Shown here: piece by piece, positions 1 to 64,000 of the stretch
How positions within the stretch are numbered: the first letter of the stretch is position 1
Layout: each line of letters begins with the position of its first letter
Origin: a virus
Length of the DNA stretch: 64,000 nt
Strand: one strand, 5' to 3'
Virus record (IMG/VR): IMGVR_UViG_3300016476_000893
Coordinates: 2,211-66,210 of that record
Position numbers and translations under genes: made by a program
Notes under the pieces: generated by a model
Database searches by the model: none
Seen by the model: only the letters and a program-made list of their open reading frames with translations
Told to the model about the DNA's origin: nothing

Positions 1-57
1 AGAACTATAATATCATTAATTTATGACATTCCGGAATGGAAAGAATATGTTAGATGA
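1..57 (+). CDS. 3' end of an upstream ORF (partial)
   Basis: Open frame RTIISLIYDIPEWKEYVR* from the window edge; its stop overlaps the next ATG (ATGA). Confidence 0.45.
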   Translation, partial: RTIISLIYDIPEWKEYVR

Positions 58-557
58 AGATAAAGTTGAACAAAAAGCAAATAAAGTACGCTATTGATTT
101 AGCTACAAAGAGGCATGATTCTAAAAACAAGTCGTTCAGAAGCAAAGGCACCTTGATTAATCTTGATGAAAAAGGTTTTAAAGATATTGACAAGCAATAC
201 CTTCCACACCTGATTGGTGTGATTGGAGAGCTTGCGTGGTCTATAGCAACTGGACAAAAGGTTGATGAATCTATATACTCTGTTAGAGATCCAGGTCAAG
301 ACTTTCATGAAACCGAGATAAAAACAATAACATATTTTGGCGATGGTGAACCAGAGCTTAAAATAAAAGTTTCTGAGTATGAATCAAAAATTCCAAAACT
401 TTATGTTCTTGTACGATTTGATATGGTTAAAACAGTAGAAATACTAGGAACAATAACTAGAGAAGCATTTGATCTTGTCAAAAAAAAGAAAAAATACGGG
501 GCTGGAAAGCCAATGAATTACATAGTACCAATTTCAAAAATGGAGATATATAAGTGA
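54..557 (+). CDS. phage hypothetical protein, possibly PD-(D/E)xK-like fold
   Basis: 167-aa ORF coupled to both neighbours; IGELA...DPGQDF...EIKT pattern loosely resembles the restriction-endonuclease fold. Confidence 0.55.
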   Translation: MKIKLNKKQIKYAIDLATKRHDSKNKSFRSKGTLINLDEKGFKDIDKQYLPHLIGVIGELAWSIATGQKVDESIYSVRDPGQDFHETEIKTITYFGDGEPELKIKVSEYESKIPKLYVLVRFDMVKTVEILGTITREAFDLVKKKKKYGAGKPMNYIVPISKMEIYK

Positions 558-1027
558 GTATAGAAAATTACGATGAAATTATTAAGGTTTCTCTAGAAAA
601 AGAGACTCAGAGAGACGTGGATGAAATAATGTCCATGTCGGGAGAGATAACGAATTCAGAGCCTCCATATTATGCTGGATCAAGGATGGACGAAAATGTT
701 TTGTTAAAGGAGCTAGTTACTTCTGGATGCGAATGGATGAATGTACAGAAAAATGTGTACGGCGTATCGAGCGTCACCAAGAATAACGAAAAGAAGTTAA
801 GAAAAGAATGTAAAAAATATATCGTAGAAACAAACAAGCCTTCTGGATTTATTCCAGCTTTCGTTTGGGCGTGGGCAATCAAGGCGTTGATTGAGTGGGT
901 TGTTTCTAAGGTTATCGAGAGAATGCTTCTCAAGGAAGAATCAAAAGTAAAAGATAGTCTGAGAGTATTAAGGAGTGTAGAGATTCCACCAGCATTTAAT
1001 GAAAGAAACAACATTTTTACTAAGTAA
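554..1027 (+). CDS. hypothetical protein with a hydrophobic/amphipathic segment
   Basis: 157 aa, GTG start overlapping the upstream stop; segment FIPAFVWAWAIKALIEWVV; 3' end overlaps the convergent minus-strand gene by 8 nt. Confidence 0.55.
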   Translation: MSIENYDEIIKVSLEKETQRDVDEIMSMSGEITNSEPPYYAGSRMDENVLLKELVTSGCEWMNVQKNVYGVSSVTKNNEKKLRKECKKYIVETNKPSGFIPAFVWAWAIKALIEWVVSKVIERMLLKEESKVKDSLRVLRSVEIPPAFNERNNIFTK

Positions 1028-2006
1028 TCTTTAATAAGATATTTTCCCACGAAGTAATAATAAACTCTCTTCTAGTTTTATTAAATTCACACATGCTATA
1101 TGACACGTCCTCAAAAAACGTGTCATTTTTATTTAGTGTGTCGAGGATTTCGCTATAAGACTCATAAAAGATTATATATGGCATCATCGAGTCATCGTAG
1201 AAGTCTGATAGAGCTATATCGTCATCAGATACGGCTCTGGCCTCTTCAGGCGACGAGAACGATATCTCACTCATATATCCAGGTATCTGCCTCAGAAAGC
1301 CTGCAGATGGAAACAACATTGGTACATTGGCTGTGTACTGCTCGAATATGGACATAGTAGAAACGTTGTATGGCATATGAACTATCGATTTAAACGAATA
1401 TAGTTCATTCCAACTATAAGATCCTAGGTCAAAATAATGTCGTATCAAATCGTTATTTATCTTTACATGTTTAGAAAATAATACAGACTCAGCCTTTGTT
1501 TTATTGTATTTACTTTTTGTGTATTCGCACAAACTTGGTATATGAGTCCAATTGAATTTTAAGTTTTTTTCACAGTACACCTTATCATATTTATTGTTGG
1601 CGACTGGGAATAGTTGCCCAGACTTGAACATATCAACCAGACTACTGTCTAAGTAAGTCTTTTGGCCACCTACCATAGGGTAATCGTATCTAGTGGCGGC
1701 AACAACGATAATTGGCTTATCAAACCTTCTGAACAATAAAGAGAAAGCAGGAGGGTATGCACAGATGAAACCATCATATTTACTGTATTCGTCTTTATAT
1801 CTACCGTAAAACCTCTCACAGACATCTTCATTTATATTTCGCCAGTTGTTTACATTTATTATTTCGTTAACACCTGGGTTTCTGTTAAACACCCAGTTGT
1901 GTCCGGAGAGGTTGCAGCTATCAACTGAGTGCCCAAGCTCATTGAATATATGCTTAATATCTTCTATCACTGATATATGCATGTCTATATTAAAAAATTT
2001 CATCAA
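1020..2006 (-). CDS. putative glycosyltransferase (GT-B-like)
   Basis: 328 aa; C-terminal KSIVHMPYNVSTMSIFEQYTANVPMLFP resembles the GT-B donor-binding region; last gene of the GT cluster. Confidence 0.55.
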   Translation of the reverse strand: MMKFFNIDMHISVIEDIKHIFNELGHSVDSCNLSGHNWVFNRNPGVNEIINVNNWRNINEDVCERFYGRYKDEYSKYDGFICAYPPAFSLLFRRFDKPIIVVAATRYDYPMVGGQKTYLDSSLVDMFKSGQLFPVANNKYDKVYCEKNLKFNWTHIPSLCEYTKSKYNKTKAESVLFSKHVKINNDLIRHYFDLGSYSWNELYSFKSIVHMPYNVSTMSIFEQYTANVPMLFPSAGFLRQIPGYMSEISFSSPEEARAVSDDDIALSDFYDDSMMPYIIFYESYSEILDTLNKNDTFFEDVSYSMCEFNKTRREFIITSWENILLKIT

Positions 2007-2693
2007 TCACCTGTATTGGTTCATATTAACGTATGGAAGACCTAGCATAATTCTATCTACATACTTTATCATGGTATTATGGAATACCCTACCCATAATC
2101 TCATTCCATTCAAGAGGGTATTTTGAGTCTAAGAACGCTCCATCTAGCTGATGAACGCCTCCATATATGGCCCTCGGGTGATACAGGCCGCTGTTCAATT
2201 TTAGAGACTCCAATTTTGAATCAAGAATATCGTTAACAGAGTCAAGCCATTCTTTTGCTACTGGAGTATTTTTCTTGAAAATGAATTTACCACAACCTGG
2301 TAGAATTGAGTAGTTGCTTCGTAGATACTCTCTGTTAAAATCTGTTGTGGCTATGTGATCAGGATGAAGCTCTCTGTACCCAATCATATACTTGCCTGAG
2401 TCGTCAAGTGCGTCAAAATACTCAACCCAAGAATGATCGCACATTTTTATATCGGTGTATCCACCTCCGTGATGATACATGCAGTAGGCTCTGAGATAAT
2501 CAGACTTGTGTGTCAAACTTAAATACTCATAAGCCTCATGCAAAGGCTCTGTAATTATATCGTCAATATTATGAGGGGTTATAAGCTTGACTTCGACACC
2601 AGAATTTTCAAAGATGCTTAAAAGACACCTACGTCTATCAGCAGATAATTCGTTATTTCCAGTCCAAAAACAATATATCTTTTTATAGATCAT
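2007..2693 (-). CDS. DXD glycosyltransferase (GT32 / capsular polysaccharide synthesis-like)
   Basis: IYCFWTG start and HKSDYLRAYCMYHHGGGYTDI motif (SDxxR...GGxYxD) typical of GT32. Confidence 0.8.
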   Translation of the reverse strand: MIYKKIYCFWTGNNELSADRRRCLLSIFENSGVEVKLITPHNIDDIITEPLHEAYEYLSLTHKSDYLRAYCMYHHGGGYTDIKMCDHSWVEYFDALDDSGKYMIGYRELHPDHIATTDFNREYLRSNYSILPGCGKFIFKKNTPVAKEWLDSVNDILDSKLESLKLNSGLYHPRAIYGGVHQLDGAFLDSKYPLEWNEIMGRVFHNTMIKYVDRIMLGLPYVNMNQYR

Positions 2694-3462
2694 GGCTAAA
2701 AATTCTTATTATTGAGTTATCACCAAAAGCTGCAAAAATATCTCTTTTAAGAAACCAAAATCGCCCAGGTGTAGCAATGCAATTTCTGCAGTCGCTGCGA
2801 CACCCATCTAAAACCTCGTTTATAACATAAACCTTATAACCTCTTGACTCTAAAAACTCAACTGTAGATTTTGTATCGTCAATCTCAAAATGTTGTTCAA
2901 ATGCTATTATAGGTTTACAGTCTTCGATTAATTTTTGTGAACCTAACAATATTCTGTGCTCCATACCCTCAGCGTCTAAATGTATATATTCGACACCATC
3001 TATTTCTCCATCAGCATATAGTTTGTCAAGAGTAGTTGACTGAACTTCAATCTTATTTGCGGATTGAGCGTCGTTATAAACAAAAGAACAATGTTTTATG
3101 TCAACATTTGTTGTAAACAATGTCTCTTCTTTATCACTTACAGCGATTTTTATTGTCTTTAAGTTTTTTATTGTATTGATTTCGCAAACCCTGTTGATAT
3201 AATCGATGTTATCATCAGAAGGGTCTATTGCATATACAATTTTTCCCTTATTGTTATAAGCCCACGGTATTGAATTATCGCCAATCCATGCACCAAGATC
3301 TACTATGTTTCCTGTCATCTTATCGTTTTTTAGTATAAGACTACTTATCTTCCTGAATAAAACCTCTTTGTTTGGCCTGTTAGACATTATTGTAGAAAAT
3401 TCGTGTGCAGGAAAATTTATTATATCACTACAATCATTGCTGAATAAAATTGAAAATGTCAT
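2683..3462 (-). CDS. FkbM-family SAM-dependent methyltransferase
   Basis: VDLGAWIG motif I, YAIDP, TTLD, YIHLDAEGME, KPIIAFE. Confidence 0.88.
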   Translation of the reverse strand: MTFSILFSNDCSDIINFPAHEFSTIMSNRPNKEVLFRKISSLILKNDKMTGNIVDLGAWIGDNSIPWAYNNKGKIVYAIDPSDDNIDYINRVCEINTIKNLKTIKIAVSDKEETLFTTNVDIKHCSFVYNDAQSANKIEVQSTTLDKLYADGEIDGVEYIHLDAEGMEHRILLGSQKLIEDCKPIIAFEQHFEIDDTKSTVEFLESRGYKVYVINEVLDGCRSDCRNCIATPGRFWFLKRDIFAAFGDNSIIRIFSHDL

Positions 3463-3472
3463 AATGTTAATT

Positions 3473-4072
3473 CTATCTAGTTCTGTAATTAACTAATTTG
3501 TGTGATGAGTATCCAATATCAAAACCGTTTGAAATAAGATCTTGACAAAACTTTCCATCTTCAGATCTGTAAAATTTTTCAGACTCATTAAATCTTACTT
3601 TTTCCAAGCAGTATCTTTTAACAGCAATATGAGAATGATGGACTGGGAAATTTAACGAATGTACAATGTTTGTGCAACTTTCACTATTTGTGAAATGTCC
3701 ATCAACAAACCCACAGTCATTATACTTTTCAAAAAAACTATTATTTACATTATAATTGTGTACAAACGCATCTATATTGTTTTCTAAAGCTTTTTTAGTT
3801 ATTTCTATTTTTTGTGGATGTGGAATGTCATCAACGTCAAAAAACATTATTGCGTCACCAGTAAATACGTTTATTCCATCATTTCTTGAAACAGACTGCA
3901 TCTGCCTGTCTTCAAACAACACAGCTTTATCAAAATTTACATTCTCGCGTAGCCCGTTTCCTACAATTATTATTTCATCAGCTTTTACTGTTTGACGCTC
4001 AAACTCTTTCAGTAAAGAAGGAAGAAAATGAACATCTTGATCATAGAAGGTTATACATAAAGATAATTTCAT
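3473..4072 (-). CDS. glycosyltransferase family 2
   Basis: LSLCITFY...ADEIIIVGNG, SVSRNDGI, MFFDVDD (DxD), EDGKF. Confidence 0.85.
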   Translation of the reverse strand: MKLSLCITFYDQDVHFLPSLLKEFERQTVKADEIIIVGNGLRENVNFDKAVLFEDRQMQSVSRNDGINVFTGDAIMFFDVDDIPHPQKIEITKKALENNIDAFVHNYNVNNSFFEKYNDCGFVDGHFTNSESCTNIVHSLNFPVHHSHIAVKRYCLEKVRFNESEKFYRSEDGKFCQDLISNGFDIGYSSHKLVNYRTR

Positions 4073-4731
4073 ACAACACCTGGAAAATGAGGAACTTCAA
4101 CAAATTGAATTTCTAGATTGTCTAAATGATCGTATGGAGCACCTACATATTCATTGTTTCGTCTAGGTGATGGAAAAGTTTCGCCTTGGTACATTTCGTC
4201 ATGAACTAAAACACTTGTTTCAAACGAAAATAACTCAGATAAAAACTCTTGGTCAACATCATAGTAGTCTGGATTCTCTTTAGATGCTAGGAAGGCATCA
4301 ATAGTATCGTTTTCTATTGTTCCGTTGTACCCCCACATGCCGCCCATAACGTACCGCTGATGATATGCGTGGTCCCTCATTATATGAAGCTTCTTCCCGC
4401 TTAGCAGCCACTCGTCTACAGCAACTCTTTCTCTATATGAAAGTCTAGAATCTGTGTCTCTTGATATAAAAACGTCTACATCAGGATCATATAATGGTTT
4501 AAATCTCCATAACATGGAAGAAATTTTTCCTTCTCCCATATTTATTACTTTCGCTGAATTCTGTATCAGCCCGTCAATAATGGTCTGTGGAACATCATTT
4601 GCTACATAAAACCTACATTCCCAACCTGTATAAATATACTTAGCTAAGAATGCATTTTTTACAGCACCAATTGTATACTTCGGGTTGTCGCCCCATAAAG
4701 AAAAGCTGATAACTTTATTCATTTTGTTCAC
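4069..4731 (-). CDS. putative GT-A fold glycosyltransferase
   Basis: KVISFSLWGDNPKY...MLWRF...FISRDTDSR...HIMRDH...MGGMWG...DQEFL pattern with a DxD motif. Confidence 0.7.
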   Translation of the reverse strand: MNKMNKVISFSLWGDNPKYTIGAVKNAFLAKYIYTGWECRFYVANDVPQTIIDGLIQNSAKVINMGEGKISSMLWRFKPLYDPDVDVFISRDTDSRLSYRERVAVDEWLLSGKKLHIMRDHAYHQRYVMGGMWGYNGTIENDTIDAFLASKENPDYYDVDQEFLSELFSFETSVLVHDEMYQGETFPSPRRNNEYVGAPYDHLDNLEIQFVEVPHFPGVV

Positions 4732-5476
4732 CTTTAATAGATTTTTCGTATAAGTAGCTATAATATCTATGTATTTGTATTACTTCTGAGATGTTTCTTT
4801 GCATGTTGCTTACGTTTGTGGAGACACCAACTGGATTATGATAGTATATACCAAGAGGCTCTTTTATTAAAGACATCTGAGAACCACCCATTGCACACCT
4901 CAACCAGAATTCCCAGTCGCTGCCAGATACAAAGTTTGTAGAAAAAAGTCCGTATCTATCGTGCAGAGTTCTTCTCCACAGAGGGTGGTTGTGTGGAAGG
5001 TTTGCCCCCAGCAAGTTTGGTATTGAAAATTCACCAGTGTTAAATATTTGTAAATTTTTATCAGAATAATCAATGTCAGCGTCTGTTATATTATAGTCAT
5101 TAGTCACTACATTGTAGCAGTAAGCTACGTCTATATCTTCATTATCATCCAAAAGAGCGGTTGTTTTTTCTATAAAATCTGGTCTTAATTTGTCATCTAT
5201 ATTAGCGTTCGTTAAATATTTGGAACTACTATTTGCTATTACATAATTCCATGCTTCATACACAGTGCAGTCGTAAGGTAACTGCTCATACCGTATATTC
5301 GGATACCTTCTAAGGTACGGCGATATCGCATCAAACTCTCTGCCCTTCGAATTACAATTCAGTAAAAAGAGAAGACAGTCATCGAACTTAGTTTGACGGA
5401 CGATGTTTTCCATAAACCCTTTGATATATAAATCACCGTTGTACACAGAGGATATAATTGTCGTTGTTTTTTCCAT
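4715..5476 (-). CDS. glycosyltransferase family 2
   Basis: IISSVYNG, YEAWNY, YLTNANIDD, GSDWEFWLR. Confidence 0.88.
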   Translation of the reverse strand: MEKTTTIISSVYNGDLYIKGFMENIVRQTKFDDCLLFLLNCNSKGREFDAISPYLRRYPNIRYEQLPYDCTVYEAWNYVIANSSSKYLTNANIDDKLRPDFIEKTTALLDDNEDIDVAYCYNVVTNDYNITDADIDYSDKNLQIFNTGEFSIPNLLGANLPHNHPLWRRTLHDRYGLFSTNFVSGSDWEFWLRCAMGGSQMSLIKEPLGIYYHNPVGVSTNVSNMQRNISEVIQIHRYYSYLYEKSIKGEQNE

Positions 5477-5888
5477 TGTCCAGTTTTCAGTAAAAGAAGA
5501 AGTATAAGTTTAGGGGATGATTATTAATCACTGATATTTCCCCTTTTAATGTAGATCTTTAGCGTTGTTGGATATTAATCGTTAAAGTTAATCTAAACGT
5601 TTGTAGAATAAATAAGGATTTTGTTTTATTATTGTACGTTGACAGTTCAGAGCACGAAAAAAATTTCGCAAAAAAAATGAAAATGTTGGGTTGCGTTAAT
5701 CATTACCTGCCTACGCAGAACTCTTTTGAGGATTTAACGCAGTTGGAGGCTCTTTACTGTTGTTATTTCACCTACGCCAACTTTTCACGTATTTTCACTC
5801 GCCAATCAGGCTATGTAATCTGAAAAATACGAATCAGATATTTAGTTATAGACATTTCGATAAAAAAAGTAAAGTGCATTTTTTCATA

Positions 5889-5917
5889 TTGACAAAAATG
5901 ATCGAGACGCATATAAT
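5889..5917 (+). promoter_or_regulatory. consensus sigma70-type (early) promoter
   Basis: TTGACA at 5889-5894, 17-nt spacer, TATAAT at 5912-5917, A/T-rich upstream; GGAG RBS and ATG (5959) downstream. Confidence 0.88.
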
Positions 5918-5958
5918 GTATTTATATGTGCAACATTATCTATTTATCGGAGAATAAA

Positions 5959-6291
5959 ATGAATCAGAGAGAATTTTTTGAAACATTCGAAAGAATTTCT
6001 GGGGCTTACAATTGGTACTTTGTAAGAAACCAAATTTTTGGTCTAGTGAAAAGAGGTCCATACAAAGGCACGCAAGTAACCCCAGTAACTGCAGTTGCAA
6101 GATCTCTAGGAAAGGGTATTTATATAGATACTTTTCGTGCTGGAAAGGCTATTGGAATCACCAGTGAATTATCACGCGCTATATGCAATGCGTGCTTAGG
6201 GGTTGGAGTAAATGGTCATTCGGTTGTAGTAAAAGGTAAGATTTTAAGAAGTATTGTTCTTAGTAAGAACGCTATGTTGCACGCAGAATGA
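5959..6291 (+). CDS. hypothetical early protein
   Basis: ORF track 5926-6291; ATG 5959 preferred because GGAG lies at 5949-5952 and 5926 is at the predicted transcription start. Confidence 0.7.
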   Translation: MNQREFFETFERISGAYNWYFVRNQIFGLVKRGPYKGTQVTPVTAVARSLGKGIYIDTFRAGKAIGITSELSRAICNACLGVGVNGHSVVVKGKILRSIVLSKNAMLHAE

Positions 6292-6301
6292 GGAGCGAAA
6301 C

Positions 6302-6667
6302 ATGAATGAAATTAGGTTAGTCGGAAATATTGTCAAAGATCCTGAAGTTTTTGACACAAAAACAGGTAAAATGGCGAGAGTTAGAATTGCCGTTAATCAC
6401 AGATCTCAAGAAGTAGAAGAAACCCTTTATATTGACGTTAAGCTGTTCGGAAAGGCTTATAGTGATGTAGAGTATTTTTCTCTAGCTAAAGGTGATAGAG
6501 TTTCTGTTGTTGGCAGGTTAGTGTCTAGAGAATATAAGAACAAGGACGGCGTTGACATGAAAGAAAACGTTGTTCATGCATACAATATATTGAAGATCGC
6601 TAAAGGTCAATCAAAACCTTCTGAGTCGTCATCTACAAATTCTAGTTATGACGATGTTGCATTTTAG
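6302..6667 (+). CDS. ssb: single-stranded DNA-binding protein
   Basis: MNEIRLVGNIVKDPE, IAVN, KGDRVSVVGRL, acidic tail ending DDVAF; AGGAG before ATG 6302. Confidence 0.93.
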   Translation: MNEIRLVGNIVKDPEVFDTKTGKMARVRIAVNHRSQEVEETLYIDVKLFGKAYSDVEYFSLAKGDRVSVVGRLVSREYKNKDGVDMKENVVHAYNILKIAKGQSKPSESSSTNSSYDDVAF

Positions 6668-6674
6668 GTGAAAT

Positions 6675-6860
6675 ATGTCAAAACTAAAAAGGCAAGAGAA
6701 GAAAAAAATAGCTAGAAAAAAAGAGTCTAAGAAAAAGGTTCTAGCAAAACGCAAGATTTTGAGAGACACTCGAAAAGCTGAAAAAGAGCTTCAAGAGATT
6801 GTTGACTCTACTAAAGAAAAACTAAAACCGTATAGAAAAGGAAAAAATGAAGAAACTTAA
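6675..6860 (+). CDS. small Lys/Arg-rich hypothetical protein
   Basis: 61 aa, very basic, AGGTG RBS. Confidence 0.6.
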   Translation: MSKLKRQEKKKIARKKESKKKVLAKRKILRDTRKAEKELQEIVDSTKEKLKPYRKGKNEET

Positions 6861-7911
6861 TTTACATTGTCCTATAAATACGACATCGTATGGTTATGTT
6901 TCATCTCACTTTCTTAAAAATATATATAGTCATTATGACCTAAGACATATTCCGATCTCTGAGAATCAACCAGATGATGATTTAAAAGACTATCTATCTA
7001 AACCTTTAAATTCTGGTTTTTTACACAAAGACGCAACAACGCTGAAAATTTGGCATCAGCACGATTTGTATACATACACGAGACCAAATATAGGGTTTCC
7101 AATATTTGAGCTTGATAGATTTGATGATCGGGAGCGACATTCGTTGTCGCATCCCGATTTTTTGTTTGTGTGCAGCGAGTGGGCAAAAAGCGTTGTATCA
7201 TCATTTGTTGACAAAGAGATTTATGTTGTCCCTCTTGGGTATGATGAAAACATATTTAAGCCAGACGAATTTGATAATAAAAACGTGACTATATTTGCCA
7301 ACTTTGGCAAGTTTGAAGTTAGGAAAGGTCATGATGTATTATTAAAAGCATTCAATTTGGCATTTGAAAAAGATGATAACGTAGCTTTAGTTATGATGCC
7401 AACTAATTACTTCTTGACAGAAGAAAGACATGAGCAGTGGATTTCGTCATATAAACACAGCAAACTCGGAGACAAAATAGAGTTTGTCCCAAGGTTGAAA
7501 ACTCAGTCAATGGTGTATAATATTATGAAGCAGGTTCATTGCGGAGTATTTCCAGCAAGAGCCGAGGGTTGGAACCTAGAAGCTTTAGAAATGCTGGCTT
7601 GCGGAAAACATCTAATAATCAGCAATTGTACAGGCCATACAGAGTTTGTAAATGCAGAAAATTCTATGTTGATCGACATGGATAAAAAAGAACCAGCACA
7701 CGATCCACCGTTTTTCTTTGGCCAAGGTGACTGGTATTCTTTTGAACAAACACAGGTAGATCAGCTCGTAGAACATCTGAGAAGCTTCCACAAAAAAAAC
7801 ATGTTTGGTGAAATTTCTATAAATTCAAAAGGAATTAAAGATTCTAGTAATTTCACTTGGTCAAAATCTTCAAGAAAATTAATAGATACGATAGATAAGG
7901 TAGCAAGTTAA
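6847..7911 (+). CDS. glycosyltransferase family 4 (GT-B)
   Basis: GKFEVRKGHDVLLKAF and VFPARAEGWNLEALEMLACG (ExxxxxxxE-type motif). Confidence 0.9.
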   Translation: MKKLNLHCPINTTSYGYVSSHFLKNIYSHYDLRHIPISENQPDDDLKDYLSKPLNSGFLHKDATTLKIWHQHDLYTYTRPNIGFPIFELDRFDDRERHSLSHPDFLFVCSEWAKSVVSSFVDKEIYVVPLGYDENIFKPDEFDNKNVTIFANFGKFEVRKGHDVLLKAFNLAFEKDDNVALVMMPTNYFLTEERHEQWISSYKHSKLGDKIEFVPRLKTQSMVYNIMKQVHCGVFPARAEGWNLEALEMLACGKHLIISNCTGHTEFVNAENSMLIDMDKKEPAHDPPFFFGQGDWYSFEQTQVDQLVEHLRSFHKKNMFGEISINSKGIKDSSNFTWSKSSRKLIDTIDKVAS

Positions 7912-7912
7912 T

Positions 7913-8611
7913 ATGCCAGTACCAAAGAAACAAGAAAGCGAAAAGACTCAAGAATTTTTGTCAAGATGTATGGGCGACTCAAAGATGAACAAGGAATACC
8001 CAGATAGAGCACAAAGGTATGCCGTTTGTGTTAGGTCTGGAAATGCAAATGCTATGGAGGTTATTGAATACGCATATTATGATGAAAATTATGGAAATAC
8101 AGAAGAAATAAGTGAAGACAATTTCTACATACCAGAGTCTGAAGAATATTTAACCTTTGCTTCTGAGTGTGAAAATATTGAAGATGACGAAGTTGAAGAA
8201 GAGTACGATATTGCAAAAGATAAGCCTGGTTTGTGGGAAAATATAAGGAAAAAGAAAGAGAGATTGGGTAATAAGTATAAACCAGCAAAGCCTGGTGATA
8301 AAGATAGACCAGATCCAAAATCTTTCAAAAAGGCTCAGGCAGAAGAAAGTAAAAAATCTAAAGTTAAATTAAACAAGCCTTTTAGAACTCCTAGTGGCCC
8401 AAAGAAATTTTCAGTTTATGTGAAAAATGAAAAAGGTAATGTAGTTAAGGTTAACTTTGGCGACCCAAACATGTCTATAAAGAGGGATGACCCAGGCTCT
8501 AGAAAGAATTTTAGAGCTAGGCATAGTTGCGACAATCCAGGCCCAAAGTGGAAGGCTAGGTATTGGTCATGTAAGTTTTGGTCCAGCAAGAATGTCTCAG
8601 ACTTAGTTTAG
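7913..8611 (+). CDS. modular phage hypothetical protein
   Basis: 232 aa: N-terminal PKKQESE..EFLSRCM module, acidic spacer, KPGLWENIRKK module, C-terminal VNFGD...NFRARHSC...RYWSC module. Confidence 0.7.
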   Translation: MPVPKKQESEKTQEFLSRCMGDSKMNKEYPDRAQRYAVCVRSGNANAMEVIEYAYYDENYGNTEEISEDNFYIPESEEYLTFASECENIEDDEVEEEYDIAKDKPGLWENIRKKKERLGNKYKPAKPGDKDRPDPKSFKKAQAEESKKSKVKLNKPFRTPSGPKKFSVYVKNEKGNVVKVNFGDPNMSIKRDDPGSRKNFRARHSCDNPGPKWKARYWSCKFWSSKNVSDLV

Positions 8612-8618
8612 GTGACAA

Positions 8619-9083
8619 ATGAACAGAAAAAAATATTTATTAGCATCTATGGATGCAAACATATTAAAATGCCCAGAGGCTACTCAAAACCTAGAGACCA
8701 ACCTAAAAAATAGGCAGAAATGCATAGACGTAGCAAACTATGGCCCAGCAAATCCAAATATTGAAGATGAAGAATACTGGCAGAGAAAAGCTGACCAATT
8801 CAAGACGACAAAAGAAGTTGCTAAAACAATGACGTGCTCAAACTGCGCAGCTTTTGTTGTAAAAGAAAGTATGCTTAGCTGTATTCAAATAGGATTAGCT
8901 ATAGAAAATGAAGTAGAAGACGACAGTGAAGATGACGAAGAACCTGAAGATGATATGGAAGAAGATATAGCTGAAGATATTTTAAAACTTTCAAATCTAG
9001 GGTATTGCGAGCTTTTTGACTTTAAGTGTGCTGGCAAAAGAACTTGTGACGCTTGGATTGTCAATGGTCCGCTAGGAGACTAA
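8619..9083 (+). CDS. Cys-rich hypothetical protein (possible metal/Fe-S binding)
   Basis: CSNCAAF ... GYCELFDFKCAGKRTCDAW, with an acidic run between the Cys motifs. Confidence 0.7.
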   Translation: MNRKKYLLASMDANILKCPEATQNLETNLKNRQKCIDVANYGPANPNIEDEEYWQRKADQFKTTKEVAKTMTCSNCAAFVVKESMLSCIQIGLAIENEVEDDSEDDEEPEDDMEEDIAEDILKLSNLGYCELFDFKCAGKRTCDAWIVNGPLGD

Positions 9084-9084
9084 A

Positions 9085-9333
9085 ATGGAAGATAAGGACA
9101 GCATAACGTACTATGTTGATGGTGATTTTATAAAAGTTGACTTTAACATAGTAAACATGGCAGATTTTTTAACATTGATGTCAAAAGTTTGCAGTGGAGA
9201 CATGGCAGACAACTCTATCGAGTCGTTAAAACGCAAGCTGTTAGAATACAACATAACAAATGATGAAATTTCCAACATTGAAGAAATAATTGGAAATAGA
9301 AAACCAGTAATATCTCCTATTAATTATAAGTAA
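9085..9333 (+). CDS. hypothetical protein
   Basis: 82-aa ORF packed in the operon. Confidence 0.6.
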   Translation: MEDKDSITYYVDGDFIKVDFNIVNMADFLTLMSKVCSGDMADNSIESLKRKLLEYNITNDEISNIEEIIGNRKPVISPINYK

Positions 9334-9343
9334 GGAGTCTTTC

Positions 9344-9958
9344 ATGTCTAGAAAAATAGCTTGGGAAAAGTGGTACGATGCTGAGTCTGAAGAGGATTTC
9401 ATAAATGAAATGGAAGAGGCTATATTAGACGATGATGTTGATTTTTCTAATAATGACGATATTGAAATGCAGAGCGGTATTGATATAAATACGTTTTTAA
9501 ATTCAATGACTGTCAATACTCCGCTAGGCAAATATCATTTAAACGATAAACTTCTTCCAACAAAAATGTTTGATTGTTGGATAGGCCATACAAACTTCGA
9601 TATAACAAAGACAGAAGAAAAAATATTAAATACTGCTAGTGGTGTAGAGTGCTTAAAAGTAATAAGTAGATATAGATTTTTTATTGGTATAGGCAAGTTG
9701 TTCGACTTCTCTTGCGTTCGCGGTGAAATTCAAAGAGCTTTGTTAATAGACAGCTATTCAGAAAAAACTGAAGGCGAAGAAATGTCTGACATAATAAATT
9801 CAGTAAAAGGAAATAAGAAATGGGCTGTATTTATTGGTAATGACGGAAGTGTTCAGAAGATAATATCCAACAAAGATGATTGTGCCGAGTATAACGCATC
9901 ATTGCAAAACTTACTGCGTTTAAAAAACGGAAATATAATAATGTCTGACAATGTGTAG
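9344..9958 (+). CDS. hypothetical protein
   Basis: 204 aa, AAGGAG RBS, IAWEKW start and acidic N-terminal region. Confidence 0.7.
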   Translation: MSRKIAWEKWYDAESEEDFINEMEEAILDDDVDFSNNDDIEMQSGIDINTFLNSMTVNTPLGKYHLNDKLLPTKMFDCWIGHTNFDITKTEEKILNTASGVECLKVISRYRFFIGIGKLFDFSCVRGEIQRALLIDSYSEKTEGEEMSDIINSVKGNKKWAVFIGNDGSVQKIISNKDDCAEYNASLQNLLRLKNGNIIMSDNV

Positions 9959-10002
9959 TGGAGTATATATTTTTAGGAAATGGACTATATATTTTTGGGA
10001 AA
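9959..10002 (+). repeat. 22-bp tandem direct repeat, candidate promoter/operator
   Basis: TGGAGTATATATTTTTAGGAAA (9959-9980) followed by TGGACTATATATTTTTGGGAAA (9981-10002), intergenic, upstream of ORF 10037. Confidence 0.75.
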
Positions 10003-10036
10003 ATAAGGAAAAAATGTCGATCTGGAGTAAGTTAAA

Positions 10037-10657
10037 ATGAGTCTATTACCATCTGGAATTATTGTAGGTACAACTGGAAATAACACCTCGCCTACAGAAA
10101 AAATCGGCGGAACAGCACTGGGTATCAACAGCACCACAAACACCAGCAACGGAAAGCCAATAACTAGAACTTTGACTATTAGAGACACCGCTATGGATGG
10201 GGCGTCTCTAAGAACTAGCGTTCCAATAGAACTGTCTGGAATAAATCACGCTTATAGCACGACAAAGACATATTCTGCTGGAACATTCGCTTATAGACAA
10301 AGCCAGTTTATGATCAGAACAGTTGCAACGAAAATCAACAACGTTGCAAATTCAGCATTAACAATTAACGGTAATGAGCAACACAGAGTACGTAGATCTA
10401 TTACAAACAAGTCTAAAGGCGCTCAAACATCTACAGCGTGGAGATCTGGATACTTTAGGTATTTGAAGATTTCTGGACAAAGAAGCAATTGGAGCACAGC
10501 TCCTTCAAGCAACAATGTTCAATATTCTAACGGTGCCGGTGGAAACGCTGCTGACACAGCAATCTTTGTGACATATAGATCTGTTCCTGGTGAACTAGCT
10601 TATATGTATGGAACTCTTAATCCAAAACAAGACGATTATAAGCCTATAACTGGTTAG
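10037..10657 (+). CDS. Ser/Thr/Gly/Asn-rich hypothetical protein, possibly virion-associated
   Basis: 206 aa with beta-rich composition; GGAG RBS; followed by a hairpin. Confidence 0.6.
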   Translation: MSLLPSGIIVGTTGNNTSPTEKIGGTALGINSTTNTSNGKPITRTLTIRDTAMDGASLRTSVPIELSGINHAYSTTKTYSAGTFAYRQSQFMIRTVATKINNVANSALTINGNEQHRVRRSITNKSKGAQTSTAWRSGYFRYLKISGQRSNWSTAPSSNNVQYSNGAGGNAADTAIFVTYRSVPGELAYMYGTLNPKQDDYKPITG

Positions 10658-10671
10658 TAATTTTCAAACAC

Positions 10672-10691
10672 GCCCCTTGGAAACAAGGGGC
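10672..10691 (+). other. RNA hairpin with GAAA tetraloop (weak terminator or mRNA stabiliser)
   Basis: GCCCCTTG-GAAA-CAAGGGGC, perfect 8-bp stem; no U-tract follows. Confidence 0.6.
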
Positions 10692-10713
10692 AATATTAAG
10701 GGGGAAGTGATAT

Positions 10714-11040
10714 ATGCCTGATTCTCTGATGCAAACTCCGGTATTGGCAGCTATAGTGGCTATAGTTGTCGCTTTTTCAAAAATAATCGAAGTAGTCCTT
10801 TCAAAAGCTCTTCCACAAAAATCTATACTAACGGATGTAGAGAGGGAGTGGCTAAAATCTATACACGAAGTACATGCCAGAACAGACCAAGATGGAACAC
10901 CTCTGGTTTATATGCCAAGAACTTTTCTTGAAATACAAAAAGAACTACAAAAATCTTTAATCCAAATAGTTAATGATCAAAGCAAGATAGCTTCTATTCT
11001 AGAAAGAATGGATAAAAGGTTAGAAAATTTAGACAAATAA
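10714..11040 (+). CDS. single-TM membrane protein with coiled-coil tail (holin-like)
   Basis: N-terminal hydrophobic helix PVLAAIVAIVVAFSKIIEVVL; heptad C-terminus IASILERMDKRLENLDK. Confidence 0.55.
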   Translation: MPDSLMQTPVLAAIVAIVVAFSKIIEVVLSKALPQKSILTDVEREWLKSIHEVHARTDQDGTPLVYMPRTFLEIQKELQKSLIQIVNDQSKIASILERMDKRLENLDK

Positions 11041-11050
11041 AGGGGGCTTT

Positions 11051-11257
11051 ATGGGTTCTGCAAAATTCAAAATAAATAAAGATGATTTAGCTAAGGTGTT
11101 AAAAAACTCTGCGCTTGTCGGTGCTGCTGCTGGAGTTACTTATCTATCTGCAAATTTTACAAAAATCGACATGGGCTTGTATGGAGCACTGCTTGTTCCT
11201 ATAATATCAACAGCACTTGACACTGTAATAAAGTGGTTAAAAGACAACACTAACTAA
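11051..11257 (+). CDS. small two-TM membrane protein (holin-like)
   Basis: 68 aa, two hydrophobic segments (ALVGAAAGVTYL; LYGALLVPIISTAL), charged termini. Confidence 0.6.
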   Translation: MGSAKFKINKDDLAKVLKNSALVGAAAGVTYLSANFTKIDMGLYGALLVPIISTALDTVIKWLKDNTN

Positions 11258-11273
11258 CAAATTGGAGTAGGAA

Positions 11274-11657
11274 ATGATTAATAGATTTTTAGGACTTTTG
11301 CCAATATTTTATTCTGCTTATCAATATTATGACTGGTATAATACTCCAGGCTTTAACCCGAATAATATCTTCTGGGTAAAGCTTGGAGTTTCTTTTGTTC
11401 TTGGTTTATTTATGTTAATTTTTTCTAACTATAAATATGTTTTAGACTACTTACAAAAAGTAAACTTTGTAAAGTCTTCATCTGTTGTTGAAAAAGTTGA
11501 TGTTGATAAAACAGAGCAAGAGAATCAGATCGATGAATATTATGATTTGAGATGTTTGCTACATTTACGGTCTAGAGTTACTGAGCTTTCTTCTGAAGAA
11601 GGTGTTCAAATAGTAACAAGATTAAATACAATATTATTCTCTAAAGGAAAGATTTAA
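11274..11657 (+). CDS. membrane protein
   Basis: Two N-terminal hydrophobic segments (FLGLLPIFYSAY; IFWVKLGVSFVLGLFMLIF). Confidence 0.65.
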   Translation: MINRFLGLLPIFYSAYQYYDWYNTPGFNPNNIFWVKLGVSFVLGLFMLIFSNYKYVLDYLQKVNFVKSSSVVEKVDVDKTEQENQIDEYYDLRCLLHLRSRVTELSSEEGVQIVTRLNTILFSKGKI

Positions 11658-12106
11658 TGGAGATTAAAAATATTCCACTAAAGCTATTATTGATGATGGC
11701 TTTTTTTGTCGGCTGCGAAAAACCAGTTGATAAAAATATTGATCAAGAAGAGTCAAGCTCAGAATCAGATTTTGTAATGACAAAAACTCTAAAAAGAGTT
11801 AAAGCTGAGTATGATTCAATGAGGGACAAAGATAAAGAAAATATATACAAGCAATTTTCTGGATCTTACTTATTTCTAAAAACCAACAAGTCTGTCAAAA
11901 AAACAAGTGACTTCGACCCAATTCTTGGAAGGGTCCAATCAGACTATGGGTGGAATAGAGAAAAATACCCAGAATTCACAGAGGCTGTATCTGACTTCTT
12001 GCTAGAACAAGGTTATGACGAGCCAAAAGTTTTGGATAATGACGAGGACAGAGAATGGTTCTGTCAGATTTTCTACTCACTATATATGGCTATAAAAAAT
12101 GAGTAA
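11657..12106 (+). CDS. putative lipoprotein
   Basis: Signal-like N-terminus KLLLMMAFFVG-C with lipobox-like Cys20. Confidence 0.6.
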   Translation: MEIKNIPLKLLLMMAFFVGCEKPVDKNIDQEESSSESDFVMTKTLKRVKAEYDSMRDKDKENIYKQFSGSYLFLKTNKSVKKTSDFDPILGRVQSDYGWNREKYPEFTEAVSDFLLEQGYDEPKVLDNDEDREWFCQIFYSLYMAIKNE

Positions 12107-14114
12107 TCAATATAACGGCTGGGTTGACGATCAGGGAAGTGTAGAATCTGTGATGCAGGAATTACCATTCCCAATTTTTGGCGATGTGTGGTCTCCAATT
12201 AAAGACTCTGGCAAGGGCAGGGTTGTACTATTGTACGAAATTGTCAAAAAGGTTGCTGGAAGCTTTCCTATTAGAACCCAATTGATTGGAGATTGTCAGC
12301 CTAAAGACACTCTTATTTTTGGTCCTGATTTTGTAAAAAAAATACAAGATATTAATATTGGGGATAGAGTTTATGCTGGAAATGGAGAGATTACAACCGT
12401 AATTTCTACTCTATGCAAACAATCAAATAACCCTATACTAACTATACACACAAAAGGGGGGCTTCCTCTCAAAGTAACGTCTGACCACAAGGTTTTAGCA
12501 TATCGCTTTGGTGAATTCGTAAATAGCAACAGTAAATGGCGAAGAAGGTATAGCCCAGGTCATCAACAAACATGTATAAATAATCGTGGAGTAGACACTA
12601 AACTTAAAGGAAATACTATTTTTGCAAATAGGGTTGCAGAATTAGTAAAATCCTCCGATCTTACAGAGGCGGATTATGTTTTATGTCCAATAAACATAGA
12701 AATTGATAACAAAATTCCTGATGATATGCTGCCTTACATGGGTGATAAGGAAGTCAGATGGATGATAGGTTTATTTTTGGGTGATGGCCACGCAAAAAAA
12801 ACAAGCAAAACTTTAGAGTGGGGTTGCACAACTGATGAACCCGACATAGAAGAAAGACTTTGCAAAGCTCTTGATATTTTAAATATAAAATGGAGATCGT
12901 ATTTTCATTGCAAAAGCAGCAACAAAGCTAGGAAAGTTTACACTCTAAAAACAGAAAATATTTTCAACTTATTTAAAAAATATTTCTATGATGATAATGG
13001 TAATAAAACTATTCCATCTTGGGCTATTAACGATGATGTCATTAGCGGATTATTAGATTCTGATGGTTACACATCAAGATCGTCTGGTAAAGCAAGGCAG
13101 GAATTTGAAAATACTAGCTTTTCTTTGGTTCATGGAGTTAGAATATGGGCTTTAAGAAACGGATATATACCAAGTCTCAATGAAAGACAAAGATTCGATA
13201 AAAGAACTAATAAATTAAACAAGAAGGTGTATAAAGTTTCTTGGTTAGTTGATAAAAGCTCTCGCAATCTATGGAAAGACGATCAGTATTTAGCAATGCC
13301 AATTGTTAAAATAGACGTAGAAGAGGGGCCGCATAATGAAGTTTATGACATCGGTGTAAAACACAATCTTCATACATTTATAACTGGTGCTGGCGTTTCA
13401 ATAAGCAACTGCGTATCTATGGGTGCCGCTTACGCAGTAGACGCTATCAAAGCTGTTGATATTTTCATTAAAAACGAAATGGAAGAATGGGTTGCTGAAA
13501 CTAGCACCGAAGATATATATGGTGGAAGTCGAGTGCAAATAGGCAAAGGTAGAATAGGCACTGGAGATGGATCGGTTGGTGCTTGGGCTGCTCAATATGT
13601 TAATAAATATGGAGCCTTGGCAAGACAGAAATATGGAAACATAGACTTAACGAAATATAATTCTAAAACAGCAAAAGCTTGGGGGATGCCTAGTAAAGGC
13701 GTTCCTCAAGAATTAATACCATTCTGCAAAGAGCATCCTGTAGAAGTCGTTTCTCAGGTATATACATACGCTGAAGTAAGAGACTTAATTGCTAACGGTT
13801 ACGCTGTAACAGTAGCTAGCTCTCAGGGTTTTTCTAGCAAAAGAGACTCAGAAGGTTTTGCTAGACCAGAAGGCACTTGGCAGCATCAAATGTCAATTCT
13901 AGGAGTTGATGACTCTTACAAGAGACCTGGTGTTTTAATACAAAATAGTTGGGGCGTTTGGAATAGCGGGCCTAAAAGACACAATCAGCCAGATGGATCG
14001 TTTTGGGTAGACGCTGACGTTTTAGAAAAAAGAATGTTGTCAAAAAAAGACTCTTGGGCATTTAGTGGTTATGGTGGATTTAAAGCTAGAAAACTAAACA
14101 CAAGGATATTCTAA
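12099..14114 (+). CDS. papain-like (C1/clan CA) cysteine peptidase containing an intein
   Basis: After removing the intein the extein reads TQLIGD-CVSMGAA (Q..GxC nucleophile), QHQMSILG (His) and LIQNSWG (Asn): a clan CA triad. Confidence 0.85.
   Translation: MSNQYNGWVDDQGSVESVMQELPFPIFGDVWSPIKDSGKGRVVLLYEIVKKVAGSFPIRTQLIGDCQPKDTLIFGPDFVKKIQDINIGDRVYAGNGEITTVISTLCKQSNNPILTIHTKGGLPLKVTSDHKVLAYRFGEFVNSNSKWRRRYSPGHQQTCINNRGVDTKLKGNTIFANRVAELVKSSDLTEADYVLCPINIEIDNKIPDDMLPYMGDKEVRWMIGLFLGDGHAKKTSKTLEWGCTTDEPDIEERLCKALDILNIKWRSYFHCKSSNKARKVYTLKTENIFNLFKKYFYDDNGNKTIPSWAINDDVISGLLDSDGYTSRSSGKARQEFENTSFSLVHGVRIWALRNGYIPSLNERQRFDKRTNKLNKKVYKVSWLVDKSSRNLWKDDQYLAMPIVKIDVEEGPHNEVYDIGVKHNLHTFITGAGVSISNCVSMGAAYAVDAIKAVDIFIKNEMEEWVAETSTEDIYGGSRVQIGKGRIGTGDGSVGAWAAQYVNKYGALARQKYGNIDLTKYNSKTAKAWGMPSKGVPQELIPFCKEHPVEVVSQVYTYAEVRDLIANGYAVTVASSQGFSSKRDSEGFARPEGTWQHQMSILGVDDSYKRPGVLIQNSWGVWNSGPKRHNQPDGSFWVDADVLEKRMLSKKDSWAFSGYGGFKARKLNTRIF
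12294..13409 (+). mobile_element. intein (372 aa) with LAGLIDADG homing endonuclease
   Basis: Block A CQPKDTLI, block B KVTSDHKV, MIGLFLGDG and ISGLLDSDG endonuclease motifs, block F EVYDIGV, C-terminus GVSISN followed by Cys+1 (13410-13412). Confidence 0.9.
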
Positions 14115-14689
14115 TGAATAATTTATTAATGATAGTATTTGTTTTCTTCATCTTTTTAATGCCAAACGGGTCTAAAGTTGTTGTGCCACAACCAGAAATA
14201 GATAAAGGTGAGGCCGAAGGTCTTGTTGCGTTCATAATAAACGATCAAGATGGTGGGCAGACAGACGATAATAAGGTTGAATGTCCTTGCGGAGGCAGTA
14301 AAAAAATAGTTCATGGCGATGGTCATGTTACTCCATGCCCATGCGATGTTTGCAACTGCGATCAAAAAAAAAGTAATGATGAACCACCCGTTCAAGAAGA
14401 ACCTGTTGCCTTAAACGAAAAATATTTAATAAATAAGTGGACGGCAACATGGTGCGCCCCATGTAAAACATGGGATAGGACTGAAAGACCTTTATTAGAA
14501 AAAGATGGCTATATAGTAGAAGAAATTGACTATGATGATAATAAAGACTTAGCAAGACGGACAGGGGTTTCATCGATTCCAACAATTTGGATAATTGACA
14601 AAGAAACAAAAGAAACCAAGCAATCTTTGGTGTATCCTACTTATAAGCAAGTGATTTCGGCTATTGAAAAACTTGAGAATGGAAATTAA
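14114..14689 (+). CDS. membrane-anchored/exported thioredoxin-like protein with Cys-rich linker
   Basis: Hydrophobic N-terminus; CPCGGSKKIVHGDGHVTPCPCDVCNC; WTATWCAPC active site; GVSSIPT cis-Pro loop. Confidence 0.82.
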   Translation: MNNLLMIVFVFFIFLMPNGSKVVVPQPEIDKGEAEGLVAFIINDQDGGQTDDNKVECPCGGSKKIVHGDGHVTPCPCDVCNCDQKKSNDEPPVQEEPVALNEKYLINKWTATWCAPCKTWDRTERPLLEKDGYIVEEIDYDDNKDLARRTGVSSIPTIWIIDKETKETKQSLVYPTYKQVISAIEKLENGN

Positions 14690-14691
14690 TA

Positions 14692-15201
14692 ATGCCTAAA
14701 ACAATACAAGCCAAAGTTTTAAGTCAAATACAATATGTGTTTTTTGATCAAGACGGTCAGCAAACAAAAAGCGATGCAGATTCTACACAGAACGCCGCCA
14801 ACTACACATATGGAACTGGAAATTTTCAAGTAACAAACATTGTGAGATCAACCGGAGTGATAGCTAGTGGAGCCAATACCACTATAGATTTTGGATCATT
14901 TGTTACAAGCAACTTTGGGTCTACCGGAGTTTTAGACTTTAGTAGAATAAAGTCTGTTGTTATAAACAATACCTCTACATCTCTTGGCATGGACCTAAGC
15001 ATCAGAGCTACTGGAACAAATGCGATGACTGCATTATTCAATGGTTCTGGAAACCTTACTATCAAACCCTATTCTTCATTCATGTATAACGACCCATACT
15101 CTGGTATAGACTCTTCTACAAATTCTAGAGTGCAGCTACACAATATATCGTCTGCTTCTGGCAACCTGTCTTACACAATAACAGTTATGGGTTTAACATG
15201 A
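14692..15201 (+). CDS. Ser/Thr/Asn/Gly-rich hypothetical protein, possibly structural
   Basis: 169 aa with beta-strand-like composition and few charged residues. Confidence 0.6.
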   Translation: MPKTIQAKVLSQIQYVFFDQDGQQTKSDADSTQNAANYTYGTGNFQVTNIVRSTGVIASGANTTIDFGSFVTSNFGSTGVLDFSRIKSVVINNTSTSLGMDLSIRATGTNAMTALFNGSGNLTIKPYSSFMYNDPYSGIDSSTNSRVQLHNISSASGNLSYTITVMGLT

Positions 15202-15491
15202 GAATAGATGAAGTATTAGATATAGTAAAACAAGCCTGCTCACCAAATGGATATACAAAAGACGACAAAAATATAAAGATAGACAAAACAACAAAGATGT
15301 CTATAGAAATAAGTTCCGACGATATAAGAATCGTCTTTGATAAAGAAAATATGCCTTTAGTTACTTATAAAGGTGATTTCAAATTTATCAAACCGTCGTT
15401 TTCAAGGTACATTGAGGGTGTAATTTTTACAGATTCAGAAATCACGATATCACTCCATAATTTTCCAGATATCAGCTTGAATTATTCATAG
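15198..15491 (+). CDS. hypothetical protein
   Basis: 97 aa, ATGA overlap with the upstream gene. Confidence 0.6.
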   Translation: MRIDEVLDIVKQACSPNGYTKDDKNIKIDKTTKMSIEISSDDIRIVFDKENMPLVTYKGDFKFIKPSFSRYIEGVIFTDSEITISLHNFPDISLNYS

Positions 15492-15535
15492 CTGATGTTT
15501 AAGATATAGCAAACTACACACTATGGAGACTACGC

Positions 15536-16507
15536 ATGATATTCGACGAACAGATCAGCAGAAAGCCTGATCGATACCCGTGGACAAAAGAATTTATAGA
15601 AGCCATGCACAACGGCTTCTGGACTGACAAAGAGTTCAGTTTTCAGTCAGATATACATGATTTTGAAGTTTCATTGTCTGATTCTGAAAGATTATTAATA
15701 ACTAGAGCTTTAGCAACTATAGGTCAGCTAGAGATCTCTGTTAAAAAATTCTGGGCAAAAGTTGGTGACAATTTGCCGCACCCATCAATAAATGATATGG
15801 GTTATGTGATGGCAAATACAGAAGTCATACACGGAAATGCATATGAAAGACTTCTAGATATACTCGGAATAGAAGACGCTTTCGATAAAATACTTGAACT
15901 TGATATAATCAAAGGTAGAGTTAACTATTTAAGAAAGCATCTGCATAAGTTTCACAACGACAATAAAAAGCAATTTGTCTATTCCTTGATATTGTTTACT
16001 CTTTTCGTTGAAAACATCGCTTTGTTTTCTCAGTTTTATACTATAAGTTGGTTCGGTAGATTCAAGAACTTACTAAAAGACACCAACAAGCAGATAGAAT
16101 ATACATCACGAGAAGAGAACTTGCACGCCTTGATTGGCATCAAGCTAATAAATACAATAAAGGAAGAACATCCTGAATTGTTTGACGAAGAGCTTGTAAA
16201 TAAAATTCGTCATGAAGCAAAGGACGCTGTATCGCACGAAATGAAGATTATAGAGTGGATACTTTCTGGAGTAAATGAAGATTCTTTGAATTCAAAAATA
16301 CTTAGCGAATTCATTAAAAACAGAATGAATGAATCTCTACTCATGATAGGTTTTGAAGGGGTTTTTGATGTAGATAAAGAACAGCTATCAAAAACAAAAT
16401 GGTTTAGCGAGCAACTGCTCGGAAATAATAAAACAGACTTCTTTAACTCAAGACCTGTAGAATACTCAATAAATACACAAAGCTTTTCTACAGAAAATAT
16501 ATTTTAG
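15536..16507 (+). CDS. nrdB: ribonucleotide reductase class I beta subunit
   Basis: FW..KEFSFQSD, E..H..AY, FVENIALFSQF, REENLH di-iron motifs, DFF near the C-terminus. Confidence 0.96.
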   Translation: MIFDEQISRKPDRYPWTKEFIEAMHNGFWTDKEFSFQSDIHDFEVSLSDSERLLITRALATIGQLEISVKKFWAKVGDNLPHPSINDMGYVMANTEVIHGNAYERLLDILGIEDAFDKILELDIIKGRVNYLRKHLHKFHNDNKKQFVYSLILFTLFVENIALFSQFYTISWFGRFKNLLKDTNKQIEYTSREENLHALIGIKLINTIKEEHPELFDEELVNKIRHEAKDAVSHEMKIIEWILSGVNEDSLNSKILSEFIKNRMNESLLMIGFEGVFDVDKEQLSKTKWFSEQLLGNNKTDFFNSRPVEYSINTQSFSTENIF

Positions 16508-16515
16508 GCATAAAT

Positions 16516-19275
16516 ATGAACGATTATTACTGGCTCAATGAAAATAGCAGGCTCTTTTTAAGTAGAGGTTATTTGTCTTCAGGAATGACACCAGAAGCTA
16601 GAATAAAAGAAATAGCTCAAAATGCTGAGAATATACTTTCAATAAAAGGTTTTGCTGAAAAATTTGAGAGATATATGGCAAAGGGTTTTTACTCTTTGTC
16701 AACTCCTGTGTGGTCTAATTTTGGAAATTCAAAAGGTCTTCCAGTTAGTTGTTTTGGTTCGTACATATCTGACAATATGGAGTCGATATTGTCAACAGTC
16801 TCTGAGGTCGGAATGATGTCAAAGATGGGCGGAGGAACTTCCGCCTATTTTGGAGATCTGCGACACAGGGGATCTATCATAGGTAAAGAATCCGAAAAAC
16901 GAGGCGAGTCTAGTGGCCCAGTGCATTTCATGGAGCTGTTTGACAAAGTTTCTGCTGTTGTGAGTCAAGGATCTACTCGCAGAGGGGCATTCGCAGCATA
17001 TTTGCCAATAGAACATAAAGACGCGGAAAGCTTCCTAAAAATACAAGCAAAAGGCAACCCAATACAAGACATGTCTTTCGGAGTTACAATAACTGATGAA
17101 TTCATGAACTCAATAATAAACGGTCATGAAGAAAATAGAAAATTGTGGGCCTCCATAATAAGAAAAAGATATGAAACTGGGTATCCATACATATTCTTCA
17201 CAGACACAGTAAATAAAAACGCTCCGCAGGTTTATAAAGACAAGAACTTAAAGATAAATGCGTCAAACCTTTGTGTCACTGGAGATCAAAGAGTTCCGTC
17301 TAATTATGGAATGTTGACAGCTAAGGAGCTTTATGAAATTGGCACAGAGTTAAATCTGTTTGATAATGATAAAATAGTAAAATCTTCTCCAATGAGATTA
17401 GTCGAAAAAGACGCTGATGTGTTTAAGATTACATTGGAAAATGGTATGACGCACACAATTACGTCATACCATAAAGTTTCTGTGTTTAATAAAACGTCTA
17501 AAGTAACAGAAGACATTGCTTGCAAAGATTTAAAAATTGGCGACTCCGTAGCTGTACAAACTAACAAGGGTATTTTTGGCGATAAAAATATGCCAAAGGA
17601 AGCCTTTCTACTTGGACTGTATCAAGCTGATGGAACACAATACAAAGATATTATAATGCTTGATTTGTGGCAGAACGATTTTGATCTTCTAGAAGAAGTG
17701 CAGTCGTACCACGATTATGTTTGCGATAAGTATAAAACTCAGGTTTCAACTTACAATGGAAGAACTTATGATAATCCTAAATTCCATGACTGTGTGGTGC
17801 AGGACGGGTCGCACTTGAAAAAGAGACTGGCTTCAAACGCTCTTAAAAAATCATTAAATTTTGAAAAGGGGTATGTTCCAGAATGGGTATGGTGCTCTGA
17901 TGAAGAAACTCAATGGCAGTACATTAGAGGTCTTTACTTTGCTGATGGAACGGCGTTTAAATCAACGTCTGGCGGTGAACCTATACAAATAGCATTAGCG
18001 TCTATTGACAGAGAATTTCTAAAAGAAATACAGCTAATTTTAGCAAATCTTGGAATGCAATCATCAATAAGAGTTCTAAGAAAAGAAGGTAAAAATTTAT
18101 TACCTAATGGTAGTGGTGGGTATTCATATTTTGATTCAAAAGAATGCTATCGACTTATTATTGGCAACAAAAACGACGCCATAATTTTTGAAAAGAACAC
18201 TGGGTTTTTAAGTAGAAAAAATGTTGACATAGACGATAGATTATATAGAGATAATACAAAGAAATTTTATAAAATCTCTTCTATAGAATATGTTGGCAAA
18301 GAAGATGTTTATTGTTGTACAGTCGAATCAGAAAATCATCATTGGATTTGCAACGGTGTTATTACACACAATTGCTCTGAAATAATGCTGTCTTCTGATA
18401 AAGATAACTCGTTTGTTTGTGTACTATCGTCTTTAAACTTAGTCCATTGGGACGAAATTATAAAGACCGATGCTATTGAAACAATGATCTACTTTTTAGA
18501 TGCTGTAAATGAAGAGTTCATACAGAAGGCAGAATCTATACCGTTCATGAGCAAGGCTTGTAATTTCGCTAGAAGTCAAAGAGCGCTCGGTATGGGCGTT
18601 TTAGGATGGCATAGTCTGTTACAATCGAAGATGATACCATTCGAGTCAATGAAAGCTAAATATTTAAATATTGAAATATGGGCCAATATTAGAAACAGAG
18701 CGGATTTAGCTACAAAATCATTGGCAAATAAATTTGGCGAGCCAGAGTTGTTAAAGGGTTATGGCATTCGTAATGTTACCACGTTAGCTGTAGCACCAAC
18801 AACATCAAGCTCATTTATATTGGGTCAAGTGAGTCAGTCAATAGAGCCTTTAAATTCTAATTATTTTGTTAACGCCTCTGCTAAAGGAAAGTTTCCATAT
18901 AAAAATGAATATTTAAAAAATCTTTTGTCGTCATATGGAAAAGATGATGATGCCACTTGGGATAGTATACTGATTAAGAGTGGGTCTGTTCAACATCTAG
19001 ACTTCTTAACTTCTGATGAAAAGATGGTGTTTAAGACCTTTAAAGAAATCTCTCAGCTTGAAATAATTATTCAAGCAGCTAATAGACAAAAGTATATAGA
19101 TCAAGCTCAGTCGCTAAATATTAACATACCTCCATCAGCACCTCCAAAAGATGTGAGCGAACTGCTTATAAACGGATGGAAGATGGGGATAAAAACATTC
19201 TATTACCAAAGAAGCGAAAATCCAGCACAAGAATTAGTAAGAAGTATATTAACATGTTCTTCATGTGAATCATAA
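16516..19275 (+). CDS. nrdA: ribonucleotide reductase class I alpha subunit with intein (no ATP cone)
   Basis: PVSCF, QGSTRRGA, ASNL-[intein]-CSEI, VAPTTSSS, KTFYY, C-terminal CSSCES; the N-terminus starts directly at the catalytic domain. Confidence 0.96.
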   Translation: MNDYYWLNENSRLFLSRGYLSSGMTPEARIKEIAQNAENILSIKGFAEKFERYMAKGFYSLSTPVWSNFGNSKGLPVSCFGSYISDNMESILSTVSEVGMMSKMGGGTSAYFGDLRHRGSIIGKESEKRGESSGPVHFMELFDKVSAVVSQGSTRRGAFAAYLPIEHKDAESFLKIQAKGNPIQDMSFGVTITDEFMNSIINGHEENRKLWASIIRKRYETGYPYIFFTDTVNKNAPQVYKDKNLKINASNLCVTGDQRVPSNYGMLTAKELYEIGTELNLFDNDKIVKSSPMRLVEKDADVFKITLENGMTHTITSYHKVSVFNKTSKVTEDIACKDLKIGDSVAVQTNKGIFGDKNMPKEAFLLGLYQADGTQYKDIIMLDLWQNDFDLLEEVQSYHDYVCDKYKTQVSTYNGRTYDNPKFHDCVVQDGSHLKKRLASNALKKSLNFEKGYVPEWVWCSDEETQWQYIRGLYFADGTAFKSTSGGEPIQIALASIDREFLKEIQLILANLGMQSSIRVLRKEGKNLLPNGSGGYSYFDSKECYRLIIGNKNDAIIFEKNTGFLSRKNVDIDDRLYRDNTKKFYKISSIEYVGKEDVYCCTVESENHHWICNGVITHNCSEIMLSSDKDNSFVCVLSSLNLVHWDEIIKTDAIETMIYFLDAVNEEFIQKAESIPFMSKACNFARSQRALGMGVLGWHSLLQSKMIPFESMKAKYLNIEIWANIRNRADLATKSLANKFGEPELLKGYGIRNVTTLAVAPTTSSSFILGQVSQSIEPLNSNYFVNASAKGKFPYKNEYLKNLLSSYGKDDDATWDSILIKSGSVQHLDFLTSDEKMVFKTFKEISQLEIIIQAANRQKYIDQAQSLNINIPPSAPPKDVSELLINGWKMGIKTFYYQRSENPAQELVRSILTCSSCES
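17272..18372 (+). mobile_element. intein (367 aa) with LAGLIDADG homing endonuclease in nrdA
   Basis: CVTGDQRV start, TITSYHKV block B, LLGLYQADG and IRGLYFADG, EDVYC, NGVITHN end, then Cys+1 of CSEI. Confidence 0.94.
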
Positions 19276-19289
19276 ATGAAAGAAAAAAA

Positions 19290-20012
19290 ATGCCTAGAAG
19301 AAAACCAAAACAAAGTTCTTCAAGATCACAGTTTAAGCCTAGGGTGCCAAAAAGTGAGAACAAGCATAATTTTCAAAAAACCGAGAGGTATGTAAAACAG
19401 GTTGAGGGCAAGACTGATAACCAAAAAGACTATATTTACGCGATAATGGATTCAGAGATTGTCTTTTGCACTGGTCCAGCAGGTTGTGGTAAAAGCTATA
19501 TAGCTGCTGGAATGGCTGCGAAGTATTTGTTTGACAAAGAGTATGATCAAATCATAGTGACTAGACCTCTTGTATGCACCGGAAAAGACGTAGGTTCTTT
19601 ACCAGGCGAACTCGCTGAAAAAATAAACCCTTATCTAACACCAATGCAAGAAAATTTAAAACACTTCCTAGGAAGTGACTATTATGGATTGTTCATAAAT
19701 GAAAGAAAGATCAGATTTGAACCATTAGAAATGATGCGTGGAGCAACATTCAATAACTCAATAATGATTCTAGATGAAGCACAAAACTGTACTTTAGAAC
19801 AAATTAAAATGTTTGTCACAAGAATTGGTAAAAACTCAAAGGTTCTTATCAACGGAGATATAAAACAGTCAGACATTAAAGGAAAAAGTGGTCTAGAAAC
19901 CTGTATTAATAAGATATCGTCTATAAGTGAAATCGCTGTATGCAGACTTACATATGATGATATACAAAGGAATGACTTAATTTATAAATTCATAAGAGCT
20001 ATTGAGGAGTAA
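19290..20012 (+). CDS. phoH: PhoH-family ATPase
   Basis: GPAGCGKS, IVTRP, PLEMMRGATF, ILDEAQN, NGDIKQSD. Confidence 0.95.
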   Translation: MPRRKPKQSSSRSQFKPRVPKSENKHNFQKTERYVKQVEGKTDNQKDYIYAIMDSEIVFCTGPAGCGKSYIAAGMAAKYLFDKEYDQIIVTRPLVCTGKDVGSLPGELAEKINPYLTPMQENLKHFLGSDYYGLFINERKIRFEPLEMMRGATFNNSIMILDEAQNCTLEQIKMFVTRIGKNSKVLINGDIKQSDIKGKSGLETCINKISSISEIAVCRLTYDDIQRNDLIYKFIRAIEE

Positions 20013-20013
20013 T

Positions 20014-20355
20014 ATGGTTTATACTTACAGATGCTATGACTGTGATTATCAGTTCGATGAAAATCAGTCTGCAACAGACAAGCCTCTTAAAAAATGTCCT
20101 TGCTGCAAGCATCTCTCTATAGAGAGAGTAATATACGCGCCTATGGTTTTTACGAAGAGGGAAGCCACAACTATTGGCCAGTTGGCCGATAGAAACGCTA
20201 AAAAGCTTGGTAAGGGCGAGGTCTCTGAAAGGGACGCTAAGAAAAAAGAGCAGTCTGCCAAACCTCTAAACGAGGCAAGAAAAGAACTGAGTAGAACAAT
20301 TTCAAAGATGACAGAAAATCAAAAACAAAGGTTCATAGAAGATGGAAAGTATTAA
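20014..20355 (+). CDS. FmdB-like zinc-ribbon protein
   Basis: YTYRCYDC..FD..QS..DKPLKKCPCC; GAGGAG RBS before ATG 20014. Confidence 0.8.
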   Translation: MVYTYRCYDCDYQFDENQSATDKPLKKCPCCKHLSIERVIYAPMVFTKREATTIGQLADRNAKKLGKGEVSERDAKKKEQSAKPLNEARKELSRTISKMTENQKQRFIEDGKY

Positions 20356-20668
20356 CTTTATTTCTAATACAGACGATATTGTTGACAACTCTGGCAAGTA
20401 TTCATTTTTTAATGAAAATGGAGAAAGTGTTGACAGCAAGGATGTTTCGTATGCATATATCATAACATATCCTAGACGATCACCCAAGTATTTTATATAC
20501 TCTGATAGAGACGGGATTGTTAATCCACATTCAAAATCTCCTACTATAAATAGATCTAAATTTATATCAACAAAGGTGACAGAGGAATGTTTTAATGCTT
20601 ATTTACAATTTTTAAAGACGGCAAATAGTGGATTTTTGCTTCTAGCTCGGAGGAAAATTAATGGCTGA
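20342..20668 (+). CDS. hypothetical protein
   Basis: 108-aa ORF coupled to its neighbours. Confidence 0.6.
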   Translation: MESINFISNTDDIVDNSGKYSFFNENGESVDSKDVSYAYIITYPRRSPKYFIYSDRDGIVNPHSKSPTINRSKFISTKVTEECFNAYLQFLKTANSGFLLLARRKING

Positions 20669-21017
20669 GAAAAAGACGAGATTAACTAAGGTTGAAAAAT
20701 TCTATATAGAAAATAATATGGAAACGATGTCTGTTGAAGACCTATCTAAAGACATTAGGTGTGGAAAAACTTTAGTTCAAAAACAGATAGATTTGCTTAA
20801 ATCAAAAAACCACCAAAAACAAATAACGATGCCAGCTAAAGCTGAAGATGTTGTGTCTAGCTCCATGCCAAAAGCTGGAGACTTTATGATAAGAAACAAG
20901 AGATATGGTGTCACTGTAATGACTAGGCAGTCCGCTGAAATTTCAGACGAGAATAGAAAAAATGTCAAAAAAACAAACACAAGCAGAGAGTACATCCACA
21001 AAACAAAACAACTATAA
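20661..21017 (+). CDS. hypothetical protein with N-terminal HTH-like segment
   Basis: MSVEDLSKDIRCGKTLVQKQI; GGAGG RBS. Confidence 0.6.
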   Translation: MAEKKTRLTKVEKFYIENNMETMSVEDLSKDIRCGKTLVQKQIDLLKSKNHQKQITMPAKAEDVVSSSMPKAGDFMIRNKRYGVTVMTRQSAEISDENRKNVKKTNTSREYIHKTKQL

Positions 21018-21393
21018 GTCTAAGTTTAAAGAAGGTTATGTTACAGAGGCTGCTTATATAACAGAGCTTATCTTTGAAAAAAGATGCGAGATATTCAATA
21101 AAGGCCGATGCCCAGAAAGCTTTTGGAATTCTGATTCATACAAAAAACAATTTACAGGTCAGATTATTCAGGCAAACAAGCTTCTAAAAAAATACTCTGG
21201 AATATCAATAATATCTGCTATAAATAGCAGTAAGTCAAAAGGTGTAATAAAATTACAAGACAAAAGACTTATTCCAATAATTGAAGAGTTTGAAAAGAAT
21301 AAAAAAGACAAAGAAATAACCATATCTGAATCTAATATAGTGCAGCCTTCAAAACCTTTTGGAACAAAGAAAAATTTACTGAGGGATTTATGA
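20962..21393 (+). CDS. hypothetical protein
   Basis: 143 aa; true start uncertain (56-nt overlap with the upstream ORF). Confidence 0.6.
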   Translation: MSKKQTQAESTSTKQNNYKSKFKEGYVTEAAYITELIFEKRCEIFNKGRCPESFWNSDSYKKQFTGQIIQANKLLKKYSGISIISAINSSKSKGVIKLQDKRLIPIIEEFEKNKKDKEITISESNIVQPSKPFGTKKNLLRDL

Positions 21394-22424
21394 GCGAAGA
21401 TAAAAAGAAGAAGGTTGATTTAAGTTCTAGGAAAGCGATTGAAAAAGAGTTTGGGAAAGTAATATCAAAGGGTAGAGAGCTTGTATCTAGTAAGAAAAAG
21501 TTAAAACATCTTAGTGTAAGTCCAAGCCTAGATTTAGCTTTAAATGGCGGGATATTAGAAGGTTCTTGGAACATCATAAGTGGAGATCCTAAGACTGGTA
21601 AAAGTACCACTTGTCTACAGATATGCAAAAACGCAATAGACGAGGGTAGGCCGGTAATCTACATTGATGGAGAGTCTCGTCTAAAGGAATACAATCTCGT
21701 TGGTATAGAAGGTCTTGATCTAGATAAAATAGACGTTGTGCAAACGCCAGAAAACGGCGATCCGCTGTCTGCTGAAGACTTTCTAAAGATATGCGAGTCG
21801 CTAATCAAGCTTCCAGAAAATAAAGGTGCTGTATGTGTCATAGACTCGTGCTCGTCTTTAGTTCCAAGGTCAGAGCTTGACGAAGACCCCTCAGCAACGC
21901 TAAGAGCTAGTTTGCCAAAGTTGTTGTCGCACTGGATCAAGAAAAATGCCCAAACTGTTGTAAAAAACAATATCATAATGTTGATTATAACCCATTACAT
22001 CACTAACACAAGCGGTTATGGAAAAGTCAAGATTCCAGACTGCGGAGTGATGGTTCAGTATCAAGCTGATGGAAGAATTGACATAGCGAAAATAGAACCT
22101 TGGATAGAAGACGGAAAAAAGATTGGACAAGCCGTGCATTGGAAGGTATCATGTTCGTCAATGGGTGCTTCAGGCACCGAATGCATAAGTTATATCAAGT
22201 TTGGCAAAGGGATTGATAAAAGCAAAGAGTTAATAGAGCTTGCAACTTCTCTATCAATCATAGAAAAGGGAGGTGCTTGGTATTCACTAGATTTCTTGGC
22301 TGGAACAAAAGAATTTACAGAAGCACCAAAATTCCAAGGTCAGGCAAAACTTTATGCGTTTTTAGAAGAGAGAAAAGATATCTTTGATATAGTTGAAAGT
22401 AAAGTTAAAGAGATGCTGGCATGA
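21390..22424 (+). CDS. recA: RecA/UvsX-like recombinase
   Basis: SPSLDLALNGG, Walker A GDPKTGKST, Walker B CVIDS, KGGAWYS, KFQG. Confidence 0.92.
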   Translation: MSEDKKKKVDLSSRKAIEKEFGKVISKGRELVSSKKKLKHLSVSPSLDLALNGGILEGSWNIISGDPKTGKSTTCLQICKNAIDEGRPVIYIDGESRLKEYNLVGIEGLDLDKIDVVQTPENGDPLSAEDFLKICESLIKLPENKGAVCVIDSCSSLVPRSELDEDPSATLRASLPKLLSHWIKKNAQTVVKNNIIMLIITHYITNTSGYGKVKIPDCGVMVQYQADGRIDIAKIEPWIEDGKKIGQAVHWKVSCSSMGASGTECISYIKFGKGIDKSKELIELATSLSIIEKGGAWYSLDFLAGTKEFTEAPKFQGQAKLYAFLEERKDIFDIVESKVKEMLA

Positions 22425-22840
22425 ATGTTATTGGTTTTGATGGTAAAAATCACAAGTTCAATTTTTCAAAAAATAGAGCAAGAAAAAACAGGCAAAACAA
22501 ATCGTCATATCATAAAAAGGCTTTAGAGCTTATAAAAGAATTATTTTCTATATATTCTGTGTACGAAGAAGCCACTTTACCTGGATCAAAAAAGCTTGGA
22601 AGAAAGAGTCTGCTTTATGCAGACTTTTTTATTCCAGATAAAATGCTTATAATAGAAGTGCATGGAGAACAGCACTACAAATATTGCCCAGTCTTTCATA
22701 AAGACAAGATGGCTTATTATAAATCTTTAGCAAGAGATGTTGATAAAAAAGAGTGGTGTGATTTAAATTCTATTACTTTAAAAGTATTGAAATATAACGA
22801 GGTAGAAAAATGGAAATCGATTCTATTATCGGAGAGGTAA
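22421..22840 (+). CDS. Vsr/DUF559-like endonuclease
   Basis: LYADFFIPDKMLIIEVHGEQHY ... RDVDKKEWC. Confidence 0.75.
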   Translation: MNVIGFDGKNHKFNFSKNRARKNRQNKSSYHKKALELIKELFSIYSVYEEATLPGSKKLGRKSLLYADFFIPDKMLIIEVHGEQHYKYCPVFHKDKMAYYKSLARDVDKKEWCDLNSITLKVLKYNEVEKWKSILLSER

Positions 22841-23298
22841 CTTCTGTAAGAGAGTTCAACGAATGGATCGACTCTATATGCAAAGAAAACAATCTTCATT
22901 CGTCCAAATATGATGAAAAAGTAAAGTCAATAATTGATCATTCATACGATGAAATATTAGCTTTATCTTCTGAGGAGTGTTTCGCTTGTTCAATAACATT
23001 GATGAACTATGCAACTTATTTACAATCTATGTGCGACAGAATAAATTCTGTTCTATCATACTCAAACGCTCTTTTAGATAGAGAGCTTTCAAAGGTATGG
23101 ACTAATTACGACAAGTATATACCGGCAGAAGTAAAAAGGCAAATGATTGTAAAAGATAATAGCTATATGACCTTACTGGAAAAATGTAGATTGAGACTGA
23201 GTGCTGTAGAGTCAACAATGTCAGAGTCGTGTAAAGACATTAAAAGAAAGGTGAGTCTATATCAAGACTTTGCAAAGAAAAGAGGATTTAACCAATGA
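22810..23298 (+). CDS. helical hypothetical protein (possible recombination mediator)
   Basis: 162 aa, helical/coiled-coil character, two genes downstream of recA; function is a positional guess. Confidence 0.55.
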   Translation: MEIDSIIGEVTSVREFNEWIDSICKENNLHSSKYDEKVKSIIDHSYDEILALSSEECFACSITLMNYATYLQSMCDRINSVLSYSNALLDRELSKVWTNYDKYIPAEVKRQMIVKDNSYMTLLEKCRLRLSAVESTMSESCKDIKRKVSLYQDFAKKRGFNQ

Positions 23299-23873
23299 GT
23301 AAAACACAGCAAACAATGACGTTATCAAAAACTTTATCTAAAGTAAAGAGGTTTCTGTATGAAGGTTTAAAAAATGAGGATTGGAGTAAAGTATATAATG
23401 CGACCAACCTTATGTTTGGAAACAACGTTGAAGTCCCTGACGATAACGAGGTTGAATCTCTGCATGAGTTAAAGGCGGAAGTTGAAGCTTTGAGAACGAG
23501 GATTGAAAACATAGAAGGTCTTTTTAAATCAACAACACCTTCCGCGATTAGCCCTTATGAATCTGTAATATCGCCTTTATCAGAACGACCTATTAAATCA
23601 GAAGATGCCTACGACTTCACAGTAAAGAAAAAAAAAGAAGTTGAGACACAAAAAACTACGAATAAGTTTGAGTCAATAAATATTTCTGATAATGAAATAG
23701 AAGACGATCTATCATCTATAAATGACTCTGTAGAAAGAGTTCCTAGAAATAGGAGACCGTTCACTTTAGTAGATGTTACATGTGTAAACTGCAGCAAAAA
23801 ATTACAGGTTAAGAGTGTGTTAGCTAGAGAAAATTATGTTTGCGATAGGTGTATATCGAGAAGGATAGGCTGA
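23295..23873 (+). CDS. hypothetical protein with coiled coil and C-terminal Zn finger
   Basis: LHELKAEVEALRTRIENIE; CVNC...CDRC. Confidence 0.65.
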   Translation: MSKTQQTMTLSKTLSKVKRFLYEGLKNEDWSKVYNATNLMFGNNVEVPDDNEVESLHELKAEVEALRTRIENIEGLFKSTTPSAISPYESVISPLSERPIKSEDAYDFTVKKKKEVETQKTTNKFESINISDNEIEDDLSSINDSVERVPRNRRPFTLVDVTCVNCSKKLQVKSVLARENYVCDRCISRRIG

Positions 23874-25351
23874 TGTCTAAAGAAAGTTCGTTGTCGAATC
23901 CAGCTTCTGAAAGAGCTGTTTTAGCGGGTATTTGTCAGCACGGGGATGATGCTTGGGTGGATGTAGATTCTTTAATAGAAGAGTCTACATTCACCATTGA
24001 TATTAATAAGGTTTTGTATAAATGCATAAAACATTCTATTAAAAATAAAAACAAGATAGACTTTTCTACGATACTTTCTTCTGCTCAAAGTCTGTCTCTT
24101 GGTGAGTATGTAAACTCTAAAGACAATCTAAAGCATATAAACGGAATTCTGTCAACCCCAATAAAGATTGACAATATTAGGTCTCACGCCCAAAAGATTA
24201 GGCGTCTGCAGTTCGCTAGACAAATACAAAGCGAGCTTAGAGACATATATAGAAGTTTAGACGCAATATCTGGAGACGAAAGTTTAAACAGCATACTGTC
24301 AATTGCTGAAAAGCCGATTCAAGATATTTGCCTCTCATATATAAAAGAGGATGACTCGTCGCCAAAGAAACTCGGTGACTCGATTGAGGATTATATAAAT
24401 CATCTAATAAGCAATCCAAATAAAAGCCTTGGCATACCTAGTGGGTATCCATCGTATGACTCTGCTATTGGAGGGGGCTTCAGAAGAAAATGTGTAGACC
24501 TAATCTCGGCAAGACCAAAAGTTGGTAAAAGTTGTATTGCTGATAATATCGCTCTGCACATTTCTAAAAATCTGAACATTCCTGTTTTAATGTTAGACAC
24601 GGAAATGAGCACTGAAGATCACTGGAACAGAATTCTAGCGAATATCAGTGGCGTATCAATAAATCAAATCGCAAACGGATCATTCTATAATGATGAAAAT
24701 AAGGTTGTCGCGGTAAACAATGCTGTTGAAATTGTAAAGAAAATACCATATCACTATATTTCTATTGCTGGAAAACCTTTTGAAGAAACGCTGTCTATTG
24801 CTAGACGGTGGTTGTTAAAACACGTTGGCTACGATGAAAATGGCCGACTTAACGACTGTTTGATAATATACGACTATTTGAAGTTGATGACATCAGACAG
24901 TATAAATAATAATATGGCTGAGTTTCAAGTCCTTGGATTCCAAATAACAAATCTACACAACTTTTGCGTAGAGAACGATTGTCCATGCCTATCTTTTGTC
25001 CAGTTGAATAGAGATGGAATCACTAAAGAGTCAACTGACGCTGTTTCTGGTTCTGACAGGCTTATATGGCTATGTACAAGTTTTTCAATTTTCAAAAACA
25101 AAACAGACGAAGAGATAGCGACTGACGGCCCATCAAACGGTAATAAGAAGTTAATACCTATCGTAGCTAGACATGGACCAGGTATGGAAGATGGTGGATA
25201 CATCTGTTTAAGAATGGTCGGTGAAAACGCCAAAATAACAGAAATAGGCACTATAAGAGAGATTAAGAAGAATGAAAAAAATAGATCAAAAGCATTCCCA
25301 CCACCAGACGATTCATCAGGTGAGGATGAAGGCTATGGAGAAGATTTTTGA
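23873..25351 (+). CDS. dnaB: replicative DnaB-like helicase
   Basis: N-terminal SERAVLAGI domain, ARPKVGKS Walker A, DTEMS, IYDYLKL, FVQLNR, ARHG; ATG 23873 overlaps the upstream stop. Confidence 0.94.
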   Translation: MSKESSLSNPASERAVLAGICQHGDDAWVDVDSLIEESTFTIDINKVLYKCIKHSIKNKNKIDFSTILSSAQSLSLGEYVNSKDNLKHINGILSTPIKIDNIRSHAQKIRRLQFARQIQSELRDIYRSLDAISGDESLNSILSIAEKPIQDICLSYIKEDDSSPKKLGDSIEDYINHLISNPNKSLGIPSGYPSYDSAIGGGFRRKCVDLISARPKVGKSCIADNIALHISKNLNIPVLMLDTEMSTEDHWNRILANISGVSINQIANGSFYNDENKVVAVNNAVEIVKKIPYHYISIAGKPFEETLSIARRWLLKHVGYDENGRLNDCLIIYDYLKLMTSDSINNNMAEFQVLGFQITNLHNFCVENDCPCLSFVQLNRDGITKESTDAVSGSDRLIWLCTSFSIFKNKTDEEIATDGPSNGNKKLIPIVARHGPGMEDGGYICLRMVGENAKITEIGTIREIKKNEKNRSKAFPPPDDSSGEDEGYGEDF

Positions 25352-26321
25352 TTTTCTTGATTTTTTTGAAGTCGATGGTTATTCAGAGATCTCAGGTTTG
25401 CTTGTTGGCAACTGCCCAATACATGATGGCGACAATCAATCAGCTTGGAATATAAACGTCAACAAAGACTCAGAACATTATGGCATGTGGTTTTGCAACA
25501 CAAAGTTTTGTCATAAACAAAACGGTAGCGATGTAATATCACTTGTAAATACAATGCTTGACAAAAAGTTTAACAAGAAACACTCCTTTGTAGACGTTCT
25601 AAAATTTATAGAAAACTTCACAAAAGATGTCGTTGGCGTATTTACAAAATCTAACCAAGATAACTTTAACTCTATTATTGAGAAGAATAAAAAGGTTGCA
25701 TTTCACACAAAATTTACTAGAGATGATATCAGAAAAAGGCTTAAAATACCAGCTAGATATTATTTAACTAGAGAGCCGAGTTTTTCTTCTGAAACGCTTG
25801 ATCGTTTTGATGTTGGGTTGTGCGACGACGAAAGATCTGAAATGTTCAACAGGGTGGTTTTTCCAGTATACGACGAAACAAATACATATTTTGTTGGGTG
25901 TGTCGGAAGAACTGTTTCTGGAGACTCAATAAAATGGAAAAACAAGAAGGGATTCAATAAAGCAAACTATCTATACAACTATGGGTACGCAATAAAAGAA
26001 TCAAGCGATACCATAATTATAGTTGAAGGTCAAGGCGATGTTATGAGGTTGCATGAAGCGGGAATAAACAACGTTGTTGGTCTGTTTGGGTGTCACCTTA
26101 GCGACTCTCAGGAGTTTCTACTGCAAAGGACTGGTGCGTTAAATATTGTGATAATGACTGACAACGATCATGCTGGCAACGAGTGTAGAGTAGATATAAG
26201 AAATAAATTGAAACATTTTTATAATATATACGATATAGTTCCAACAAAAAAAGATGTTGGAGAAATGACAGTAGAAGAAATAAACAGAGATATAAAACCA
26301 AAATTAAAAGGATTAATATGA
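25272..26321 (+). CDS. dnaG: DNA primase (Zn finger + TOPRIM)
   Basis: CPIH.GDN...WFC..KFC zinc-binding domain, RVVFP, IVEGQGD, MTDNDHAG, KDVGE; probable start is ATG 25335. Confidence 0.92.
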   Translation: MKKIDQKHSHHQTIHQVRMKAMEKIFDFLDFFEVDGYSEISGLLVGNCPIHDGDNQSAWNINVNKDSEHYGMWFCNTKFCHKQNGSDVISLVNTMLDKKFNKKHSFVDVLKFIENFTKDVVGVFTKSNQDNFNSIIEKNKKVAFHTKFTRDDIRKRLKIPARYYLTREPSFSSETLDRFDVGLCDDERSEMFNRVVFPVYDETNTYFVGCVGRTVSGDSIKWKNKKGFNKANYLYNYGYAIKESSDTIIIVEGQGDVMRLHEAGINNVVGLFGCHLSDSQEFLLQRTGALNIVIMTDNDHAGNECRVDIRNKLKHFYNIYDIVPTKKDVGEMTVEEINRDIKPKLKGLI

Positions 26322-27256
26322 GCACAGTCATAGTTGCAATATCTGGTCGTAAACAAAGTGGAAAAACAACATTGTTAAATTTTATGCATGGTCACGAAAT
26401 GAAAAGGCATGAAGTTATTGACAAGTTCACGATATCTCCAGAAGGGAATTTAGTCGTAAACTGCATGTTTGAAGACGACAAGGGAAACGCTTTTGAAGAG
26501 ATGGGTGTTTTAGACTTATTTCAAGACACAGAAATGTTCTATGAATATGCAAGTAATAATATATGGCCGTTTATAAAAGCTTATAATTTTGCTGATTCAT
26601 TAAAAGAAATATGTGTTAATTTGTTTAACGTTCCGTATGAGTGTGTTTATGGAACAGACGAGCAAAAAAACACCACTATTCAACACTTATTGTGGGAAAA
26701 TATGCCTGGTGTTATTACGCCTAGTAAGTTCTCTGAATTAACAGAGGCGATTAGAAAGCCATTGAATGATGTTGAGTGTCATTGGACTATGCTTTTAGAT
26801 CCTGCTGGACCTAAAAATGGATTTTGGAGGTCGGCATTTGATAACGATGGCATTTTTGTTCATGAACCCGGACCAATGACTGCTCGTGAATTTATGCAAT
26901 TTCTAGGCACGGATATAATGAGAAAAATATACGAGCCTATCTGGGTAAACAATTGTTTAAACAGAATCAAGTCCGATTCTCCTCCAATAGCTGTAATTGG
27001 CGACTGTCGATTTGTCAACGAAATTGAGGCTGTTAAAAATGCTGGCGGTAAAGTTGTAAGGCTAACTAGAAATATTAGCAACAACAACCATCAAAGTGAA
27101 AAAGACGCCGATAATTATGAAGGTTTTGACTTAGTTATTGATAATTCTCAAATGACCATAGACGAGTCGTGTGAGCAGTTACTATCATATTTAGAAAAGA
27201 ACTCAATAACAAAGAGAATAAAAAAAATCGGAAGATTTGTAACAACCGCAAAGTAA
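26318..27256 (+). CDS. deoxynucleoside monophosphate kinase (T4 gp1-like)
   Basis: ISGRKQSGKTT, FADSLKE, REFMQFLGTD, DCRFVNE. Confidence 0.85.
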   Translation: MSTVIVAISGRKQSGKTTLLNFMHGHEMKRHEVIDKFTISPEGNLVVNCMFEDDKGNAFEEMGVLDLFQDTEMFYEYASNNIWPFIKAYNFADSLKEICVNLFNVPYECVYGTDEQKNTTIQHLLWENMPGVITPSKFSELTEAIRKPLNDVECHWTMLLDPAGPKNGFWRSAFDNDGIFVHEPGPMTAREFMQFLGTDIMRKIYEPIWVNNCLNRIKSDSPPIAVIGDCRFVNEIEAVKNAGGKVVRLTRNISNNNHQSEKDADNYEGFDLVIDNSQMTIDESCEQLLSYLEKNSITKRIKKIGRFVTTAK

Positions 27257-27273
27257 TTTTTAGAGACTAATTT

Positions 27274-28278
27274 ATGATAACATGTTATTTAAGATCGTCA
27301 AGTCTGTCATGCCTAAGCATGTGTGAAATGAAATATTATTTTACATATGTATTAGGTATGAAAGATAAACAAAATAAAAAAGCCACTATGGGCACAATCA
27401 TGCATAGAGTTCTTCAAGTTCTTGCGGACAAAAAACTTGCAAAGGACAATAAAAAGAAGAAGTTAAAGAATGACGACATTCAAGACTTTACTTTCGCTGA
27501 GTGTGACGACATTGAGCTTGTAACCAAAGTTTGCTTCGAGTATTACGCAGAGCAAGAAAAGTCTTTAGATCTTACAGATGCTGACCTAAGAACGTGTACC
27601 TCTTGGGTGTATAAAGCGTTGGCATATAAAAAAGGTGCGCTAGACCCACGAAACCAAAACGTGTTTGCGACAGAGAAATTCTTTGACATAGAGATAAAAA
27701 AAGACTGGGCGAAGTACGACTATAAAATTGGCGACGAAAATATATCTGGCTACTTATCAATAAAAGGAACTGTTGACTTAATAATACAAGAAGATGAAAA
27801 ATATTTCCAGGTACTAGATTATAAGTCTGGTCGCAGACTGGATTGGGCAACAGGAAAAGAAAAGACTCAAGACGATTTACAAAAAGACCCGCAACTTCTT
27901 TTATATTACTACGCACTTAAAAATCTGTATCCAGATTGGTCATTCTATGTTAGTATTTACTATGTAAATGACGGCGGTTTGTTTGACATTGTTTTTGACG
28001 AAAAAGACTACGCAAAAGCAGAAAACATGCTCAGACAAAAGTTTGAATATATAAAAGCCGTAAAGCTTCCGAAACAAATATCAAATGATCAACAAAATTG
28101 GAAATGCACAAAGTTATGTAAATTTTCCGAAATAGACCAAGAATCTGGAAAAACAATTTGTCAGCACTTCCACGATATGATAAAATCCAAAGGTATAGAT
28201 GCGGTAACTAGGGATCACGCCAATCTGAAAAAGATCACAAAATATCAAGATGGTGGTGGTAGAATAGCGAAGGATTAA
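27274..28278 (+). CDS. PD-(D/E)xK exonuclease (RecB/AddB-like), probable Fe-S staple
   Basis: S.SSL...CEMKY, GT.MH, KGTVDLI, LDYKSG, QLLLY; C-terminal CTKLC...C plus one N-terminal Cys. Confidence 0.85.
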   Translation: MITCYLRSSSLSCLSMCEMKYYFTYVLGMKDKQNKKATMGTIMHRVLQVLADKKLAKDNKKKKLKNDDIQDFTFAECDDIELVTKVCFEYYAEQEKSLDLTDADLRTCTSWVYKALAYKKGALDPRNQNVFATEKFFDIEIKKDWAKYDYKIGDENISGYLSIKGTVDLIIQEDEKYFQVLDYKSGRRLDWATGKEKTQDDLQKDPQLLLYYYALKNLYPDWSFYVSIYYVNDGGLFDIVFDEKDYAKAENMLRQKFEYIKAVKLPKQISNDQQNWKCTKLCKFSEIDQESGKTICQHFHDMIKSKGIDAVTRDHANLKKITKYQDGGGRIAKD

Positions 28279-28279
28279 G

Positions 28280-30118
28280 ATGTTAAGAAATCATTCACAT
28301 TACTCTCTTTTAATGTCAACTCAGAAACCAAAAGGCATTGCCGCGAAGTGTAAAAGTTTCGGCTATAGTCATGCTGGAATCTGTGATGTTGGTACTATAA
28401 GCGGTGTGGTGTCTTTTATTAAGGCTTGCAATGACAACAACCTAAAACCCATAATAGGTTCTGAAATAGTTTTAAAAGATGGATCTAGCCTGTCTTTGTT
28501 TTGCAAGAATAAAGATGCGTGGAATGACATGCTTGTTTTAATATCTAAATGCAATGATCCAGAAAATTATGATAATGGAGCTAAGATATCATTTGAAGAC
28601 CTTATAGCCACGATAAATACAAAGAATTTCATATGTGTTGATGGATATATCGGAAGCTTCTTGTGCTCTAAGATAGTTAATCAGCAATCATATGGGCTAA
28701 CATATCATGATATACACGACATATGGTGGGCAGAAAACACTGTTGACGGATCTAATAGTGGATATGATAAAGTAAAATCTCATATTCAGTATATGAAAAG
28801 TCTATTCAGTGATTCATATTTTATAGAACTTGAGCAATCAGAATCAGAATCTTTTCAAGTTAATAAGTTTTTATGTAAAATTCTTACAGACGTATGCTTG
28901 GAAATAGGATGTAAGATTATTCCAAATACATCTAGTTACTATTCTGATAGAAAAGACTCTTTAGACCATAGAGTTCTTTTATGCTCTAGATTAAAGACAA
29001 CTATAAAAAATCTTCAATCAAAAATTGAAGAGTCGTCGCAGTTTGATCTTTTGAAGTTTATCAGAAGCAATGATCATTATATCAAACAGGTAAATGAAAA
29101 TGACTTCGCAGACATATTATCTAAAATTGAAGACATAAACATACTGTCAAACCCAAGGCTTCCAAAATTTGATTGCCCAAATAACTATTCAGAAAATGAA
29201 TATTTGAAACAGTTATGTAGGGATGGCTGGAAGAGATTGATAAACACAGGAGTTGATAAATCTAAACACGAAGAATACAAAAATAGAGTGTTGTACGAGC
29301 TTGATGTAATTCAAGAAGCAAATCTTGCTGGATACTTTTTGATAGTTCAAGATTATGTAAATCATTTTAGAAACCTTGGATATCTTATTGGTCCTGGCCG
29401 TGGAAGCGGTGCCGGCTCTTTAGTTTGCTATCTGATTGGAATTACTCTTGTTGACCCAATTCCATACGGATTGTTGTTTGAGAGGTTTTACAATAAAGGG
29501 CGAAACACAAAAGATCATATTTCTTTACCAGATATCGACGTTGACTTTCCTCCATCTATTAGAGAAGATGTAATATCTTATATAAAAACGAAGTATAGCG
29601 AGGAAAGAGTTTGTCAGATGTTAACATTTGGTCGCCTACAAGGGAAGTCGATTCTTAAAGAGGTGTTAAGAGTTAATGAGAGTTGTTCTCCAGACCAAAT
29701 GAATAAAATTACTAAGTTCATACCAGACGAGGCCGAGATATCTGACCAACTTGAAAATATGGACCACCCATCTATACTAATGTGGTCACTCGAAAATATC
29801 AAAGAAAAGCTGTCAGACTATTGTTGGATTGATGAAGACGGTAATCTAAAAGGAGATTACGCAAAAGAATTTGAGCAAGCTATCAGACTTGAGGGCGTTT
29901 TTAAATCTCAAGGAAAACATGCTGCCGGAGTCGTTATATCATCAGAAAAACTTGACCAATCGTGCCCAATGGTAAAGGCGGCTAGAACTTCGGAAAAAAT
30001 AGCTGGAATGGAAATGGCCGATCTAGAAGCTATTGGTTGCGTGAAGTTTGATATTCTTGGAGTTTCAGTATTAGAAAAAGTTCAAATGACGTGCGATGGA
30101 GAACGGGATTATGAGTAG
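28280..30118 (+). CDS. dnaE: DNA polymerase III alpha, N-terminal half (PHP + palm/thumb)
   Basis: NHSHYSL, GRGSGAGSLV, FERF.N.GR, PDIDVDF, GKHAAGVVI, VKFDILG; stops about 17 aa after KFDILG. Confidence 0.93.
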   Translation: MLRNHSHYSLLMSTQKPKGIAAKCKSFGYSHAGICDVGTISGVVSFIKACNDNNLKPIIGSEIVLKDGSSLSLFCKNKDAWNDMLVLISKCNDPENYDNGAKISFEDLIATINTKNFICVDGYIGSFLCSKIVNQQSYGLTYHDIHDIWWAENTVDGSNSGYDKVKSHIQYMKSLFSDSYFIELEQSESESFQVNKFLCKILTDVCLEIGCKIIPNTSSYYSDRKDSLDHRVLLCSRLKTTIKNLQSKIEESSQFDLLKFIRSNDHYIKQVNENDFADILSKIEDINILSNPRLPKFDCPNNYSENEYLKQLCRDGWKRLINTGVDKSKHEEYKNRVLYELDVIQEANLAGYFLIVQDYVNHFRNLGYLIGPGRGSGAGSLVCYLIGITLVDPIPYGLLFERFYNKGRNTKDHISLPDIDVDFPPSIREDVISYIKTKYSEERVCQMLTFGRLQGKSILKEVLRVNESCSPDQMNKITKFIPDEAEISDQLENMDHPSILMWSLENIKEKLSDYCWIDEDGNLKGDYAKEFEQAIRLEGVFKSQGKHAAGVVISSEKLDQSCPMVKAARTSEKIAGMEMADLEAIGCVKFDILGVSVLEKVQMTCDGERDYE

Positions 30119-30464
30119 ATTTAAAAGATTGAATGTACCATATAGGTTTCTATCAATGTTTAACATCATTCATGATAAAGAGTATATTCAAATAGAGCCG
30201 TTTTTTAATAAAAACGGTTATTATTTAGACAGAGAAACTAATAAAACTTGGGTTGAGATAAATGGTACGGGATGGCTTTATTCAACGCCTGATTATTTTA
30301 AAGATCAATTAGAAACTAATTGTGGAAGTAATAGACTTTCTAATGAGAAATTTTCAATGCTGTCTGGACTTATTTCTAGTAAAATTATTGATTACAGAAA
30401 ACATAAAGATTTATACAGAATGTATCTAATTCAGCACGCAAAAAGAGAACTTAGGATTTATTAA
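30111..30464 (+). CDS. hypothetical protein (AT-rich)
   Basis: ORF track 30096-30464; ATG 30111 overlaps the dnaE-N stop; 3' end overlaps the convergent HNH gene by 14 nt. Confidence 0.55.
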   Translation: MSRFKRLNVPYRFLSMFNIIHDKEYIQIEPFFNKNGYYLDRETNKTWVEINGTGWLYSTPDYFKDQLETNCGSNRLSNEKFSMLSGLISSKIIDYRKHKDLYRMYLIQHAKRELRIY

Positions 30465-31551
30465 AATCTGATATTATTTTACACCAGTTTATAAATTCTT
30501 GATCAGTCATATTTTGTTTCATTATGTTTATTTTTTTATGAACCCATTGAATATTATCAATTGTATAACCTTTGTTTGAGTCTATCCTATCTAACGAGGC
30601 CGTAAAATTACCAGTAATATAATCATTGTTATTTTCTGGCATTGTTAATTCAACACCACTTATTTTACACTTACATTTTTGAATTAAAAACAAGTCATAT
30701 ATTTGTTCTTTTGATACTTCAAACTTTAGACATCTTATTTGTGCCGAGCTTTTTATAGAATTAAAATGACTACCGTTAATTAACTTGTATCCACTTGATC
30801 TTTTTGCTTCTACATATATTTTTTTTATTTTAACGCCAAGTCTTTTTAAATGTCTTAAAATTGTCGTATGACAAAAACCAAAGTATTTAGCTATGTCTGA
30901 CGAACTATAGTTTTTATTATACATTTCCACTAATTCATTATCAAAGCTTCTATTCCAAACCTTTTTTCTAAAATTTTTATATCCACTCCTTATTAATAGT
31001 TTTTTGATAGTTTCTGTTGACACATTGAAATGCGATGCGGTTTTAATTAAAAGTTCATTATTTTTTTTATGATACTCGACAACCTCATCACAATTTAATG
31101 ATTTTGACTTAATATGATTTTTTATATCAACACCGGCTTTTTTTAATATTTTAGATAAAGTATTTTCTGATATGTTATAAATTGTAGCAATTTGAAATAT
31201 CAATTTACCTTGGTTATAAAGATTTATAATTTCTTCAATTGGTGCGTTACAAGAATTATATCTTAATTTTATATTGTTTTTATGTAATGTATTTAAAACG
31301 GAGTTTTTTGAAATATTCATTTCTTTAGCAATTGTTTTTACAGACTGGATTTTTTTAACATACCTATCTATAATCTGATTAGAATCGACAAGTGGAAATC
31401 TATACTCATAAACATTGTTTAGTTTTAATTGTTTTATAATTGTGGTCTTACTATATCCAGTAACCCTAGCTATTTCATTTATTGGCGTTTTATTTTCAAA
31501 CATTCTTATTATTTCAGAATAATCTATTTTTTTCTGCACCGTCTGCTCCAT
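30451..31551 (-). mobile_element. free-standing HNH/His-Me-like endonuclease gene with five tandem HTH repeats
   Basis: C-terminal QKCKCKISG...ASLDRIDSNKGYTIDNIQWVHKKINIMK; five ~45-aa HTH repeats; antisense to the operon and AT-rich. Confidence 0.75.
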
Positions 31552-31616
31552 TTTAAGTTAAATGATATAAGTTTACATATGTTATATACTCCAATCACTA
31601 AAAATAAGGGAAAATA

Positions 31617-32315
31617 ATGAATTATCGCGATTTCATCTGCATCGATTTCGAGACCACTTCTAAATATTCTTCAACAACCCAACCAGTGCAGATTGCTGCT
31701 GTCGCCATTCATGGCAGAAAGTTGGAGATCAAACCTGGCACAGAGTTTCAGTCGCTAATAAGACCGATCTTCGATGAAGAGGAATGTAAGAGACTAAACT
31801 TAGATCCTCTAACTGATGACGCTATATCAAAACATGGCAAAACAAGAGAAATGTTGGAAAATGCACCAAGTCTTAAATCTGTTTGGCAGAATTTTACTCA
31901 ATACTGTAAGCAGTTTAATACGGGTACTAGCAATTTTACAGCACCAATTGCGACTGGATACAATATAAAAAACTTCGATATGCCAATAGTCCAAAGGATT
32001 TGTGCTTCAGAGCCATACAAATACGGACCAGTAAATAAAGAGGGAAAGCAGGATTTATTCAGTATCATTACAAGTGTGGATATGTTTGATTTCATGTTCG
32101 CGTTTTTTGAAAACAATCAAGAAGTAAACTCTTTAAGTGCGGACAATTTAATTCGTGGATATATGGGATACTCTAAAGGCACCGCTCACGATGCCATGTC
32201 TGACGTAATGATGACAGCGGAGCTATTTTGCAGAACAATGCATATGATGCGGAGAGTTATGTCAAAGAATGACCTAAAGGGCGCATTTGCAAGAAAGAAA
32301 AACTCTAATGAGTAA
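31617..32315 (+). CDS. dnaQ: DEDDh 3'-5' exonuclease (DnaQ/epsilon-like)
   Basis: ExoI IDFETT, ExoII GYNIKNFD, ExoIII AHDAMSD. Confidence 0.88.
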   Translation: MNYRDFICIDFETTSKYSSTTQPVQIAAVAIHGRKLEIKPGTEFQSLIRPIFDEEECKRLNLDPLTDDAISKHGKTREMLENAPSLKSVWQNFTQYCKQFNTGTSNFTAPIATGYNIKNFDMPIVQRICASEPYKYGPVNKEGKQDLFSIITSVDMFDFMFAFFENNQEVNSLSADNLIRGYMGYSKGTAHDAMSDVMMTAELFCRTMHMMRRVMSKNDLKGAFARKKNSNE

Positions 32316-33831
32316 TTTAGACATTATAAATTGCAATTACAATGATCCTTATGTCTGGGATATGATAGGCGACGGCAGAGTAAAAGGTTGTTTTCAGATT
32401 GAAAGTTTTTTAGGTAAAGATTGGTGTAAAAAGTTAAAACCTAGGAATATAAACGAGTTAGCTGACTTGATTTCACTGATTCGCCCAGGATGCTTGTCTA
32501 TGGCGCAGATCTATTGCGATAGAAGATCGAAAAAGGCTGAAATAGTAAGTCTTCATCCGCTAATAGACGATATTCTAAAAGACACGTTTGGTATCATTGT
32601 TTATCAAGAACAGTCCATGATGATTGCTCAAAAGTTGGCTGGATTCACTCTTGAGCAAGCTGATGATCTCAGAAAGGCGATTGGGAAGAAGAAAGCCGAC
32701 CTCATGAAGAAGGTTAGAACTCAATTCATTGTGGGATGTATTGCCAACAATGTTCCAGAGTCAAAGGCTATTGAAATATTTGACATTATCGAATTATCGA
32801 ATAGGTACTCTTTTAACAAATCACACGCCGTATGTTACGCATACAATTCATACTGGTCAGCTTATCTAAAATATCATAGACCAAGAAAGTTTTTAACAAA
32901 CTGGCTTAAATTGGCTTGTGAAAAGGTAGACCCAGACGTAGAGGTAAAAGAAAACGTAATGTCTGCAAAGTCTGACGGTATAGACGTTTTTGGCCCTCAT
33001 TATAAGTCGCTATCCGATGATTTCTTTTGGGACTCACAAAACAAAGGCGTGAGATTCGGAATATGCAATATCAAACATGTTGGCATGGTTCATTATGAAC
33101 AAGTGAAAAATATAATTTCTGAGTTAAAAGATCCTACATGGACTGAACTATGCCTCTCGCTTCTAGATGTTAACAAGAGGTCGATTGAAAACATGATATC
33201 CGTTGGAGTATTTTCTGGGCTAAAAAAGACTAGAACAGAAATGCTTCACGAGCATTCGTGTTTATTAAATTTAACAGAAAATGAGATTTTAGCACTTAAA
33301 ACGATCCTTGATAGAAACGCCCCAATAGTAGAAAATTTAAGAGCCTTTGTTTCTAAAGGAACTAAAAAAGACGGCGGTTTAATATCGACGAAAGGTAGAC
33401 TGTCTAAGATTGAAGATATAATAACGAGAATGTTAAACCCTGGTAGATGTCTTAAAGATAACCCTTCGGTATATTCTAGGTTAGAGTCTGACTTATTGGG
33501 ATGTTCTATATATCATTCAGAACTATCATCATCGGCAGACGCTGTATATGCTAATACGACCTGTTCAGAAATAGCTGACGGCAAATTGTCTAAATCGACA
33601 CTAGCGGCTATAATAAAAAGGATAAGGGTCCATAGAACTAAGAAAGGCGATGACATGTGTTTTCTAACAATAGAAGATAATTCTGGAGAATTAGAAAATG
33701 TTGTTATTTTCACTGAGTTGTATGGCCAAAACAAAGATATAATTTATCAGGATTCAACTGTCTTGATAACTGGCGAAATAAAGGACAAGGAAAGAAGATC
33801 TTTCATAGTCGAGAGTATCTTTCAAATATAG
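32308..33831 (+). CDS. dnaE: DNA polymerase III alpha, C-terminal half (fingers, HhH, OB)
   Basis: GCFQIES, LISLIRPG, FGIIVYQEQ, ADDLRKAIGKKK, YSFNKSHA, OB fold TKKGDDMCFLTIED; ATG 32308 overlaps the dnaQ stop. Confidence 0.93.
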   Translation: MSNLDIINCNYNDPYVWDMIGDGRVKGCFQIESFLGKDWCKKLKPRNINELADLISLIRPGCLSMAQIYCDRRSKKAEIVSLHPLIDDILKDTFGIIVYQEQSMMIAQKLAGFTLEQADDLRKAIGKKKADLMKKVRTQFIVGCIANNVPESKAIEIFDIIELSNRYSFNKSHAVCYAYNSYWSAYLKYHRPRKFLTNWLKLACEKVDPDVEVKENVMSAKSDGIDVFGPHYKSLSDDFFWDSQNKGVRFGICNIKHVGMVHYEQVKNIISELKDPTWTELCLSLLDVNKRSIENMISVGVFSGLKKTRTEMLHEHSCLLNLTENEILALKTILDRNAPIVENLRAFVSKGTKKDGGLISTKGRLSKIEDIITRMLNPGRCLKDNPSVYSRLESDLLGCSIYHSELSSSADAVYANTTCSEIADGKLSKSTLAAIIKRIRVHRTKKGDDMCFLTIEDNSGELENVVIFTELYGQNKDIIYQDSTVLITGEIKDKERRSFIVESIFQI

Positions 33832-33844
33832 AATCGAGGAATCA

Positions 33845-34279
33845 ATGGAACTAGAAAAAATAATAGAACAGAACAAAAACTTGATCAAGAATATAGCTAG
33901 GAAGTATTTTGTAAAAAATTCTGTTTTTTCCATAGAAGATTTAGAGCAGGTTGGTTATTTAAGTTTAACAAAAAATTATAAAAAATACGATCCTCAAAGA
34001 GCTAGTATAACAACTTTCATAACGGTGTGCGTTAAGAACGATATCATAAAATACATAAAGAAGCAGAAGATCAAAAAACAACCTCAGTATAAAATGGGTG
34101 AAGCGTCTTATGTTCAAAATGATTTGATCGGTGATATAACGCCAAGTGATCCAGATATAAAAAATATTATAGAGATGAAGTCTCATGGATTCTCGATAAG
34201 AGAAATATCTGATAAAACTAATAAATCTGAAAAACAAATTAGAAGACTTATTAAAAAAATAAGAGCGTTAAATGAATAG
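33845..34279 (+). CDS. minimal sigma70-family RNA polymerase sigma factor (regions 2 and 4)
   Basis: IEDLEQVGYLSL...YDPQR.ASITTF (region 2); GFSIREISDKTNKSEKQIRRLIKK (region 4 HTH). Confidence 0.82.
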   Translation: MELEKIIEQNKNLIKNIARKYFVKNSVFSIEDLEQVGYLSLTKNYKKYDPQRASITTFITVCVKNDIIKYIKKQKIKKQPQYKMGEASYVQNDLIGDITPSDPDIKNIIEMKSHGFSIREISDKTNKSEKQIRRLIKKIRALNE

Positions 34280-35918
34280 AAAAAAAAGAGTTTTATTTCT
34301 CACCGAAGCGACATATCTGAATACTGGATATGCCACGTACTCTAAAAATATAATTGATAGCCTATTTAATACCGGCAAATATGAAATAGCTGAGTTTTCC
34401 ATATACGGGTCTGAGGAAGATCCGCGTAGAAGTACAATAAAATGGAAAAACTATCCAAACATACCAAAGCCGACAAACAGTATAGATCTAGAGACGTATA
34501 ATTCTAACCCATCAAATCAGTTTGGTGAGTGGCGATTTGAGAGAGTTTGTGTTGATTTTAAGCCGGATGTAGTGTTGTGCATAAGAGACTTCTGGATGGA
34601 CGCCTTTGTTTACAAGTCTCCATTCAGAAGAATATTTAAATGGGTGTGGATGCCAACTGTAGACGGATCTCCACAGAATGAAGAATGGGTGGACTGCTTC
34701 TGCAATGCAGATGGTATAATAACCTACTCTGATTGGGCCTACAACGTTCTGAAAGAACAGTCTGGTGATTCTATCAAATATATAGGAACAGCATCACCAA
34801 CAGCGTCTGAGCACTTTTATCCAATGGATAAGACTGCTATACGCAAGGAGTTTGGTTTAGACCCTAACTCCAAAATAATTGGCACTGTAATGAGAAACCA
34901 GCGAAGAAAGTTATTTCCGGTATTATTCAAAGCCTTTTCGTCATATCTCAAAATGACTGGCGATAAAAATACTTTCCTTTACTGTCACACCTCGTACCCA
35001 GATAACGGCTGGGATCTTGGAAATTTGTTGCTGGAAAACGAAATATCTACGAGAGTGTTATTTTCATATATCTGCTCTAAATGCGGGTCGTTGGAGGTGT
35101 CAAAATTTAACGACGCTATAAAATGTTGTGATAGATGTAGATCTTTTAATTCAACACCATCAAATGTAGCAAACGGTGTTCCAGATTCAATACTAGCAAA
35201 AATTTACAACACGTTTGATTTATATATACAGTGCTCAAACTCTGAAGGTTTTGGTGTTCCTCAAGTTGAAGCGGCTGCTTGTGGCGTACCAGTAGCTTGC
35301 ACAAAATATTCAGCTATGGAAGACGTAATACAGAAGCTTTCAGCCTTCCCAATTAATCTAGATGGAAAGTATAAAGAGCTTGAGACTGGGTGCGACAGAG
35401 CAGTTCCATCTGTAGATTCTATGGTAGAAATATTTAACAAGTTTTTCTCTTGCTCGGATGAGGATAAAGCTTGTATTAGAGAAAAAGTAAGATCGCAATT
35501 TTTGCAAAACTATTCAGTAGATAAATCATCTTCTATTTGGCAACAAGCTATAGACTCTCTTGAGTTTGCTGACTGGTCGATTCCAAAAAGTATAAAATCT
35601 GAAACATCTTTTGCTCACAGCGAAATGACAAACTCTAGCTTTATTGATTTTTGCTGCAATAACTATCTTATTGGCGAGCATATGCACAGAAGCCACAAAA
35701 TTAGAAGTCTAAAAAGAGATTTAAACTTTTCTTCGTATAGACCGTCAAAAGATGGTATTTTTAGCACGGAAAGCTCTTTGTTTGGAAAGTCTAACCCAGT
35801 AACTCTTAATAGGGATAAGGTTTTAGAAACTTTCATATCTTTGGCGAAAAATTCTAACTTTTGGGAAAATGTAAGATCTGGTATTATAACATTGGAGAGA
35901 GAGTCATGGTTGAGATAG
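34272..35918 (+). CDS. glycosyltransferase family 4 (GT-B) with Cys-rich insertion
   Basis: RVLFLTE..YLNTGY, RNQRRK, IYNTFDLYIQCSNSEGFGVPQVEAAACG; CSKC...CCDRC insertion. Confidence 0.88.
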   Translation: MNRKKRVLFLTEATYLNTGYATYSKNIIDSLFNTGKYEIAEFSIYGSEEDPRRSTIKWKNYPNIPKPTNSIDLETYNSNPSNQFGEWRFERVCVDFKPDVVLCIRDFWMDAFVYKSPFRRIFKWVWMPTVDGSPQNEEWVDCFCNADGIITYSDWAYNVLKEQSGDSIKYIGTASPTASEHFYPMDKTAIRKEFGLDPNSKIIGTVMRNQRRKLFPVLFKAFSSYLKMTGDKNTFLYCHTSYPDNGWDLGNLLLENEISTRVLFSYICSKCGSLEVSKFNDAIKCCDRCRSFNSTPSNVANGVPDSILAKIYNTFDLYIQCSNSEGFGVPQVEAAACGVPVACTKYSAMEDVIQKLSAFPINLDGKYKELETGCDRAVPSVDSMVEIFNKFFSCSDEDKACIREKVRSQFLQNYSVDKSSSIWQQAIDSLEFADWSIPKSIKSETSFAHSEMTNSSFIDFCCNNYLIGEHMHRSHKIRSLKRDLNFSSYRPSKDGIFSTESSLFGKSNPVTLNRDKVLETFISLAKNSNFWENVRSGIITLERESWLR

Positions 35919-36601
35919 GAACATTCTGTAGTCAGTGCGTTTTTTTTAATTCTGGATCTTGCCATCTTGGATTGATTGATAGGTGGAAAGACTTAGGTAA
36001 TGTAAAAAATTCTTCAGACTCAGAAACTGTGATAAATAGAATATGCATGTATAGAAGAGAGTTGGACTGGAAAAAAGAGTTGAGTATTGAAGATAAAGTG
36101 AGTCGCGTTAAGAGTGATGTTTACATCAAAGGATCAGTAATAGTTCTTTGTAAGAATAATGATTTATCGGGATTAGATAAAACTTTATCAAGCTTAAAAA
36201 CCGTTCATAGAATTGAAAATTTCTTTCCTGTTGTAATAGCGGATAATAGCTCTACTTTAGAATCTGTAGTTAATGTTGTTAAAAAATACTTCAAGAAATT
36301 CAAAGCTATGATTTCTTTAGAAGATAAAACAACAAGCGGAATGGTAGATCAAGCGTTTAGAAATGTAAAAAACGGATTTATTTTTGTGTTAAACGCATCT
36401 AAAAGTTTTGACAGAGATGTCTTTGATAAAATCAATACGATGGTAAATATAGATCTTAAAAAATTTGTTTATTTACAGTCTGAAGACAACGATTTTCATC
36501 AATGTGTTTTTGTTGCCGCTGTTTATAAATCGCTTGGTGGTAATAAAGAGTTTGGGTTTGAAGAAAAGATGTCTAAGTTCGATAGCGATAAACTAGATTA
36601 A
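35906..36601 (+). CDS. hypothetical protein (Cys-rich N-terminus, possible degenerate GT-A fold)
   Basis: CSQCVFF...C...IC N-terminus; GGAG before ATG 35906; lies in the GT cluster. Confidence 0.6.
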   Translation: MVEIGTFCSQCVFFNSGSCHLGLIDRWKDLGNVKNSSDSETVINRICMYRRELDWKKELSIEDKVSRVKSDVYIKGSVIVLCKNNDLSGLDKTLSSLKTVHRIENFFPVVIADNSSTLESVVNVVKKYFKKFKAMISLEDKTTSGMVDQAFRNVKNGFIFVLNASKSFDRDVFDKINTMVNIDLKKFVYLQSEDNDFHQCVFVAAVYKSLGGNKEFGFEEKMSKFDSDKLD

Positions 36602-36624
36602 TAAACAAGCTATAGAGAGATACA

Positions 36625-37167
36625 ATGAAAAATGTCCTTGTCTGTATTTTACTACGCAATACATTTGATAAAGATCGCGTGTCAGATATCATATCAAAAA
36701 CCAAGTCTGATGCGTATAATGTAAAAACTGTCCTATTTGATATGACAGACGATGAAATTAGATCCGAAGAATATTTATCAGTAGACATTATTAGAGTTGA
36801 GGATAAGACTCAAAAGGGTGTCGAGAGCCATGTGTTAGAACTAATTAAAAAGCACGATGCGTTCTGTTTTACTAAAATAGAGTGTTCTCAATACACCAAC
36901 GTTGAGCCTATAGACGGATATATTGACATGTTTAATTTAGACATGTTTGATGACCAAAATATTGGATGTATATTCTCAGACAATTATGTCGATGGTGTTA
37001 TAAAACACAAGAAGTCGTTTCCAATAGAGCTGGACAAGAGTAGAGATATATACTTTTTAAGTTCTCTTTCTTTTACTGAAAATTGGTCTGAATCTAGAGA
37101 TATCGAAGACGATATAATCTCATCAACAATTTCAAGATATTTACCAATACCAACATATAAGATTTAA
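36625..37167 (+). CDS. hypothetical protein (possible degenerate GT-A fold)
   Basis: 180 aa; NVLVCIL start and IGCIFSD resemble GT2 remnants. Confidence 0.55.
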   Translation: MKNVLVCILLRNTFDKDRVSDIISKTKSDAYNVKTVLFDMTDDEIRSEEYLSVDIIRVEDKTQKGVESHVLELIKKHDAFCFTKIECSQYTNVEPIDGYIDMFNLDMFDDQNIGCIFSDNYVDGVIKHKKSFPIELDKSRDIYFLSSLSFTENWSESRDIEDDIISSTISRYLPIPTYKI

Positions 37168-37168
37168 T

Positions 37169-37816
37169 ATGAGCAAAAAGCAAAATACAAATAAATTGAC
37201 TTTTATCATACTATCTGCTGGTGGTGCTAGTAAAGGACTGCCAAAAAGTCTGATAAATATAGACGACTTTAAATTGATTGACTATCAAACATCTTTGATT
37301 AAGAAGTCGTATCCTTCTGCTGAAATATTGCTGGTCTGCGGCTTCGACTCGAAGAGGGTTGTGAAATATATACATTCGTCAAGCGTATGCAGCCACATTA
37401 GGGTTATTGACAACACCAACTTTAAAACTACATCGTCGCTGCACAGTTTAAAACTTGCAGTAAATAGCATGTGTGAGTCAAGTATATTTGTTATACATGG
37501 AGATAGAATACTAAATAACGAGGCTATACAAATCAATGATATTGATGTTCCATTTGTTGTGATAGATAGAAATAATCAAAACAAAGAGTGTGTTGGAATT
37601 GCTTATCAAGACGACTACCTAAGAAATATGTCTTACGGCCTTAAAACAAAATGGGCTGGTTTATTTTATGTTCCACAATCTATCTTTTATCCAATAAGAG
37701 ATTGCTGTAATACACTAAAGTCAAACTCAAATATATATGAACTCATAAATATGATTAATGAGTCACATCAATTTCGAACATATGATAACAAAAATATAAA
37801 GATAAGAGAAGTATGA
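37169..37816 (+). CDS. sugar/choline-phosphate nucleotidyltransferase-like protein
   Basis: IILSAG....LPKSLI, EILLVCGF, N..F.TTSSLHSL, VIHGD. Confidence 0.78.
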   Translation: MSKKQNTNKLTFIILSAGGASKGLPKSLINIDDFKLIDYQTSLIKKSYPSAEILLVCGFDSKRVVKYIHSSSVCSHIRVIDNTNFKTTSSLHSLKLAVNSMCESSIFVIHGDRILNNEAIQINDIDVPFVVIDRNNQNKECVGIAYQDDYLRNMSYGLKTKWAGLFYVPQSIFYPIRDCCNTLKSNSNIYELINMINESHQFRTYDNKNIKIREV

Positions 37817-38562
37817 GAGTTTTAGTAATAAATAATAAAAACAACGATCTAAAATTTACAAATTTGGTGTGCCACACCATGAACGATGTTTCAAAAACAT
37901 ATCCAGAGGTTGTGGTTGGTTTTGTAAATAATTCAGTATCAGATAAAGATATTTCGGATTTTTCTCCGTCTGTAATAATACATAACGACGATTTTGGAAT
38001 ATATGATAAGTATTTCAATATCCTCATTAGAACCGGCAACAGTGTAATAAAGCCGATTAACGAAAATAGACCTATATTTAATCTTGATGATGTACATCCA
38101 TTTATCACGCTGCACAGAAAAGATTTTTACGACGAAAGATATGCGTGTGACGCATCCTATGTCGGCAAATGCTCAGAAGTTTTAAATGTTGCTAAACTAT
38201 TCAATTCTAAGAATCTTAACTTAAAAGTTTTCGGTACATATGATATAAAGATATCAAATTTTTGCGGCGGTATATTTAATTTGTACAAAACGTTTAAAAT
38301 GTCTAAAGTTTCATTTGTGAATAATGTTCAGCGATTATACGATTGTGTATATAATGATGGTAGACCAATATTATTGGATACCAGCAAACCCATTCCAGAT
38401 TTTACTTCTCCATTAGAACTATACGATGGAACCAACATTAAAAGTAAAAACGATCTAATAAAATCTGACACCAACTTCGATAGAATGTCTAAGATATTAA
38501 GCGACTCTGGTTTATCCAGTTTTTCTAAATTAGTATCTTCAGCTAAAAAAGAGTTTACTTAA
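37813..38562 (+). CDS. hypothetical protein, GT-B-like
   Basis: MRVLVIN...SPSVII Rossmann-like start; YACDASYVG...LKVFG resembles CgeB-like GTs. Confidence 0.55.
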   Translation: MRVLVINNKNNDLKFTNLVCHTMNDVSKTYPEVVVGFVNNSVSDKDISDFSPSVIIHNDDFGIYDKYFNILIRTGNSVIKPINENRPIFNLDDVHPFITLHRKDFYDERYACDASYVGKCSEVLNVAKLFNSKNLNLKVFGTYDIKISNFCGGIFNLYKTFKMSKVSFVNNVQRLYDCVYNDGRPILLDTSKPIPDFTSPLELYDGTNIKSKNDLIKSDTNFDRMSKILSDSGLSSFSKLVSSAKKEFT

Positions 38563-39017
38563 TGAAAACATTAGTCATAACAGAGCATTTGGGATTCTCT
38601 GAAAAAAATTACATAATATTTTCCGAGATCAATAAAATAGTAAGTAGTTCGCTTGATGATGTGTCTGTAGCTCCTATAGACCTCAGCAACAAACTTATGG
38701 ATTTGAACTTCGCTGTCTTGAACGTCTCAGAACTTAGCTCGTTTCAGAACGGCCTAATAATAGGGACAACAGTTAATCACGCTATAGAGATGGCTTCTGT
38801 TTATACCAGCTCAAAAAAATTAATATATCTATGGGAACTAGACTGGCTTTTTAATAATTATGATTATGAAAAAGTTTATGACGCACTTACAAACAAAAAA
38901 ATACAACTTATAACGAGATCTGAAGAGCATAGAAAAGCAGTAAAAATACTATGCGGAAGAGAATCGTCTGTTTTACAAGAATTTGAATTGGAGAAAATAT
39001 GGACTTTGCTAGAATAA
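38562..39017 (+). CDS. hypothetical protein, GT-B N-domain-like
   Basis: LIIGTT...KKLIYLWELDW pattern. Confidence 0.55.
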   Translation: MKTLVITEHLGFSEKNYIIFSEINKIVSSSLDDVSVAPIDLSNKLMDLNFAVLNVSELSSFQNGLIIGTTVNHAIEMASVYTSSKKLIYLWELDWLFNNYDYEKVYDALTNKKIQLITRSEEHRKAVKILCGRESSVLQEFELEKIWTLLE

Positions 39018-39805
39018 ACAAAGACAAACTGATAGACCTGTATGTTCGCCAGAAAATGAGTAGCTATGAAATAGCAAATATTTTTAATACAAACTCTACA
39101 AAAATATTGAGAGCCTTAACATTCTTAGGTATCAATCGTAGAGGCTACAGCGAGGCACAGACTCATTCTCTTGAGAAGGGGCGGTCTTCTCACCCAACGA
39201 AGGGTAGGCCGCTAAACACGGCTCATAAAGAAAAGATTGGTCACGCCAGAATGAAGGCTTGGGCAAATATGAGTGGTGAAGAGCGTATGGAAATGAGTCG
39301 AATCAACAAAGAAAAATGGGACGCAATGAGCGAGTCTGAAAAAGAAGAGCTTAGAAGCCTCGCGTTGCAGGCTGTCAGAGAAGCCAGTCAAAGCGGCTCT
39401 AAGACAGAAAGACATATCAAGAACGGTTTAGAAGCCAATGGATACACTGTGGAATTTCATAAAACAGGTCTTGTTTCTCACTCTACACTCGAAGTCGACT
39501 TGTTTTTGCCAGAGTTAAAAACTGCTATAGAGATTGACGGACCTGGACATTTCTCACCAATATGGGGTGAAGAAAAAATGAGGAAACAACAGAGTGCTGA
39601 TAATGTTAAGCAGGGTATCTTGATGGATGCTGGTTATGTTGTTATAAGAATTCGGCAGCTTGACAAGACTGTATCATTGACGAGAATGAACATGTTGCTT
39701 AAAGTAATACTAGAGGAAATTGCCAAAATACAAACCAAGTTTCCAGAAAAGTCAAAAAGATTAATAGAGATAGAGGTTAAAAATGGAGAATCTAGAAGAA
39801 TCTAA
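38999..39805 (+). CDS. putative homing endonuclease: HTH + NUMOD3-like + Vsr/DUF559 nuclease
   Basis: N-terminal HTH, HKEKIG..RMKAW repeats, SKTE...EVDLFLPELKTAIEIDGPGH. Confidence 0.78.
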   Translation: MDFARINKDKLIDLYVRQKMSSYEIANIFNTNSTKILRALTFLGINRRGYSEAQTHSLEKGRSSHPTKGRPLNTAHKEKIGHARMKAWANMSGEERMEMSRINKEKWDAMSESEKEELRSLALQAVREASQSGSKTERHIKNGLEANGYTVEFHKTGLVSHSTLEVDLFLPELKTAIEIDGPGHFSPIWGEEKMRKQQSADNVKQGILMDAGYVVIRIRQLDKTVSLTRMNMLLKVILEEIAKIQTKFPEKSKRLIEIEVKNGESRRI

Positions 39806-40478
39806 TCAAGTGCCAGACAGGCTTTCGCCAGAATGGCATGACTATGTAATGTCTCATTTTAAAGAATATGAGATGTTTGATGGTTATCCGACAACGGCTG
39901 GTTTGAGAAGGGTGTGTGAACTTTTGATAGGACCAATAACTAAGAGCGGACCTTCTACAGTGTTTCCAGTTCAAGGAAATGGCTTAGGAAGAGCGACTGT
40001 AGTATATACAATATCTGTTGTTAATCAGTTGTCTGACAGCTTTGCTCAAACTCTCGAATATTCAGACGTTGCCGACGCATGGGAAGGAAACACTGATGAT
40101 ATATTCTGTGCTCATGCTGTAGCTACAGCATCGACGAGAGCGGAAGGTAGAGCTTTAAGAAAATTATTAAAATTACGAACACTTGCTGCCGAAGAGATCT
40201 GCAAAAAGGATATATCAAAGTATATAGCTAACGAAGAGCGAGAGTCTACATCGGAAGAAAGGATCACAAAAGATCAAATTAATTTCATTAACATGAAGTG
40301 TAAAAAACTTGATATTGACGTTATTAATTTCATAAATTCTGGATCTGAACAGTATAAAAGCGTTTATTCAATTCAAAGAGAGACTGCTGCTAAGATGATT
40401 AAGAAGCTGCAATCTATCGACAGAGATGGCGATATTGACGAAAAATTAAAGGGTTATAAAGAAGATTGGAATAAATAA
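39783..40478 (+). CDS. putative single-strand annealing protein (Rad52/Sak-like)
   Basis: GLRRV...ATVVY...AVATASTRAEGRALR core, with a C-terminal ITKDQ..FI helical domain. Confidence 0.55.
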   Translation: MENLEESNQVPDRLSPEWHDYVMSHFKEYEMFDGYPTTAGLRRVCELLIGPITKSGPSTVFPVQGNGLGRATVVYTISVVNQLSDSFAQTLEYSDVADAWEGNTDDIFCAHAVATASTRAEGRALRKLLKLRTLAAEEICKKDISKYIANEERESTSEERITKDQINFINMKCKKLDIDVINFINSGSEQYKSVYSIQRETAAKMIKKLQSIDRDGDIDEKLKGYKEDWNK

Positions 40479-40882
40479 TGAAGTTGACATACACAACAAA
40501 AGACGGGCGAATCACTGTAGAGCTAGAAGCTGCTAACGATAAAGAAATGTTTAGAAAGTTAGCAAGATTTCAGGAGATTTATGAGGATACTCCGGCAGCA
40601 GATATCAACGGTAAGCGAGTTGAGGGCGGAGATATAGTTTATAGAGCGCGTAAGTCAAAATATCTAGACAAGAAAACAAATAAAGAAAAAGACGCTGAAT
40701 ATTTTGAAAGAGTCGTTGTGTCTGGACCGTTAACTCTATTTAAAAAAGGGTACGGAGTTCTTGACGATCAAACAGATAATCTTTTCCCGAAAAGAATGTC
40801 AAGGGATGAAGAAAATTACAACAAGTATATACATGGATATAATGGTTGGATGAAATGGGATGGAGGCACGAAAGAGGATTAA
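40478..40882 (+). CDS. hypothetical protein
   Basis: 134 aa, last gene of the plus-strand block. Confidence 0.65.
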   Translation: MKLTYTTKDGRITVELEAANDKEMFRKLARFQEIYEDTPAADINGKRVEGGDIVYRARKSKYLDKKTNKEKDAEYFERVVVSGPLTLFKKGYGVLDDQTDNLFPKRMSRDEENYNKYIHGYNGWMKWDGGTKED

Positions 40883-40900
40883 TTATATACTAAGTTGTTT

Positions 40901-40934
40901 GCCCCGTAGATTTTATCTGCGGGGTTTTATTTTA
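40901..40934 (+). terminator. Rho-independent terminator at the convergence of the two blocks
   Basis: GCCCCGTAGAT-TTT-ATCTGCGGGGT stem-loop followed by TTTATTTT. Confidence 0.8.
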
Positions 40935-42831
40935 TCTTTATATGACCTATTCCGCCCCATCCGCAGCCAACAACTTTCTCTGATACTCTCCACCCATTAT
41001 TTTCAGCCTCAGACACAGCTTCTTTCCATATTACATCCGCGTGGCAGTCACACATCTCATGATATACCGCGTCTGTATGATCATGAAAAAAGATAGATCT
41101 AGGATCTAACGACTTGGCAAACTCCCAGTCTAATCGCGTTCCATCTTCACTGTGATCACCGTCTATAAACACCACGTCGTATGGGCCGAGAGACCTAAGT
41201 TTGTTTTGAATTTCAACGTCATGACTGCTGCCAATAATTAGATTTTCATATGAGTTTTCTTCAGTTGGATTTATATCAACGCTAATTATATTCGCTATCT
41301 GAGGTAGCAATCTCTTTATATGGTATTCAAGTCCGCCATTTCTAGAGCCTATTATTAATATGCTGTTATACTGACTTATTTCATTTATGAACCACTCGAA
41401 CTCTCTTTTATGCTGCTCTATTTTCGGACCAACCTTATACCTTCTTGATTCCCACTCTAACTGTTTATGTATAATCGCTTTCATTAGTGAGTCATCATAT
41501 TGCCTTAGCCAAGGCGAGTTATCTTCAAATACACAATAAGCATTATTTGGAGAGCAGTGGTCTCCAGGCCATGATTCAGTTCCGCCATATTTCAACTGAA
41601 ATGGCTTTAGTATTCCTTTATTGTCGAACATGGATTGTGTTCTAAAATTATAGAAAGTTCCGCTATAATGCCATTTATGTTTAGGTGTTAATGGGCGAAA
41701 ACCAAAAGTTCTAAAACTTCCTACAAAGTCATAGCCTTCTTGCATTTTCTCTACAGTTTCATCCAAGTTAAATGAGACTGTTTCATACATAAATTCTGAC
41801 CACAACCTTACAGCTAGTGAGTTTCGCGTATGAGATCTTTGCCCTTTTGCATGTCCATATATTGTTATACTGTCTCCAGTATCTACCAACTTTTGAAATG
41901 CAGGAATAGTGGTAGATAGCTCGCCAAACATTTGCCCGCTAACATTTAAGTCGCCACTTGATTTCACATTTTTGTTTATAATATAATCGATATCATTTTG
42001 CGAAAAATAATCAATCACAGCTTGTGGAGAATCGGTTGTTTCATCATAGACAATTCCTATTATTTTTTTTCCATTGATGTTTGGTATTAAGTCTAATACT
42101 CTATCCGCGTGCCACTCCCAAGACCCCTTGACTGGCCAAAAGTGCCAAACGAGATTAAATATTGGCTTGTCTTTAAACGGTTTTGGGTTTGGCTTTAGTT
42201 TTGATATAGATTTAAACAAATTGTTTTGTTCGTTTGTTGGTCTGTTACTTACAACTATTTGGTGAGCATTACTTTGAGCAGCCGCAGGATTTGCTCTTTT
42301 CACTGCGGCTTTGTATTTTTTTGGCTCTACCTCTATACTAGAAGAAACTGCTGAGTCAAACCACTCCTCTATCTGTTTCTTTAGCAACCCAGTTTTTAAG
42401 TATTGGTCTGTTAATATACCTATCTTGTAAAAGATGTTGTTTGTATTCGAATACGCCCTACTACTGATTTTATCAACCATTTCACCTTTTACTGCTATAG
42501 CCTCGTTTTTAGTCATACCGTTTAACGATTGAATGTCTCTCTTACATTCTTCACAAGGAATATCAACTCCAGTTTTTTGCTTTATTATTTCTGATAGTTT
42601 GTCTCCTATGTTTGATTTTTGGACATATGTAGAACAAAAACCATCCGGATTAAATTTTGGGTTTTCTGGTTTTGTTGCTCCTAATTGACCGTTTTCCCAA
42701 GCGTTCCAGAAACTTAAACCGCAATCGAGAGTGTTGTCAACACCTTTACATTTATCAAATTTTTTTTGCCCCTTAATCATTTTGTGTCTGTTACAATATC
42801 CAGCTATTGGGCATTCACACTCTTTATTCAT
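40927..42831 (-). CDS. multidomain protein: Cys-rich N-domains + GT-like domain + class I SAM methyltransferase
   Basis: CECPIAGYC..H, PCEEC; YGHAKG...WHYSGTFY (GT-like); LIIGSRNGG...SVDI...VVFIDGDHS (methyltransferase). Confidence 0.75.
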   Translation of the reverse strand: MNKECECPIAGYCNRHKMIKGQKKFDKCKGVDNTLDCGLSFWNAWENGQLGATKPENPKFNPDGFCSTYVQKSNIGDKLSEIIKQKTGVDIPCEECKRDIQSLNGMTKNEAIAVKGEMVDKISSRAYSNTNNIFYKIGILTDQYLKTGLLKKQIEEWFDSAVSSSIEVEPKKYKAAVKRANPAAAQSNAHQIVVSNRPTNEQNNLFKSISKLKPNPKPFKDKPIFNLVWHFWPVKGSWEWHADRVLDLIPNINGKKIIGIVYDETTDSPQAVIDYFSQNDIDYIINKNVKSSGDLNVSGQMFGELSTTIPAFQKLVDTGDSITIYGHAKGQRSHTRNSLAVRLWSEFMYETVSFNLDETVEKMQEGYDFVGSFRTFGFRPLTPKHKWHYSGTFYNFRTQSMFDNKGILKPFQLKYGGTESWPGDHCSPNNAYCVFEDNSPWLRQYDDSLMKAIIHKQLEWESRRYKVGPKIEQHKREFEWFINEISQYNSILIIGSRNGGLEYHIKRLLPQIANIISVDINPTEENSYENLIIGSSHDVEIQNKLRSLGPYDVVFIDGDHSEDGTRLDWEFAKSLDPRSIFFHDHTDAVYHEMCDCHADVIWKEAVSEAENNGWRVSEKVVGCGWGGIGHIKIK

Positions 42832-42839
42832 TTTATTTC

Positions 42840-44528
42840 CTATTCTAGTACAGTAATCGTTATCGAGGTGCTAGGGTCTGATGTTCCAGGGCAGCATCCA
42901 ATACCACCACCAAGATTTCCACTAAAATCTATATTAAATGGGTCGCATGAAATAGATGAAGAGGTTCCAGTATAAGTGCAAACGCCATAATCTACAGTTA
43001 TTACCCATTGATTAGATCCATTACAAGAGAATGAAACTTCTAAAAGCTGTCCGCAAAAATATACACTTCCATCCCAGACAGCAGATGTTGTGCTAATAAT
43101 TGGAACAACAGTTGTCGTCCCAGCACAACCAGAACACCCCATAGTTATTTCAGCGAACAACGTTTTTGGTATTGTCCGAGGACAGCATCCAGTTGATACA
43201 CTTCCACAACTATCTCCGCACCAAGAACACTCTATTGTTATATACCACTCGTCTCCATTTGTATCAAAAAAGTTCCAAAACTTAAATGGGCTTGGACAAT
43301 TACCTTCTTGTGACAAGTTAACTTTACTTATAGTCGATGTTGGAGTAACAGAGTCTGGAGGTATAAGCTCCAATTCACAACATCTGTCTGTTATAATCCT
43401 GAGTAAATTTGAATGCAAAGATAATGAATTTAAAGATGTCAATTTTATTTTTATAATTCCTTGATTGACGCCAGTACCAGTATATTTAGCTTCTAGGTTC
43501 GAGTTAAAAAATGTGTCTAGTGTTGTTGTAGACGGTCTGCCACTTACAGACCCTAACGTAATCCATGCTGAAGAAACCCAATCATACGCTTCAAATACAA
43601 CATATGAGTCTTCGTTGTGTGATCTACCAATCCATTTTAAACTTAAACCTTTTCTATCTTCCGAGTCGAATTCATAAATAACAGACGAAGTGTTTGACGC
43701 TGAGGTTATCTCGTGTTCGTACTCATCAGAATAAAATAAAGCCCCTCCTATGGTGCATGGAGAATATGGTTGTTCTGTACCAGCAACAATTGTTCTAGAG
43801 TATGGAACAATTTCGTTTCCACCTTTTAGTTCTACAGACCATCCTGAGCTGCTCCAGACAGCTTTATAATCTCCTTCGTAGAAACCAGTTATTCCGCAGT
43901 CATCATAAGGTGTCTTAATAAGTTCCGCGCAAGCCAACTCGTTTGAACCAATCAACTGTAAAGACCCACCATTAGGTATTTTCCATATAGACATACACAA
44001 GCATCTGCACATGCATTTGCATCCGGAGCACTTTATCAAATTGAATATATCTAGCGAATTTGGGATAGAGATTGTTAATGTCCTGCCAGACCCAAGATCC
44101 CACTCTCCACCGAATTCAACACAAGCTTTTGTTTTCATGCCGTATTTACATTGGTAATCACTGGCTTGTTGTGTGTGGTCTATTAAAGATTGTCCATTAA
44201 GACTAAGGCTCGATATATTCCATTTTAAATAACATAGTGAATCGACAACCTCTAATCCGATAGTCATTGAGGCTGATTGGTTATCTATCGCAACGTTTCC
44301 AACAAATTGAACAACGCCACCGCTTCCGGTTGAACAAGTTCTTGTAAAAAAGAAAGACGAAGACCCATAAGAGTCCAATATAGAAACGCATAAAAATCTT
44401 GGTATACACTTGCAGCAATACTGTTGTACTGCTATAATTTCGCTTGTAGCAGCCTCACTGTCGTGCGGCGGACTCCAACAACCACCACAGCAACAAGAGC
44501 CACAAGAAGATCCTTTTGATTTCGCCAT
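42840..44528 (-). CDS. Cys-rich tail fibre/tip-associated protein
   Basis: About 38 Cys; repeated CC..P..L-type modules; follows the tail genes; ATG 44528 next to the upstream stop. Confidence 0.65.
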   Translation of the reverse strand: MAKSKGSSCGSCCCGGCWSPPHDSEAATSEIIAVQQYCCKCIPRFLCVSILDSYGSSSFFFTRTCSTGSGGVVQFVGNVAIDNQSASMTIGLEVVDSLCYLKWNISSLSLNGQSLIDHTQQASDYQCKYGMKTKACVEFGGEWDLGSGRTLTISIPNSLDIFNLIKCSGCKCMCRCLCMSIWKIPNGGSLQLIGSNELACAELIKTPYDDCGITGFYEGDYKAVWSSSGWSVELKGGNEIVPYSRTIVAGTEQPYSPCTIGGALFYSDEYEHEITSASNTSSVIYEFDSEDRKGLSLKWIGRSHNEDSYVVFEAYDWVSSAWITLGSVSGRPSTTTLDTFFNSNLEAKYTGTGVNQGIIKIKLTSLNSLSLHSNLLRIITDRCCELELIPPDSVTPTSTISKVNLSQEGNCPSPFKFWNFFDTNGDEWYITIECSWCGDSCGSVSTGCCPRTIPKTLFAEITMGCSGCAGTTTVVPIISTTSAVWDGSVYFCGQLLEVSFSCNGSNQWVITVDYGVCTYTGTSSSISCDPFNIDFSGNLGGGIGCCPGTSDPSTSITITVLE

Positions 44529-44529
44529 T

Positions 44530-45561
44530 TTATTCCTCGCAAACAATAGAAGGACAGCAAAGACTTAGTATGTTCCAGTATCTTTGTGGTGGATCATAAG
44601 ATCCAGCAAAATGTAAACCAGCAGCTTCTTCATCGACATACATAAGAACAGCCTTACCTTTTCTTCCAGTTAGATCGACATTTGGCTCATTTAAAAAACA
44701 CCCATCGGTGTCGTAGACATATACGGCCTCGCCTTCTAAAATACTTCCATAAGGAACACCATTAAAAGTCCTTTGCCTTATTTCTACCAAAGCGGATCTT
44801 GTTGTAGGATCGCTACTTACTATGATAAAACTAATTATTTGTAAAGGTTCTCCAATGGCAGTCCAAACTTTTCTACTATCATCCCATCTGATATCAACAG
44901 GGCCAGATTTCCATAAAGATGGGTTTCTAAATGCATCTGGATGAAACTCCCCACTAGCAGTTCCAGACGGAACTGGATTATCATTTGTATCATACCCCCA
45001 ACCAGTCAATATTAAAGGAGCTTTTAAACCTACAGACCTATTTATAACGTTTTCGCTATACCCTTTTGAAGCTAGTTCTTTATATATAGAAAGATCTTGA
45101 TAACTACCGTTACCAACAGATGTGAACGTATTTGATAAAGCGATATTATGTCCGCTTTCAAAAAAAACGTCTGTTTCAAAAAATTCTCCTGACGAGAAAA
45201 TATTGTTTGGGTTGAATGGGTTTAAACTATTTGAGTTTATACCACTGTTTGTTGGTTTTTCCCAATATGGAAGCGATGCATGAGCTTCACCAGTGTTGTG
45301 TACAATAAAAGGACAAAATATTCCATCAAGACTAACAAGCCCAATATTTTCAAAGTCATTCCCAATAGAATTCATTGCCGTTTGCACGGTGCATATACCA
45401 ACCTCAACAACACCAATATTCTTTTGATCTAAGATGTTTTCAGGGGTTAAGCCCTTGACTGGGCTAGAGCTGTCTTTTAATATTATCGTCTGTGTAGAAA
45501 CGCGGCCAGTTATAACTGCGTGCGTCGGATTGAGATTAGTAGAGGAGTTTCTGTTATCCAT
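44530..45561 (-). CDS. minor tail protein
   Basis: 343 aa, coupled; position after the large tail protein. Confidence 0.6.
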   Translation of the reverse strand: MDNRNSSTNLNPTHAVITGRVSTQTIILKDSSSPVKGLTPENILDQKNIGVVEVGICTVQTAMNSIGNDFENIGLVSLDGIFCPFIVHNTGEAHASLPYWEKPTNSGINSNSLNPFNPNNIFSSGEFFETDVFFESGHNIALSNTFTSVGNGSYQDLSIYKELASKGYSENVINRSVGLKAPLILTGWGYDTNDNPVPSGTASGEFHPDAFRNPSLWKSGPVDIRWDDSRKVWTAIGEPLQIISFIIVSSDPTTRSALVEIRQRTFNGVPYGSILEGEAVYVYDTDGCFLNEPNVDLTGRKGKAVLMYVDEEAAGLHFAGSYDPPQRYWNILSLCCPSIVCEE

Positions 45562-48500
45562 TATTTATTGATCCTAGAAAATTTCTGGGAGAATTTATTT
45601 AACCTGCGTACAATATACTCGTTTGCTCTACCAAATTTTGGAGCGAATGTTTTCATATTATACTGAGTTTCAACACGACTTGCTGATATAGAAACTGAAA
45701 TGTCAGAAACTAAAGGACCGTTTTCAACCAACGACTTACCTAAGTTCGTTATCTTTGGATAACCAGGAATTGTAACGCTAGCTTGCTCAGTGAAAAGATA
45801 GTCAAAGTTTGCTACACTATTTGCCAGCAACTGCCCAGCCAAGTCCATCCCCGCGTATCCAGACGTTAGCGTTAAATCAACACCGTTTATATTTATATCC
45901 ACCGGAAGAACATAATTTTCTGGAACAAGGTCTGTTATTTGTTCATATTCTATTTTTACTCCGTATGGAACATTTGTCTGTGTAGTCCAGGGTCCATAAA
46001 CATACCTGTTTGACTGTTGTGGTATTCCAAATGATTTTGGAGGAATAACCACTGGAAATGGAGCCAATGAGTCGGCATTATATCCACTATCTATAGATTT
46101 CTTAGAGTTGGTTGCCCCATCGCAATTACCAACAAGATCTTCTACGTAGTATTCTGGAGAAGTATTAAACACCGCGAGATGTTCTAAAGCAGCCACCACT
46201 CTTGGTGGAAAGACACGATTTGTCGTGACAAGAGCAAAAGGAGTGCAACCAAAACCATTTTCGTCTATTCTAAGATTTATCAAATACTCTATACTTGAAA
46301 CTATTTGAGGTCGTAGGTTTATTCTATCTTTACTGGCTTCGTACAACGGAATTGACAGTAAAGAGTAAGTTATTAAGTACGGGTTTGGAATAAGCAGATA
46401 TTCTTGATTAACATTTATAGGAACTGAGTTTAAAGTGTCGAAACCTCTGAACTGTGTTACAATTTCATCCTTAGAAAATTCGCTCATGTCGTAGTTTGAT
46501 ATTGACGGCAAATTATATGATAAAACAGACGACGATGGGCCAGACGGCAACTCTAAAACATTGAAAACTGCTTTATAGTTTGCGTATGCAGAAACTCTAC
46601 CATTATTTACGAACTTTCCATTTGGTGCTTCATAGTCATAATAATTTGGTGGGTCTAAATATGCGTCACTTGATATATCCCAACTCTTTATGAATGAATT
46701 CACTGGGGCTTGATCTTCTGAGTCGGACTTCACAGAGAAAGCAGGCATTTTAACAGCATAAGATTTTCCATAATGGTCTTGACCAATTTTAGATATTTTC
46801 TCGTGAAGCGACTTCATGAAAAACTCATACGCACCAACTTGATCAGAACCGCAAGAAGGCTCTTGATAAACATTAGAAGATGAAGTATTATACTTTAGCG
46901 AGTAATGTAGCCCGGCATTGTTAAGTGCTACTCCGGCGTATGTAAAATCTCCATTCTCTGTGAATAGAGGCATTTTTGCTGAATTGGTTGTACTTGAGAA
47001 AAAAGACTCTATAGCATAAACTTTTCCATACTTGTTATACATCATAAATTCTAACCAAGACTCATATCCAGCCATCGCGTGTCTTAATTCTCTTAGGCTG
47101 CAAGGGTAAATCCCATTGAACATTGCACCTTTGCTGTCGCCATAACTGCCTATAGTTGTGTTTCCAGAAATATCAAACGTGTCAATTAATATAAAGTCTA
47201 GATATTCATATGGACCCCACAGAAAAGGAGTTATTACAGGAACATTCCTGATATTAGAATCTTCTGTTAGATTTAATCTTCCGGCTATATTTATCTCGCC
47301 CCAATAACAGTAAACATCTGGAGATATGTCAGAATCTGAAGGTGGCGACGTTGAACATGTGCTACCAGTTATTTCTGGCGGTTTGTCATTATTAGGTAAT
47401 GTTGATATGTAATTTATTCTTGATTGATATCCACCAGTTATATACTTTGCACCAACAGCGTTTTCAGTCAAAGATATTTCTATGTTTGTAGATGAATATC
47501 TTTCTTTACTGTCTAAAGATATGTCTTCTACTGGGTAGTTACCACCATACGGCATGGATGCTACTGGTGGTCCGTCTGGGTGCAACGCGCCACTAACACC
47601 TATGTCTAGAGGAAGGTCTTTAGTTTGACCAAATCCACCAAGTTTATCTGAAGCTTCTTTTGTTATTACATCTCTAGACAAAGGAAATTTAATAGAGCTA
47701 AACGTGTTTCTATTTTGAGTCAATATTACTATCTGGCCACCGTAGATGGTGTTAGAGTATGTAAGATTTGGTGTTGTCGTTGATATATGACCAGAGGAAA
47801 AGTATTGACTGCCTTCGGTTGACGGTTTTAGTAAATCTACATAAAATATATGATTAGCCGCCTCGCAAACGTCTGCAACAAACTGCATTAAGTCTGTCGG
47901 TCTAACCCTGAAGTCATTCGGTATAAAAGCCGCTATCTGGTTTAGAAAGCTAAGAATGTCAAAATTGTAGGCATAGGCTTTATTTCCGCTTAGAGTATAT
48001 GAATTAGATCCATACACAATGTTGCCTCCGAGTGTTGGTGTCAGCGAAGCGTCTCCATTTAACAAGGCGTTTATAGCATTCGCAAATAGGTCAATCCTAA
48101 TGCCATCGCTATTTACAGCAGATCTTCCAAAGCCAGCCCCAGTCGCACCAAACGAATCATTTTCGTAGACCCCAAAAACATTTTGAACATTAAACACGTT
48201 CGACGGAGAAAGATTATTATTATAATTACCGAAATCTAAACATGTTGGTACATTTGGGCCATAAGCCTCAAGAGCACCTCCGTATCCTGGGTATACGTCT
48301 GTTATAACGCTGCACGATGACAATAAAATAGTTGGAGACTGAATTACTGCGGTATAAATTTTTGAGTCGCTTACAGATCGAGATACAGTTTTTAATATAC
48401 CATAAAACCTGAATATCGGCACATTGTTATTTGAGACTATTTCAAAATATTTAGGACTTCCAACAACAGCCTCTTCCGACAAATATTGACCATCTGATTG

Positions 48501-48722
48501 AATTAAGTTTATAGTGCATTGACCACCCTGTTGATCCCAGCTAGAATTACAGTTAAAATCAACAACAGTCAACCCAAGAAAAGTTTGTTCGCCAATATCA
48601 ATTGTCGAAGCAGACTCGCCATAATTTAGGTATGTTAATGCTGGCATTGATGTGCTCAATGCAGCCGATCCACCATTAACGCCACTACCAGAAGGCTCAG
48701 ATCCACCAGGTGTTATTCCCAT
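45561..48722 (-). CDS. large tail tip/hub protein
   Basis: 1053 aa, beta-rich, second gene after the tape measure gene; GGAG RBS. Confidence 0.65.
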   Translation of the reverse strand: MGITPGGSEPSGSGVNGGSAALSTSMPALTYLNYGESASTIDIGEQTFLGLTVVDFNCNSSWDQQGGQCTINLIQSDGQYLSEEAVVGSPKYFEIVSNNNVPIFRFYGILKTVSRSVSDSKIYTAVIQSPTILLSSCSVITDVYPGYGGALEAYGPNVPTCLDFGNYNNNLSPSNVFNVQNVFGVYENDSFGATGAGFGRSAVNSDGIRIDLFANAINALLNGDASLTPTLGGNIVYGSNSYTLSGNKAYAYNFDILSFLNQIAAFIPNDFRVRPTDLMQFVADVCEAANHIFYVDLLKPSTEGSQYFSSGHISTTTPNLTYSNTIYGGQIVILTQNRNTFSSIKFPLSRDVITKEASDKLGGFGQTKDLPLDIGVSGALHPDGPPVASMPYGGNYPVEDISLDSKERYSSTNIEISLTENAVGAKYITGGYQSRINYISTLPNNDKPPEITGSTCSTSPPSDSDISPDVYCYWGEINIAGRLNLTEDSNIRNVPVITPFLWGPYEYLDFILIDTFDISGNTTIGSYGDSKGAMFNGIYPCSLRELRHAMAGYESWLEFMMYNKYGKVYAIESFFSSTTNSAKMPLFTENGDFTYAGVALNNAGLHYSLKYNTSSSNVYQEPSCGSDQVGAYEFFMKSLHEKISKIGQDHYGKSYAVKMPAFSVKSDSEDQAPVNSFIKSWDISSDAYLDPPNYYDYEAPNGKFVNNGRVSAYANYKAVFNVLELPSGPSSSVLSYNLPSISNYDMSEFSKDEIVTQFRGFDTLNSVPINVNQEYLLIPNPYLITYSLLSIPLYEASKDRINLRPQIVSSIEYLINLRIDENGFGCTPFALVTTNRVFPPRVVAALEHLAVFNTSPEYYVEDLVGNCDGATNSKKSIDSGYNADSLAPFPVVIPPKSFGIPQQSNRYVYGPWTTQTNVPYGVKIEYEQITDLVPENYVLPVDININGVDLTLTSGYAGMDLAGQLLANSVANFDYLFTEQASVTIPGYPKITNLGKSLVENGPLVSDISVSISASRVETQYNMKTFAPKFGRANEYIVRRLNKFSQKFSRINK

Positions 48723-48733
48723 TTAATATTCTC

Positions 48734-50248
48734 CTAATAGTTGTTTATAAGGCTTGGGCCTTCATAAGTCCACTCTACAGTATATGAGTATTGTCCATTT
48801 TTTGGATTCCAAGACTCTGATGGTGCAGAATAATACACTTTTGTTCCGACTGGTTTGTATAAATCATATATTGTTTGCAAATCAGAATATGCTGGTTTTA
48901 CCATAGATGATCCACTAGGAGCCATGCTAGCATTAAGCTGTAAGGTTCTCTTATATTCAGACCTAGAATTAACATATTGAATTATAGGTTGACTTCTTCC
49001 TATTACAGGAATAATATTTATGATTTGTCCAGGATAAATATCAGATATTGTTATTTCTTCCGATAAAGCTCCTGATATCAAATTTGGAGGTCTATTATCA
49101 TAAGAATAATTGTACGAAATAGTTCCTTCCTGATAGTTTTTTCCTACACTTTTTGATAATTCAACAGTGTTTAATGAATACGCCCCGCCATAATATGAAT
49201 TTGCTCTAGAGTATATAACACCTGAAATTGAATTCCAATAGTTGTTTGCATTAACGTAGCTGTTTGCCGATCTATCTAATACTCCAGATGAATTTAATCC
49301 TTTTATTGTTCCGTTGATTTGAACCTTTGTTAAAGACCCTAGATCATTATCAATAGTTATTGAAACAGTCTCTGTCGCTAGCTGTCCAGAAGGAACAAGA
49401 GAAAATTCTTCTTCTATAGAATATGTTCCGTTGAAAGAATTTATATTCTCTACAACTTTTCTATCAACAACAGTCAATCCTGTAGACAACCCTAAATATC
49501 CAGACGGCATATTCGAATAACCAAGACCTATAACGTTGTGGACATAACCACTCGCTTGTTGAATTGGCGTGCTGGCCAATGTTCCATTGTTATAAACCCT
49601 TTGACCAACAGCAGAAGCAGAATGAGTAACTCTATATACTTTCTTTTGATCCTGTATATTTCCAGACGTAGCTGTATAACCACCATCTTCATTAAAAGAC
49701 CACGAATTCTGTGCGTCTGATATGTAATATTGAAACGAGTCTTCAGAAGAGTTACTGGAAAATAAACTATTGGAAGACTCAATGAATCTATTAGTTTTTA
49801 AAGTGGCTGTATATCCGCAGACGTTTGTCCATCTAGATTTGTCATCAAATTCTAAAGAATCTAACTCGCAATAAGCTTTAATACCTCTGTCTTGGTTAAA
49901 CCCAGTTATTTCTAACTTTATTCCAGACCCAGATGAAACCCCACTTGAAATAACATTCCTAAGAAACTCTTGTTTTTTCATTATAGACGTTAAATACGCT
50001 TCTGGCGTTATTGACGTATTTATAGGATCATCATCTGGAGAATAAGTGCTGTAGTGAACTCCTGTAGAATTTATTACTGAAGGGGTTACACCAGTGCTTT
50101 CTGGATTTCCTTTGTATGCTATTAAATCACCGTTAAGCGAAATAGTATAATCAGCACCAATAACTCCATTACTATTTTTAATGTAGTTTTTGGAAAATGT
50201 AACTAATGGTGCTGGAACTATATTTACGTTGTTTATTTTAACAGGCAT
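48734..50248 (-). CDS. distal tail-like protein
   Basis: 504 aa, beta-rich, immediately after the tape measure gene; GGAG RBS. Confidence 0.6.
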   Translation of the reverse strand: MPVKINNVNIVPAPLVTFSKNYIKNSNGVIGADYTISLNGDLIAYKGNPESTGVTPSVINSTGVHYSTYSPDDDPINTSITPEAYLTSIMKKQEFLRNVISSGVSSGSGIKLEITGFNQDRGIKAYCELDSLEFDDKSRWTNVCGYTATLKTNRFIESSNSLFSSNSSEDSFQYYISDAQNSWSFNEDGGYTATSGNIQDQKKVYRVTHSASAVGQRVYNNGTLASTPIQQASGYVHNVIGLGYSNMPSGYLGLSTGLTVVDRKVVENINSFNGTYSIEEEFSLVPSGQLATETVSITIDNDLGSLTKVQINGTIKGLNSSGVLDRSANSYVNANNYWNSISGVIYSRANSYYGGAYSLNTVELSKSVGKNYQEGTISYNYSYDNRPPNLISGALSEEITISDIYPGQIINIIPVIGRSQPIIQYVNSRSEYKRTLQLNASMAPSGSSMVKPAYSDLQTIYDLYKPVGTKVYYSAPSESWNPKNGQYSYTVEWTYEGPSLINNY

Positions 50249-50257
50249 TATCGACTC

Positions 50258-53200
50258 CTAGTTACCAGAAGATAAGTTTTTCTTAACCTGGGATGTTATA
50301 TTTCCAATTTCAGATTGAATATTTTCAAGAACTATTGATTTTAATACGTCTGGAAGTTTGGCTAAAAATTCCGCCCCGTTAAGGTTGACATTTACGCCAA
50401 CATTTTGTAAACTAATCTCAAACACCTTTGGCATTTCAACCAACTGTCTAACACTTTCGCTAAATCGCGAATTAAAATCGATTAAACTTTGAGTTAAAAC
50501 TGAATAGTCATTAGAATTAGAGCCGCCACCATTAAATCCTCCAGTTGAACCACTTCCAACAAGGCCGCCATTTGCAAACCCTTTTACTTTGGATTTGTTC
50601 ATATTATTTAAAGCTGGCAACCCAATGTCGCGAACAGCACTTTTCTTTAAAACAAATTCACCAGGGGTCAACATTGCCGGAACAATATCTTCTCTATTTT
50701 TATTTTCCTTCATTCTTCCAAAGATTGACTGAGGAGATCTTCCTTGCGGTTTTTCTCTAAACGACTCTATCATTTTTCTTCTATTTCTTATAGCCTCTTT
50801 CATTTTTATTGGATCGAAATTTTTAGATCCATAACCATAAGATTTTACAAGTTCATCAGCCTCTTTGATTTTTTGTTCATTTCCTTTTTGGATTATTTTG
50901 TTTAAATTGTTAACTGTTTCATCTGATGTATTGGTTGACAGTTGCGGAAGGTTATATTCCTGTATATCCTTGATTTTATTAGCATCATAAGCCTTTTCTC
51001 TAGCATCTTTTTCAGCACTAATTCTTGCTGCATAGGCTTTTGTACCTTTATAGTATGGATTTGCAGACATTTTACTAAGAGATTCCGCACCCCTCTTTCT
51101 ATCAAACTCTCTCTTTATCGCTTCTTTTTTATCTCTTTCAGCCTTTCTAGCTTGCGATATTCCATACATAGAATTTGAGCGGTCTATCAACTGTTGCTTT
51201 CTCTGCTGATATTGATAACCAATCATTAGTTGTCGTCTAACGTTTGGGTTTCTTTCCGTCTTTAGCCTTTCAGCAATTCTATCAAGCTTTGATAGTTCAG
51301 TTTGTGCAGTTTGCGCGGACTGTACATTTTGTTCAGCCAGCACGTTCTGTCTAGGTTTAACAACTGGTGTAGATGCTGCAGCTTTTTGAGATCTTTCCTC
51401 TTCACGTTTTTTACGAAACGTTTCTTCAACCTGTTGTTCCACAGATCTTTGGTCTGGATTTAAAAAGCTTTTTGCCATTGCTCCATAAGCATTTAGCACA
51501 CCACTAATATTACTTTTTGTGTCAAACTCTTTTGGTTGAACAACTTCTTGTTTAACCTGTTTAGCAGTCGATGTTGGTGATCCTGTATATTGAAATCTTT
51601 GTTTTATTGCAAATATTTCTGCTTCACTCAGAGGTCTTACATTTAAACCTTTTCTACTAGCACTAATTTCGTTTATTGTGTCATCTATAAGTTTCTGAGA
51701 CAATTTTTCTGGAGCACCAAAAATTTCTTGCATCAATAATTCATCAGACTGGTTTATTGAATAGCCACTAGCAACATTCTTAACGGTTTTTGCTGCATAA
51801 CGAAGAGCGTTTGGAAGTCCTAGCGGACCTCCAGTCATACCCTTGTATTGATCAAAAATCGCTACTTGATTGCCAGAACGTATTTCTCCAGATTTTTGTC
51901 TTATCGAGCTGATTGTGTCATTAACTAAATTCTGATCAAAAGCAAGTCTAGGATCGTTTAAATCTAAATTAGCTGTATCAATTCCTAGATTTTTAGCATA
52001 ACCAATTTTTCTTCTTTCCCTTAAATTAATGCTTTCAACTAAATCTACACCTTGCTTAAATGCAACGTCTGATTTGTAACGATTTCTAAAGTAGTCTGTT
52101 CTTTTATCGTATTTTACACCAGCAACCTCTATTATTCCGCCGTCGCTAGCATAAATAGTTCCAGTAGAATTCATTCTTTCCAAATTAGCCCTGCCAATTT
52201 TACCAACAGCAGATTTGCTCATAACAAATTCGCCAGGTGTTAACATCGCTGGAACAGTGTCGCTTCCTCTTGGTTTAAACACAGATCCTCCACCATTCAT
52301 ATTGGCGGCATTAAAAGATTGAGCTTCAATACGTTCAAGAGCTTTTAATTGATCAATTTGAGTTTGCGAGTCTTTCTTCAATTGCTCCAACATTTGTTTT
52401 TCTATAGGTATCATCTCATCCATTATAAACTTGACTTCTTCAGGCGAAGAGCCAGTAGATAATAAAAAGTTCTTAGTAACACCACGGATTATTTCATCGC
52501 CTTTAAGCCCGTTAAACACAGGAAGGTCTTTGAATTCAGTGAGAAAAGCCTTTAAAGACTGTCTATCAGACTCTCTTATATTGCCTATATTTCCAGTAAA
52601 AGAAAGAATTCTGGCTTGTTGCATGTTTTTCAAAAACTCTGACCTAGACTCTCTAGTGCCAAAAGCAAGATCTCCAGCGACTTCTCTTAATTTAGCCCTG
52701 TCTGATATCGATTTTTGCAAAGCTTTTTGTGCGGCGGATGTTTCTTGCGATGTATTTCCAAGTTCTTCTAAAGCAACTTTAAATGCATTCGCTTCAGTTT
52801 GCAGTGAACCCAACTCGTTCATAAGGTCTGTTGTTGTGTTACCAAATTCATCAATCGTCTTACTTGTTGCTATGAATGCGTCAATCTCTATCTGTTTAGC
52901 CTTGTTTTGCGAGATAGCGTTGCCTATAATATCAATATCGCGTTTTCCTCCAGAGAGATTCATCTTAGAGAGACTTGTTCCTTCTAACGCCTTAGAAACA
53001 TTAGAAAGTCGATTTTGTAATGCGGTTTGATATTCAGCAATAGGGTTTTCACCAAAAATGTCTGCAATAATATCAGCGATCATTTTGTTGTTAGACTGTT
53101 GTGCTTTCTGAATAGAGATGGACTGGTCTAGTTGTTTAGCTTCAAACTCAACTCTATTTTTCAATACTTCTGCGTAATTATTAAATACGTTTGTTATTAA

Positions 53201-56200
53201 GTCTAGAGGTTTTTGTAACGCATTAGCTTTATCAGACAGAATCTTATTCAACAACTCAGTAGGATCTTCTCCGCCTAATATTTGCGATCTTATATTTTCT
53301 TCCAGATCTCCTAGGTTCATACCTTCAAAAATAGCCATAACCTGTTCTGCCAATTCAGCTCTTTGTGCCTGAACAGCGTTTTGGTTAGTTCCTAAGTTTA
53401 TTGTTGGCAAGCGAGACGCTAGTTCAAATTTTGCCATATCAAAAGCGTTTATCTCGTTCTGGAACGATTTCACAGTTTCTGATAAACCTGGAAACGCTTG
53501 AGATACAGAATCGAGTGCGTTTTTAAAGTTTTGAGATCTAGTATTATCTAGCTCAAAATTACTTAAATCAACCTTTTCTAAATACGATAATCCAGACTTA
53601 GAGAAGTTGATAGATCTAAGTGATCTGCTTTGTATTGTAAGTGTTTTGCTCCATTTTTCTGTAGCTTCGTTTATACCTCTTTGTAGCTTAACAGACCTAA
53701 TTTGTGCCTCTACAAGAGATGCTTTAGAAGCAGCTTCTGCCTTCAATACATTCTGTAGAACATTGAATTCTGTTATAAAAGATTTTAACCAATCGGTGTT
53801 ACCAGTTGCGACAGCAATTCTATTAAGACCGTCAGCTATTTTAGGATTCTTTTTAGATATTTCGTCAAACGACATCCCAGCGAATTCAGCACTTTTCGCC
53901 AAGGATGAAAACATATCCATAAAATCTTTAAACGCTACTTGGCTAGTTTCTAAACCTTTATCTCTACCTAAAAATATTTCTCTAGATTTTTCAAAAATGT
54001 TTATATACTTACTTATAGACTGCTCTAATTGATCTAAAGATTTTGAAGGGTCGGTTCTTCCAAATTTATCAAAACTTTCTTTAGCTATAGCCACCTGTTT
54101 TTCAGCAGATGATATCTGCGCATTTTTATATGCATCCATAGCCTTTGCGTCTATTTGATCTTGATAAGACGTAAGACCTAAGAAGTCTGTAAAATTAGTT
54201 ATAGAATTAACAAAACCAAATAAAGCACCGCTAGCAGCGCCAACAGCCAGCCCTAATGGTCCAAATACAGCTCCAATTGAAGCCCCTACTGTAGAATAGA
54301 ACTGCATATTTCCAGACTTCATTTCTTCTTGAGCGGCTGTTCTAGCAGCTTTTTCTGCACCAGCGGCGTCACCAGCTTTCTGTAACTCTTCTGAAAGAGT
54401 TAATGCGTTTTGAGAGGCTTTGTCTAATGACGAAGTGAATGCAGCTAATGCAAGAGAAGCAACTTCTGGACCAAATGAACTAACCGCTGTTTTTGCAAAA
54501 CCTCCAACTTTTGAGAAAAAGCTTGTTTTTTTAGGGAGGGCACCCTCTAACGACTTTATATTAGATTCAATTAAAGCTAGTTCATCTTTTGAGGAAAGGT
54601 CGAGAGCTGCAGCAGCCTCTTGTTTTTCTTTTAAAAGTTTCTTATTTTGAAGAATTATATAATATTCTTGCAAAGAGCTTTCGTTTAGTTTATTTGCCAA
54701 ATCAGAAATGGCTGCTATCTGTAATTTTATTTCACCAGGTAGTGATGATTGTATCTTGCTTATAGCCTCAACAATTTTTGAGTTGTATTTATATTTGTTT
54801 TTCACATCATATATTAAAGCCTTTAGTTGTTGTTGATCTTTAGGATCTATTGGGCTGACAACATTACCTGTTGCTGAATTAGAAGATGTAGATCCTTTTT
54901 GTGGTTGTTGCGTCGGTGATCCGGAAGCTTTTTTTAAAGCAGCTAGTGCTGCGGCCTGTTGTGATGTAGTAGGTTGTGGCGATGTAACAGACTGCTTAAA
55001 GGCTAACGCCGCAGTGTTTTGTGATATTATATTAGATACTACATTATTTAAATCTTTAAAAATATCCTTTGGTGTTAATTGTTTCGTAGATCTAGAAGCT
55101 TCTGCAGAAGAAATTTTAGCCTCAATTTGTTTTATTTCGCTATCAGCCTTTGTTTTTTTTGTGTTTAAATCGCTTGTTGTTTGAGCAAGCTCTTTTCTTG
55201 CTTCATCTAATTGTCTAGTTATTTCTTCAGTTTTTTTTGCTTGCTCAGCACTGCTTTCGCCAAATGCCTTAATTTTTTGAGCAAAAAACTCTGTAAAATT
55301 AATTGCCAATCTCATTTGTAACGTTAGCAAGCTAAAAGAATTAGCTAGTGGTCCAAGTTTATCACCAACAAAATTAAGAGATTGAAGTAATCCTGTGTCA
55401 ATGCTTAAATTAGTGTCAGACATTCCAGCAACGACGCCGCCATCAGCAAATTTTTGGATTTTTGATACAACTCCGCCCTTGGCGTATCTGTTTATTTTCT
55501 TTAGATTGTTATAACCAAACTGCTCTGCTGATCTTTTATTTACAACAAACTCGCCTGGGGTTAATAATGCCGGTACAGTATCTGTTCCAACAGGACCGCC
55601 AGTGTTCATTTTAGTGATGTCTTCTCTCTTATTTCTAAGCTTATCTATATAGAGAGTTATTTCCTTGTCTGAAGGATTCACAATGTCTTTATTTTTTGTG
55701 AATTTTTTCAGATATGAATTTTTACTATTTAATGTTTTAGAAAGAAGATTTAGATACCTGTCGCCAGTTAATGTTTTTCCGTATTTAGGATCTGACTTGG
55801 CTTCGCCATAAAGAAAGTCTAAATATGCGTTGTCGCCAGTGGTTTTTAATCTATATTTTTTAGCAACCATTGCTTCAAAGGCGTTTCCTTTAATTTTTGC
55901 GCCAGGGTTTCCTAATTTTACACCTTTAATATATTCAGCAACCAACTTTTTGTCAGAAGATGATAGAGGGTCAAATTCTTCTATTTCATAGTTAATATAT
56001 GTTCCGTCTTTGTCTTGCCAATTGCTAGTGGAATTTATTTTTCTCATTAAATGAGACTTGCCTTGAATTTTTGGGTTCATGGCCTTTAATTGTTCAGTCT
56101 CTACGACACCACCTTTTCCATACTTATTTATACTGGATAAATTTTTAACGCCAATTGCTTTTACAGCACTTTTGCGTATCACGAACTCACCAGGCGTCAA

Positions 56201-57631
56201 CATTGCAGGAACAGTATCGCCATTTCCAACACCAGGAATGAGACCGCCAGTAGCAGCTCCTATAACTCCAGAACCACTTCCTCTTTTTGGCAGTCTTTTT
56301 AGACCGCCAGCAATTAAACTTCCTAAAGATCCAACAACTTTGACAGCGGCAAAGGCAGCTAACAGAGGGAGTAAACCTTTCACAGCTCTAGTTAGTGATA
56401 GCACTACATCTGTAACCTCTAGAAGCCCCGCTGTTAAAAATTTAAATGTGGCTGTCTGTGTTATTTCCGTAATCAATGCGGAGAAATTAGCCCGCAGTTC
56501 GTCTATTTTAAATGCTAAAGTTTCCTTCGCTTTTGCTGCATCTATATCTGACTCTGCAGACGCTTTATTTGCTATCGCCATAGCTCTCTGTGCTTCTTTG
56601 AAGTTATCCAACAAAGCAACTACTCTAGACAGTTGATATATACCACCAATCTGCTCGACAACATTAGCAAATTCTACATCTCCAGATTTTATGCCAGCTT
56701 GCTCAAGACCTTCTGTAATTCTTTTTATTGCCTCAAAACCACCAACAAACTCGCCATTAAGTCTTCTTAGTTCAATACCTCTCTTTTTGAAGAAGTTTAC
56801 AGTTTCTGCCCTTTGTAATCTACCTAAAATAGCTCTAAAACCAGTAGCAATAGTTTCAGAAGATTCTCTAGAATAAGATCTTACAGACGTAAATAACGCA
56901 ATCAACTCTTCAACATTTCCACTAGCAGCCTTAAATGCACCACCAGCCCTTGTTATAGCATCAACAATGTCGTTAGACTCTACGGCAAACGCCTTAGAAA
57001 CGACGTTTATCGTCTCTAAGGCTTTTGTGGCATCATTCACGCTAAGATCAAACGCAGACATTAAAGCAATAAAAGCCTCTGTAGTTTTATTTAAATTGTC
57101 AAAAGTACCTATCAAGGTTGTTTTTGCTAATGACTCAGCAGCTTTCAGGGATTCTTTTAGCGACAAACCAGCCTGAGCCAAAACTCTAACGAGTTCGGCT
57201 GTTTTTGTTTGAGCCAATCCATAATTTTTGCTGATATTTAAAATCTCATTAGAATATTCTTTAGCAGAATCAACGCTTATATTGACTGTTTGAGCCAATA
57301 CAGAAAGTTCTTTTTCAAATCTAATTGCTTCAGTAACAGCAGACGCTATATACAGCCCGAGGTTTTTAACTGCGTTTGTAGCAATAGCGTATGAAGCGAA
57401 GTTGACACCTTTAAGAGCCACAGCTTCAGCAAAGTTATCAGCGGTTGACAAAGCCTTTTTTTGAGCCTTGGTTAAATCGTCGATGTTTGCGGCAGCGGCT
57501 CTAAGATTTTTAGTATCAACCGTAAAGCCGATGCCGGTGAGAGCTTTTTCTATATCGTTTCTGATTTTGCCCAAATTTTGTGTAGTTGGAGATTGTAAAG
57601 TCAACTGCATGTTTATGTTGTAAGTGGGCAT
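50258..57631 (-). CDS. tail tape measure protein with repeated modules
   Basis: 2457 aa, Ala/Lys/Glu-rich helical; N-terminal TP901-like TMP domain (AIRFEKEL...AQAG); GAGGTG RBS. Confidence 0.92.
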   Translation of the reverse strand: MPTYNINMQLTLQSPTTQNLGKIRNDIEKALTGIGFTVDTKNLRAAAANIDDLTKAQKKALSTADNFAEAVALKGVNFASYAIATNAVKNLGLYIASAVTEAIRFEKELSVLAQTVNISVDSAKEYSNEILNISKNYGLAQTKTAELVRVLAQAGLSLKESLKAAESLAKTTLIGTFDNLNKTTEAFIALMSAFDLSVNDATKALETINVVSKAFAVESNDIVDAITRAGGAFKAASGNVEELIALFTSVRSYSRESSETIATGFRAILGRLQRAETVNFFKKRGIELRRLNGEFVGGFEAIKRITEGLEQAGIKSGDVEFANVVEQIGGIYQLSRVVALLDNFKEAQRAMAIANKASAESDIDAAKAKETLAFKIDELRANFSALITEITQTATFKFLTAGLLEVTDVVLSLTRAVKGLLPLLAAFAAVKVVGSLGSLIAGGLKRLPKRGSGSGVIGAATGGLIPGVGNGDTVPAMLTPGEFVIRKSAVKAIGVKNLSSINKYGKGGVVETEQLKAMNPKIQGKSHLMRKINSTSNWQDKDGTYINYEIEEFDPLSSSDKKLVAEYIKGVKLGNPGAKIKGNAFEAMVAKKYRLKTTGDNAYLDFLYGEAKSDPKYGKTLTGDRYLNLLSKTLNSKNSYLKKFTKNKDIVNPSDKEITLYIDKLRNKREDITKMNTGGPVGTDTVPALLTPGEFVVNKRSAEQFGYNNLKKINRYAKGGVVSKIQKFADGGVVAGMSDTNLSIDTGLLQSLNFVGDKLGPLANSFSLLTLQMRLAINFTEFFAQKIKAFGESSAEQAKKTEEITRQLDEARKELAQTTSDLNTKKTKADSEIKQIEAKISSAEASRSTKQLTPKDIFKDLNNVVSNIISQNTAALAFKQSVTSPQPTTSQQAAALAALKKASGSPTQQPQKGSTSSNSATGNVVSPIDPKDQQQLKALIYDVKNKYKYNSKIVEAISKIQSSLPGEIKLQIAAISDLANKLNESSLQEYYIILQNKKLLKEKQEAAAALDLSSKDELALIESNIKSLEGALPKKTSFFSKVGGFAKTAVSSFGPEVASLALAAFTSSLDKASQNALTLSEELQKAGDAAGAEKAARTAAQEEMKSGNMQFYSTVGASIGAVFGPLGLAVGAASGALFGFVNSITNFTDFLGLTSYQDQIDAKAMDAYKNAQISSAEKQVAIAKESFDKFGRTDPSKSLDQLEQSISKYINIFEKSREIFLGRDKGLETSQVAFKDFMDMFSSLAKSAEFAGMSFDEISKKNPKIADGLNRIAVATGNTDWLKSFITEFNVLQNVLKAEAASKASLVEAQIRSVKLQRGINEATEKWSKTLTIQSRSLRSINFSKSGLSYLEKVDLSNFELDNTRSQNFKNALDSVSQAFPGLSETVKSFQNEINAFDMAKFELASRLPTINLGTNQNAVQAQRAELAEQVMAIFEGMNLGDLEENIRSQILGGEDPTELLNKILSDKANALQKPLDLITNVFNNYAEVLKNRVEFEAKQLDQSISIQKAQQSNNKMIADIIADIFGENPIAEYQTALQNRLSNVSKALEGTSLSKMNLSGGKRDIDIIGNAISQNKAKQIEIDAFIATSKTIDEFGNTTTDLMNELGSLQTEANAFKVALEELGNTSQETSAAQKALQKSISDRAKLREVAGDLAFGTRESRSEFLKNMQQARILSFTGNIGNIRESDRQSLKAFLTEFKDLPVFNGLKGDEIIRGVTKNFLLSTGSSPEEVKFIMDEMIPIEKQMLEQLKKDSQTQIDQLKALERIEAQSFNAANMNGGGSVFKPRGSDTVPAMLTPGEFVMSKSAVGKIGRANLERMNSTGTIYASDGGIIEVAGVKYDKRTDYFRNRYKSDVAFKQGVDLVESINLRERRKIGYAKNLGIDTANLDLNDPRLAFDQNLVNDTISSIRQKSGEIRSGNQVAIFDQYKGMTGGPLGLPNALRYAAKTVKNVASGYSINQSDELLMQEIFGAPEKLSQKLIDDTINEISASRKGLNVRPLSEAEIFAIKQRFQYTGSPTSTAKQVKQEVVQPKEFDTKSNISGVLNAYGAMAKSFLNPDQRSVEQQVEETFRKKREEERSQKAAASTPVVKPRQNVLAEQNVQSAQTAQTELSKLDRIAERLKTERNPNVRRQLMIGYQYQQRKQQLIDRSNSMYGISQARKAERDKKEAIKREFDRKRGAESLSKMSANPYYKGTKAYAARISAEKDAREKAYDANKIKDIQEYNLPQLSTNTSDETVNNLNKIIQKGNEQKIKEADELVKSYGYGSKNFDPIKMKEAIRNRRKMIESFREKPQGRSPQSIFGRMKENKNREDIVPAMLTPGEFVLKKSAVRDIGLPALNNMNKSKVKGFANGGLVGSGSTGGFNGGGSNSNDYSVLTQSLIDFNSRFSESVRQLVEMPKVFEISLQNVGVNVNLNGAEFLAKLPDVLKSIVLENIQSEIGNITSQVKKNLSSGN
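50651..56218 (-). repeat. four protein-level repeats D(T/I)VPA(M/L)LTPGEFV inside the tape measure gene
   Basis: Cores at 56180-56218, 55544-55582, 52223-52261 and 50651-50689. Confidence 0.93.
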
Positions 57632-57647
57632 ATATCACCTCTAATTA

Positions 57648-58412
57648 TTATACAGGGGTATCGTCTTCAAACTCTAACGAATCTAGAACAGAGTCGTCTA
57701 TAACTGGGTTGTTGTTAATGTCGATTCTTTGTCCCTTGGAGTCTACTCTAGCCCCATTGTCGTCAAGCAGATTTCCTTCAAAATCTACTCGTCTACCTTG
57801 CTTATCAACAAGATTTCCTTTACTATCTATTCTGTTGAGCTTCTTTAAAACTTTATTTTCTAATAGGCTATTTTCAAAGTTTTCTTCAAGCCCGTACATA
57901 TAAGCGGCGAACTTGCCAGCCAATACATTAGCTAGTTCTGTTGCAGACTTCTCAATATATTCATCTACAGACGAGTATACTGGTTTTTGCGTCTTATAAT
58001 CATAAGCACACGCTGAAACTAAATAGTTAAATCTGGCACTTTCTGCTTGACCTTCAGCAGTTAGACCGTCTAAAGAGTTTCTGTCAGACATCAATTCTGA
58101 CATTTCAACTCTTAATCGTTTCAATTCGATAGCTTTATTAACTACTTCAGAGGCTTTGGTTATTTTTCCAGACTTTATCTTATATTCAATATCTGCACTC
58201 TTTTTAATAAGCGACAAATATTCTTCTTGCTTTGCGTCGTCCCATAAACCCTGTCGTCTCATATAATCTTCAAGACTCTTTTTCAAAATAGCCCCTTCAA
58301 CAAGAGCTTTATTGAAACTTTTTGCGTAAACCTTTGTTGCTTCCGCAAGAACTTCAGACGATACTGGTTTTATAAAATATGTACCTTCTTTAAAATCAAA
58401 TGTTTCAGCCAT
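57648..58412 (-). CDS. putative tail assembly chaperone
   Basis: 254 aa directly upstream of the TMP; helical; C-terminal D.QG.RVD..G repeats. Confidence 0.55.
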   Translation of the reverse strand: MAETFDFKEGTYFIKPVSSEVLAEATKVYAKSFNKALVEGAILKKSLEDYMRRQGLWDDAKQEEYLSLIKKSADIEYKIKSGKITKASEVVNKAIELKRLRVEMSELMSDRNSLDGLTAEGQAESARFNYLVSACAYDYKTQKPVYSSVDEYIEKSATELANVLAGKFAAYMYGLEENFENSLLENKVLKKLNRIDSKGNLVDKQGRRVDFEGNLLDDNGARVDSKGQRIDINNNPVIDDSVLDSLEFEDDTPV

Positions 58413-58414
58413 TT

Positions 58415-58720
58415 TTAGTTCCTTTTGATTGGTAAATCGATATGAAATCTATTCCACACTACATCGTATGAAGATAGTTCCGATTCTATGTTTCTAATCT
58501 GAGCGTTCCCTTTGTCCAATATTTCAGATCTTAGTTCTTCAAAAACCTCTCGAAGCCTCTCTTGTTGTGGCGTCACATCTTGATTTTCAAATCCCCACAT
58601 CTTACCAAAATATTTTTCAATACTGGCAATCGCTCCTATCATTGTTGTATTGATTCTCTTATTTATTTCTTTTCTTAATCGATCTTTTGATCGATCATTC
58701 ATCGCCTTTTTCTTATCCAC
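58415..58720 (-). CDS. hypothetical protein (tail operon)
   Basis: 101 aa, GGAG RBS. Confidence 0.65.
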   Translation of the reverse strand: MDKKKAMNDRSKDRLRKEINKRINTTMIGAIASIEKYFGKMWGFENQDVTPQQERLREVFEELRSEILDKGNAQIRNIESELSSYDVVWNRFHIDLPIKRN

Positions 58721-58722
58721 TA

Positions 58723-59724
58723 TTATCTCCTAGATTTGTTCGACTGCATTTGAATTTCCCGTCTCACATGAGAAAGTTCCATTTCATTCAAATGTCCGTG
58801 TTCTTTAAGGTCTTGTCTCTTAGAATTCAAAACAGCCATACCATAACCATCATTGAGCGATATAACTTGTTTTTGTTCTTCTAAGCTGTTAACTGGTATA
58901 AACAACTCACCAGCATCTTTATTATTGCTAGGCATTAAAGATTCAGCTCGTTTTTTATCGCTCTCCTCTTTTCTTTTCCTAGATTGAAGTATCATCCATC
59001 CGTCGAAAGCAATATCATCGTTTATAACTTCTTCTGTTGGTGGGTCAACCGACTCATGAACGCTATCATAAAATCTAGACCAAGAAATTAAAACGACTTG
59101 TTCGTTAGTCAGCTCATTAGCCGATCTATCAAACAAGCCGTCTACAGTTTTAGAAGCACCCCAAATAGTTTTCCATTCATGACTCTTTGCCACTTCCCTT
59201 ATTGTTGTTTCCTGTAAAGACTTGTCATTAAATGCAGAAACCAATCTTTGTATATTTATTCTATCTTTTACTGAATGCAAATTATCTATATAAGACGATT
59301 TTTCAAGCAAAAAAGCTAATTTAAAATAATTAGCAGTGTATTCACAAGTTTTGTCGTAGAATTCGTTTTTTTTTAACAGTAAAGAAGAAAGCTTATCGTT
59401 AAAACAATCTATGTTGTACTTAATGTGTTTGGTTCGCTCTTTAATAGCAAATCCTAAGTAATAATCAACCTTTGCCTGTTCTATTTTTTTTACCAATGAA
59501 GATAGTTCGTTTTCGTGTTCTTCAGTCCAAGAACCATTTTTTAATAAAAACTCTTCAGCAGAATCTACTGTAAAACAGTCGTTATAAAAACAGTCTTCGT
59601 AAATCTTCTCAGCCAAGAAATCCGCTAAGATTTTATCTTCTAGGCGAAAAGGTTTAACGAAGACCGTTTGGTTTTCAACCTCAAGAATGACTACTCCGGA
59701 AAGTAGTCTGTTGATATAATTCAT
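58723..59724 (-). CDS. hypothetical protein / putative tail assembly chaperone
   Basis: 333 aa between the tail tube gene and the TMP. Confidence 0.6.
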   Translation of the reverse strand: MNYINRLLSGVVILEVENQTVFVKPFRLEDKILADFLAEKIYEDCFYNDCFTVDSAEEFLLKNGSWTEEHENELSSLVKKIEQAKVDYYLGFAIKERTKHIKYNIDCFNDKLSSLLLKKNEFYDKTCEYTANYFKLAFLLEKSSYIDNLHSVKDRINIQRLVSAFNDKSLQETTIREVAKSHEWKTIWGASKTVDGLFDRSANELTNEQVVLISWSRFYDSVHESVDPPTEEVINDDIAFDGWMILQSRKRKEESDKKRAESLMPSNNKDAGELFIPVNSLEEQKQVISLNDGYGMAVLNSKRQDLKEHGHLNEMELSHVRREIQMQSNKSRR

Positions 59725-59750
59725 TCCTTTGATGTCCTAAAGTGTTTATA

Positions 59751-60965
59751 TTAGAAGTGGTTTTTCCAGTAGTTGGCACTTCCGATATGTCCAAGCAATG
59801 GGTCGCCAGAATGGAGAATAACAAAGTCGTTTGATGTGGTAAAGCTGTATGCAATTGTAGCGTTACCGCCGCCAGTGTCATTACCGCCATAAGTGACAGT
59901 AGTTACTTTATTTTTATTACCGAGGCTGATCACAGTGCTATCATCTAAAACGAACTGGATAGAGTGATCGCTAAGGTTCTTTGCGTTTCCACTAGCTGTG
60001 ATATTGTCTCCGCCAGCCGCTGTTATCTCGATATCGGTAGTAACGTCAACAGGGAAAGAGACGTATCTGTTATAAGGTAGTTTTTGACCTAAAGTATTAG
60101 TTTGTTCTCTACCAAGGTCTACGCTAACAGAAACACTATTTAGATAAACACCGCTATCAATATTTACATAACCACAGTTTGTAGAAAGACCGCCACCAGA
60201 ACCTGGAATTCCAGAACCAGTGCTTGTGACACCCGGAATAAAATTAGGAACGACTGTTCTGAAAGTCTTGCCGCCATATGTCATTCCTGTAGAACCAGTA
60301 ACAAAGTTCTGTCTACGTAGAACGCTGCCATTAGGAGAAGCTGGAGAGTCGTTGCCAAATATTGTTCCGAACGCAGAAACGACAATACCACTGTTTGTAA
60401 GAACGCCGTTTTGAGAGCCACCAAGCCATTGCTTGTCGTTACCAACGAAAGTGGTTGATTCTGTAAAGTTTCCGTCTGTTGCAAGACTGTATGATACTGA
60501 GCTGACATACATTCCGCTAGAATAAAGTTCTGCAACAGCAGAGTCGCCAGCATTTACAGCCGTATCTGAAGTTAAACCTACAACAGCTCTAATATCCGCT
60601 CTGGCGTCTGCTCTACCAACCAAGGTTGGGTTAATAGCAGTTGACGTTCCCAAGTGATATATTAGGCTATAGCCATCAAGAACCTTTTCAAAGGTAATTT
60701 CAATATCAGGAACTTCTTCATAGTTTTCGTATAGAGAAAGTTGAGCAAGTTCAAATATTTTCTCTAGATTGAAGTTTGTCGTAATACCACACGACTGTAG
60801 TCCGTGAACAATGGTAATGTTTCCACTACCAGTAATCACGGAATCACCAGCCCCCCAACTATCCTGTACTGTTGATGCACCCATATCTCCGACAGCTACT
60901 GCTTGAGTAGCGTATATCACTCTTTTGTTATTGCTTGTGCTTGAAAATGGCATATTAATCTCCAA
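59751..60965 (-). CDS. major tail (tube) protein
   Basis: 404 aa, Gly/Ser/Thr-rich beta composition; two similar half-folds (VHGLQSCGITTNFN..IFELAQ / LNSVSVSVDLGREQ..TLGQK); position after the neck genes; strong RBS. Confidence 0.72.
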   Translation of the reverse strand: MEINMPFSSTSNNKRVIYATQAVAVGDMGASTVQDSWGAGDSVITGSGNITIVHGLQSCGITTNFNLEKIFELAQLSLYENYEEVPDIEITFEKVLDGYSLIYHLGTSTAINPTLVGRADARADIRAVVGLTSDTAVNAGDSAVAELYSSGMYVSSVSYSLATDGNFTESTTFVGNDKQWLGGSQNGVLTNSGIVVSAFGTIFGNDSPASPNGSVLRRQNFVTGSTGMTYGGKTFRTVVPNFIPGVTSTGSGIPGSGGGLSTNCGYVNIDSGVYLNSVSVSVDLGREQTNTLGQKLPYNRYVSFPVDVTTDIEITAAGGDNITASGNAKNLSDHSIQFVLDDSTVISLGNKNKVTTVTYGGNDTGGGNATIAYSFTTSNDFVILHSGDPLLGHIGSANYWKNHF

Positions 60966-60988
60966 TTATTGTGGTGAATTGTATAATT

Positions 60989-61921
60989 TTATACTCCAAA
61001 CAGAATACACTCGGTAGTTATTTTAACTGCACCAACATGTATGTCTGGAGTTAATGAGTATATTGAATCAAATCGTGAATTTATTATTCTTATATCTGTA
61101 CCTGGAAAATTAGTCACAAGTTCTGGATACGTCATTGCTCCGCTGACTGGAACGCCTCTATAATCTACTGGAAACGCAGATCCAGAGGATACAAGGTTTA
61201 AATCATAAGATTTTACAACCTTTTGATTTTGCATTGTGACAATATCTACTAAGTTGTCTCTAGTGTACGAATCTTCAGCAACACAGTATAAAATAAAGTC
61301 AGTAAACACCGTTTGTCCGCCGCCTAGCTGAAATGGCTTCATTGATCTAACATTCGACGTTTCAACACCAATAATCGGCAGTTGATATCTATTGTCAGAT
61401 AATACGCTGTTCTCGCCACTGTTATTTACCTCAGACCTTTTTTGTATCTCTTTAAACCAATTCAGTCCATTGGCTTGGCATACATTAACAAGTTTGTAGC
61501 TATAACGACATTCGACGTTACTAGCTGTGCTTATCGGTGAATTAAAAATAACCCTACCTAAATAATGATTTATGTAGTGCGAATATACTCCAGTTTCAGA
61601 AGACGGATGAAAACTATTATTAATATATACTCCAGAGACGCCAGGATAAGCGGAGTTGTTGCTGGTGTATGCTCCAAGGCCACTTTCCCAAACCCAGTTC
61701 GATCTTATACCTTCCCAAACCTGGCCGTAGCTGTATCTAGGGTCATTAACCAGTTTTAGTTTATGATAAAGATCTCCATAAACGCCAGTGCTAGGTATAT
61801 CAACATTAATAATGTTATTTTTTTCCATCAAGCCATAATCAAAAAACGATATAAGGTTTTCCCTTATATGATTAGTTAGGGTGCTGTCTCCTATACTGGA
61901 AAAACCCTTTAAGAAGCTCAT
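60989..61921 (-). CDS. neck / tail-completion protein
   Basis: 310 aa; YQLPIIGVE...GGGQ pattern; position upstream of the tail tube gene. Confidence 0.55.
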   Translation of the reverse strand: MSFLKGFSSIGDSTLTNHIRENLISFFDYGLMEKNNIINVDIPSTGVYGDLYHKLKLVNDPRYSYGQVWEGIRSNWVWESGLGAYTSNNSAYPGVSGVYINNSFHPSSETGVYSHYINHYLGRVIFNSPISTASNVECRYSYKLVNVCQANGLNWFKEIQKRSEVNNSGENSVLSDNRYQLPIIGVETSNVRSMKPFQLGGGQTVFTDFILYCVAEDSYTRDNLVDIVTMQNQKVVKSYDLNLVSSGSAFPVDYRGVPVSGAMTYPELVTNFPGTDIRIINSRFDSIYSLTPDIHVGAVKITTECILFGV

Positions 61922-62595
61922 ATGGCAATCTCTTTCACTATAAATGCTCTTATTTGAGGTATTGTATTGTTTATTGCTCTAGTTATGAAATTATCTTCTT
62001 CTGTTCCAGAGTGCTCAGGATCTACCATAAAGCCAGCACTTCTGACTGGCCCGCCCTTATCTGTATACACCATCATAGCTTGATTTGACCGACCAAGCCC
62101 ATCTTCGTAATAAACATAGAAGTTGCTAATAATAACTTGTGTTCCACGAGTCATTAGCCATTCTAGCCAATTTATTCTTCCGTCTATACCATAGTTAGTA
62201 ACCCAATACCCATCGCTGATGTACGAACCATTTTTTATATACTTATACACATCTGGATTGGGCAGAAGCATTAAAGTAAAGGAAGCTAGTAAATCATCAG
62301 CCTTGCGAGACTTTGTATACAATATTTGTATGTTTGACGTTAAGTATTCTACAATTGAATCTACAGCTTCTATAGCCATAGAATCAGTCAAACCAAAATC
62401 GGCCTGCAATATTCCACCAAGCAAAGATGATACAGTTTCAGACTTATTAAGTTCCCCTTTTAATGTCTCCCTGGCGAACATCTCTATACCTAATATTTTA
62501 GATCTAATAATTTGGTCAACCTTCTCGGCTAATGCAAAAAATATATTAGCTTTTAACTGATTTGGAGTGTCAGTAAAACTTAGTCTAGCTGGCAT
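61918..62595 (-). CDS. neck/morphogenesis protein
   Basis: INWLEWL..RG...DNFITRAI; ATG 62595 overlaps the upstream stop (TAATG). Confidence 0.55.
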   Translation of the reverse strand: MPARLSFTDTPNQLKANIFFALAEKVDQIIRSKILGIEMFARETLKGELNKSETVSSLLGGILQADFGLTDSMAIEAVDSIVEYLTSNIQILYTKSRKADDLLASFTLMLLPNPDVYKYIKNGSYISDGYWVTNYGIDGRINWLEWLMTRGTQVIISNFYVYYEDGLGRSNQAMMVYTDKGGPVRSAGFMVDPEHSGTEEDNFITRAINNTIPQIRAFIVKEIAI

Positions 62596-63077
62596 TAAAC
62601 TCTTTTCCAGTAGCAAACAAAATAATTATTGTCCAACCCGTGCTTTACTGGCTCTCCAGATTTTTCAAATCTCCATTCTTCGTGGCCGTTTTTACCAGTG
62701 TGTACTATCAAAGCGGAACTTTTATTTACCTTTGATATGTCTGAATATTTTCCGATAGTCATAATTGATCCATCCGGAAGACTTATATTCGATATTTTTT
62801 TGAAATCTTTTTGGGTCCAGTAAACTCTGAGCGTTATATTTTCTGTAACCTCTACAGTTTTAAAAGACTGTTCAGATCTGGCAAAAGAATTATCAGGAGA
62901 TATCTGCTGAAGATTCATTACCTTTTTCTGTTTTGATACAGGAACCTCAGAGTTAATTTCTTGAATTTTATCTGTATGCACGAGTTTACACTGGACGCCA
63001 AAACCCGATAAGTCTAACATCATATCGGCGACTTCAGAGTATTTTGAAAACAATCCAGACGGTAAGGTCATAGTCAT
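62595..63077 (-). CDS. putative head-closure protein
   Basis: 160 aa, beta-rich; position in the head-tail joining region. Confidence 0.5.
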   Translation of the reverse strand: MTMTLPSGLFSKYSEVADMMLDLSGFGVQCKLVHTDKIQEINSEVPVSKQKKVMNLQQISPDNSFARSEQSFKTVEVTENITLRVYWTQKDFKKISNISLPDGSIMTIGKYSDISKVNKSSALIVHTGKNGHEEWRFEKSGEPVKHGLDNNYFVCYWKRV

Positions 63078-63283
63078 TAGGCTGATGTATCCCCACTATA
63101 ATATCTAACATCATCAAGTCTAATATCTAGATAACCACTTTGAGCAATTATCGGGTCTGTGATGTTTACAACAGGCGATATTTTGTGGTTATCTAATACA
63201 GCTACTGGACCAATAGAAACAACTCCACCACCATTTCTAATTGGATTGGCTTCTATAACCTTCTTTAGTACGTCGTTTGGCAT
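63077..63283 (-). CDS. hypothetical protein
   Basis: 68 aa, GAGG RBS, coupled to its neighbours. Confidence 0.55.
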   Translation of the reverse strand: MPNDVLKKVIEANPIRNGGGVVSIGPVAVLDNHKISPVVNITDPIIAQSGYLDIRLDDVRYYSGDTSA

Positions 63284-63292
63284 TGTAACCTC

Positions 63293-63820
63293 TTATCTAA
63301 AATAGCCATTAACATAATCATACGATCTGTTTATAGCGTCACTACCTGGTGAATATGGACTCAAGATCGCTTTTCCAACAGAGCTTGATCCAACCTTTAA
63401 ATTAAACTTAAATTCTTCGTATTTTTTGCAAGCGTCTTCATAAAGATATTTGATATTACCAGCTATGGCTGTCATATCTATGCTACTTGGTCCGTCAGTT
63501 ACTCTAACCGAATTCAATGAATGAGTTTTTAATTCACTTCCAAGTATGACACAAGCTGTTTTCAAAGCAACTAAATTTATAAATCCATCATCTTTATTTG
63601 CTGTCGCCAGCGGAGATGATGGATCTGTAGGGTCTGGTATTAATTTGCATTTTTCAACATCTATAATATACGCATTTTCAAAATCTATCTCTGAACATAC
63701 AATTCTAGCAGACACGAGTATAGCAGTCTCTATTCTCGAATCGCTATAAGAGTAGTTCGATGGGTCTAAGTCATTTATTAGATGACGAACAATTATGCCT
63801 ATTTCTCCGCTCCAGCTCAT
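63293..63820 (-). CDS. putative head-tail connector/adaptor
   Basis: IVRHLINDLD..Y.YSDSRIE helical pattern; VRVTDGPSSID. Confidence 0.55.
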   Translation of the reverse strand: MSWSGEIGIIVRHLINDLDPSNYSYSDSRIETAILVSARIVCSEIDFENAYIIDVEKCKLIPDPTDPSSPLATANKDDGFINLVALKTACVILGSELKTHSLNSVRVTDGPSSIDMTAIAGNIKYLYEDACKKYEEFKFNLKVGSSSVGKAILSPYSPGSDAINRSYDYVNGYFR

Positions 63821-63999
63821 TAGTCACCTATATTACAGTAAACTTTGAAAGAAGAATGGCTTGACTTATATCTACTAGAACCAATTTCTATATTGGCTTG
63901 TATTTTATATAAACCAGCCTGGTCTAAGTCTCCGCTGACGGCATTATACTTAATAATCCCATCGGACCCGTCTGTATAAAACCCGGCACTAACAGTAAG
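63820..63999 (-). CDS. 3' end of a BppU-N-like beta-sandwich structural protein (partial)
   Basis: Hand translation: LTVSAGFYTDGSDGIIKYNAVSGDLDQAGLYKIQANIEIGSSRYKSSHSSFKVYCNIGD*; the stop overlaps the next ATG. Confidence 0.6.
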   Translation of the reverse strand, partial: LTVSAGFYTDGSDGIIKYNAVSGDLDQAGLYKIQANIEIGSSRYKSSHSSFKVYCNIGD

Positions 64000-64000
64000 A

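Follow-up and report, generated by a model that had tools for sequence, protein, structure and literature searches.

A LAGLIDADG intein at the predicted catalytic cysteine of a papain-like phage peptidase

Introduction

Inteins are known mainly from enzymes of replication, repair and nucleotide metabolism. Among solved inteins, the VMA1-type elements (TliVMA, 7qsu and 7qss; PhoVMA, 7qst; PI-SceI, 1vde) and PI-PkoII (2cw7) have in common a HINT domain into which a two-motif LAGLIDADG endonuclease is inserted, and their hosts are a V-ATPase or a DNA polymerase. The class-1 inteins of mycobacteriophages are phage-borne, mobile and sporadically distributed, and they reside in terminases, helicases, nucleotidyltransferases, RDF and other proteins; their penultimate His is often replaced by Gly, Lys or Ser, and a His in block F has been proposed to compensate for the loss (Kelley et al. 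2016, PMC5050341). In the single phage intein of this kind that was tested, restoring the penultimate His slowed splicing (PMC5050341). Neither that study nor a 2025 survey of actinobacteriophages names a peptidase or protease as an intein host, and in the literature that we searched no C1 peptidase is described as one.

The closest described relatives of the host protein reported here are bacterial C1A peptidases, xylellain of Xylella fastidiosa (3ois) and Lpg2622 of Legionella (6a0n). Both have the papain fold, the residue order Gln-Cys-His-Asn and an Asn-Ser-Trp-Gly motif, and peptidases of the xylellain type have a short N-terminal segment instead of a long propeptide. We describe a locus in which a protein resembling these peptidases carries an intein resembling the VMA1-type and mycobacteriophage elements. 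It lies in a window of 64,000 nucleotides, the whole stretch of viral DNA that was analysed; the source phage is a freshwater one.

Results

Anatomy of the precursor

The open frame at 12099–14114 on the plus strand encodes a precursor of 671 residues. An intein of 372 residues (precursor residues 66–437, nucleotides 12294–13409) lies between Asp65 and Cys438. It begins with Cys-Gln-Pro-Lys and ends with Ser-Ile-Ser-Asn, directly followed by Cys438; its penultimate residue is Ser436 and not the usual His, as the initial annotation had read from the sequence. The features of the frame are as follows.

12099–12293, plus strand: N-extein, 65 aa, with a prosegment-like N-terminus, the predicted oxyanion-hole Gln61 (12279–12281) and a C-terminal Gly-Asp
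12294–13409, plus strand: class-1 intein with LAGLIDADG homing endonuclease, 372 aa; Cys1 at 12294–12296, terminal Asn at 13407–13409, penultimate Ser
12477–12488, plus strand: intein block B, Thr-Ser-Asp-His (TSDH); Thr62, Asp64 and His65 (intein numbering) do not vary across 33 site-a inteins
12765–12791, plus strand: LAGLIDADG motif 1, IGLFLGDGH, kept in at least 90% of the lineage, with invariant Gly residues
13041–13067, plus strand: LAGLIDADG motif 2, ISGLLDSDG, conserved within the intein lineage
13338–13379, plus strand: intein block F, EVYDIGVKHNLHTF, which holds an Asp and a His; the His can replace the missing penultimate His (role according to PMC5050341)
13389–13412, plus strand: intein block G with the +1 residue, AGVSISN/C; always Ser-Asn or Lys-Asn in the lineage
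13410–14114, plus strand: C-extein, 234 aa and stop; predicted catalytic Cys at 13410–13412, His at 13884–13886 (TWQHQMSIL), Asn-Ser-Trp-Gly at 13944–13955

The predicted triad Asn is encoded at 13944–13946, within IQNSWGV, and both it and the triad His are invariant among close relatives. Removal of the intein gives a product of 299 residues, in which the predicted nucleophile lies next to Gln61, His224 and Asn244 (spliced numbering).

The boundaries of the insert are marked by empty sites. Intein-free homologues of 295–302 residues align with the precursor with a single clean gap exactly at Asp65/Cys438. A search of related contigs for intein-free alleles, proposed at the outset, was successful: the closest, L002, has 97.3% DNA identity over the 900-nt spliced gene, and both junction flanks match.

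The insert is a class-1 intein

Above the Pfam threshold the insert matches LAGLIDADG_3 (PF14528, E = 1e-7); Intein_splicing and Hint are matched only below threshold. A profile of the intein lineage matches PI-SceI with an E value of 1.4e-21. The model of the intein (pLDDT 94.9) has the HINT fold, with a Z score of 26.7 against the TliVMA intein and of 17–18 against mini-inteins and the hedgehog Hint domain. Across the VMA1-type inteins and PI-PkoII the Z scores are 26.7, 25.9 and 20, at an identity to solved inteins of only 16–20%. The endonuclease part contains two LAGLIDADG motifs with acidic residues (GLFLGDG and GLLDSDG) on a double αββαββα core, and its fold is like those of PI-PkoII and PI-SceI. 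Cys1, Thr-x-x-His, terminal Asn and Cys+1 are shared with the VMA1-type inteins and PI-PkoII and, together with the Asp and His of block F, are invariant across the 33 site-a inteins. The 372-residue LAGLIDADG intein that had first been proposed is confirmed, and its residues and fold are those of class 1.

The intein differs from its structural relatives in more than its low identity. Its host is a phage C1-like peptidase, and throughout its lineage the penultimate residue is only Ser or Lys, which sets the lineage apart from the VMA1-type inteins. In being phage-borne, mobile, sporadic and without the penultimate His it is like the mycobacteriophage inteins, among whose hosts no peptidase is named.

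The extein is a distant C1-like protein

The natural intein-free allele P0002, which is 98% identical, stood in for the exact spliced sequence of the window. When C-extein, N-extein or intein-free allele was compared with Pfam, PHROGs and NCBIfam, nothing rose above threshold, and tblastn against the INPHARED phage collection gave no match. The Pfam model of the C1 family, PF00112, was matched by neither the intein-free allele nor the C-extein, and by 10 of 92 relatives with E values up to 0.01. A profile of close relatives (A2) found no match among PDB sequences; only the profile of the wider family (A3) reached C1 peptidases there, matching xylellain 3ois at E = 1.2e-4 with the Gln, the Cys, the His and the Asn-Ser-Trp-Gly in register. 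Across 48 close relatives there is no variation at Gln61, Cys66, His224 or Asn244.

The structural model of the extein (pLDDT 94.8) has the two-domain papain fold, with a central helix (residues 66–86) that begins at the Cys. All top Foldseek matches are C1 peptidases, with a probability of 1.00. VIA-align superimposes the model on xylellain 3ois over 238 residues with a Z score of 23.6 and an rmsd of 2.9 Å, and cathepsins and papain give Z scores of 18–21. Residues 1–40 of the model overlay the prosegment ends of procathepsins and propapain; as in xylellain-type peptidases, the N-terminal segment of the phage protein is short and replaces a long propeptide. Fold, order of the catalytic residues and the Asn-Ser-Trp-Gly motif are all shared with xylellain and Lpg2622. 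Identity to xylellain, however, is only 17%, and the spacing from Gln to Cys is one residue shorter. Unlike the bacterial C1A peptidases, the protein is phage-encoded, is without a signal peptide, lies beyond the reach of the Pfam C1 model and is part of a cassette with an anchored thioredoxin.

Family profile and model place the extein in the papain (C1) family, and it is predicted to be a peptidase. We call it C1-like and place it on a distant branch because the PF00112 threshold is not reached by the protein itself and only 10 of 92 relatives match that model. The Pfam (C1) search proposed at the outset gave no match for the extein; the clan CA fold that was anticipated is modelled with a Z score of 23.6 to xylellain. 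The proposal that Cys+1 is the nucleophile of a triad completed by HQMSILG and IQNSWG stands as a prediction, from the alignment with xylellain and from the model. Phage proteins with a C1-like fold carry the names peptidoglycan-binding, muramidase and Lysin A in BFVD.

The peptidase gene is part of a conserved cassette

The peptidase gene lies among genes for proteins with signal or membrane segments.

10714–11657, plus strand: three small membrane-protein genes (108, 68 and 127 aa) upstream of the cassette, with hydrophobic segments and no family matches
11657–12106, plus strand: conserved upstream neighbour of 149 aa, with a lipoprotein-type signal (FFVGC); the end of its gene runs 8 nt into the peptidase frame
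14114–14689, plus strand: thioredoxin-like protein (WCAPC), signal-anchored, with a Cys-rich segment, a conserved downstream neighbour

A hydrophobic N-terminus is encoded by 54 of the 65 upstream genes at related IMG/VR loci; so it is by 57 of 77 downstream genes, and 40 of the 77 encode a WCxxC motif, regardless of whether the peptidase carries an intein. The cassette most likely serves to attack the host envelope or to lyse the host, although for lysis as such the indication is weak. Compared with a holin–endolysin cassette, the locus has membrane proteins upstream and an enzyme that bears no signal, but its position is untypical of late genes.

A different reading would place the extein in the cytoplasm, as a protease of host takeover or virion maturation, or would make it a non-proteolytic clan CA hydrolase; the envelope link would be absent and the neighbours coincidental. 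It would agree with the lack of a predicted signal peptide on the peptidase, with the position of the cassette in a plus-strand block of nucleotide-metabolism and replication genes and not after late genes, and with the nearest solved relatives, which are general endopeptidases. Coincidence is harder to reconcile with a gene order (signal-bearing partner, peptidase, anchored thioredoxin) that is kept down to about 33–50% identity, and with the overlap between the partner gene and the peptidase start. In addition, one relative that is 98% complete has none of nine endolysin families, other endolysin types lying outside this Pfam set. The nine (PF00959, PF01510, PF01464, PF13539, PF00182, PF01551, PF05838, PF08291 and PF00877) were not found in the relatives G001–G004, the negatives for PF00182 and PF05838 being uninformative because their controls matched no genome. 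On balance we regard a cytoplasmic or non-proteolytic role as rather unlikely, though well worth keeping in view, and retain the envelope as the more likely site of action.

In the homologue search of genome contigs, which was run with profile A2, chromosomal homologues in Mucilaginibacter were seen to adjoin glycosyltransferases and a polysaccharide deacetylase, with no obvious prophage and no clear functional clue, a context that weakens the case for lysis.

The intein is optional and moves horizontally

The host peptidase family comprises 1,649 clusters at 50% identity. Inteins are present in 42 of the 150 best of these clusters (about 28%) and in about 10 of 78 IMG/VR loci. Within the 150 best clusters there are five insertion points, all within three residues of the triad Cys, His or Asn. 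Some proteins of the family carry two inteins, and mini-inteins of 126–190 residues occur at the same site as the intein of the window. The intein in the peptidase is real and widely recurrent among uncultured phages. The initial annotation had taken a C1 peptidase for an uncommon intein host; that holds for the literature searched, but in metagenomes this host and site are a common allele. One of the refuting results named at the outset, a common and already catalogued allele, is thereby borne out in part.

Inteins of the lineage are 63–72% identical where their exteins are 31–42% identical (72% against 31%). Conservation that is higher in the intein than in the exteins indicates horizontal homing. 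Contigs from four runs, belonging to four studies, contain the intein-bearing allele intact at 93–100% identity, and 11 of the 16 listed differences in the intein and all 16 in the C-extein fall on third codon positions. These contigs held only the intein-bearing form, with no intein-free joints, and contigs cannot reveal coexistence of alleles in one population.

This distribution bears on the proposal that the intein is an adaptive control of a dangerous protease, with splicing tuned by redox state, metal or the thioredoxin and slowed by the penultimate Ser into a timer. Other inteins are known to splice conditionally on redox state (PMC7765530). With a cysteine both at position 1 and at +1, a disulfide trap is chemically possible, the two residues being a necessary condition only; the penultimate Ser or Lys is kept across the entire lineage, and a thioredoxin-like gene adjoins the peptidase. 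However, an allele that is 97% identical works without the intein, only a minority of the family carries one, and occurrence that is sporadic, with horizontal spread, speaks against an intein maintained as a redox regulator. Bearing an N-terminal hydrophobic anchor, the thioredoxin-like protein is expected to work beyond the cytoplasm, the compartment in which the precursor is synthesised, and its gene equally adjoins intein-free alleles. Nor does the Ser imply slow splicing, as residues other than His are common at this position in phage inteins and were not slow in the tested case (PMC5050341). We consider a control device of this kind improbable; in its behaviour the intein resembles a selfish element that the gene can do without, not a switch that is built into it. 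Still less probable, to a degree that we give it very little weight, is a dead peptidase gene carried by the phage with an intein that no longer splices, for although the penultimate His is missing and the Intein_splicing match is under the Pfam threshold, the remaining splicing residues are all present and invariant, the frame is intact in the four runs with mostly third-position differences, and the lineage persists with open frames from 95% down to 44% identity.

Discussion

Taken together, the data make it very probable that a papain-family, C1-like phage peptidase was invaded at its catalytic-Cys codon by a canonical mobile class-1 intein, that the inactivity of the precursor is incidental and that the cassette is independent of the intein. 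Sequences and models show the anatomy, fold and family, the empty sites and the horizontal spread, whereas splicing, endonuclease activity, proteolysis and the envelope role are inferred. Under this account, Cys66 of the precursor would make the N–S acyl shift, Cys438 would accept the N-extein through trans-thioesterification, and Asn437 would cyclise; as Ser occupies the penultimate position, help for this step would probably come from the block F His. An S–N shift would then yield the 299-residue peptidase, with the former +1 Cys as its nucleophile. The LAGLIDADG endonuclease would cut the intein-free alleles of co-infecting relatives, and the intein would be copied in. The unspliced precursor should be inactive, as was expected from the start, because the +1 Cys is the predicted triad nucleophile; this inactivity would be a by-product of the insertion site and not a dedicated control device. 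The three-gene cassette of signal-bearing partner, signal-less peptidase and signal-anchored thioredoxin exists with or without the intein.

A protease family that is without Pfam, PHROGs and NCBIfam annotation emerges as a major intein host. Its five insertion points adjoin each of the three catalytic residues, a clean natural case of the rule by which active sites are the targets of intein homing. The precursor is predicted to be a ready-made zymogen, blocked before splicing, which may interest builders of intein-controlled enzymes. The locus also draws attention to a widespread peptidase–thioredoxin phage cassette that may be a new way to open the host envelope. A further step, which we put forward as a doubtful idea, is that freshwater and marine phages possess an undescribed system for envelope attack or lysis, made up of peptidase, signal-bearing partner and anchored thioredoxin. 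Since the three residues of the triad are targets of mobile inteins, lysis in intein carriers would start no earlier than splicing kinetics allow, and a selfish element would have been drawn into lysis timing.

The window holds a second active-site intein. The large subunit of its RNR also has a LAGLIDADG intein, directly before the catalytic Cys (Asn-Leu/Cys-Ser-Glu-Ile), which is missing from the close relative L001. An origin of the peptidase intein as a duplicate of the RNR intein is rejected, since the two are unrelated in sequence. The RNR intein has the usual His-Asn end and a classical nucleotide-metabolism host, and in both it differs from the intein of the peptidase.

The peptidase gene is interrupted by an intein with exactly defined ends

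The initial annotation placed an intein at the catalytic cysteine of a papain-like protease. The genes concerned lie in the window as follows.

11657–12106, signal-bearing partner protein
12099–14114, plus strand, peptidase precursor P0001 (671 aa, frame open; its start overlapped by 8 nt by the end of the upstream gene)
12294–13409, plus strand, 372-aa intein within P0001
14114–14689, thioredoxin-like protein (WCAPC)
16516–19275, large subunit of class I ribonucleotide reductase (RNR; 919 aa)
about 17272–18372, 367-aa intein within the RNR subunit

The 234 C-terminal residues of P0001, used as a query, gave 546 relatives, nearly all of 295–302 aa, the best of which are 98% and 93% identical. 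Aligned to P0001, the relatives leave one clean gap at residues 66–437, and every aligned sequence has the junction Gly-Asp/Cys-Val-Ser. Intein-free alleles, which had been proposed as a check, are indeed present in related phage contigs: L002 has 97.3% DNA identity to the window's 900-nt spliced gene with matching junction flanks, and L001 is 80% identical and syntenic with the window over more than 11 kb. Because this intein-free DNA and the aligned relatives fix the junction, the intein coordinates given at the outset are exact.

The interrupted protein lies on a distant branch of the papain family

No model in Pfam, PHROG or NCBIfam reached the C-extein or the intein-free alleles. The host family comprises 1,649 clusters at 50% identity (exhaustive search, E up to 0.001), and a profile built from 92 diverse members without inteins matches xylellain (PDB 3ois; E 1.2e-4, residues 57–286), followed by cathepsin K, caricain and other C1 peptidases. 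The xylellain alignment pairs the family Gln-x-x-Gly-Asp-Cys with the enzyme's Gln and Cys, the family His with the catalytic His, and Asn-Ser-Trp-Gly with the identical motif. Individually, 10 of the 92 members match PF00112 and 5 match PF13529, and the closest ESM Atlas clusters are phage C1 peptidases. A model of P0002, a 98% identical natural intein-free allele standing in for the spliced protein, has a pLDDT of 94.8 and a pTM of 0.93, with the central helix beginning at Cys66. Its top Foldseek matches in the PDB, Swiss-Prot and viral libraries are C1 peptidases only, and VIA-align gives Z 23.6 to xylellain (rmsd 2.9 Å, 238 residues) and Z 18–21 to procathepsins and propapain. Gln61, Cys66, His224 and Asn244 (spliced numbering) are invariant across 48 close relatives. 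The xylellain alignment, the model fold and this invariance support the predicted triad, with Cys+1 of the intein as the clan CA nucleophile completed by the downstream His and Asn motifs. The host protein is thus a predicted peptidase of C1 type by family profile and model; as it falls outside the reach of the curated Pfam model, we label it C1-like.

Residues 1–40 of the P0002 model (window 12099–12218) superpose on the final portion of the prosegment of procathepsins, propapain and xylellain, so the spliced enzyme may, on this model, still be self-inhibited until the N-terminal segment moves or is cut. The BFVD phage proteins A0A6J5MXS7, A0A8S5PQA2, A0A8S5SPG9 and A0A0F6YQN9 share the C1-like fold; their names (peptidoglycan-binding; N-acetylmuramidase; copper amine oxidase, which denotes a wall-binding domain; Lysin A) hint at its fusion to cell-wall modules.

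The insert is a canonical intein

In Pfam searches the insert passes the threshold for LAGLIDADG_3, while its matches to Intein_splicing and Hint stay below theirs. A profile of 33 inteins from the same site matches PI-SceI (E 1.4e-21), PI-PkoII, VMA inteins and many mini-inteins. The AlphaFold model of the intein (pLDDT 94.9) resembles the TliVMA intein (Z 26.7 across 310 residues), PI-PkoII (Z 25.9) and PI-SceI (Z 20) in fold. Cys1, the block B Thr-Ser-Asp-His, the block F Asp and His, the terminal Asn and Cys+1 are all present, and the splicing residues are invariant or nearly so where scored across the 33 inteins. Both LAGLIDADG motifs retain their acidic residues. The penultimate Ser, correctly read at the outset as Ser-Asn in place of His-Asn, is the sole departure from a canonical intein, and we regard the insert as an ordinary one.

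Inteins recur at the active site across the family

Large inserts, one or two per protein, occur in 42 of the 150 best cluster representatives, and an intein is present in about 10 of 78 related IMG/VR loci.

Insertion sites in the peptidase family
Site a: Asp65/Cys66; 33 clusters, including mini-inteins of 126–190 aa
Site b1: His224/Cys225; about 10 clusters
Site b2: 3 residues past b1; P0125
Site c1: Asn244/Ser245; P0212 and P0256, ending in Gly-Gln
Site c2: following Asn-Ser-Trp-Gly; P0162 and P0177

At b1, b2, c1 and c2, too, the inserts show intein and LAGLIDADG signatures. Six proteins (P0158, P0162, P0164, P0177, P0210 and P0266; 816–1207 aa) have two inserts, at site a plus site b or c. 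All five insertion points lie at most 3 residues from a catalytic residue. Insertion close to catalytic residues is the usual habit of inteins, and this one enzyme shows it three times over. The c1 and c2 inteins, inserted at two points near the catalytic Asn with a spacing of 3 residues, are related. Those at c1 have Gln in place of the final Asn, and inteins rarely end in Gln.

The RNR intein, also of the LAGLIDADG type, is unrelated to the peptidase intein and ends in His-Asn; its insertion point, Asn-Leu/Cys-Ser-Glu-Ile, is immediately ahead of the active-site Cys.

With only the intein as query, 26 proteins were found; the 24 that could be parsed, most of 651–760 aa, all have it at the Gly-Asp/Cys site, ending in Ser-Asn or Lys-Asn and never in His-Asn. 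Some partners share 63–72% identity with P0001 in the intein and only 31–42% in the extein, as would be expected if homing had copied the intein between diverged alleles. The close relative L001 lacks both the peptidase intein and the RNR intein (its RNR subunit is 552 aa). Contigs of four runs from four freshwater and riverine studies carry the intein-bearing allele in frame at 93–100% identity. Third codon positions account for 11 of 16 intein and 16 of 16 C-extein differences, counts that cover only the listed part of the differences and are an indication rather than a measurement. By these comparisons the intein is optional and moves horizontally. One 93% identical contig (run X9) has two compensating 1-base deletion/insertion pairs in the C-extein, the members of each pair 5–6 nt apart (window 13673/13678 and 13721/13727), which retain the frame and alter two short residue stretches.

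The initial annotation did not recognise a C1 peptidase as a common intein host. Papain-type peptidases are not named as hosts in a prokaryotic survey (PMC4760082), a mycobacteriophage survey (PMC5050341) or a 2025 actinobacteriophage survey (10.1101/2025.01.02.630785), and in the literature searched this host is a novelty; within the family, however, host and site are common. The intein is real and neatly placed.

A conserved cassette surrounds the peptidase

The gene order of window 10714–14689 is retained down to about 33–50% identity: small membrane proteins; a protein of about 150 aa with a signal or lipoprotein N-terminus, its gene overlapping the peptidase start; the peptidase, with no signal; and an anchored WCxxC thioredoxin. 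The cassette of the last three is conserved across the family (window and 78 IMG/VR loci, L009–L086). In the window the thioredoxin-like protein starts with a hydrophobic anchor, next to which lies a Cys-rich segment, and should therefore act outside the cytoplasm. Among 77 related loci, the downstream gene encodes a hydrophobic N-terminus in 57 and WCxxC in 40, with or without an intein in the peptidase.

That the cassette attacks the envelope or lyses the host we consider close to an even call, leaning slightly against; it could be a lysis module of a non-canonical kind. The gene order fits such a role, as do the names peptidoglycan-binding, N-acetylmuramidase and Lysin A borne by some same-fold BFVD proteins. 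Also in keeping with it, nine endolysin families gave no match in a 98%-complete, 162.7 kb relative, two of them uninformatively, as their controls were silent. The part of the thioredoxin would then be to maintain the catalytic cysteine in reduced form, or to open disulfides of the peptidase targets. Against an envelope role count the location of the cassette in a block with RNR, PhoH, helicase and polymerase genes, and the glycosyltransferases adjoining chromosomal Mucilaginibacter homologues.

Peptidase homologues are present in Bacteroidota isolates and Planctomycetota MAGs (L094 and L095, Mucilaginibacter; L092, Balneolaceae; L090, L093, L096 and L098, Planctomycetota). In M. gilvus the homologue lies behind genes for GT87, GT2 and a polysaccharide deacetylase, with no evident prophage there.

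The proposed role of splicing as a regulatory switch

The initial annotation suggested that splicing could act as a timer or a redox or metal switch, perhaps slowed by the penultimate Ser and linked to the thioredoxin-like neighbour. A Cys1–Cys+1 disulfide is chemically possible, and redox control of splicing is documented in other inteins (PMC7765530), but nothing we found requires a regulatory role; the switch is unsupported and we judge it quite improbable. The Ser is a lineage trait. According to Kelley et al. (PMC5050341), Gly, Lys or Ser is frequent at this position in class-1 inteins of phages, replacing Gly by His made splicing slower in the single intein tested, and the block F His can assume the role of the penultimate His; a block F His is present here. 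The anchored thioredoxin is expected outside the cytoplasm and the precursor elsewhere. Since its gene also adjoins the intein-free alleles L001, L002 and L005, the thioredoxin goes with the peptidase cassette rather than with the intein.

Genome setting

The window comes from a 69.4 kb IMG/VR fragment with an estimated completeness of 46%, and the runs that contain it are freshwater and riverine metagenomes. PHROG returned no matches for structural genes in the window. A DnaE-type polymerase is encoded in two ORFs (28280–30118 and 32287–33831), about 2.2 kb apart with a minus-strand gene between them, which match the two halves of phrog_405.

What the first reader, a model, noticed from the sequence alone, without database searches (positions are those of the whole stretch)
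28280..33831. Intein-free split DNA polymerase III alpha, halves 2.2 kb apart
Seen: the N-half ends just after VKFDILG, so all three catalytic Asp (DIDVD and KFD) are in it. The C-half restarts at LDIINC..D..VWDM..G...GCFQIES, the next conserved DnaE segment, so little sequence is lost. Neither half carries intein blocks, and the YSFNKSH site used by the cyanobacterial split intein is intact. Three genes lie between the halves. Inference: a heterodimeric C-family replicase split at the palm/fingers boundary and assembled non-covalently.
Basis: partly seen in the sequence, partly recalled or inferred. Interest (0 to 1): 0.75.

Follow-up and report, generated by a model that had tools for sequence, protein, structure and literature searches.

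The report
Two-piece phage polymerase around its proofreader
This uncultured freshwater phage, like a very large group of aquatic relatives, encodes its main DNA-copying enzyme (Pol III alpha, DnaE) as two separate proteins with the proofreading-exonuclease gene between them and no self-splicing element to rejoin them, so the enzyme most likely works as a non-covalent complex.

Summary
ORF 28280-30118 carries the PHP domain, palm and thumb with all three catalytic Asp. ORF 32308-33831 carries the fingers, HhH and OB parts. The break maps to E. coli alpha residues 564/584. No residue is lost and there is no room for an intein.

The order N-half, DnaQ-like exonuclease, C-half recurs in about 58 IMG/VR contigs at 34-88% identity. 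Of the 150 best 50%-identity clusters, 137 are stand-alone N-halves.

- Both halves and the exonuclease are under strong purifying selection (dN/dS 0.02-0.06).
- A complete 148-kb split-type relative has no second dnaE.
- Contigs of two further studies each carry the whole locus in one piece.
- The C-half start overlaps the exonuclease stop (ATGAGTAA).
- The HNH gene and the 122-aa ORF are variable add-ons.
- In relatives other sites of this gene are broken by split inteins with a homing-endonuclease gene. This break never is.
- A complex model supports palm-fingers docking, but may rest on likeness to solved alpha structures.

I found no paper describing this arrangement. The scan noted it earlier on other DNA (e1-3283299). 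Verdict: a real two-subunit alpha, a new variant of split polymerases. Biochemistry is untested.

The parts
28280..30118 (+). dnaE N-half (612 aa): PHP domain, palm and thumb, plus the first helix of the fingers; catalytic D418, D420, D591
   Evidence: Pfam PF02811 and PF07733 1-260/260. PDB alignment reaches E. coli residue 564. Invariant residues in 42 homologues. dN/dS 0.03-0.05 against L001/L002.
30111..30464 (+). ORF 'O' (117 aa from the ATG at 30111; 122 aa from 30096), unknown function, variable insert. Its ATG overlaps the N-half stop (ATGAGTAG).
   Evidence: Homologues were found only in L001/L045 and L002 among 69 loci. dN/dS 0.19. No Pfam, PHROG or Atlas lead. Sequence of the overlap.
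30451..31551 (-). Free-standing homing-endonuclease-like gene (366 aa): tandem HTH/NUMOD1-like repeats plus a C-terminal HNH/EndoVII-type nuclease; AT-rich optional insert
   Evidence: Pfam HTH_7, HTH_38 and NUMOD1. PHROG endonuclease, endonuclease VII and HNH families. GC 0.288 in 30001-32000 against about 0.35. Homologues lie at other places in L020 and L062, and there is none between the halves in the other loci.
31617..32315 (+). DnaQ/epsilon-like DEDDh 3'-5' exonuclease (232 aa), the conserved gene between the two dnaE halves; conserved C-terminal tail motif (..KGAFA.. here, KFEKAFA in most relatives)
   Evidence: Pfam RNase_T E 3.2e-15. Found between the N- and C-halves in about 58 loci. 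D10, E12, D121, H191, D196 and F224 are at least 95% conserved in 41 unique proteins. dN/dS about 0.04.
32308..33831 (+). dnaE C-half (507 aa from the ATG at 32308; the ORF opens at a TTG at 32287): fingers, HhH/beta-binding region, OB fold. Its ATG overlaps the exonuclease stop (ATGAGTAA).
   Evidence: Pfam PF17657 18-166/166; HHH_6 and OB fall below their cut-offs. PDB alignment starts at E. coli residue 584. Finger motifs are invariant in 44 homologues. Sequence of the overlap. The C ATG lies within 10 nt of the exonuclease stop in 25 of 31 non-redundant loci.

Best explanation
The phage's replicative C-family polymerase is made as two polypeptides. Alpha-N (PHP, palm, thumb, first finger helix) holds the three catalytic aspartates. 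Alpha-C (rest of the fingers, HhH/beta-binding region, OB fold) holds the finger motifs. They assemble non-covalently into one alpha-like enzyme. No intein, intron or recoding joins them. The separate DEDDh exonuclease encoded between them is the proofreader, as epsilon is in the E. coli Pol III core. The genes form one co-oriented block (N, optional small genes, exonuclease, C) with overlapping stop and start codons, which would favour matched production of the subunits. The arrangement is old and shared by a large clade of aquatic phages. In this genome a homing-endonuclease-like HNH gene and a 122-aa ORF have additionally settled in the gap. Shown: gene structure, break position, absence of splicing elements, conservation, purifying selection, independent assemblies. 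Inferred: complex formation (model only), activity, translational coupling, proofreading role.
For: Break and content. In the non-redundant loci the N ORF ends a few residues after ..VKFDILG..LSKIMEI.. and the C ORF starts at M..FDINNF..VWDLICDG.TKGVFQLES. A fused relative (L066/L067) reads straight through the same residues with no extra length, so there is no intein relic. The order N-exo-C holds in about 58 of 69 IMG/VR loci at 34-88% identity, in varying reading frames. Of the 150 best 50%-identity representatives, 137 are stand-alone N-halves ending at most 30 aa after the palm; 111 of the 120 best C-half clusters are stand-alone. dN/dS is 0.02-0.06 for N, exonuclease and C. Catalytic Asp are invariant in the N-halves and finger motifs (GxFQxES, RPG, YQEQ, GKKK, RYSFNKSH) in the C-halves, so each half lacks residues the other supplies. 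Only one palm-domain ORF occurs in a complete 148-kb DTR-bounded split-type genome (G005) and in seven incomplete split-type records. Rfam finds nothing at E<=1 across 27500-34500. Contigs from two further studies (X2, X3) each span the locus in one piece. Complex model of N290-612 with C1-325: score 0.86, best of 3 controls 0.00. That mark was reached by 58 of 80 solved complexes and 2 of 110 mismatched pairs. The runs agree in at least 91% of contacts and the partner's pLDDT is at least 88. Exonuclease DEDDh residues are conserved. Stop/start overlaps.
Against: There is no biochemical or expression evidence of any kind. The complex model may pass from memory of solved single-chain alpha structures and used my own alignments, so it shows likeness rather than binding. 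The window's record is only about 46% complete by CheckV, so a second dnaE elsewhere in this particular genome is excluded only by analogy with the complete relative. In this genome the minus-strand HNH gene interrupts the co-oriented block, so the exonuclease and C-half may need their own promoter; the promoter scan is not above chance. HhH and OB Pfam matches are below their cut-offs. No sliding-clamp gene was detected, so how processivity is achieved is unknown.
Confidence: 0.8

Rival explanations
1. The two halves act separately rather than as a stable heterodimer. For example, alpha-N would be a distributive polymerase/PHP enzyme, and alpha-C a free DNA-binding or clamp-binding accessory that meets it only on DNA.
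For: Nothing measures affinity, and the model cannot. The halves are separate genes in every split locus, and other genes are sometimes inserted between the exonuclease and C (6 of 31 loci).
Against: Finger motifs invariant in the C-half line the nucleotide and template site of solved alpha structures (established knowledge of Taq and E. coli alpha). A palm without them should be inactive. The N-half retains the first finger helix, which the model buries in the C-half (residues 595-612 against 170-205). The two halves are kept together in one gene block in every split locus.
Confidence: 0.1
2. The HNH homing endonuclease (or another mobile gene) broke an intact dnaE recently in this genome. 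That would make it a 'fractured gene' either decaying or rescued by a cryptic splicing element.
For: An HNH/HTH homing-endonuclease-like gene lies between the halves in an AT-rich stretch. Relatives have true fractured-gene breaks with split inteins elsewhere in dnaE.
Against: The same break exists in about 58 loci that have no HNH gene there. L003-L005 have N-exo-C with no other gene between. No intein residues or extra length exist at the break. dN/dS is 0.03-0.05.
Confidence: 0.04
3. The halves are joined at the RNA or translation level (intron splicing, trans-splicing, ribosomal bypass) to give one polypeptide.
For: No RNA data could be laid, so the idea is not directly excluded.
Against: There is no Rfam intron match at E<=1 or in relatives L001/L006. 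The gap holds a conserved, selected protein gene with its own start. In L003 and L048 the N stop abuts or overlaps the exonuclease start, leaving no room for intron structure. The frames of N, exonuclease and C vary among loci.
Confidence: 0.03
4. Assembly chimera or pseudogene pair.
For: The source is a metagenome-assembled, incomplete virus record.
Against: Contigs of two further studies each span the locus in one piece. Hundreds of homologous stand-alone halves exist. Purifying selection is strong.
Confidence: 0.02

Closest known systems
Cyanobacterial split DnaE (dnaE-n / dnaE-c with a naturally split intein; Wu, Hu & Liu 1998; Caspi et al. 2003, as cited in PMC2677866)
   Same: The catalytic alpha subunit of a C-family replicase is encoded by two genes.
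   Different: There the halves end and start with intein fragments and are ligated by protein trans-splicing. That break lies just before CFNKSH and the genes are far apart. Here there is no intein, the break is about 170 residues upstream at the palm/fingers border, YSFNKSH is intact, and the halves sit 2.2 kb apart in one gene block.
'Fractured genes' of metagenomic phages (Dassa, London, Stoddard, Pietrokovski 2009, PMC2677866): split intein plus a free-standing homing endonuclease between adjacent gene halves, including three DnaE loci
   Same: Adjacent halves of a phage dnaE with a gene between them. In this window one of those genes is a homing-endonuclease-like HNH gene. Relatives of this very gene (L001, L062, L063, L066) carry a textbook fractured break at YSFNK|SH, with split-intein ends and a Vsr-like (DUF559/NUMOD3) endonuclease ORF.
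   Different: At the palm/fingers break there are no intein parts. The conserved intervening gene is a cellular-type proofreading exonuclease, not a homing endonuclease.
Split 'minimal' Pol III alpha of T4-like (group 2.2) jumbo phages (Iyer, Anantharaman, Krishnan, Burroughs, Aravind 2021, PMC7824862)
   Same: An intein-free phage Pol III alpha homologue made of two stand-alone proteins predicted to reconstitute one enzyme.
   Different: That version is stripped to the catalytic core and has no PHP or other domains. It is split between the NTP-binding and the Mg/template-binding subdomains, its genes are distant, and it accompanies a family-B replicase. Here the alpha is full-size, is the only polymerase seen, is broken after the palm, and has the exonuclease gene between the halves.
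Intein-free split family-B polymerases: Methanothermobacter PolB1/PolB2 (Kelman, Pietrokovski, Hurwitz 1999) and gp43 of some T4-related phages (Petrov, Ratnayaka, Karam 2010). Both are cited from my own knowledge and were not checked here.
   Same: A replicative polymerase encoded by two genes whose products associate without splicing. In the phage case the split is linked to inserted mobile DNA.
   Different: A different polymerase family and fold, and no proofreader gene nested in the break.
E. coli Pol III core (alpha-epsilon-theta)
   Same: The polymerase and a separate DEDDh proofreading subunit are encoded as distinct proteins. The exonuclease here keeps all DEDDh residues and a conserved C-terminal tail that could be a docking peptide.
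   Different: Alpha is itself in two pieces. The exonuclease gene lies inside the dnaE locus. No theta homologue was recognised, although a conserved 75-aa ORF ('S') precedes the exonuclease gene in most relatives and is absent from this window.

Membership tests
DnaE-type C-family DNA polymerase (Pol III alpha) | N-terminal PHP domain | tested here: met
   PF02811 E 1.1e-18, 68.6 bits against a cut-off of 26.4, N-half residues 2-186.
DnaE-type C-family DNA polymerase (Pol III alpha) | Pol-beta-like palm with three catalytic aspartates | tested here: met
   PF07733 1-260/260, E 4.4e-70. D418, D420 and D591 are invariant in 42 sequences. The N-half aligns to E. coli 278-564.
DnaE-type C-family DNA polymerase (Pol III alpha) | Fingers domain with conserved motifs (FQxES, RPG, YQEQ, GKKK, YxFNKSH) | tested here: met
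   PF17657 18-166/166, E 1.7e-44. The motifs are invariant in 44 C-halves. The C-half aligns to E. coli 584-900.
DnaE-type C-family DNA polymerase (Pol III alpha) | HhH/beta-binding region and C-terminal OB fold | tested here: inconclusive
   HHH_6 scores 23.3 bits (cut-off 25.6) and the OB fold 24.6 bits (cut-off 27). There is a weak alignment to Taq 1044-1118. No clamp-binding motif was tested.
DnaE-type C-family DNA polymerase (Pol III alpha) | One continuous polypeptide | tested here: not met
   There are two ORFs with a stop at 30116-30118 and a new start at 32308. The same holds in about 58 related loci.
Split-intein DnaE (cyanobacterial type) | N- and C-intein fragments at the ends of the two halves | tested here: not met
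   No intein Pfam family at E<=0.01. Only 12+10 unaligned residues cover a 19-residue stretch of E. coli alpha. The fused relative L066 has the same length through the junction.
Split-intein DnaE (cyanobacterial type) | Break next to the FNKSH motif | tested here: not met
   RYSFNKSH is intact, about 170 residues into the C-half.
Fractured genes (Dassa et al. 2009) | Split intein flanking the break | tested here: not met
   Same evidence as for the split-intein rows above. By contrast the feature is present at YSFNK|SH in relatives L001, L062, L063 and L066.
Fractured genes (Dassa et al. 2009) | Free-standing homing-endonuclease gene between the halves | tested here: met
   An HNH/HTH ORF lies at 30451-31551. 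It is absent from the break in the other loci, so it is not what defines this split.
Minimal split Pol III alpha of jumbo phages (Iyer et al. 2021) | Core-only protein without PHP, split inside the nucleotidyltransferase module, genes far apart | tested here: not met
   PHP, fingers and OB are present. The break lies after the complete PF07733 match. The halves are 2.2 kb apart.
Intron-interrupted phage gene (group I/II intron) | Recognisable intron RNA between exons | tested here: not met
   There are no Rfam matches at E<=1 in 27500-34500. The gap holds conserved protein genes.
Pol III core-like polymerase plus DnaQ proofreader pair (works like) | Separate DEDDh exonuclease with intact catalytic residues next to the polymerase | tested here: met
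   RNase_T E 3.2e-15. D10, E12, D121, H191 and D196 are at least 95% conserved.
Pol III core-like polymerase plus DnaQ proofreader pair (works like) | Exonuclease docks on the PHP domain through a C-terminal peptide | not tested
   Only a conserved tail motif was seen.

The most novel reading that the evidence does not exclude
The nested gene order would be functional rather than accidental. On this reading these phages build an obligate three- or four-subunit core (alpha-N, a small protein where present, epsilon-like exonuclease, alpha-C). The order N - exo - C and the overlapping stops and starts would programme co-translational assembly, and the active polymerase would form only when the proofreader is made. 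The split itself would have arisen when the small-ORF-plus-exonuclease cassette moved into the gene; in fused relatives such as L066 that cassette lies just upstream of dnaE. That would be a natural, intein-free, evolutionarily stable split site in a replicase, usable for engineering two-piece Pol III enzymes.
Probability: 0.25. Interest if true: 0.75.

Novelty: new variant of a known kind. Interest (0 to 1): 0.6.

Why it matters
Replicative polymerases are almost always single catalytic chains. The classic exception in this family, cyanobacterial DnaE, is repaired by protein splicing. Here a whole, very diverse clade of aquatic phages keeps alpha in two pieces with no repair, cut just after the palm, and keeps the proofreader gene in the cut. 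More than 130 clusters at 50% identity show the stand-alone N-half.

- This gives a naturally validated split site for C-family polymerases.
- It offers a test case for how subunit gene order and translational coupling serve assembly of a replisome.
- It provides an internal contrast: the same gene is broken elsewhere by split inteins plus homing endonucleases.
- It matters for annotation, because pipelines label both halves simply 'DNA polymerase III subunit alpha', so these genes can be mistaken for frameshifted or fragmentary ones.

Tried and rejected
- Group I/II intron or other RNA element in the gap: Rfam E-value scans of 27500-34500 and of L001 and L006 gave nothing.
- Expression evidence: no RNA holder is listed for the locus. 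The read-laying job showed DNA contigs only.
- I first read the 0.65 word share of runs X2-X4 as an HNH-less allele. Laying the contigs showed the HNH gene is present and the lower share comes from about 1.6% SNPs.
- Homology between the window's 122-aa ORF 'O' and the conserved 75-aa ORF 'S' of relatives: hhalign probability 0.2%, rejected. The protein atlas gave no usable lead for either. Pfam and PHROGs gave none.
- Polarity of the split (ancestral or derived): a careful IQ-TREE of 49 rows leaves the deep forks open. Split and fused lineages sit in one polytomy, and a single origin is neither shown nor ruled out. The first FastTree placement of the fused L067 inside the split clade is not supported.
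- Sliding-clamp gene (PF00712): none in this record or in four relatives, including one complete genome. A divergent clamp or use of the host clamp remains open.
- Cultured relatives: tblastn against 50,697 GenBank phage records gave at most 31% identity, and the best hits checked are contiguous (fused).
- Host: only a 41%-identical copy on a contig binned with an uncultured Flavobacteriales MAG. That is too weak to count.
- Literature: four full-text searches (plus reading) found no description of this arrangement.

Full report
WHAT IS THERE. The window is 64 kb of a 69,423-bp linear IMG/VR virus record that CheckV rates about 46% complete. The locus sits in a co-oriented replication block: DnaB-type helicase, primase, dNMP kinase, PD-(D/E)XK nuclease, the dnaE locus, then a sigma-factor gene.

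ORF 28280-30118 (612 aa) matches Pfam PHP and the whole DNA_pol3_alpha model, positions 1-260 of 260. ORF 32287/32308-33831 matches DNA_pol3_finger from position 18 to 166, with weaker HhH and OB matches.

Three ORFs lie between the halves:
- A 122-aa ORF ('O') with no family.
- A minus-strand 366-aa protein with tandem HTH repeats and a C-terminal HNH/EndoVII-type nuclease, in the most AT-rich stretch of the window (GC 0.288).
- A 232-aa RNase_T/DnaQ-like exonuclease.

WHERE THE BREAK IS. Against solved structures, the N-half aligns to E. coli alpha up to residue 564 and the C-half from residue 584. The figures are 625/643 for Taq and 589/605 for M. tuberculosis. The 12 unaligned C-terminal residues of the N-half and the 10 N-terminal residues of the C-half account for the 19 E. 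coli residues between them. Nothing is missing, and there is no room for an intein, whose two parts need roughly 100 and 35 residues (Dassa et al. 2009, PMC2677866).

Pfam finds no intein family in either half. Rfam finds no intron or other RNA family at E<=1. D418, D420 and D591, which match E. coli D401, D403 and D555 by alignment and by my knowledge of that enzyme, are invariant in 42 N-halves. The finger motifs, including RYSFNKSH, are invariant in 44 C-halves.

One refinement applies. The C-half starts at position 18 of Pfam's finger model, so the N-half keeps the first finger helix.

THE SPLIT IS A CLADE TRAIT. Two scans of IMG/VR returned 69 loci. tblastn and ORF tracing show the order N-half, exonuclease, C-half in about 58 of them, at 34-88% identity to the window. 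The N ORF ends a few residues after ..VKFDILG..LSKIMEI.. and the C ORF begins at M..FDINNF..VWDLICDG.TKGVFQLES. The reading frames of the three genes vary from locus to locus.

An exhaustive HMMER search of 1.84 billion representatives gave 5,122 hits at E<=1e-30. Among the best 150 clusters at 50% identity:
- 137 are stand-alone N-halves that end within 30 residues of the palm.
- 6 are fused.
- 7 are fragments or carry extra sequence after the palm without a C-half.

Of the best 120 C-half clusters, 111 are stand-alone.

A few relatives are fused. L066/L067 is a complete 158-kb genome with terminal repeats. It reads ..VKFDILGVDILSKIDKIAKYANIDLDNWED.. in a single ORF, with the exonuclease gene immediately upstream. 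That comparison shows directly that the split forms carry no extra peptide at the break. This matters because earlier notes of this scan on other phage dnaE splits reported 'dead intein relics', and none is present here.

IS IT FUNCTIONAL? dN/dS is 0.02-0.06 for the N-half, the exonuclease and the C-half in three pairs of loci, with synonymous sites near or at saturation. A complete split-type relative (G005 = L063; 148 kb, terminal repeats, 100% complete) contains a single palm-domain ORF of 525 aa. Seven incomplete split-type relatives and the window's own record also show only one. No intact dnaE backs up the pieces.

One contig in each of two further studies (X2, X3) spans the whole 6.5-kb stretch collinearly, with 103 differences and 2 gaps. 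A third study holds it in pieces. This excludes a chimera.

The exonuclease keeps all five DEDDh residues (D10, E12, D121, H191, D196) and a conserved C-terminal tail motif, KFEKAFA in most relatives and KGAFA here, with F224 at least 95% conserved.

HOW IT MOST LIKELY WORKS. The catalytic aspartates lie in one protein. The finger residues that shape the nucleotide and template site in solved alpha structures lie in the other. The enzyme should therefore be active only as a complex (inference).

A complex model of N290-612 with C1-325 scored 0.86 against a best control of 0.00. That mark was reached by 58 of 80 solved complexes and 2 of 110 mismatched pairs. The three runs agree in at least 91% of contacts and the partner's pLDDT is at least 88. 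The modelled interface has two parts:
- The retained finger helix and tail of the N-half (595-612) packs on C-half helices 170-205.
- The GRGS..FERF region (367-408) meets the FNKSH region.

This copies the intramolecular palm-fingers packing of solved alpha chains, so the pass may come from memory. It shows likeness, not binding.

Gene layout points the same way. The C-half ATG overlaps the exonuclease stop (ATGAGTAA, 32308-32315) and the ORF O ATG overlaps the N-half stop (ATGAGTAG, 30111-30118). In 25 of 31 non-redundant loci the C-half ATG lies within 10 nt of the exonuclease stop, and in 20 it overlaps it. That fits translational coupling and matched subunit production (inference). The exonuclease is the obvious proofreader, as epsilon is for E. 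coli alpha. Its tail motif is a candidate docking peptide (speculative and untested).

WHAT IS VARIABLE. The HNH gene and ORF O are not part of the conserved design.
- O has homologues only in L001/L045 and L002.
- HNH homologues lie elsewhere in L020 and L062.
- L003-L005 have N-exo-C with nothing else between, and in L048 the N stop overlaps the exonuclease start.
- Most loci of the big clade instead carry a conserved 75-aa ORF ('S') between the N-half and the exonuclease. It also precedes the exonuclease in the fused L066. It is not detectably related to O.
- L001 and L006 add a YpsA/SLOG-family gene.
- Some loci have extra genes between the exonuclease and the C-half.

The intergenic joints of this block are thus landing sites for mobile genes. 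The window's HNH gene is best read as a free-standing homing endonuclease that settled there.

INTERNAL CONTRAST. In L001 (83-88% identical to the window), L062, L063 and L066 the C-half is broken again at YSFNK|SH. There the upstream piece ends in an intein N-part (C-L-D-P.. after FNK). A Vsr-like (DUF559/NUMOD3) endonuclease ORF follows. The downstream piece starts with an intein C-part ending ..VTSN before SH. That is exactly the 'fractured gene' architecture of Dassa et al.. The lineage does use inteins to mend breaks, yet the palm/fingers break has none in any locus.

EVOLUTION. A careful tree of 49 rows (417 columns of palm plus the start of the fingers) leaves the deep forks unresolved. 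Four split lineages and three fused lineages emerge from one polytomy. The starred branches force no more than one change. I cannot say whether the split arose once or whether fused forms are re-fusions. The S-exonuclease pair lies upstream of the fused gene in L066 and inside the gene elsewhere. This suggests the cassette moved as a unit (inference).

COMPARISON WITH WHAT IS KNOWN. Split replicases are known in several forms:
- Cyanobacterial DnaE, with a split intein.
- Fractured genes, with a split intein plus a homing endonuclease.
- The minimal two-piece Pol III of T4-like jumbo phages (Iyer et al. 2021).
- Intein-free split family-B polymerases (from my own knowledge).

This case shares the principle but differs from each in break position, in the absence of an intein, in the full-size alpha and in the nested proofreader gene. 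I found no paper in the held library that describes it. GenBank phage records hold nothing closer than 31% identity. The scan itself noted the same arrangement earlier on another genome (e1-3283299), and my results agree with that note.

I file it as a new variant of a known kind. It is real, ancient and widespread, and it is biochemically untested.

Noticed in passing
L001:11488-14343 (also L062:3497-6443, L063:7941-10842, L066/L067): In close and distant relatives the C-half is broken at YSFNK|SH by a textbook 'fractured gene'. The parts are an intein N-part, a free-standing Vsr-like (DUF559/NUMOD3) endonuclease ORF and an intein C-part. The window's copy is uninterrupted at this site.
   Followed up: partly
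L006:7989-10642: A 57-64%-identical relative on a 157-kb contig has its N-half broken again just before the catalytic SLPDIDVD. Piece 1 ends ..RFSRDKISFDEYEYNEKIN. About 0.56 kb follows. Piece 2 starts with an 85-residue extension of no known family. There is no Rfam intron hit and no Pfam hit. This may be a third intein-free piece or an unrecognised element.
   Followed up: partly
L011:7086-7304 and equivalents in about 30 non-redundant loci; L066:5195-5446: A conserved ORF 'S' of about 75 aa (..YKSVIFSGC..C.L..YQVWSD.H..Y..IDDAV.KF.ELK) always lies directly upstream of the exonuclease gene, both in split loci and in the fused L066. It has no Pfam or Atlas lead. It may be a small replisome subunit (theta-like role is speculative). 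It is absent from the window.
   Followed up: partly
window 31617-32315, residues about 215-226 of the exonuclease: A conserved C-terminal tail motif follows the DEDDh domain (KFEKAFA in most relatives, DLKGAFA here; F224 at least 95% conserved). It resembles short docking peptides such as clamp-binding or alpha-binding motifs. This was not tested.
   Followed up: no
L001:9820-10311, L006:10614-11120: A YpsA/SLOG-family gene (Pfam PF06908, E 1.9e-18) is inserted right after the N-half in two relatives. The window has none.
   Followed up: no
window 30196-30219: A 10-bp-stem hairpin with T/A runs on both sides (bidirectional terminator-like) lies inside ORF O, about 80 nt after the N-half stop. 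It could end N-half transcription or shield the convergent HNH transcript. The scan's hit count is not above chance.
   Followed up: no
window 16516-19275 and 12099-14114: The ribonucleotide reductase large subunit carries an endonuclease-like insert (residues about 282-510, PHROG endonuclease). The 671-aa ORF has a LAGLIDADG match. The genome is rich in intein and homing elements, as earlier notes of the scan also say.
   Followed up: no
L071 (Flavobacteriales MAG contig CAXDOW010000022.1): A 41%-identical stand-alone C-half lies on a 24.6-kb contig binned with an uncultured Flavobacteriales genome. This is a weak hint at the host range of the clade, or a binning artefact.
   Followed up: no

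Follow-up and report, generated by a model that had tools for sequence, protein, structure and literature searches.

What do four copies of one short, glycine-flanked module do in an uncultured phage's tail tape measure protein (TMP)? The question is raised by a gene on the minus strand of the window, by which is meant the whole 64,000-nucleotide stretch analysed here, part of a 69-kb IMG/VR record with a CheckV completeness of 46%. A preliminary description of this DNA had proposed that the modules are processing, folding or translocation signals that delimit swappable cargo domains injected with the TMP, which would make the protein an effector-delivery platform.

The gene and its four modules

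The gene at 50258-57631 is identified by its domain matches as that of a tail tape measure protein with a TP901-1-type core. TIGR01760 (tape_meas_TP901, NCBIfam) matches aa 92-429 with E 1.8e-25 and 89.7 bits (cut-off 28.8), PF10145 (PhageMin_Tail, Pfam) matches aa 128-312 with E 4.9e-24 and 85.7 bits (cut-off 33.2), and PHROG TMP families match the 2457-aa protein, whose database copy (P0152) begins at Met8. Pfam and NCBIfam searches of the whole protein returned the TMP core only, with no recognised catalytic domain, and a megablast search with the gene retrieved none of 50,697 phage records. Same-strand ORFs of fitting size lie on either side; the two directly upstream stand, by position only, where tail assembly chaperones are usually encoded, and none of ten neighbours of the TMP gene, these two included, has a PHROG or Pfam match. 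The features are as follows, in order along the protein.

57648..58720, minus strand: pair of small ORFs (101 aa, 254 aa) immediately before the TMP gene (position only)
50258..57631, minus strand: TMP gene, 2457 aa, P0001 (domain and PHROG TMP families)
56345..57358, minus strand: TP901-1-type TMP core region, aa 92-429 (TIGR01760 and PF10145 matches)
56258..56449, minus strand: hydrophobic stretch, then Gly-rich linker up to module 1, aa ~395-458 (sequence)
56096..56257, minus strand: module 1, aa 459-512 (profile E 7.9e-29)
55610..56095, minus strand: inter-module segment 1, aa 513-674, 162 aa (conserved KG.AFE ... LD ... GE.K)
55460..55609, minus strand: module 2, aa 675-724 (profile E 1.8e-26)
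52304..55459, minus strand: long central segment, aa 725-1776 (sequence, weak Gly-zipper matches)
52124..52303, minus strand: module 3, aa 1777-1836 (profile E 3.9e-33)
50729..52123, minus strand: inter-module segment 2, aa 1837-2301, 465 aa (no recognised domain)
50552..50728, minus strand: module 4, aa 2302-2360 (profile E 1.9e-33), at a lambda-like position ~100 aa (97) from the C-terminus
50261..50551, minus strand: C-terminal tail, aa 2361-2457 (Gly-rich linker, short strand-like stretch, terminal helix-like stretch)

The central segment contains an S/T/Q/P block of low complexity (~820-1010), variable among near-identical relatives, as well as a Gly-zipper hydrophobic stretch (~1113-1145, weak hits), and the C-terminal tail is kept in the relatives P0077, P0110, P0080 and P0140.

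The module is 50-60 aa long and is present in four copies. Its D[TI]VPA[ML]LTPGEFV core starts at residues 472, 684, 1791 and 2315 of the translated ORF, exactly where the preliminary description had placed it, and each core continues as K.(A/S)(V/A)..(I/F)G...L..(I/M)N. The module consensus reads D-T-V-P-A-M-L-T-P-G-E-F-V, then K-x-A-V-x-x-I-G-x-x-N-L-x-x-x-N, with (F/Y)-A-x-G-G-x-V flanks on both sides. The extension and the GG flanking that had been reported were seen in all four copies (KGG, KGG, DGG and NGG downstream of copies 1-4; TGG, TGG and GGG upstream of copies 1-3), save that copy 4 has only FG upstream. A hydrophobic and Gly-rich lead-in precedes module 1 only, and modules 2-4 have short Gly-enriched flanks. 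The internal repeats in the TMP comprise the modules only (pairwise BLAST of protein parts, E 1e-9 to 2e-12), and a back-translated 29-nt degenerate pattern recovered exactly these four sites and none in 100 shuffles.

Between copies, the 14-aa core is identical at 11-13 of 14 positions in protein as against 31-35 of 42 in DNA, and a 36-codon comparison gives 17-27 third-position differences as against 8-13 at first and second positions. The core is thus kept in protein and differs mainly at third codon positions, in agreement with the earlier suggestion that selection acts on the protein sequence; the companion statement, that the DNA copies differ mostly at synonymous sites, holds within the core but fails outside it, where many changes are non-synonymous. 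Judged from these comparisons, purifying selection acts on the module as a discrete element by which TMPs are punctuated. As one unit it falls under no Pfam family, and a complex prediction with three module copies (131-row alignment) gave no answer either way (score 0.05, pLDDT ~42). The core also resembles the hairpin 'SM.PTL..GD.V' of S24/S26 peptidases and the ThiS/MoaD motif 'L..GD.V...GG', but both likenesses were set aside, as the element is too short and neither has profile support.

The modules are separated by 162, 1052 and 465 aa, so that copies 1-2 and 3-4 enclose very nearly the ~160 and ~470 residues first estimated. Such two-bracket (short-long-short) spacing recurs in 53 of 62 four-copy proteins and is an architecture common to a large family, whose layout from N- to C-terminus is core and hydrophobic stretch, module, ~160-290 aa, module, ~1100 aa, module, ~260-750 aa, module and a ~100-aa tail. 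Relatives at 30-45% identity retain all four module positions. Moreover, the modules group by position (8 label changes vs 21.6 when shuffled); hence the copies are old paralogues.

The module in other tape measure proteins

Among protein-cluster representatives, a profile of the module, which the preliminary description had recommended building, has 16,303 matches at E<=1e-3, of which 1,045 reach E<=1e-30; 3-10 copies occur in the best 150, and matching proteins reach 7,872 aa and 10 copies. Among 61 complete ORFs from viral contigs, 1, 2, 3, 4 and 6 copies were counted in 22, 16, 14, 8 and 1, respectively, and in many of the small TMPs there is just one module, without any insert. The module occurs in annotated TMPs of Gordonia, Mycobacterium, Rhodococcus, Burkholderia, Nitrincola and Stenotrophomonas phages and in the TMP-position gene of cyanomyophage S-SM2. 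Searches of all PDB sequences established homology to structurally characterised TMPs, namely Douge gp16 (two copies, E 4.6e-16) and lambda gpH (residues 731-789, E 1.9e-7 with the 131-row profile; E 7.4e-4 over 753-785 with the four-copy profile) and JBD30 gp46 (E 0.0056). By this distribution, the module evidently belongs to tape measure proteins in general and is not special to the 2457-aa TMP.

Lambda gpH offers the closest point of reference, although it has one copy rather than four. The order of elements in gpH ~690-853 is the same as here: hydrophobic stretch, Gly-rich linker (a lead-in seen in 691-745), FATGG, GEFV, IG..NL, YATGG and C-terminal helix, with the module region spanned by TIGR01541. 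Unlike the single copy of gpH, three of the four modules here lie far from the C-terminus, and the N-terminal cores also differ (TIGR01760/PF10145 here, TMP_2 in gpH). In gpH the module is preceded by the hydrophobic/Gly-rich stretch and followed by the C-terminal coiled coil, which plugs into the tail tip; it thus falls within gpHC, the part set free on cleavage of gpH to gpH*. The C-terminal tail of the present TMP resembles gpH 790-853 by eye, with no significant alignment, and may correspond, by position, to the tip-docking end of gpH, the docking role being the one described from the lambda, Douge and JBD30 structures. More broadly, Tape_meas_lam_C and a Gly-rich stretch precede the module of lambda-like TMPs, from which 60-140 aa remain to the C-terminus, and 151 first modules, when averaged, show a hydropathy peak at -80..-41 and 24-39% Gly at -40..-11. 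Of the two proteins, cleavage is known for gpH only. A candidate for the activity is lambda gpK, whose JAB domain would cut after GG; no gpK-like protein is recognisable by PHROG or Pfam among the neighbours of the TMP gene. For lambda itself, the exact site and the protease are both still unknown (PMC12617516). Since the homologue in lambda belongs to gpHC and closely follows the Gly-rich cleavage region, a link between module and processing, as put forward in the preliminary description, is plausible.

Other TMPs extend the comparison. T5 pb2 is cut after R1127, between a hydrophobic stretch and the C-terminal part, in which a short 'metallopeptidase motif' has been reported to be muralytic (PMC10038345); the residues after R1127 are AEGG, the likeness of which to the A-x-G-G flank is by eye only, and the module profile does not match pb2. 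The TMPs of mycobacteriophages Douge (gp16) and Orion (gp28), Gordonia phages BoyNamedSue and Clawz and Rhodococcus phage GuyFagieri have one to three internal module copies, with three in BoyNamedSue and two each in Douge and Orion. Like the TMP here, they are long proteins that go on beyond a module, in their case with SLT lysin domains among the added parts; they differ in their fewer copies, in an N-terminal core that is TMP_3 or none, and in that a recognised enzyme is found only in them. The 937-aa TMP of lactococcal phage TP901-1, by contrast, shares the core family TIGR01760, with the core followed by hydrophobic regions (PMC5099701), but has no module copy, and the module is thus not essential to a TMP of this type.

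Proposed joints, docking sites and fences

We lean, with moderate confidence, towards the explanation that the modules are old, position-specific copies of a general TMP element that is reiterated in long TMPs and acts as joints. How such joints would work is more tentative: the modules and their glycine flanks may not fold alone, and the chains of the TMP bundle may be held or cut there during tail maturation, a mechanism that we regard as possible rather than probable. Cutting would be modelled on lambda gpH and T5 pb2, which appear to be cut at the equivalent place; the TMP would then exit the tail segment after segment, with its C-terminal end leading; and the inter-module segments would be lineage-specific TMP parts, one of them small and possibly nuclease-like, the others without a recognisable enzyme. 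That the module serves as a maturation or docking joint is our inference. Against a joint or cleavage role stand the module-free TMP of TP901-1, the likeness to T5, visible by eye only and missed by the profile, the module-matching residues left unmodelled in the lambda, Douge and JBD30 structures, and the rise of copy number with TMP length (Spearman 0.80 and 0.87), which a purely structural role tied to length would explain just as well. In long TMPs, moreover, the lead-in of lambda type precedes the first module only, and since it goes with cleavage in lambda and T5, cutting may not extend to the internal copies.

Such a structural role, in which the modules are uncut docking sites, one per several hundred residues, that bind a conserved assembly partner, either the tail assembly chaperone or the tube lumen, or staple the chains in register, is a possible though rather doubtful alternative. 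Besides the scaling with length, it would account for the conservation of module positions over long divergence and for the module-matching residues not being modelled in the cryo-EM structures of the lambda, Douge and JBD30 TMPs, as would be the case for a flexible or symmetry-mismatched piece. Nevertheless, the spacing is very uneven, not periodic, and the 13-residue core is almost invariant across phages of Proteobacteria, Cyanobacteria and Actinobacteria. The tube and chaperone proteins of such phages are highly divergent, so that invariance is unlikely to stem from a phage partner that evolves fast.

The proposal of the preliminary description, that the modules fence swappable cargo and that segments 513-674 and 1837-2301 are injected, is unlikely, although several observations speak for it. 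In the closest relative, P0077 (64-76% identical), aa ~481-690 are missing, that is, one module and the first segment, leaving a chimeric module; this is a module-to-module deletion, albeit of a kind expected between any direct repeats with no need of a cassette system. Segment 1837-2301, the second half of which is very rich in K/R/E/Q, is aligned by P0077 only. In segment 513-674, none of the five closest homologues departs from FE, LD and GE.K, which give the ordered residues E...D...(E/D)xK, as in PD-(D/E)xK enzymes, and a language-model atlas returned weak leads (0.78-0.79) to Hjc, Mrr_cat and PDDEXK_16. There is also precedent for enzymes embedded in TMPs, such as the peptidoglycan hydrolase motif of TM4 gp17 (PMC1796659) and the virion RNA polymerase of Thermus phage P23-45 gp96 (PMC10770324), which along with T5 pb2 exemplify TMPs whose extra functional parts are carried into the cell; in the present TMP, however, no catalytic domain is recognised.

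Segment 513-674 directly follows module 1 in 13-14 relatives, its acidic and Lys residues are partly lost in three of them (P0080, P0108 and P0138), and it is a small domain inherited vertically in a clade, not swapped; no stand-alone homologue was found by search, and a scan of viral contigs added only two further loci. It has no Pfam, NCBIfam or significant PDB match. AlphaFold2 models of this segment, which the preliminary description had called non-helical, contain helices at low confidence, whether together with modules 1 and 2 (5-row alignment, mean pLDDT 40) or alone (15 rows, pLDDT 51), and Foldseek with the latter against the PDB and AFDB clusters gave no hit at E<1. Modules do not bound the other blocks that vary among close relatives (aa 820-1010 and 2011-2100); a candidate swap in the near-identical fragment P0054 was likewise rejected, its divergent block being aa 820-1010, with module 2 ending at 724. 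When representative inter-module segments of 150 multi-copy TMPs were searched against Pfam (139 segments, 90-650 aa), no more than 1-2 gave a match, in single members (Peptidase_M78/DUF6782 and Crystallin), and neither segment here does, segment 1837-2301 having no NCBIfam match either. Furthermore, the 22 complete ORFs with one module have no bracket at all. As to effector delivery, the SLT lysin domain of Gordonia phage BoyNamedSue (1543-1633) does abut a module (1626-1675) and has modules on both sides, but those of Clawz and GuyFagieri are downstream of the last module. Cargo fencing is thus only partly supported: the P0077 deletion and the E...D...(E/D)xK residues are in its favour, whereas the vertical descent of the first segment, the near-absence of Pfam matches and the locations of the variable blocks and SLT domains oppose it.

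A bolder form of the cleavage idea, that the TMP is a polyprotein cut beside each module by the activity that makes lambda gpH* and T5 pb2*, and that the resulting train of proteins, including a nuclease-like domain, is injected before the DNA, is improbable. It is very unlikely that the module is instead directed at the envelope and, after TMP expulsion, binds peptidoglycan or another universal host component, or acts on it, in the manner of the cell-wall-binding repeats beside lysins. Conservation across phages of very different hosts, the abutting SLT domain of BoyNamedSue and the muralytic motif in the module-equivalent part of T5 pb2 (PMC10038345) would suit such a function, yet none of 131 modules matches LysM and no other Pfam family recurs among them, even at E<=10; the His of the T5 motif is absent from the modules here, and the profile misses pb2. 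Finally, an artefact or an insignificant recent tandem duplication can be dismissed in view of the absence of matches in 100 shuffles, the synonymous-site divergence and the retention of positions at 30-45% identity.

Implications for tape measure maturation

The module is among the best-conserved stretches of an otherwise fast-evolving protein class. The multi-copy layout is common in uncultured phages, in which giant TMPs have up to ten copies, and the 2457-aa TMP is a modest example, with four copies and no recognisable enzyme. The cutting of TMPs in tail maturation and the roles of the C-terminal piece are open questions even for lambda (PMC12617516). If the module marks a site of cutting or docking, the organisation of very long TMPs would be explained, and lambda and cultured actinophages would offer a concrete, mutable target for the study of TMP maturation and exit.

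The tape measure gene and its four modules

The 2457-aa product of the gene at 50258-57631 is a tape measure protein (TMP). Residues 128-312 match Pfam PhageMin_Tail (E 4.9e-24), residues 92-429 match TIGR01760 tape_meas_TP901 (E 1.8e-25), and several PHROG TMP families match as well. In P0152, the public cluster that represents this gene's protein, the sequence begins at Met8 of the ORF (window 57610-57631), so translation may truly start 21 bases past the first ATG.

Features of the TMP region (modules in TMP residues, numbered from the N-terminus)
50258-57631, minus strand, TMP gene, ORF of 2457 aa
42840-50248 and 57648-62616, minus strand, ten same-strand ORFs flanking the TMP gene, up to 1053 aa, presumably structural
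aa 459-512, module 1 with flanks
aa 675-724, module 2 with flanks
aa 1777-1836, module 3 with flanks
aa 2302-2360, module 4 with flanks

The module core, D(T/I)VPA(M/L)LTPGEFV, begins at residues 472, 684, 1791 and 2315, precisely where the preliminary description had placed it. A degenerate 29-nt back-translation of the core matches at the four module sites only (and nowhere in 100 shuffles), and BLAST between parts of the protein returned the modules as its only internal repeats (E 1e-9 to 2e-12). Between copies, 11-13 of the 14 core residues are identical versus 31-35 of 42 bases, the DNA differences falling mostly at third codon positions; as the peptide is conserved while third positions vary, the earlier proposal that selection acts on the protein holds in this core. 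The enclosed lengths, first put at about 160 and 470 residues, measure 162 aa and 465 aa.

The source phage is large and poorly charted: the IMG/VR record comprises 69,423 bases at 46% completeness (CheckV), megablast found no close phage record, and the ten ORFs flanking the TMP gene gave no PHROG or Pfam family matches. Elsewhere, the window encodes a ribonucleotide reductase, a DnaB-like helicase, a split DNA polymerase and a UvsX-like recombinase. PHROG models match aa 1-154 and aa 620-918 of the reductase large subunit (16516-19275, plus strand), and the approximately 460 unexplained residues between these two parts are possibly an intein or another insert. The polymerase ORFs (28280-30118 and 32287-33831) correspond to the N- and C-terminal halves of a single PHROG model and are separated by approximately 2.2 kb of low-GC DNA (0.288) with a reverse-strand ORF (30451-31551), which may be a mobile insertion.

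Spread, layout and age of the module

The module is a conserved, reiterated element of lambda type that belongs to TMPs in general. A four-copy profile scored against 1.84 billion cluster representatives matched 16,303 proteins at E<=1e-3, of which 1,045 reach E<=1e-30; the 150 top-scoring of the 16,303 are 1,649-7,872 aa long and carry 3-10 copies each. A less biased sample, 61 complete ORFs on viral contigs, contained 1, 2, 3, 4 and 6 copies in 22, 16, 14, 8 and 1 cases, respectively, and copy number increases with protein length (Spearman 0.80 and 0.87). Annotated TMPs carrying the module come from Gordonia, Mycobacterium, Rhodococcus, Burkholderia, Stenotrophomonas and Nitrincola phages, and in cyanomyophage S-SM2 it occurs in the gene after baseplate hub gp26. 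Among all PDB sequences, a 131-row profile matched Douge gp16 (two matches, E 4.6e-16), lambda gpH 731-789 (E 1.9e-7) and JBD30 gp46 1015-1078 (E 0.0056). No Pfam family covers the module (in lambda, PF09718 stops at residue 701); TIGR01541, a model of 332 positions, includes the lambda module region.

Two TMP-like matches, P0002 and P0005, reach 7,794 and 7,872 aa with 10 and 9 modules, exceeding in length the 5,002-aa TMP of P23-45, a phage whose tail measures 800 nm (PMC10770324). In one locus (L046, IMG/VR 3300047157_000188), the modules lie in two separate open frames (1565 aa with 2 modules, 776+ aa with 1); the TMP may be split there, or the two frames may result from a frameshift or a mistake in assembly.

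The "two brackets" first described in the window TMP are a family layout: seven relatives at 30-45% identity (P0108, P0140, P0147, P0080, P0110, P0121 and P0138) carry four modules at matching places, and 53 of 62 four-copy proteins have short-long-short spacing (medians 285, 1101 and 412 aa). A tree built from 38 modules of ten relatives clusters them according to position rather than protein (8 label changes versus 21.6 shuffled); the copies are therefore old paralogues kept in place and did not arise by recent duplication or concerted evolution.

Position in known tape measure proteins

In lambda gpH, a hydrophobic stretch and a Gly-rich linker are followed by FATGG, GEFV, IG..NL, YATGG and a helix (818-849) seated on gpI at the tail tip. 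Cleavage within the Gly-rich region of lambda gpH yields gpH* and gpHC, the latter remaining at the tip (PMC12617516); in T5 pb2 the cut falls after R1127, with the hydrophobic stretch on one side and the C-terminal part on the other (PMC10038345). Directly after that cut, pb2 (locus L097, aa 1122-1150) reads AEGG...GEHGTEVV, resembling by eye the A-x-G-G flank and GE.V core; the module profile did not match pb2, and the likeness counts as a lead rather than a result. In giant relatives, the hydrophobic and Gly-rich lead-in precedes the first module only, later modules having short Gly-enriched flanks. We infer that the module is a glycine-flanked joint at which the TMP bundle would be held or cut during maturation. 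It may instead be a purely structural docking element; the module-matching residues are absent from the models in the lambda, Douge and JBD30 structures.

Segments between modules and the role of the proposed joint

The modules may also fence cargo domains, as initially suggested. In the closest relative, P0077 (64-76% identical), aa ~481-690 are missing and a chimeric module remains, the result of a module-to-module deletion or insertion; other variable blocks, aa 820-1010 and 2011-2100, have no module boundaries. The former (window ~54600-55170) is low-complexity and S/T/Q/P-rich, and is the only divergent block (7-53% identity) in the otherwise 94-100% identical fragment P0054; being divergent in P0077 too, it is a local hypervariable stretch. 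An SLT domain lies between modules, abutting one, in the BoyNamedSue TMP, and downstream of the last module in those of Clawz and GuyFagieri. Given the variable blocks unbounded by modules and the SLT domains past the last one, bracketing is not a rule.

The catalogue of enclosed domains proposed in the preliminary description proved nearly empty: among 139 representative segments (90-650 aa) taken from the 150 best module proteins, the sole Pfam matches were to Peptidase_M78/DUF6782 and to Crystallin, with one member for each. In the segment alignment, one segment matches Peptidase_M78 (IrrE-like) and one the DUF6782 metallopeptidase; these may be the same segment. Of ~150 proteins, 13-14 have a homologue of segment 513-674, which in every case immediately follows module 1. 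KG.AFE, LD and GE.K are invariant in the closest homologues and follow the order of a PD-(D/E)xK site; distant homologues keep FE and D and lose ExK. Weak language-model leads point to Hjc, Mrr_cat and PDDEXK_16; Pfam, PDB sequences and stand-alone homologues gave no support for a family assignment, AlphaFold2 models were poor (pLDDT 40 and 51), and fold searches with the latter returned no matches. Segment 1837-2301 has no family matches and is alignable only with the closest relative. An envelope-binding role for the module has little support.

Overall, the original observation is confirmed and its interpretation supported in part. The general idea that TMPs deliver functions is not new, as the enzyme-bearing TMPs of TM4 (PMC1796659) and P23-45 (gp96; PMC10770324) have been published; a reiterated module as an organising element of TMPs was not found in the searchable literature. 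The window TMP is a modest instance of a multi-module TMP. With the module as a glycine-flanked joint, long TMPs would be organised, and perhaps released, as segments.
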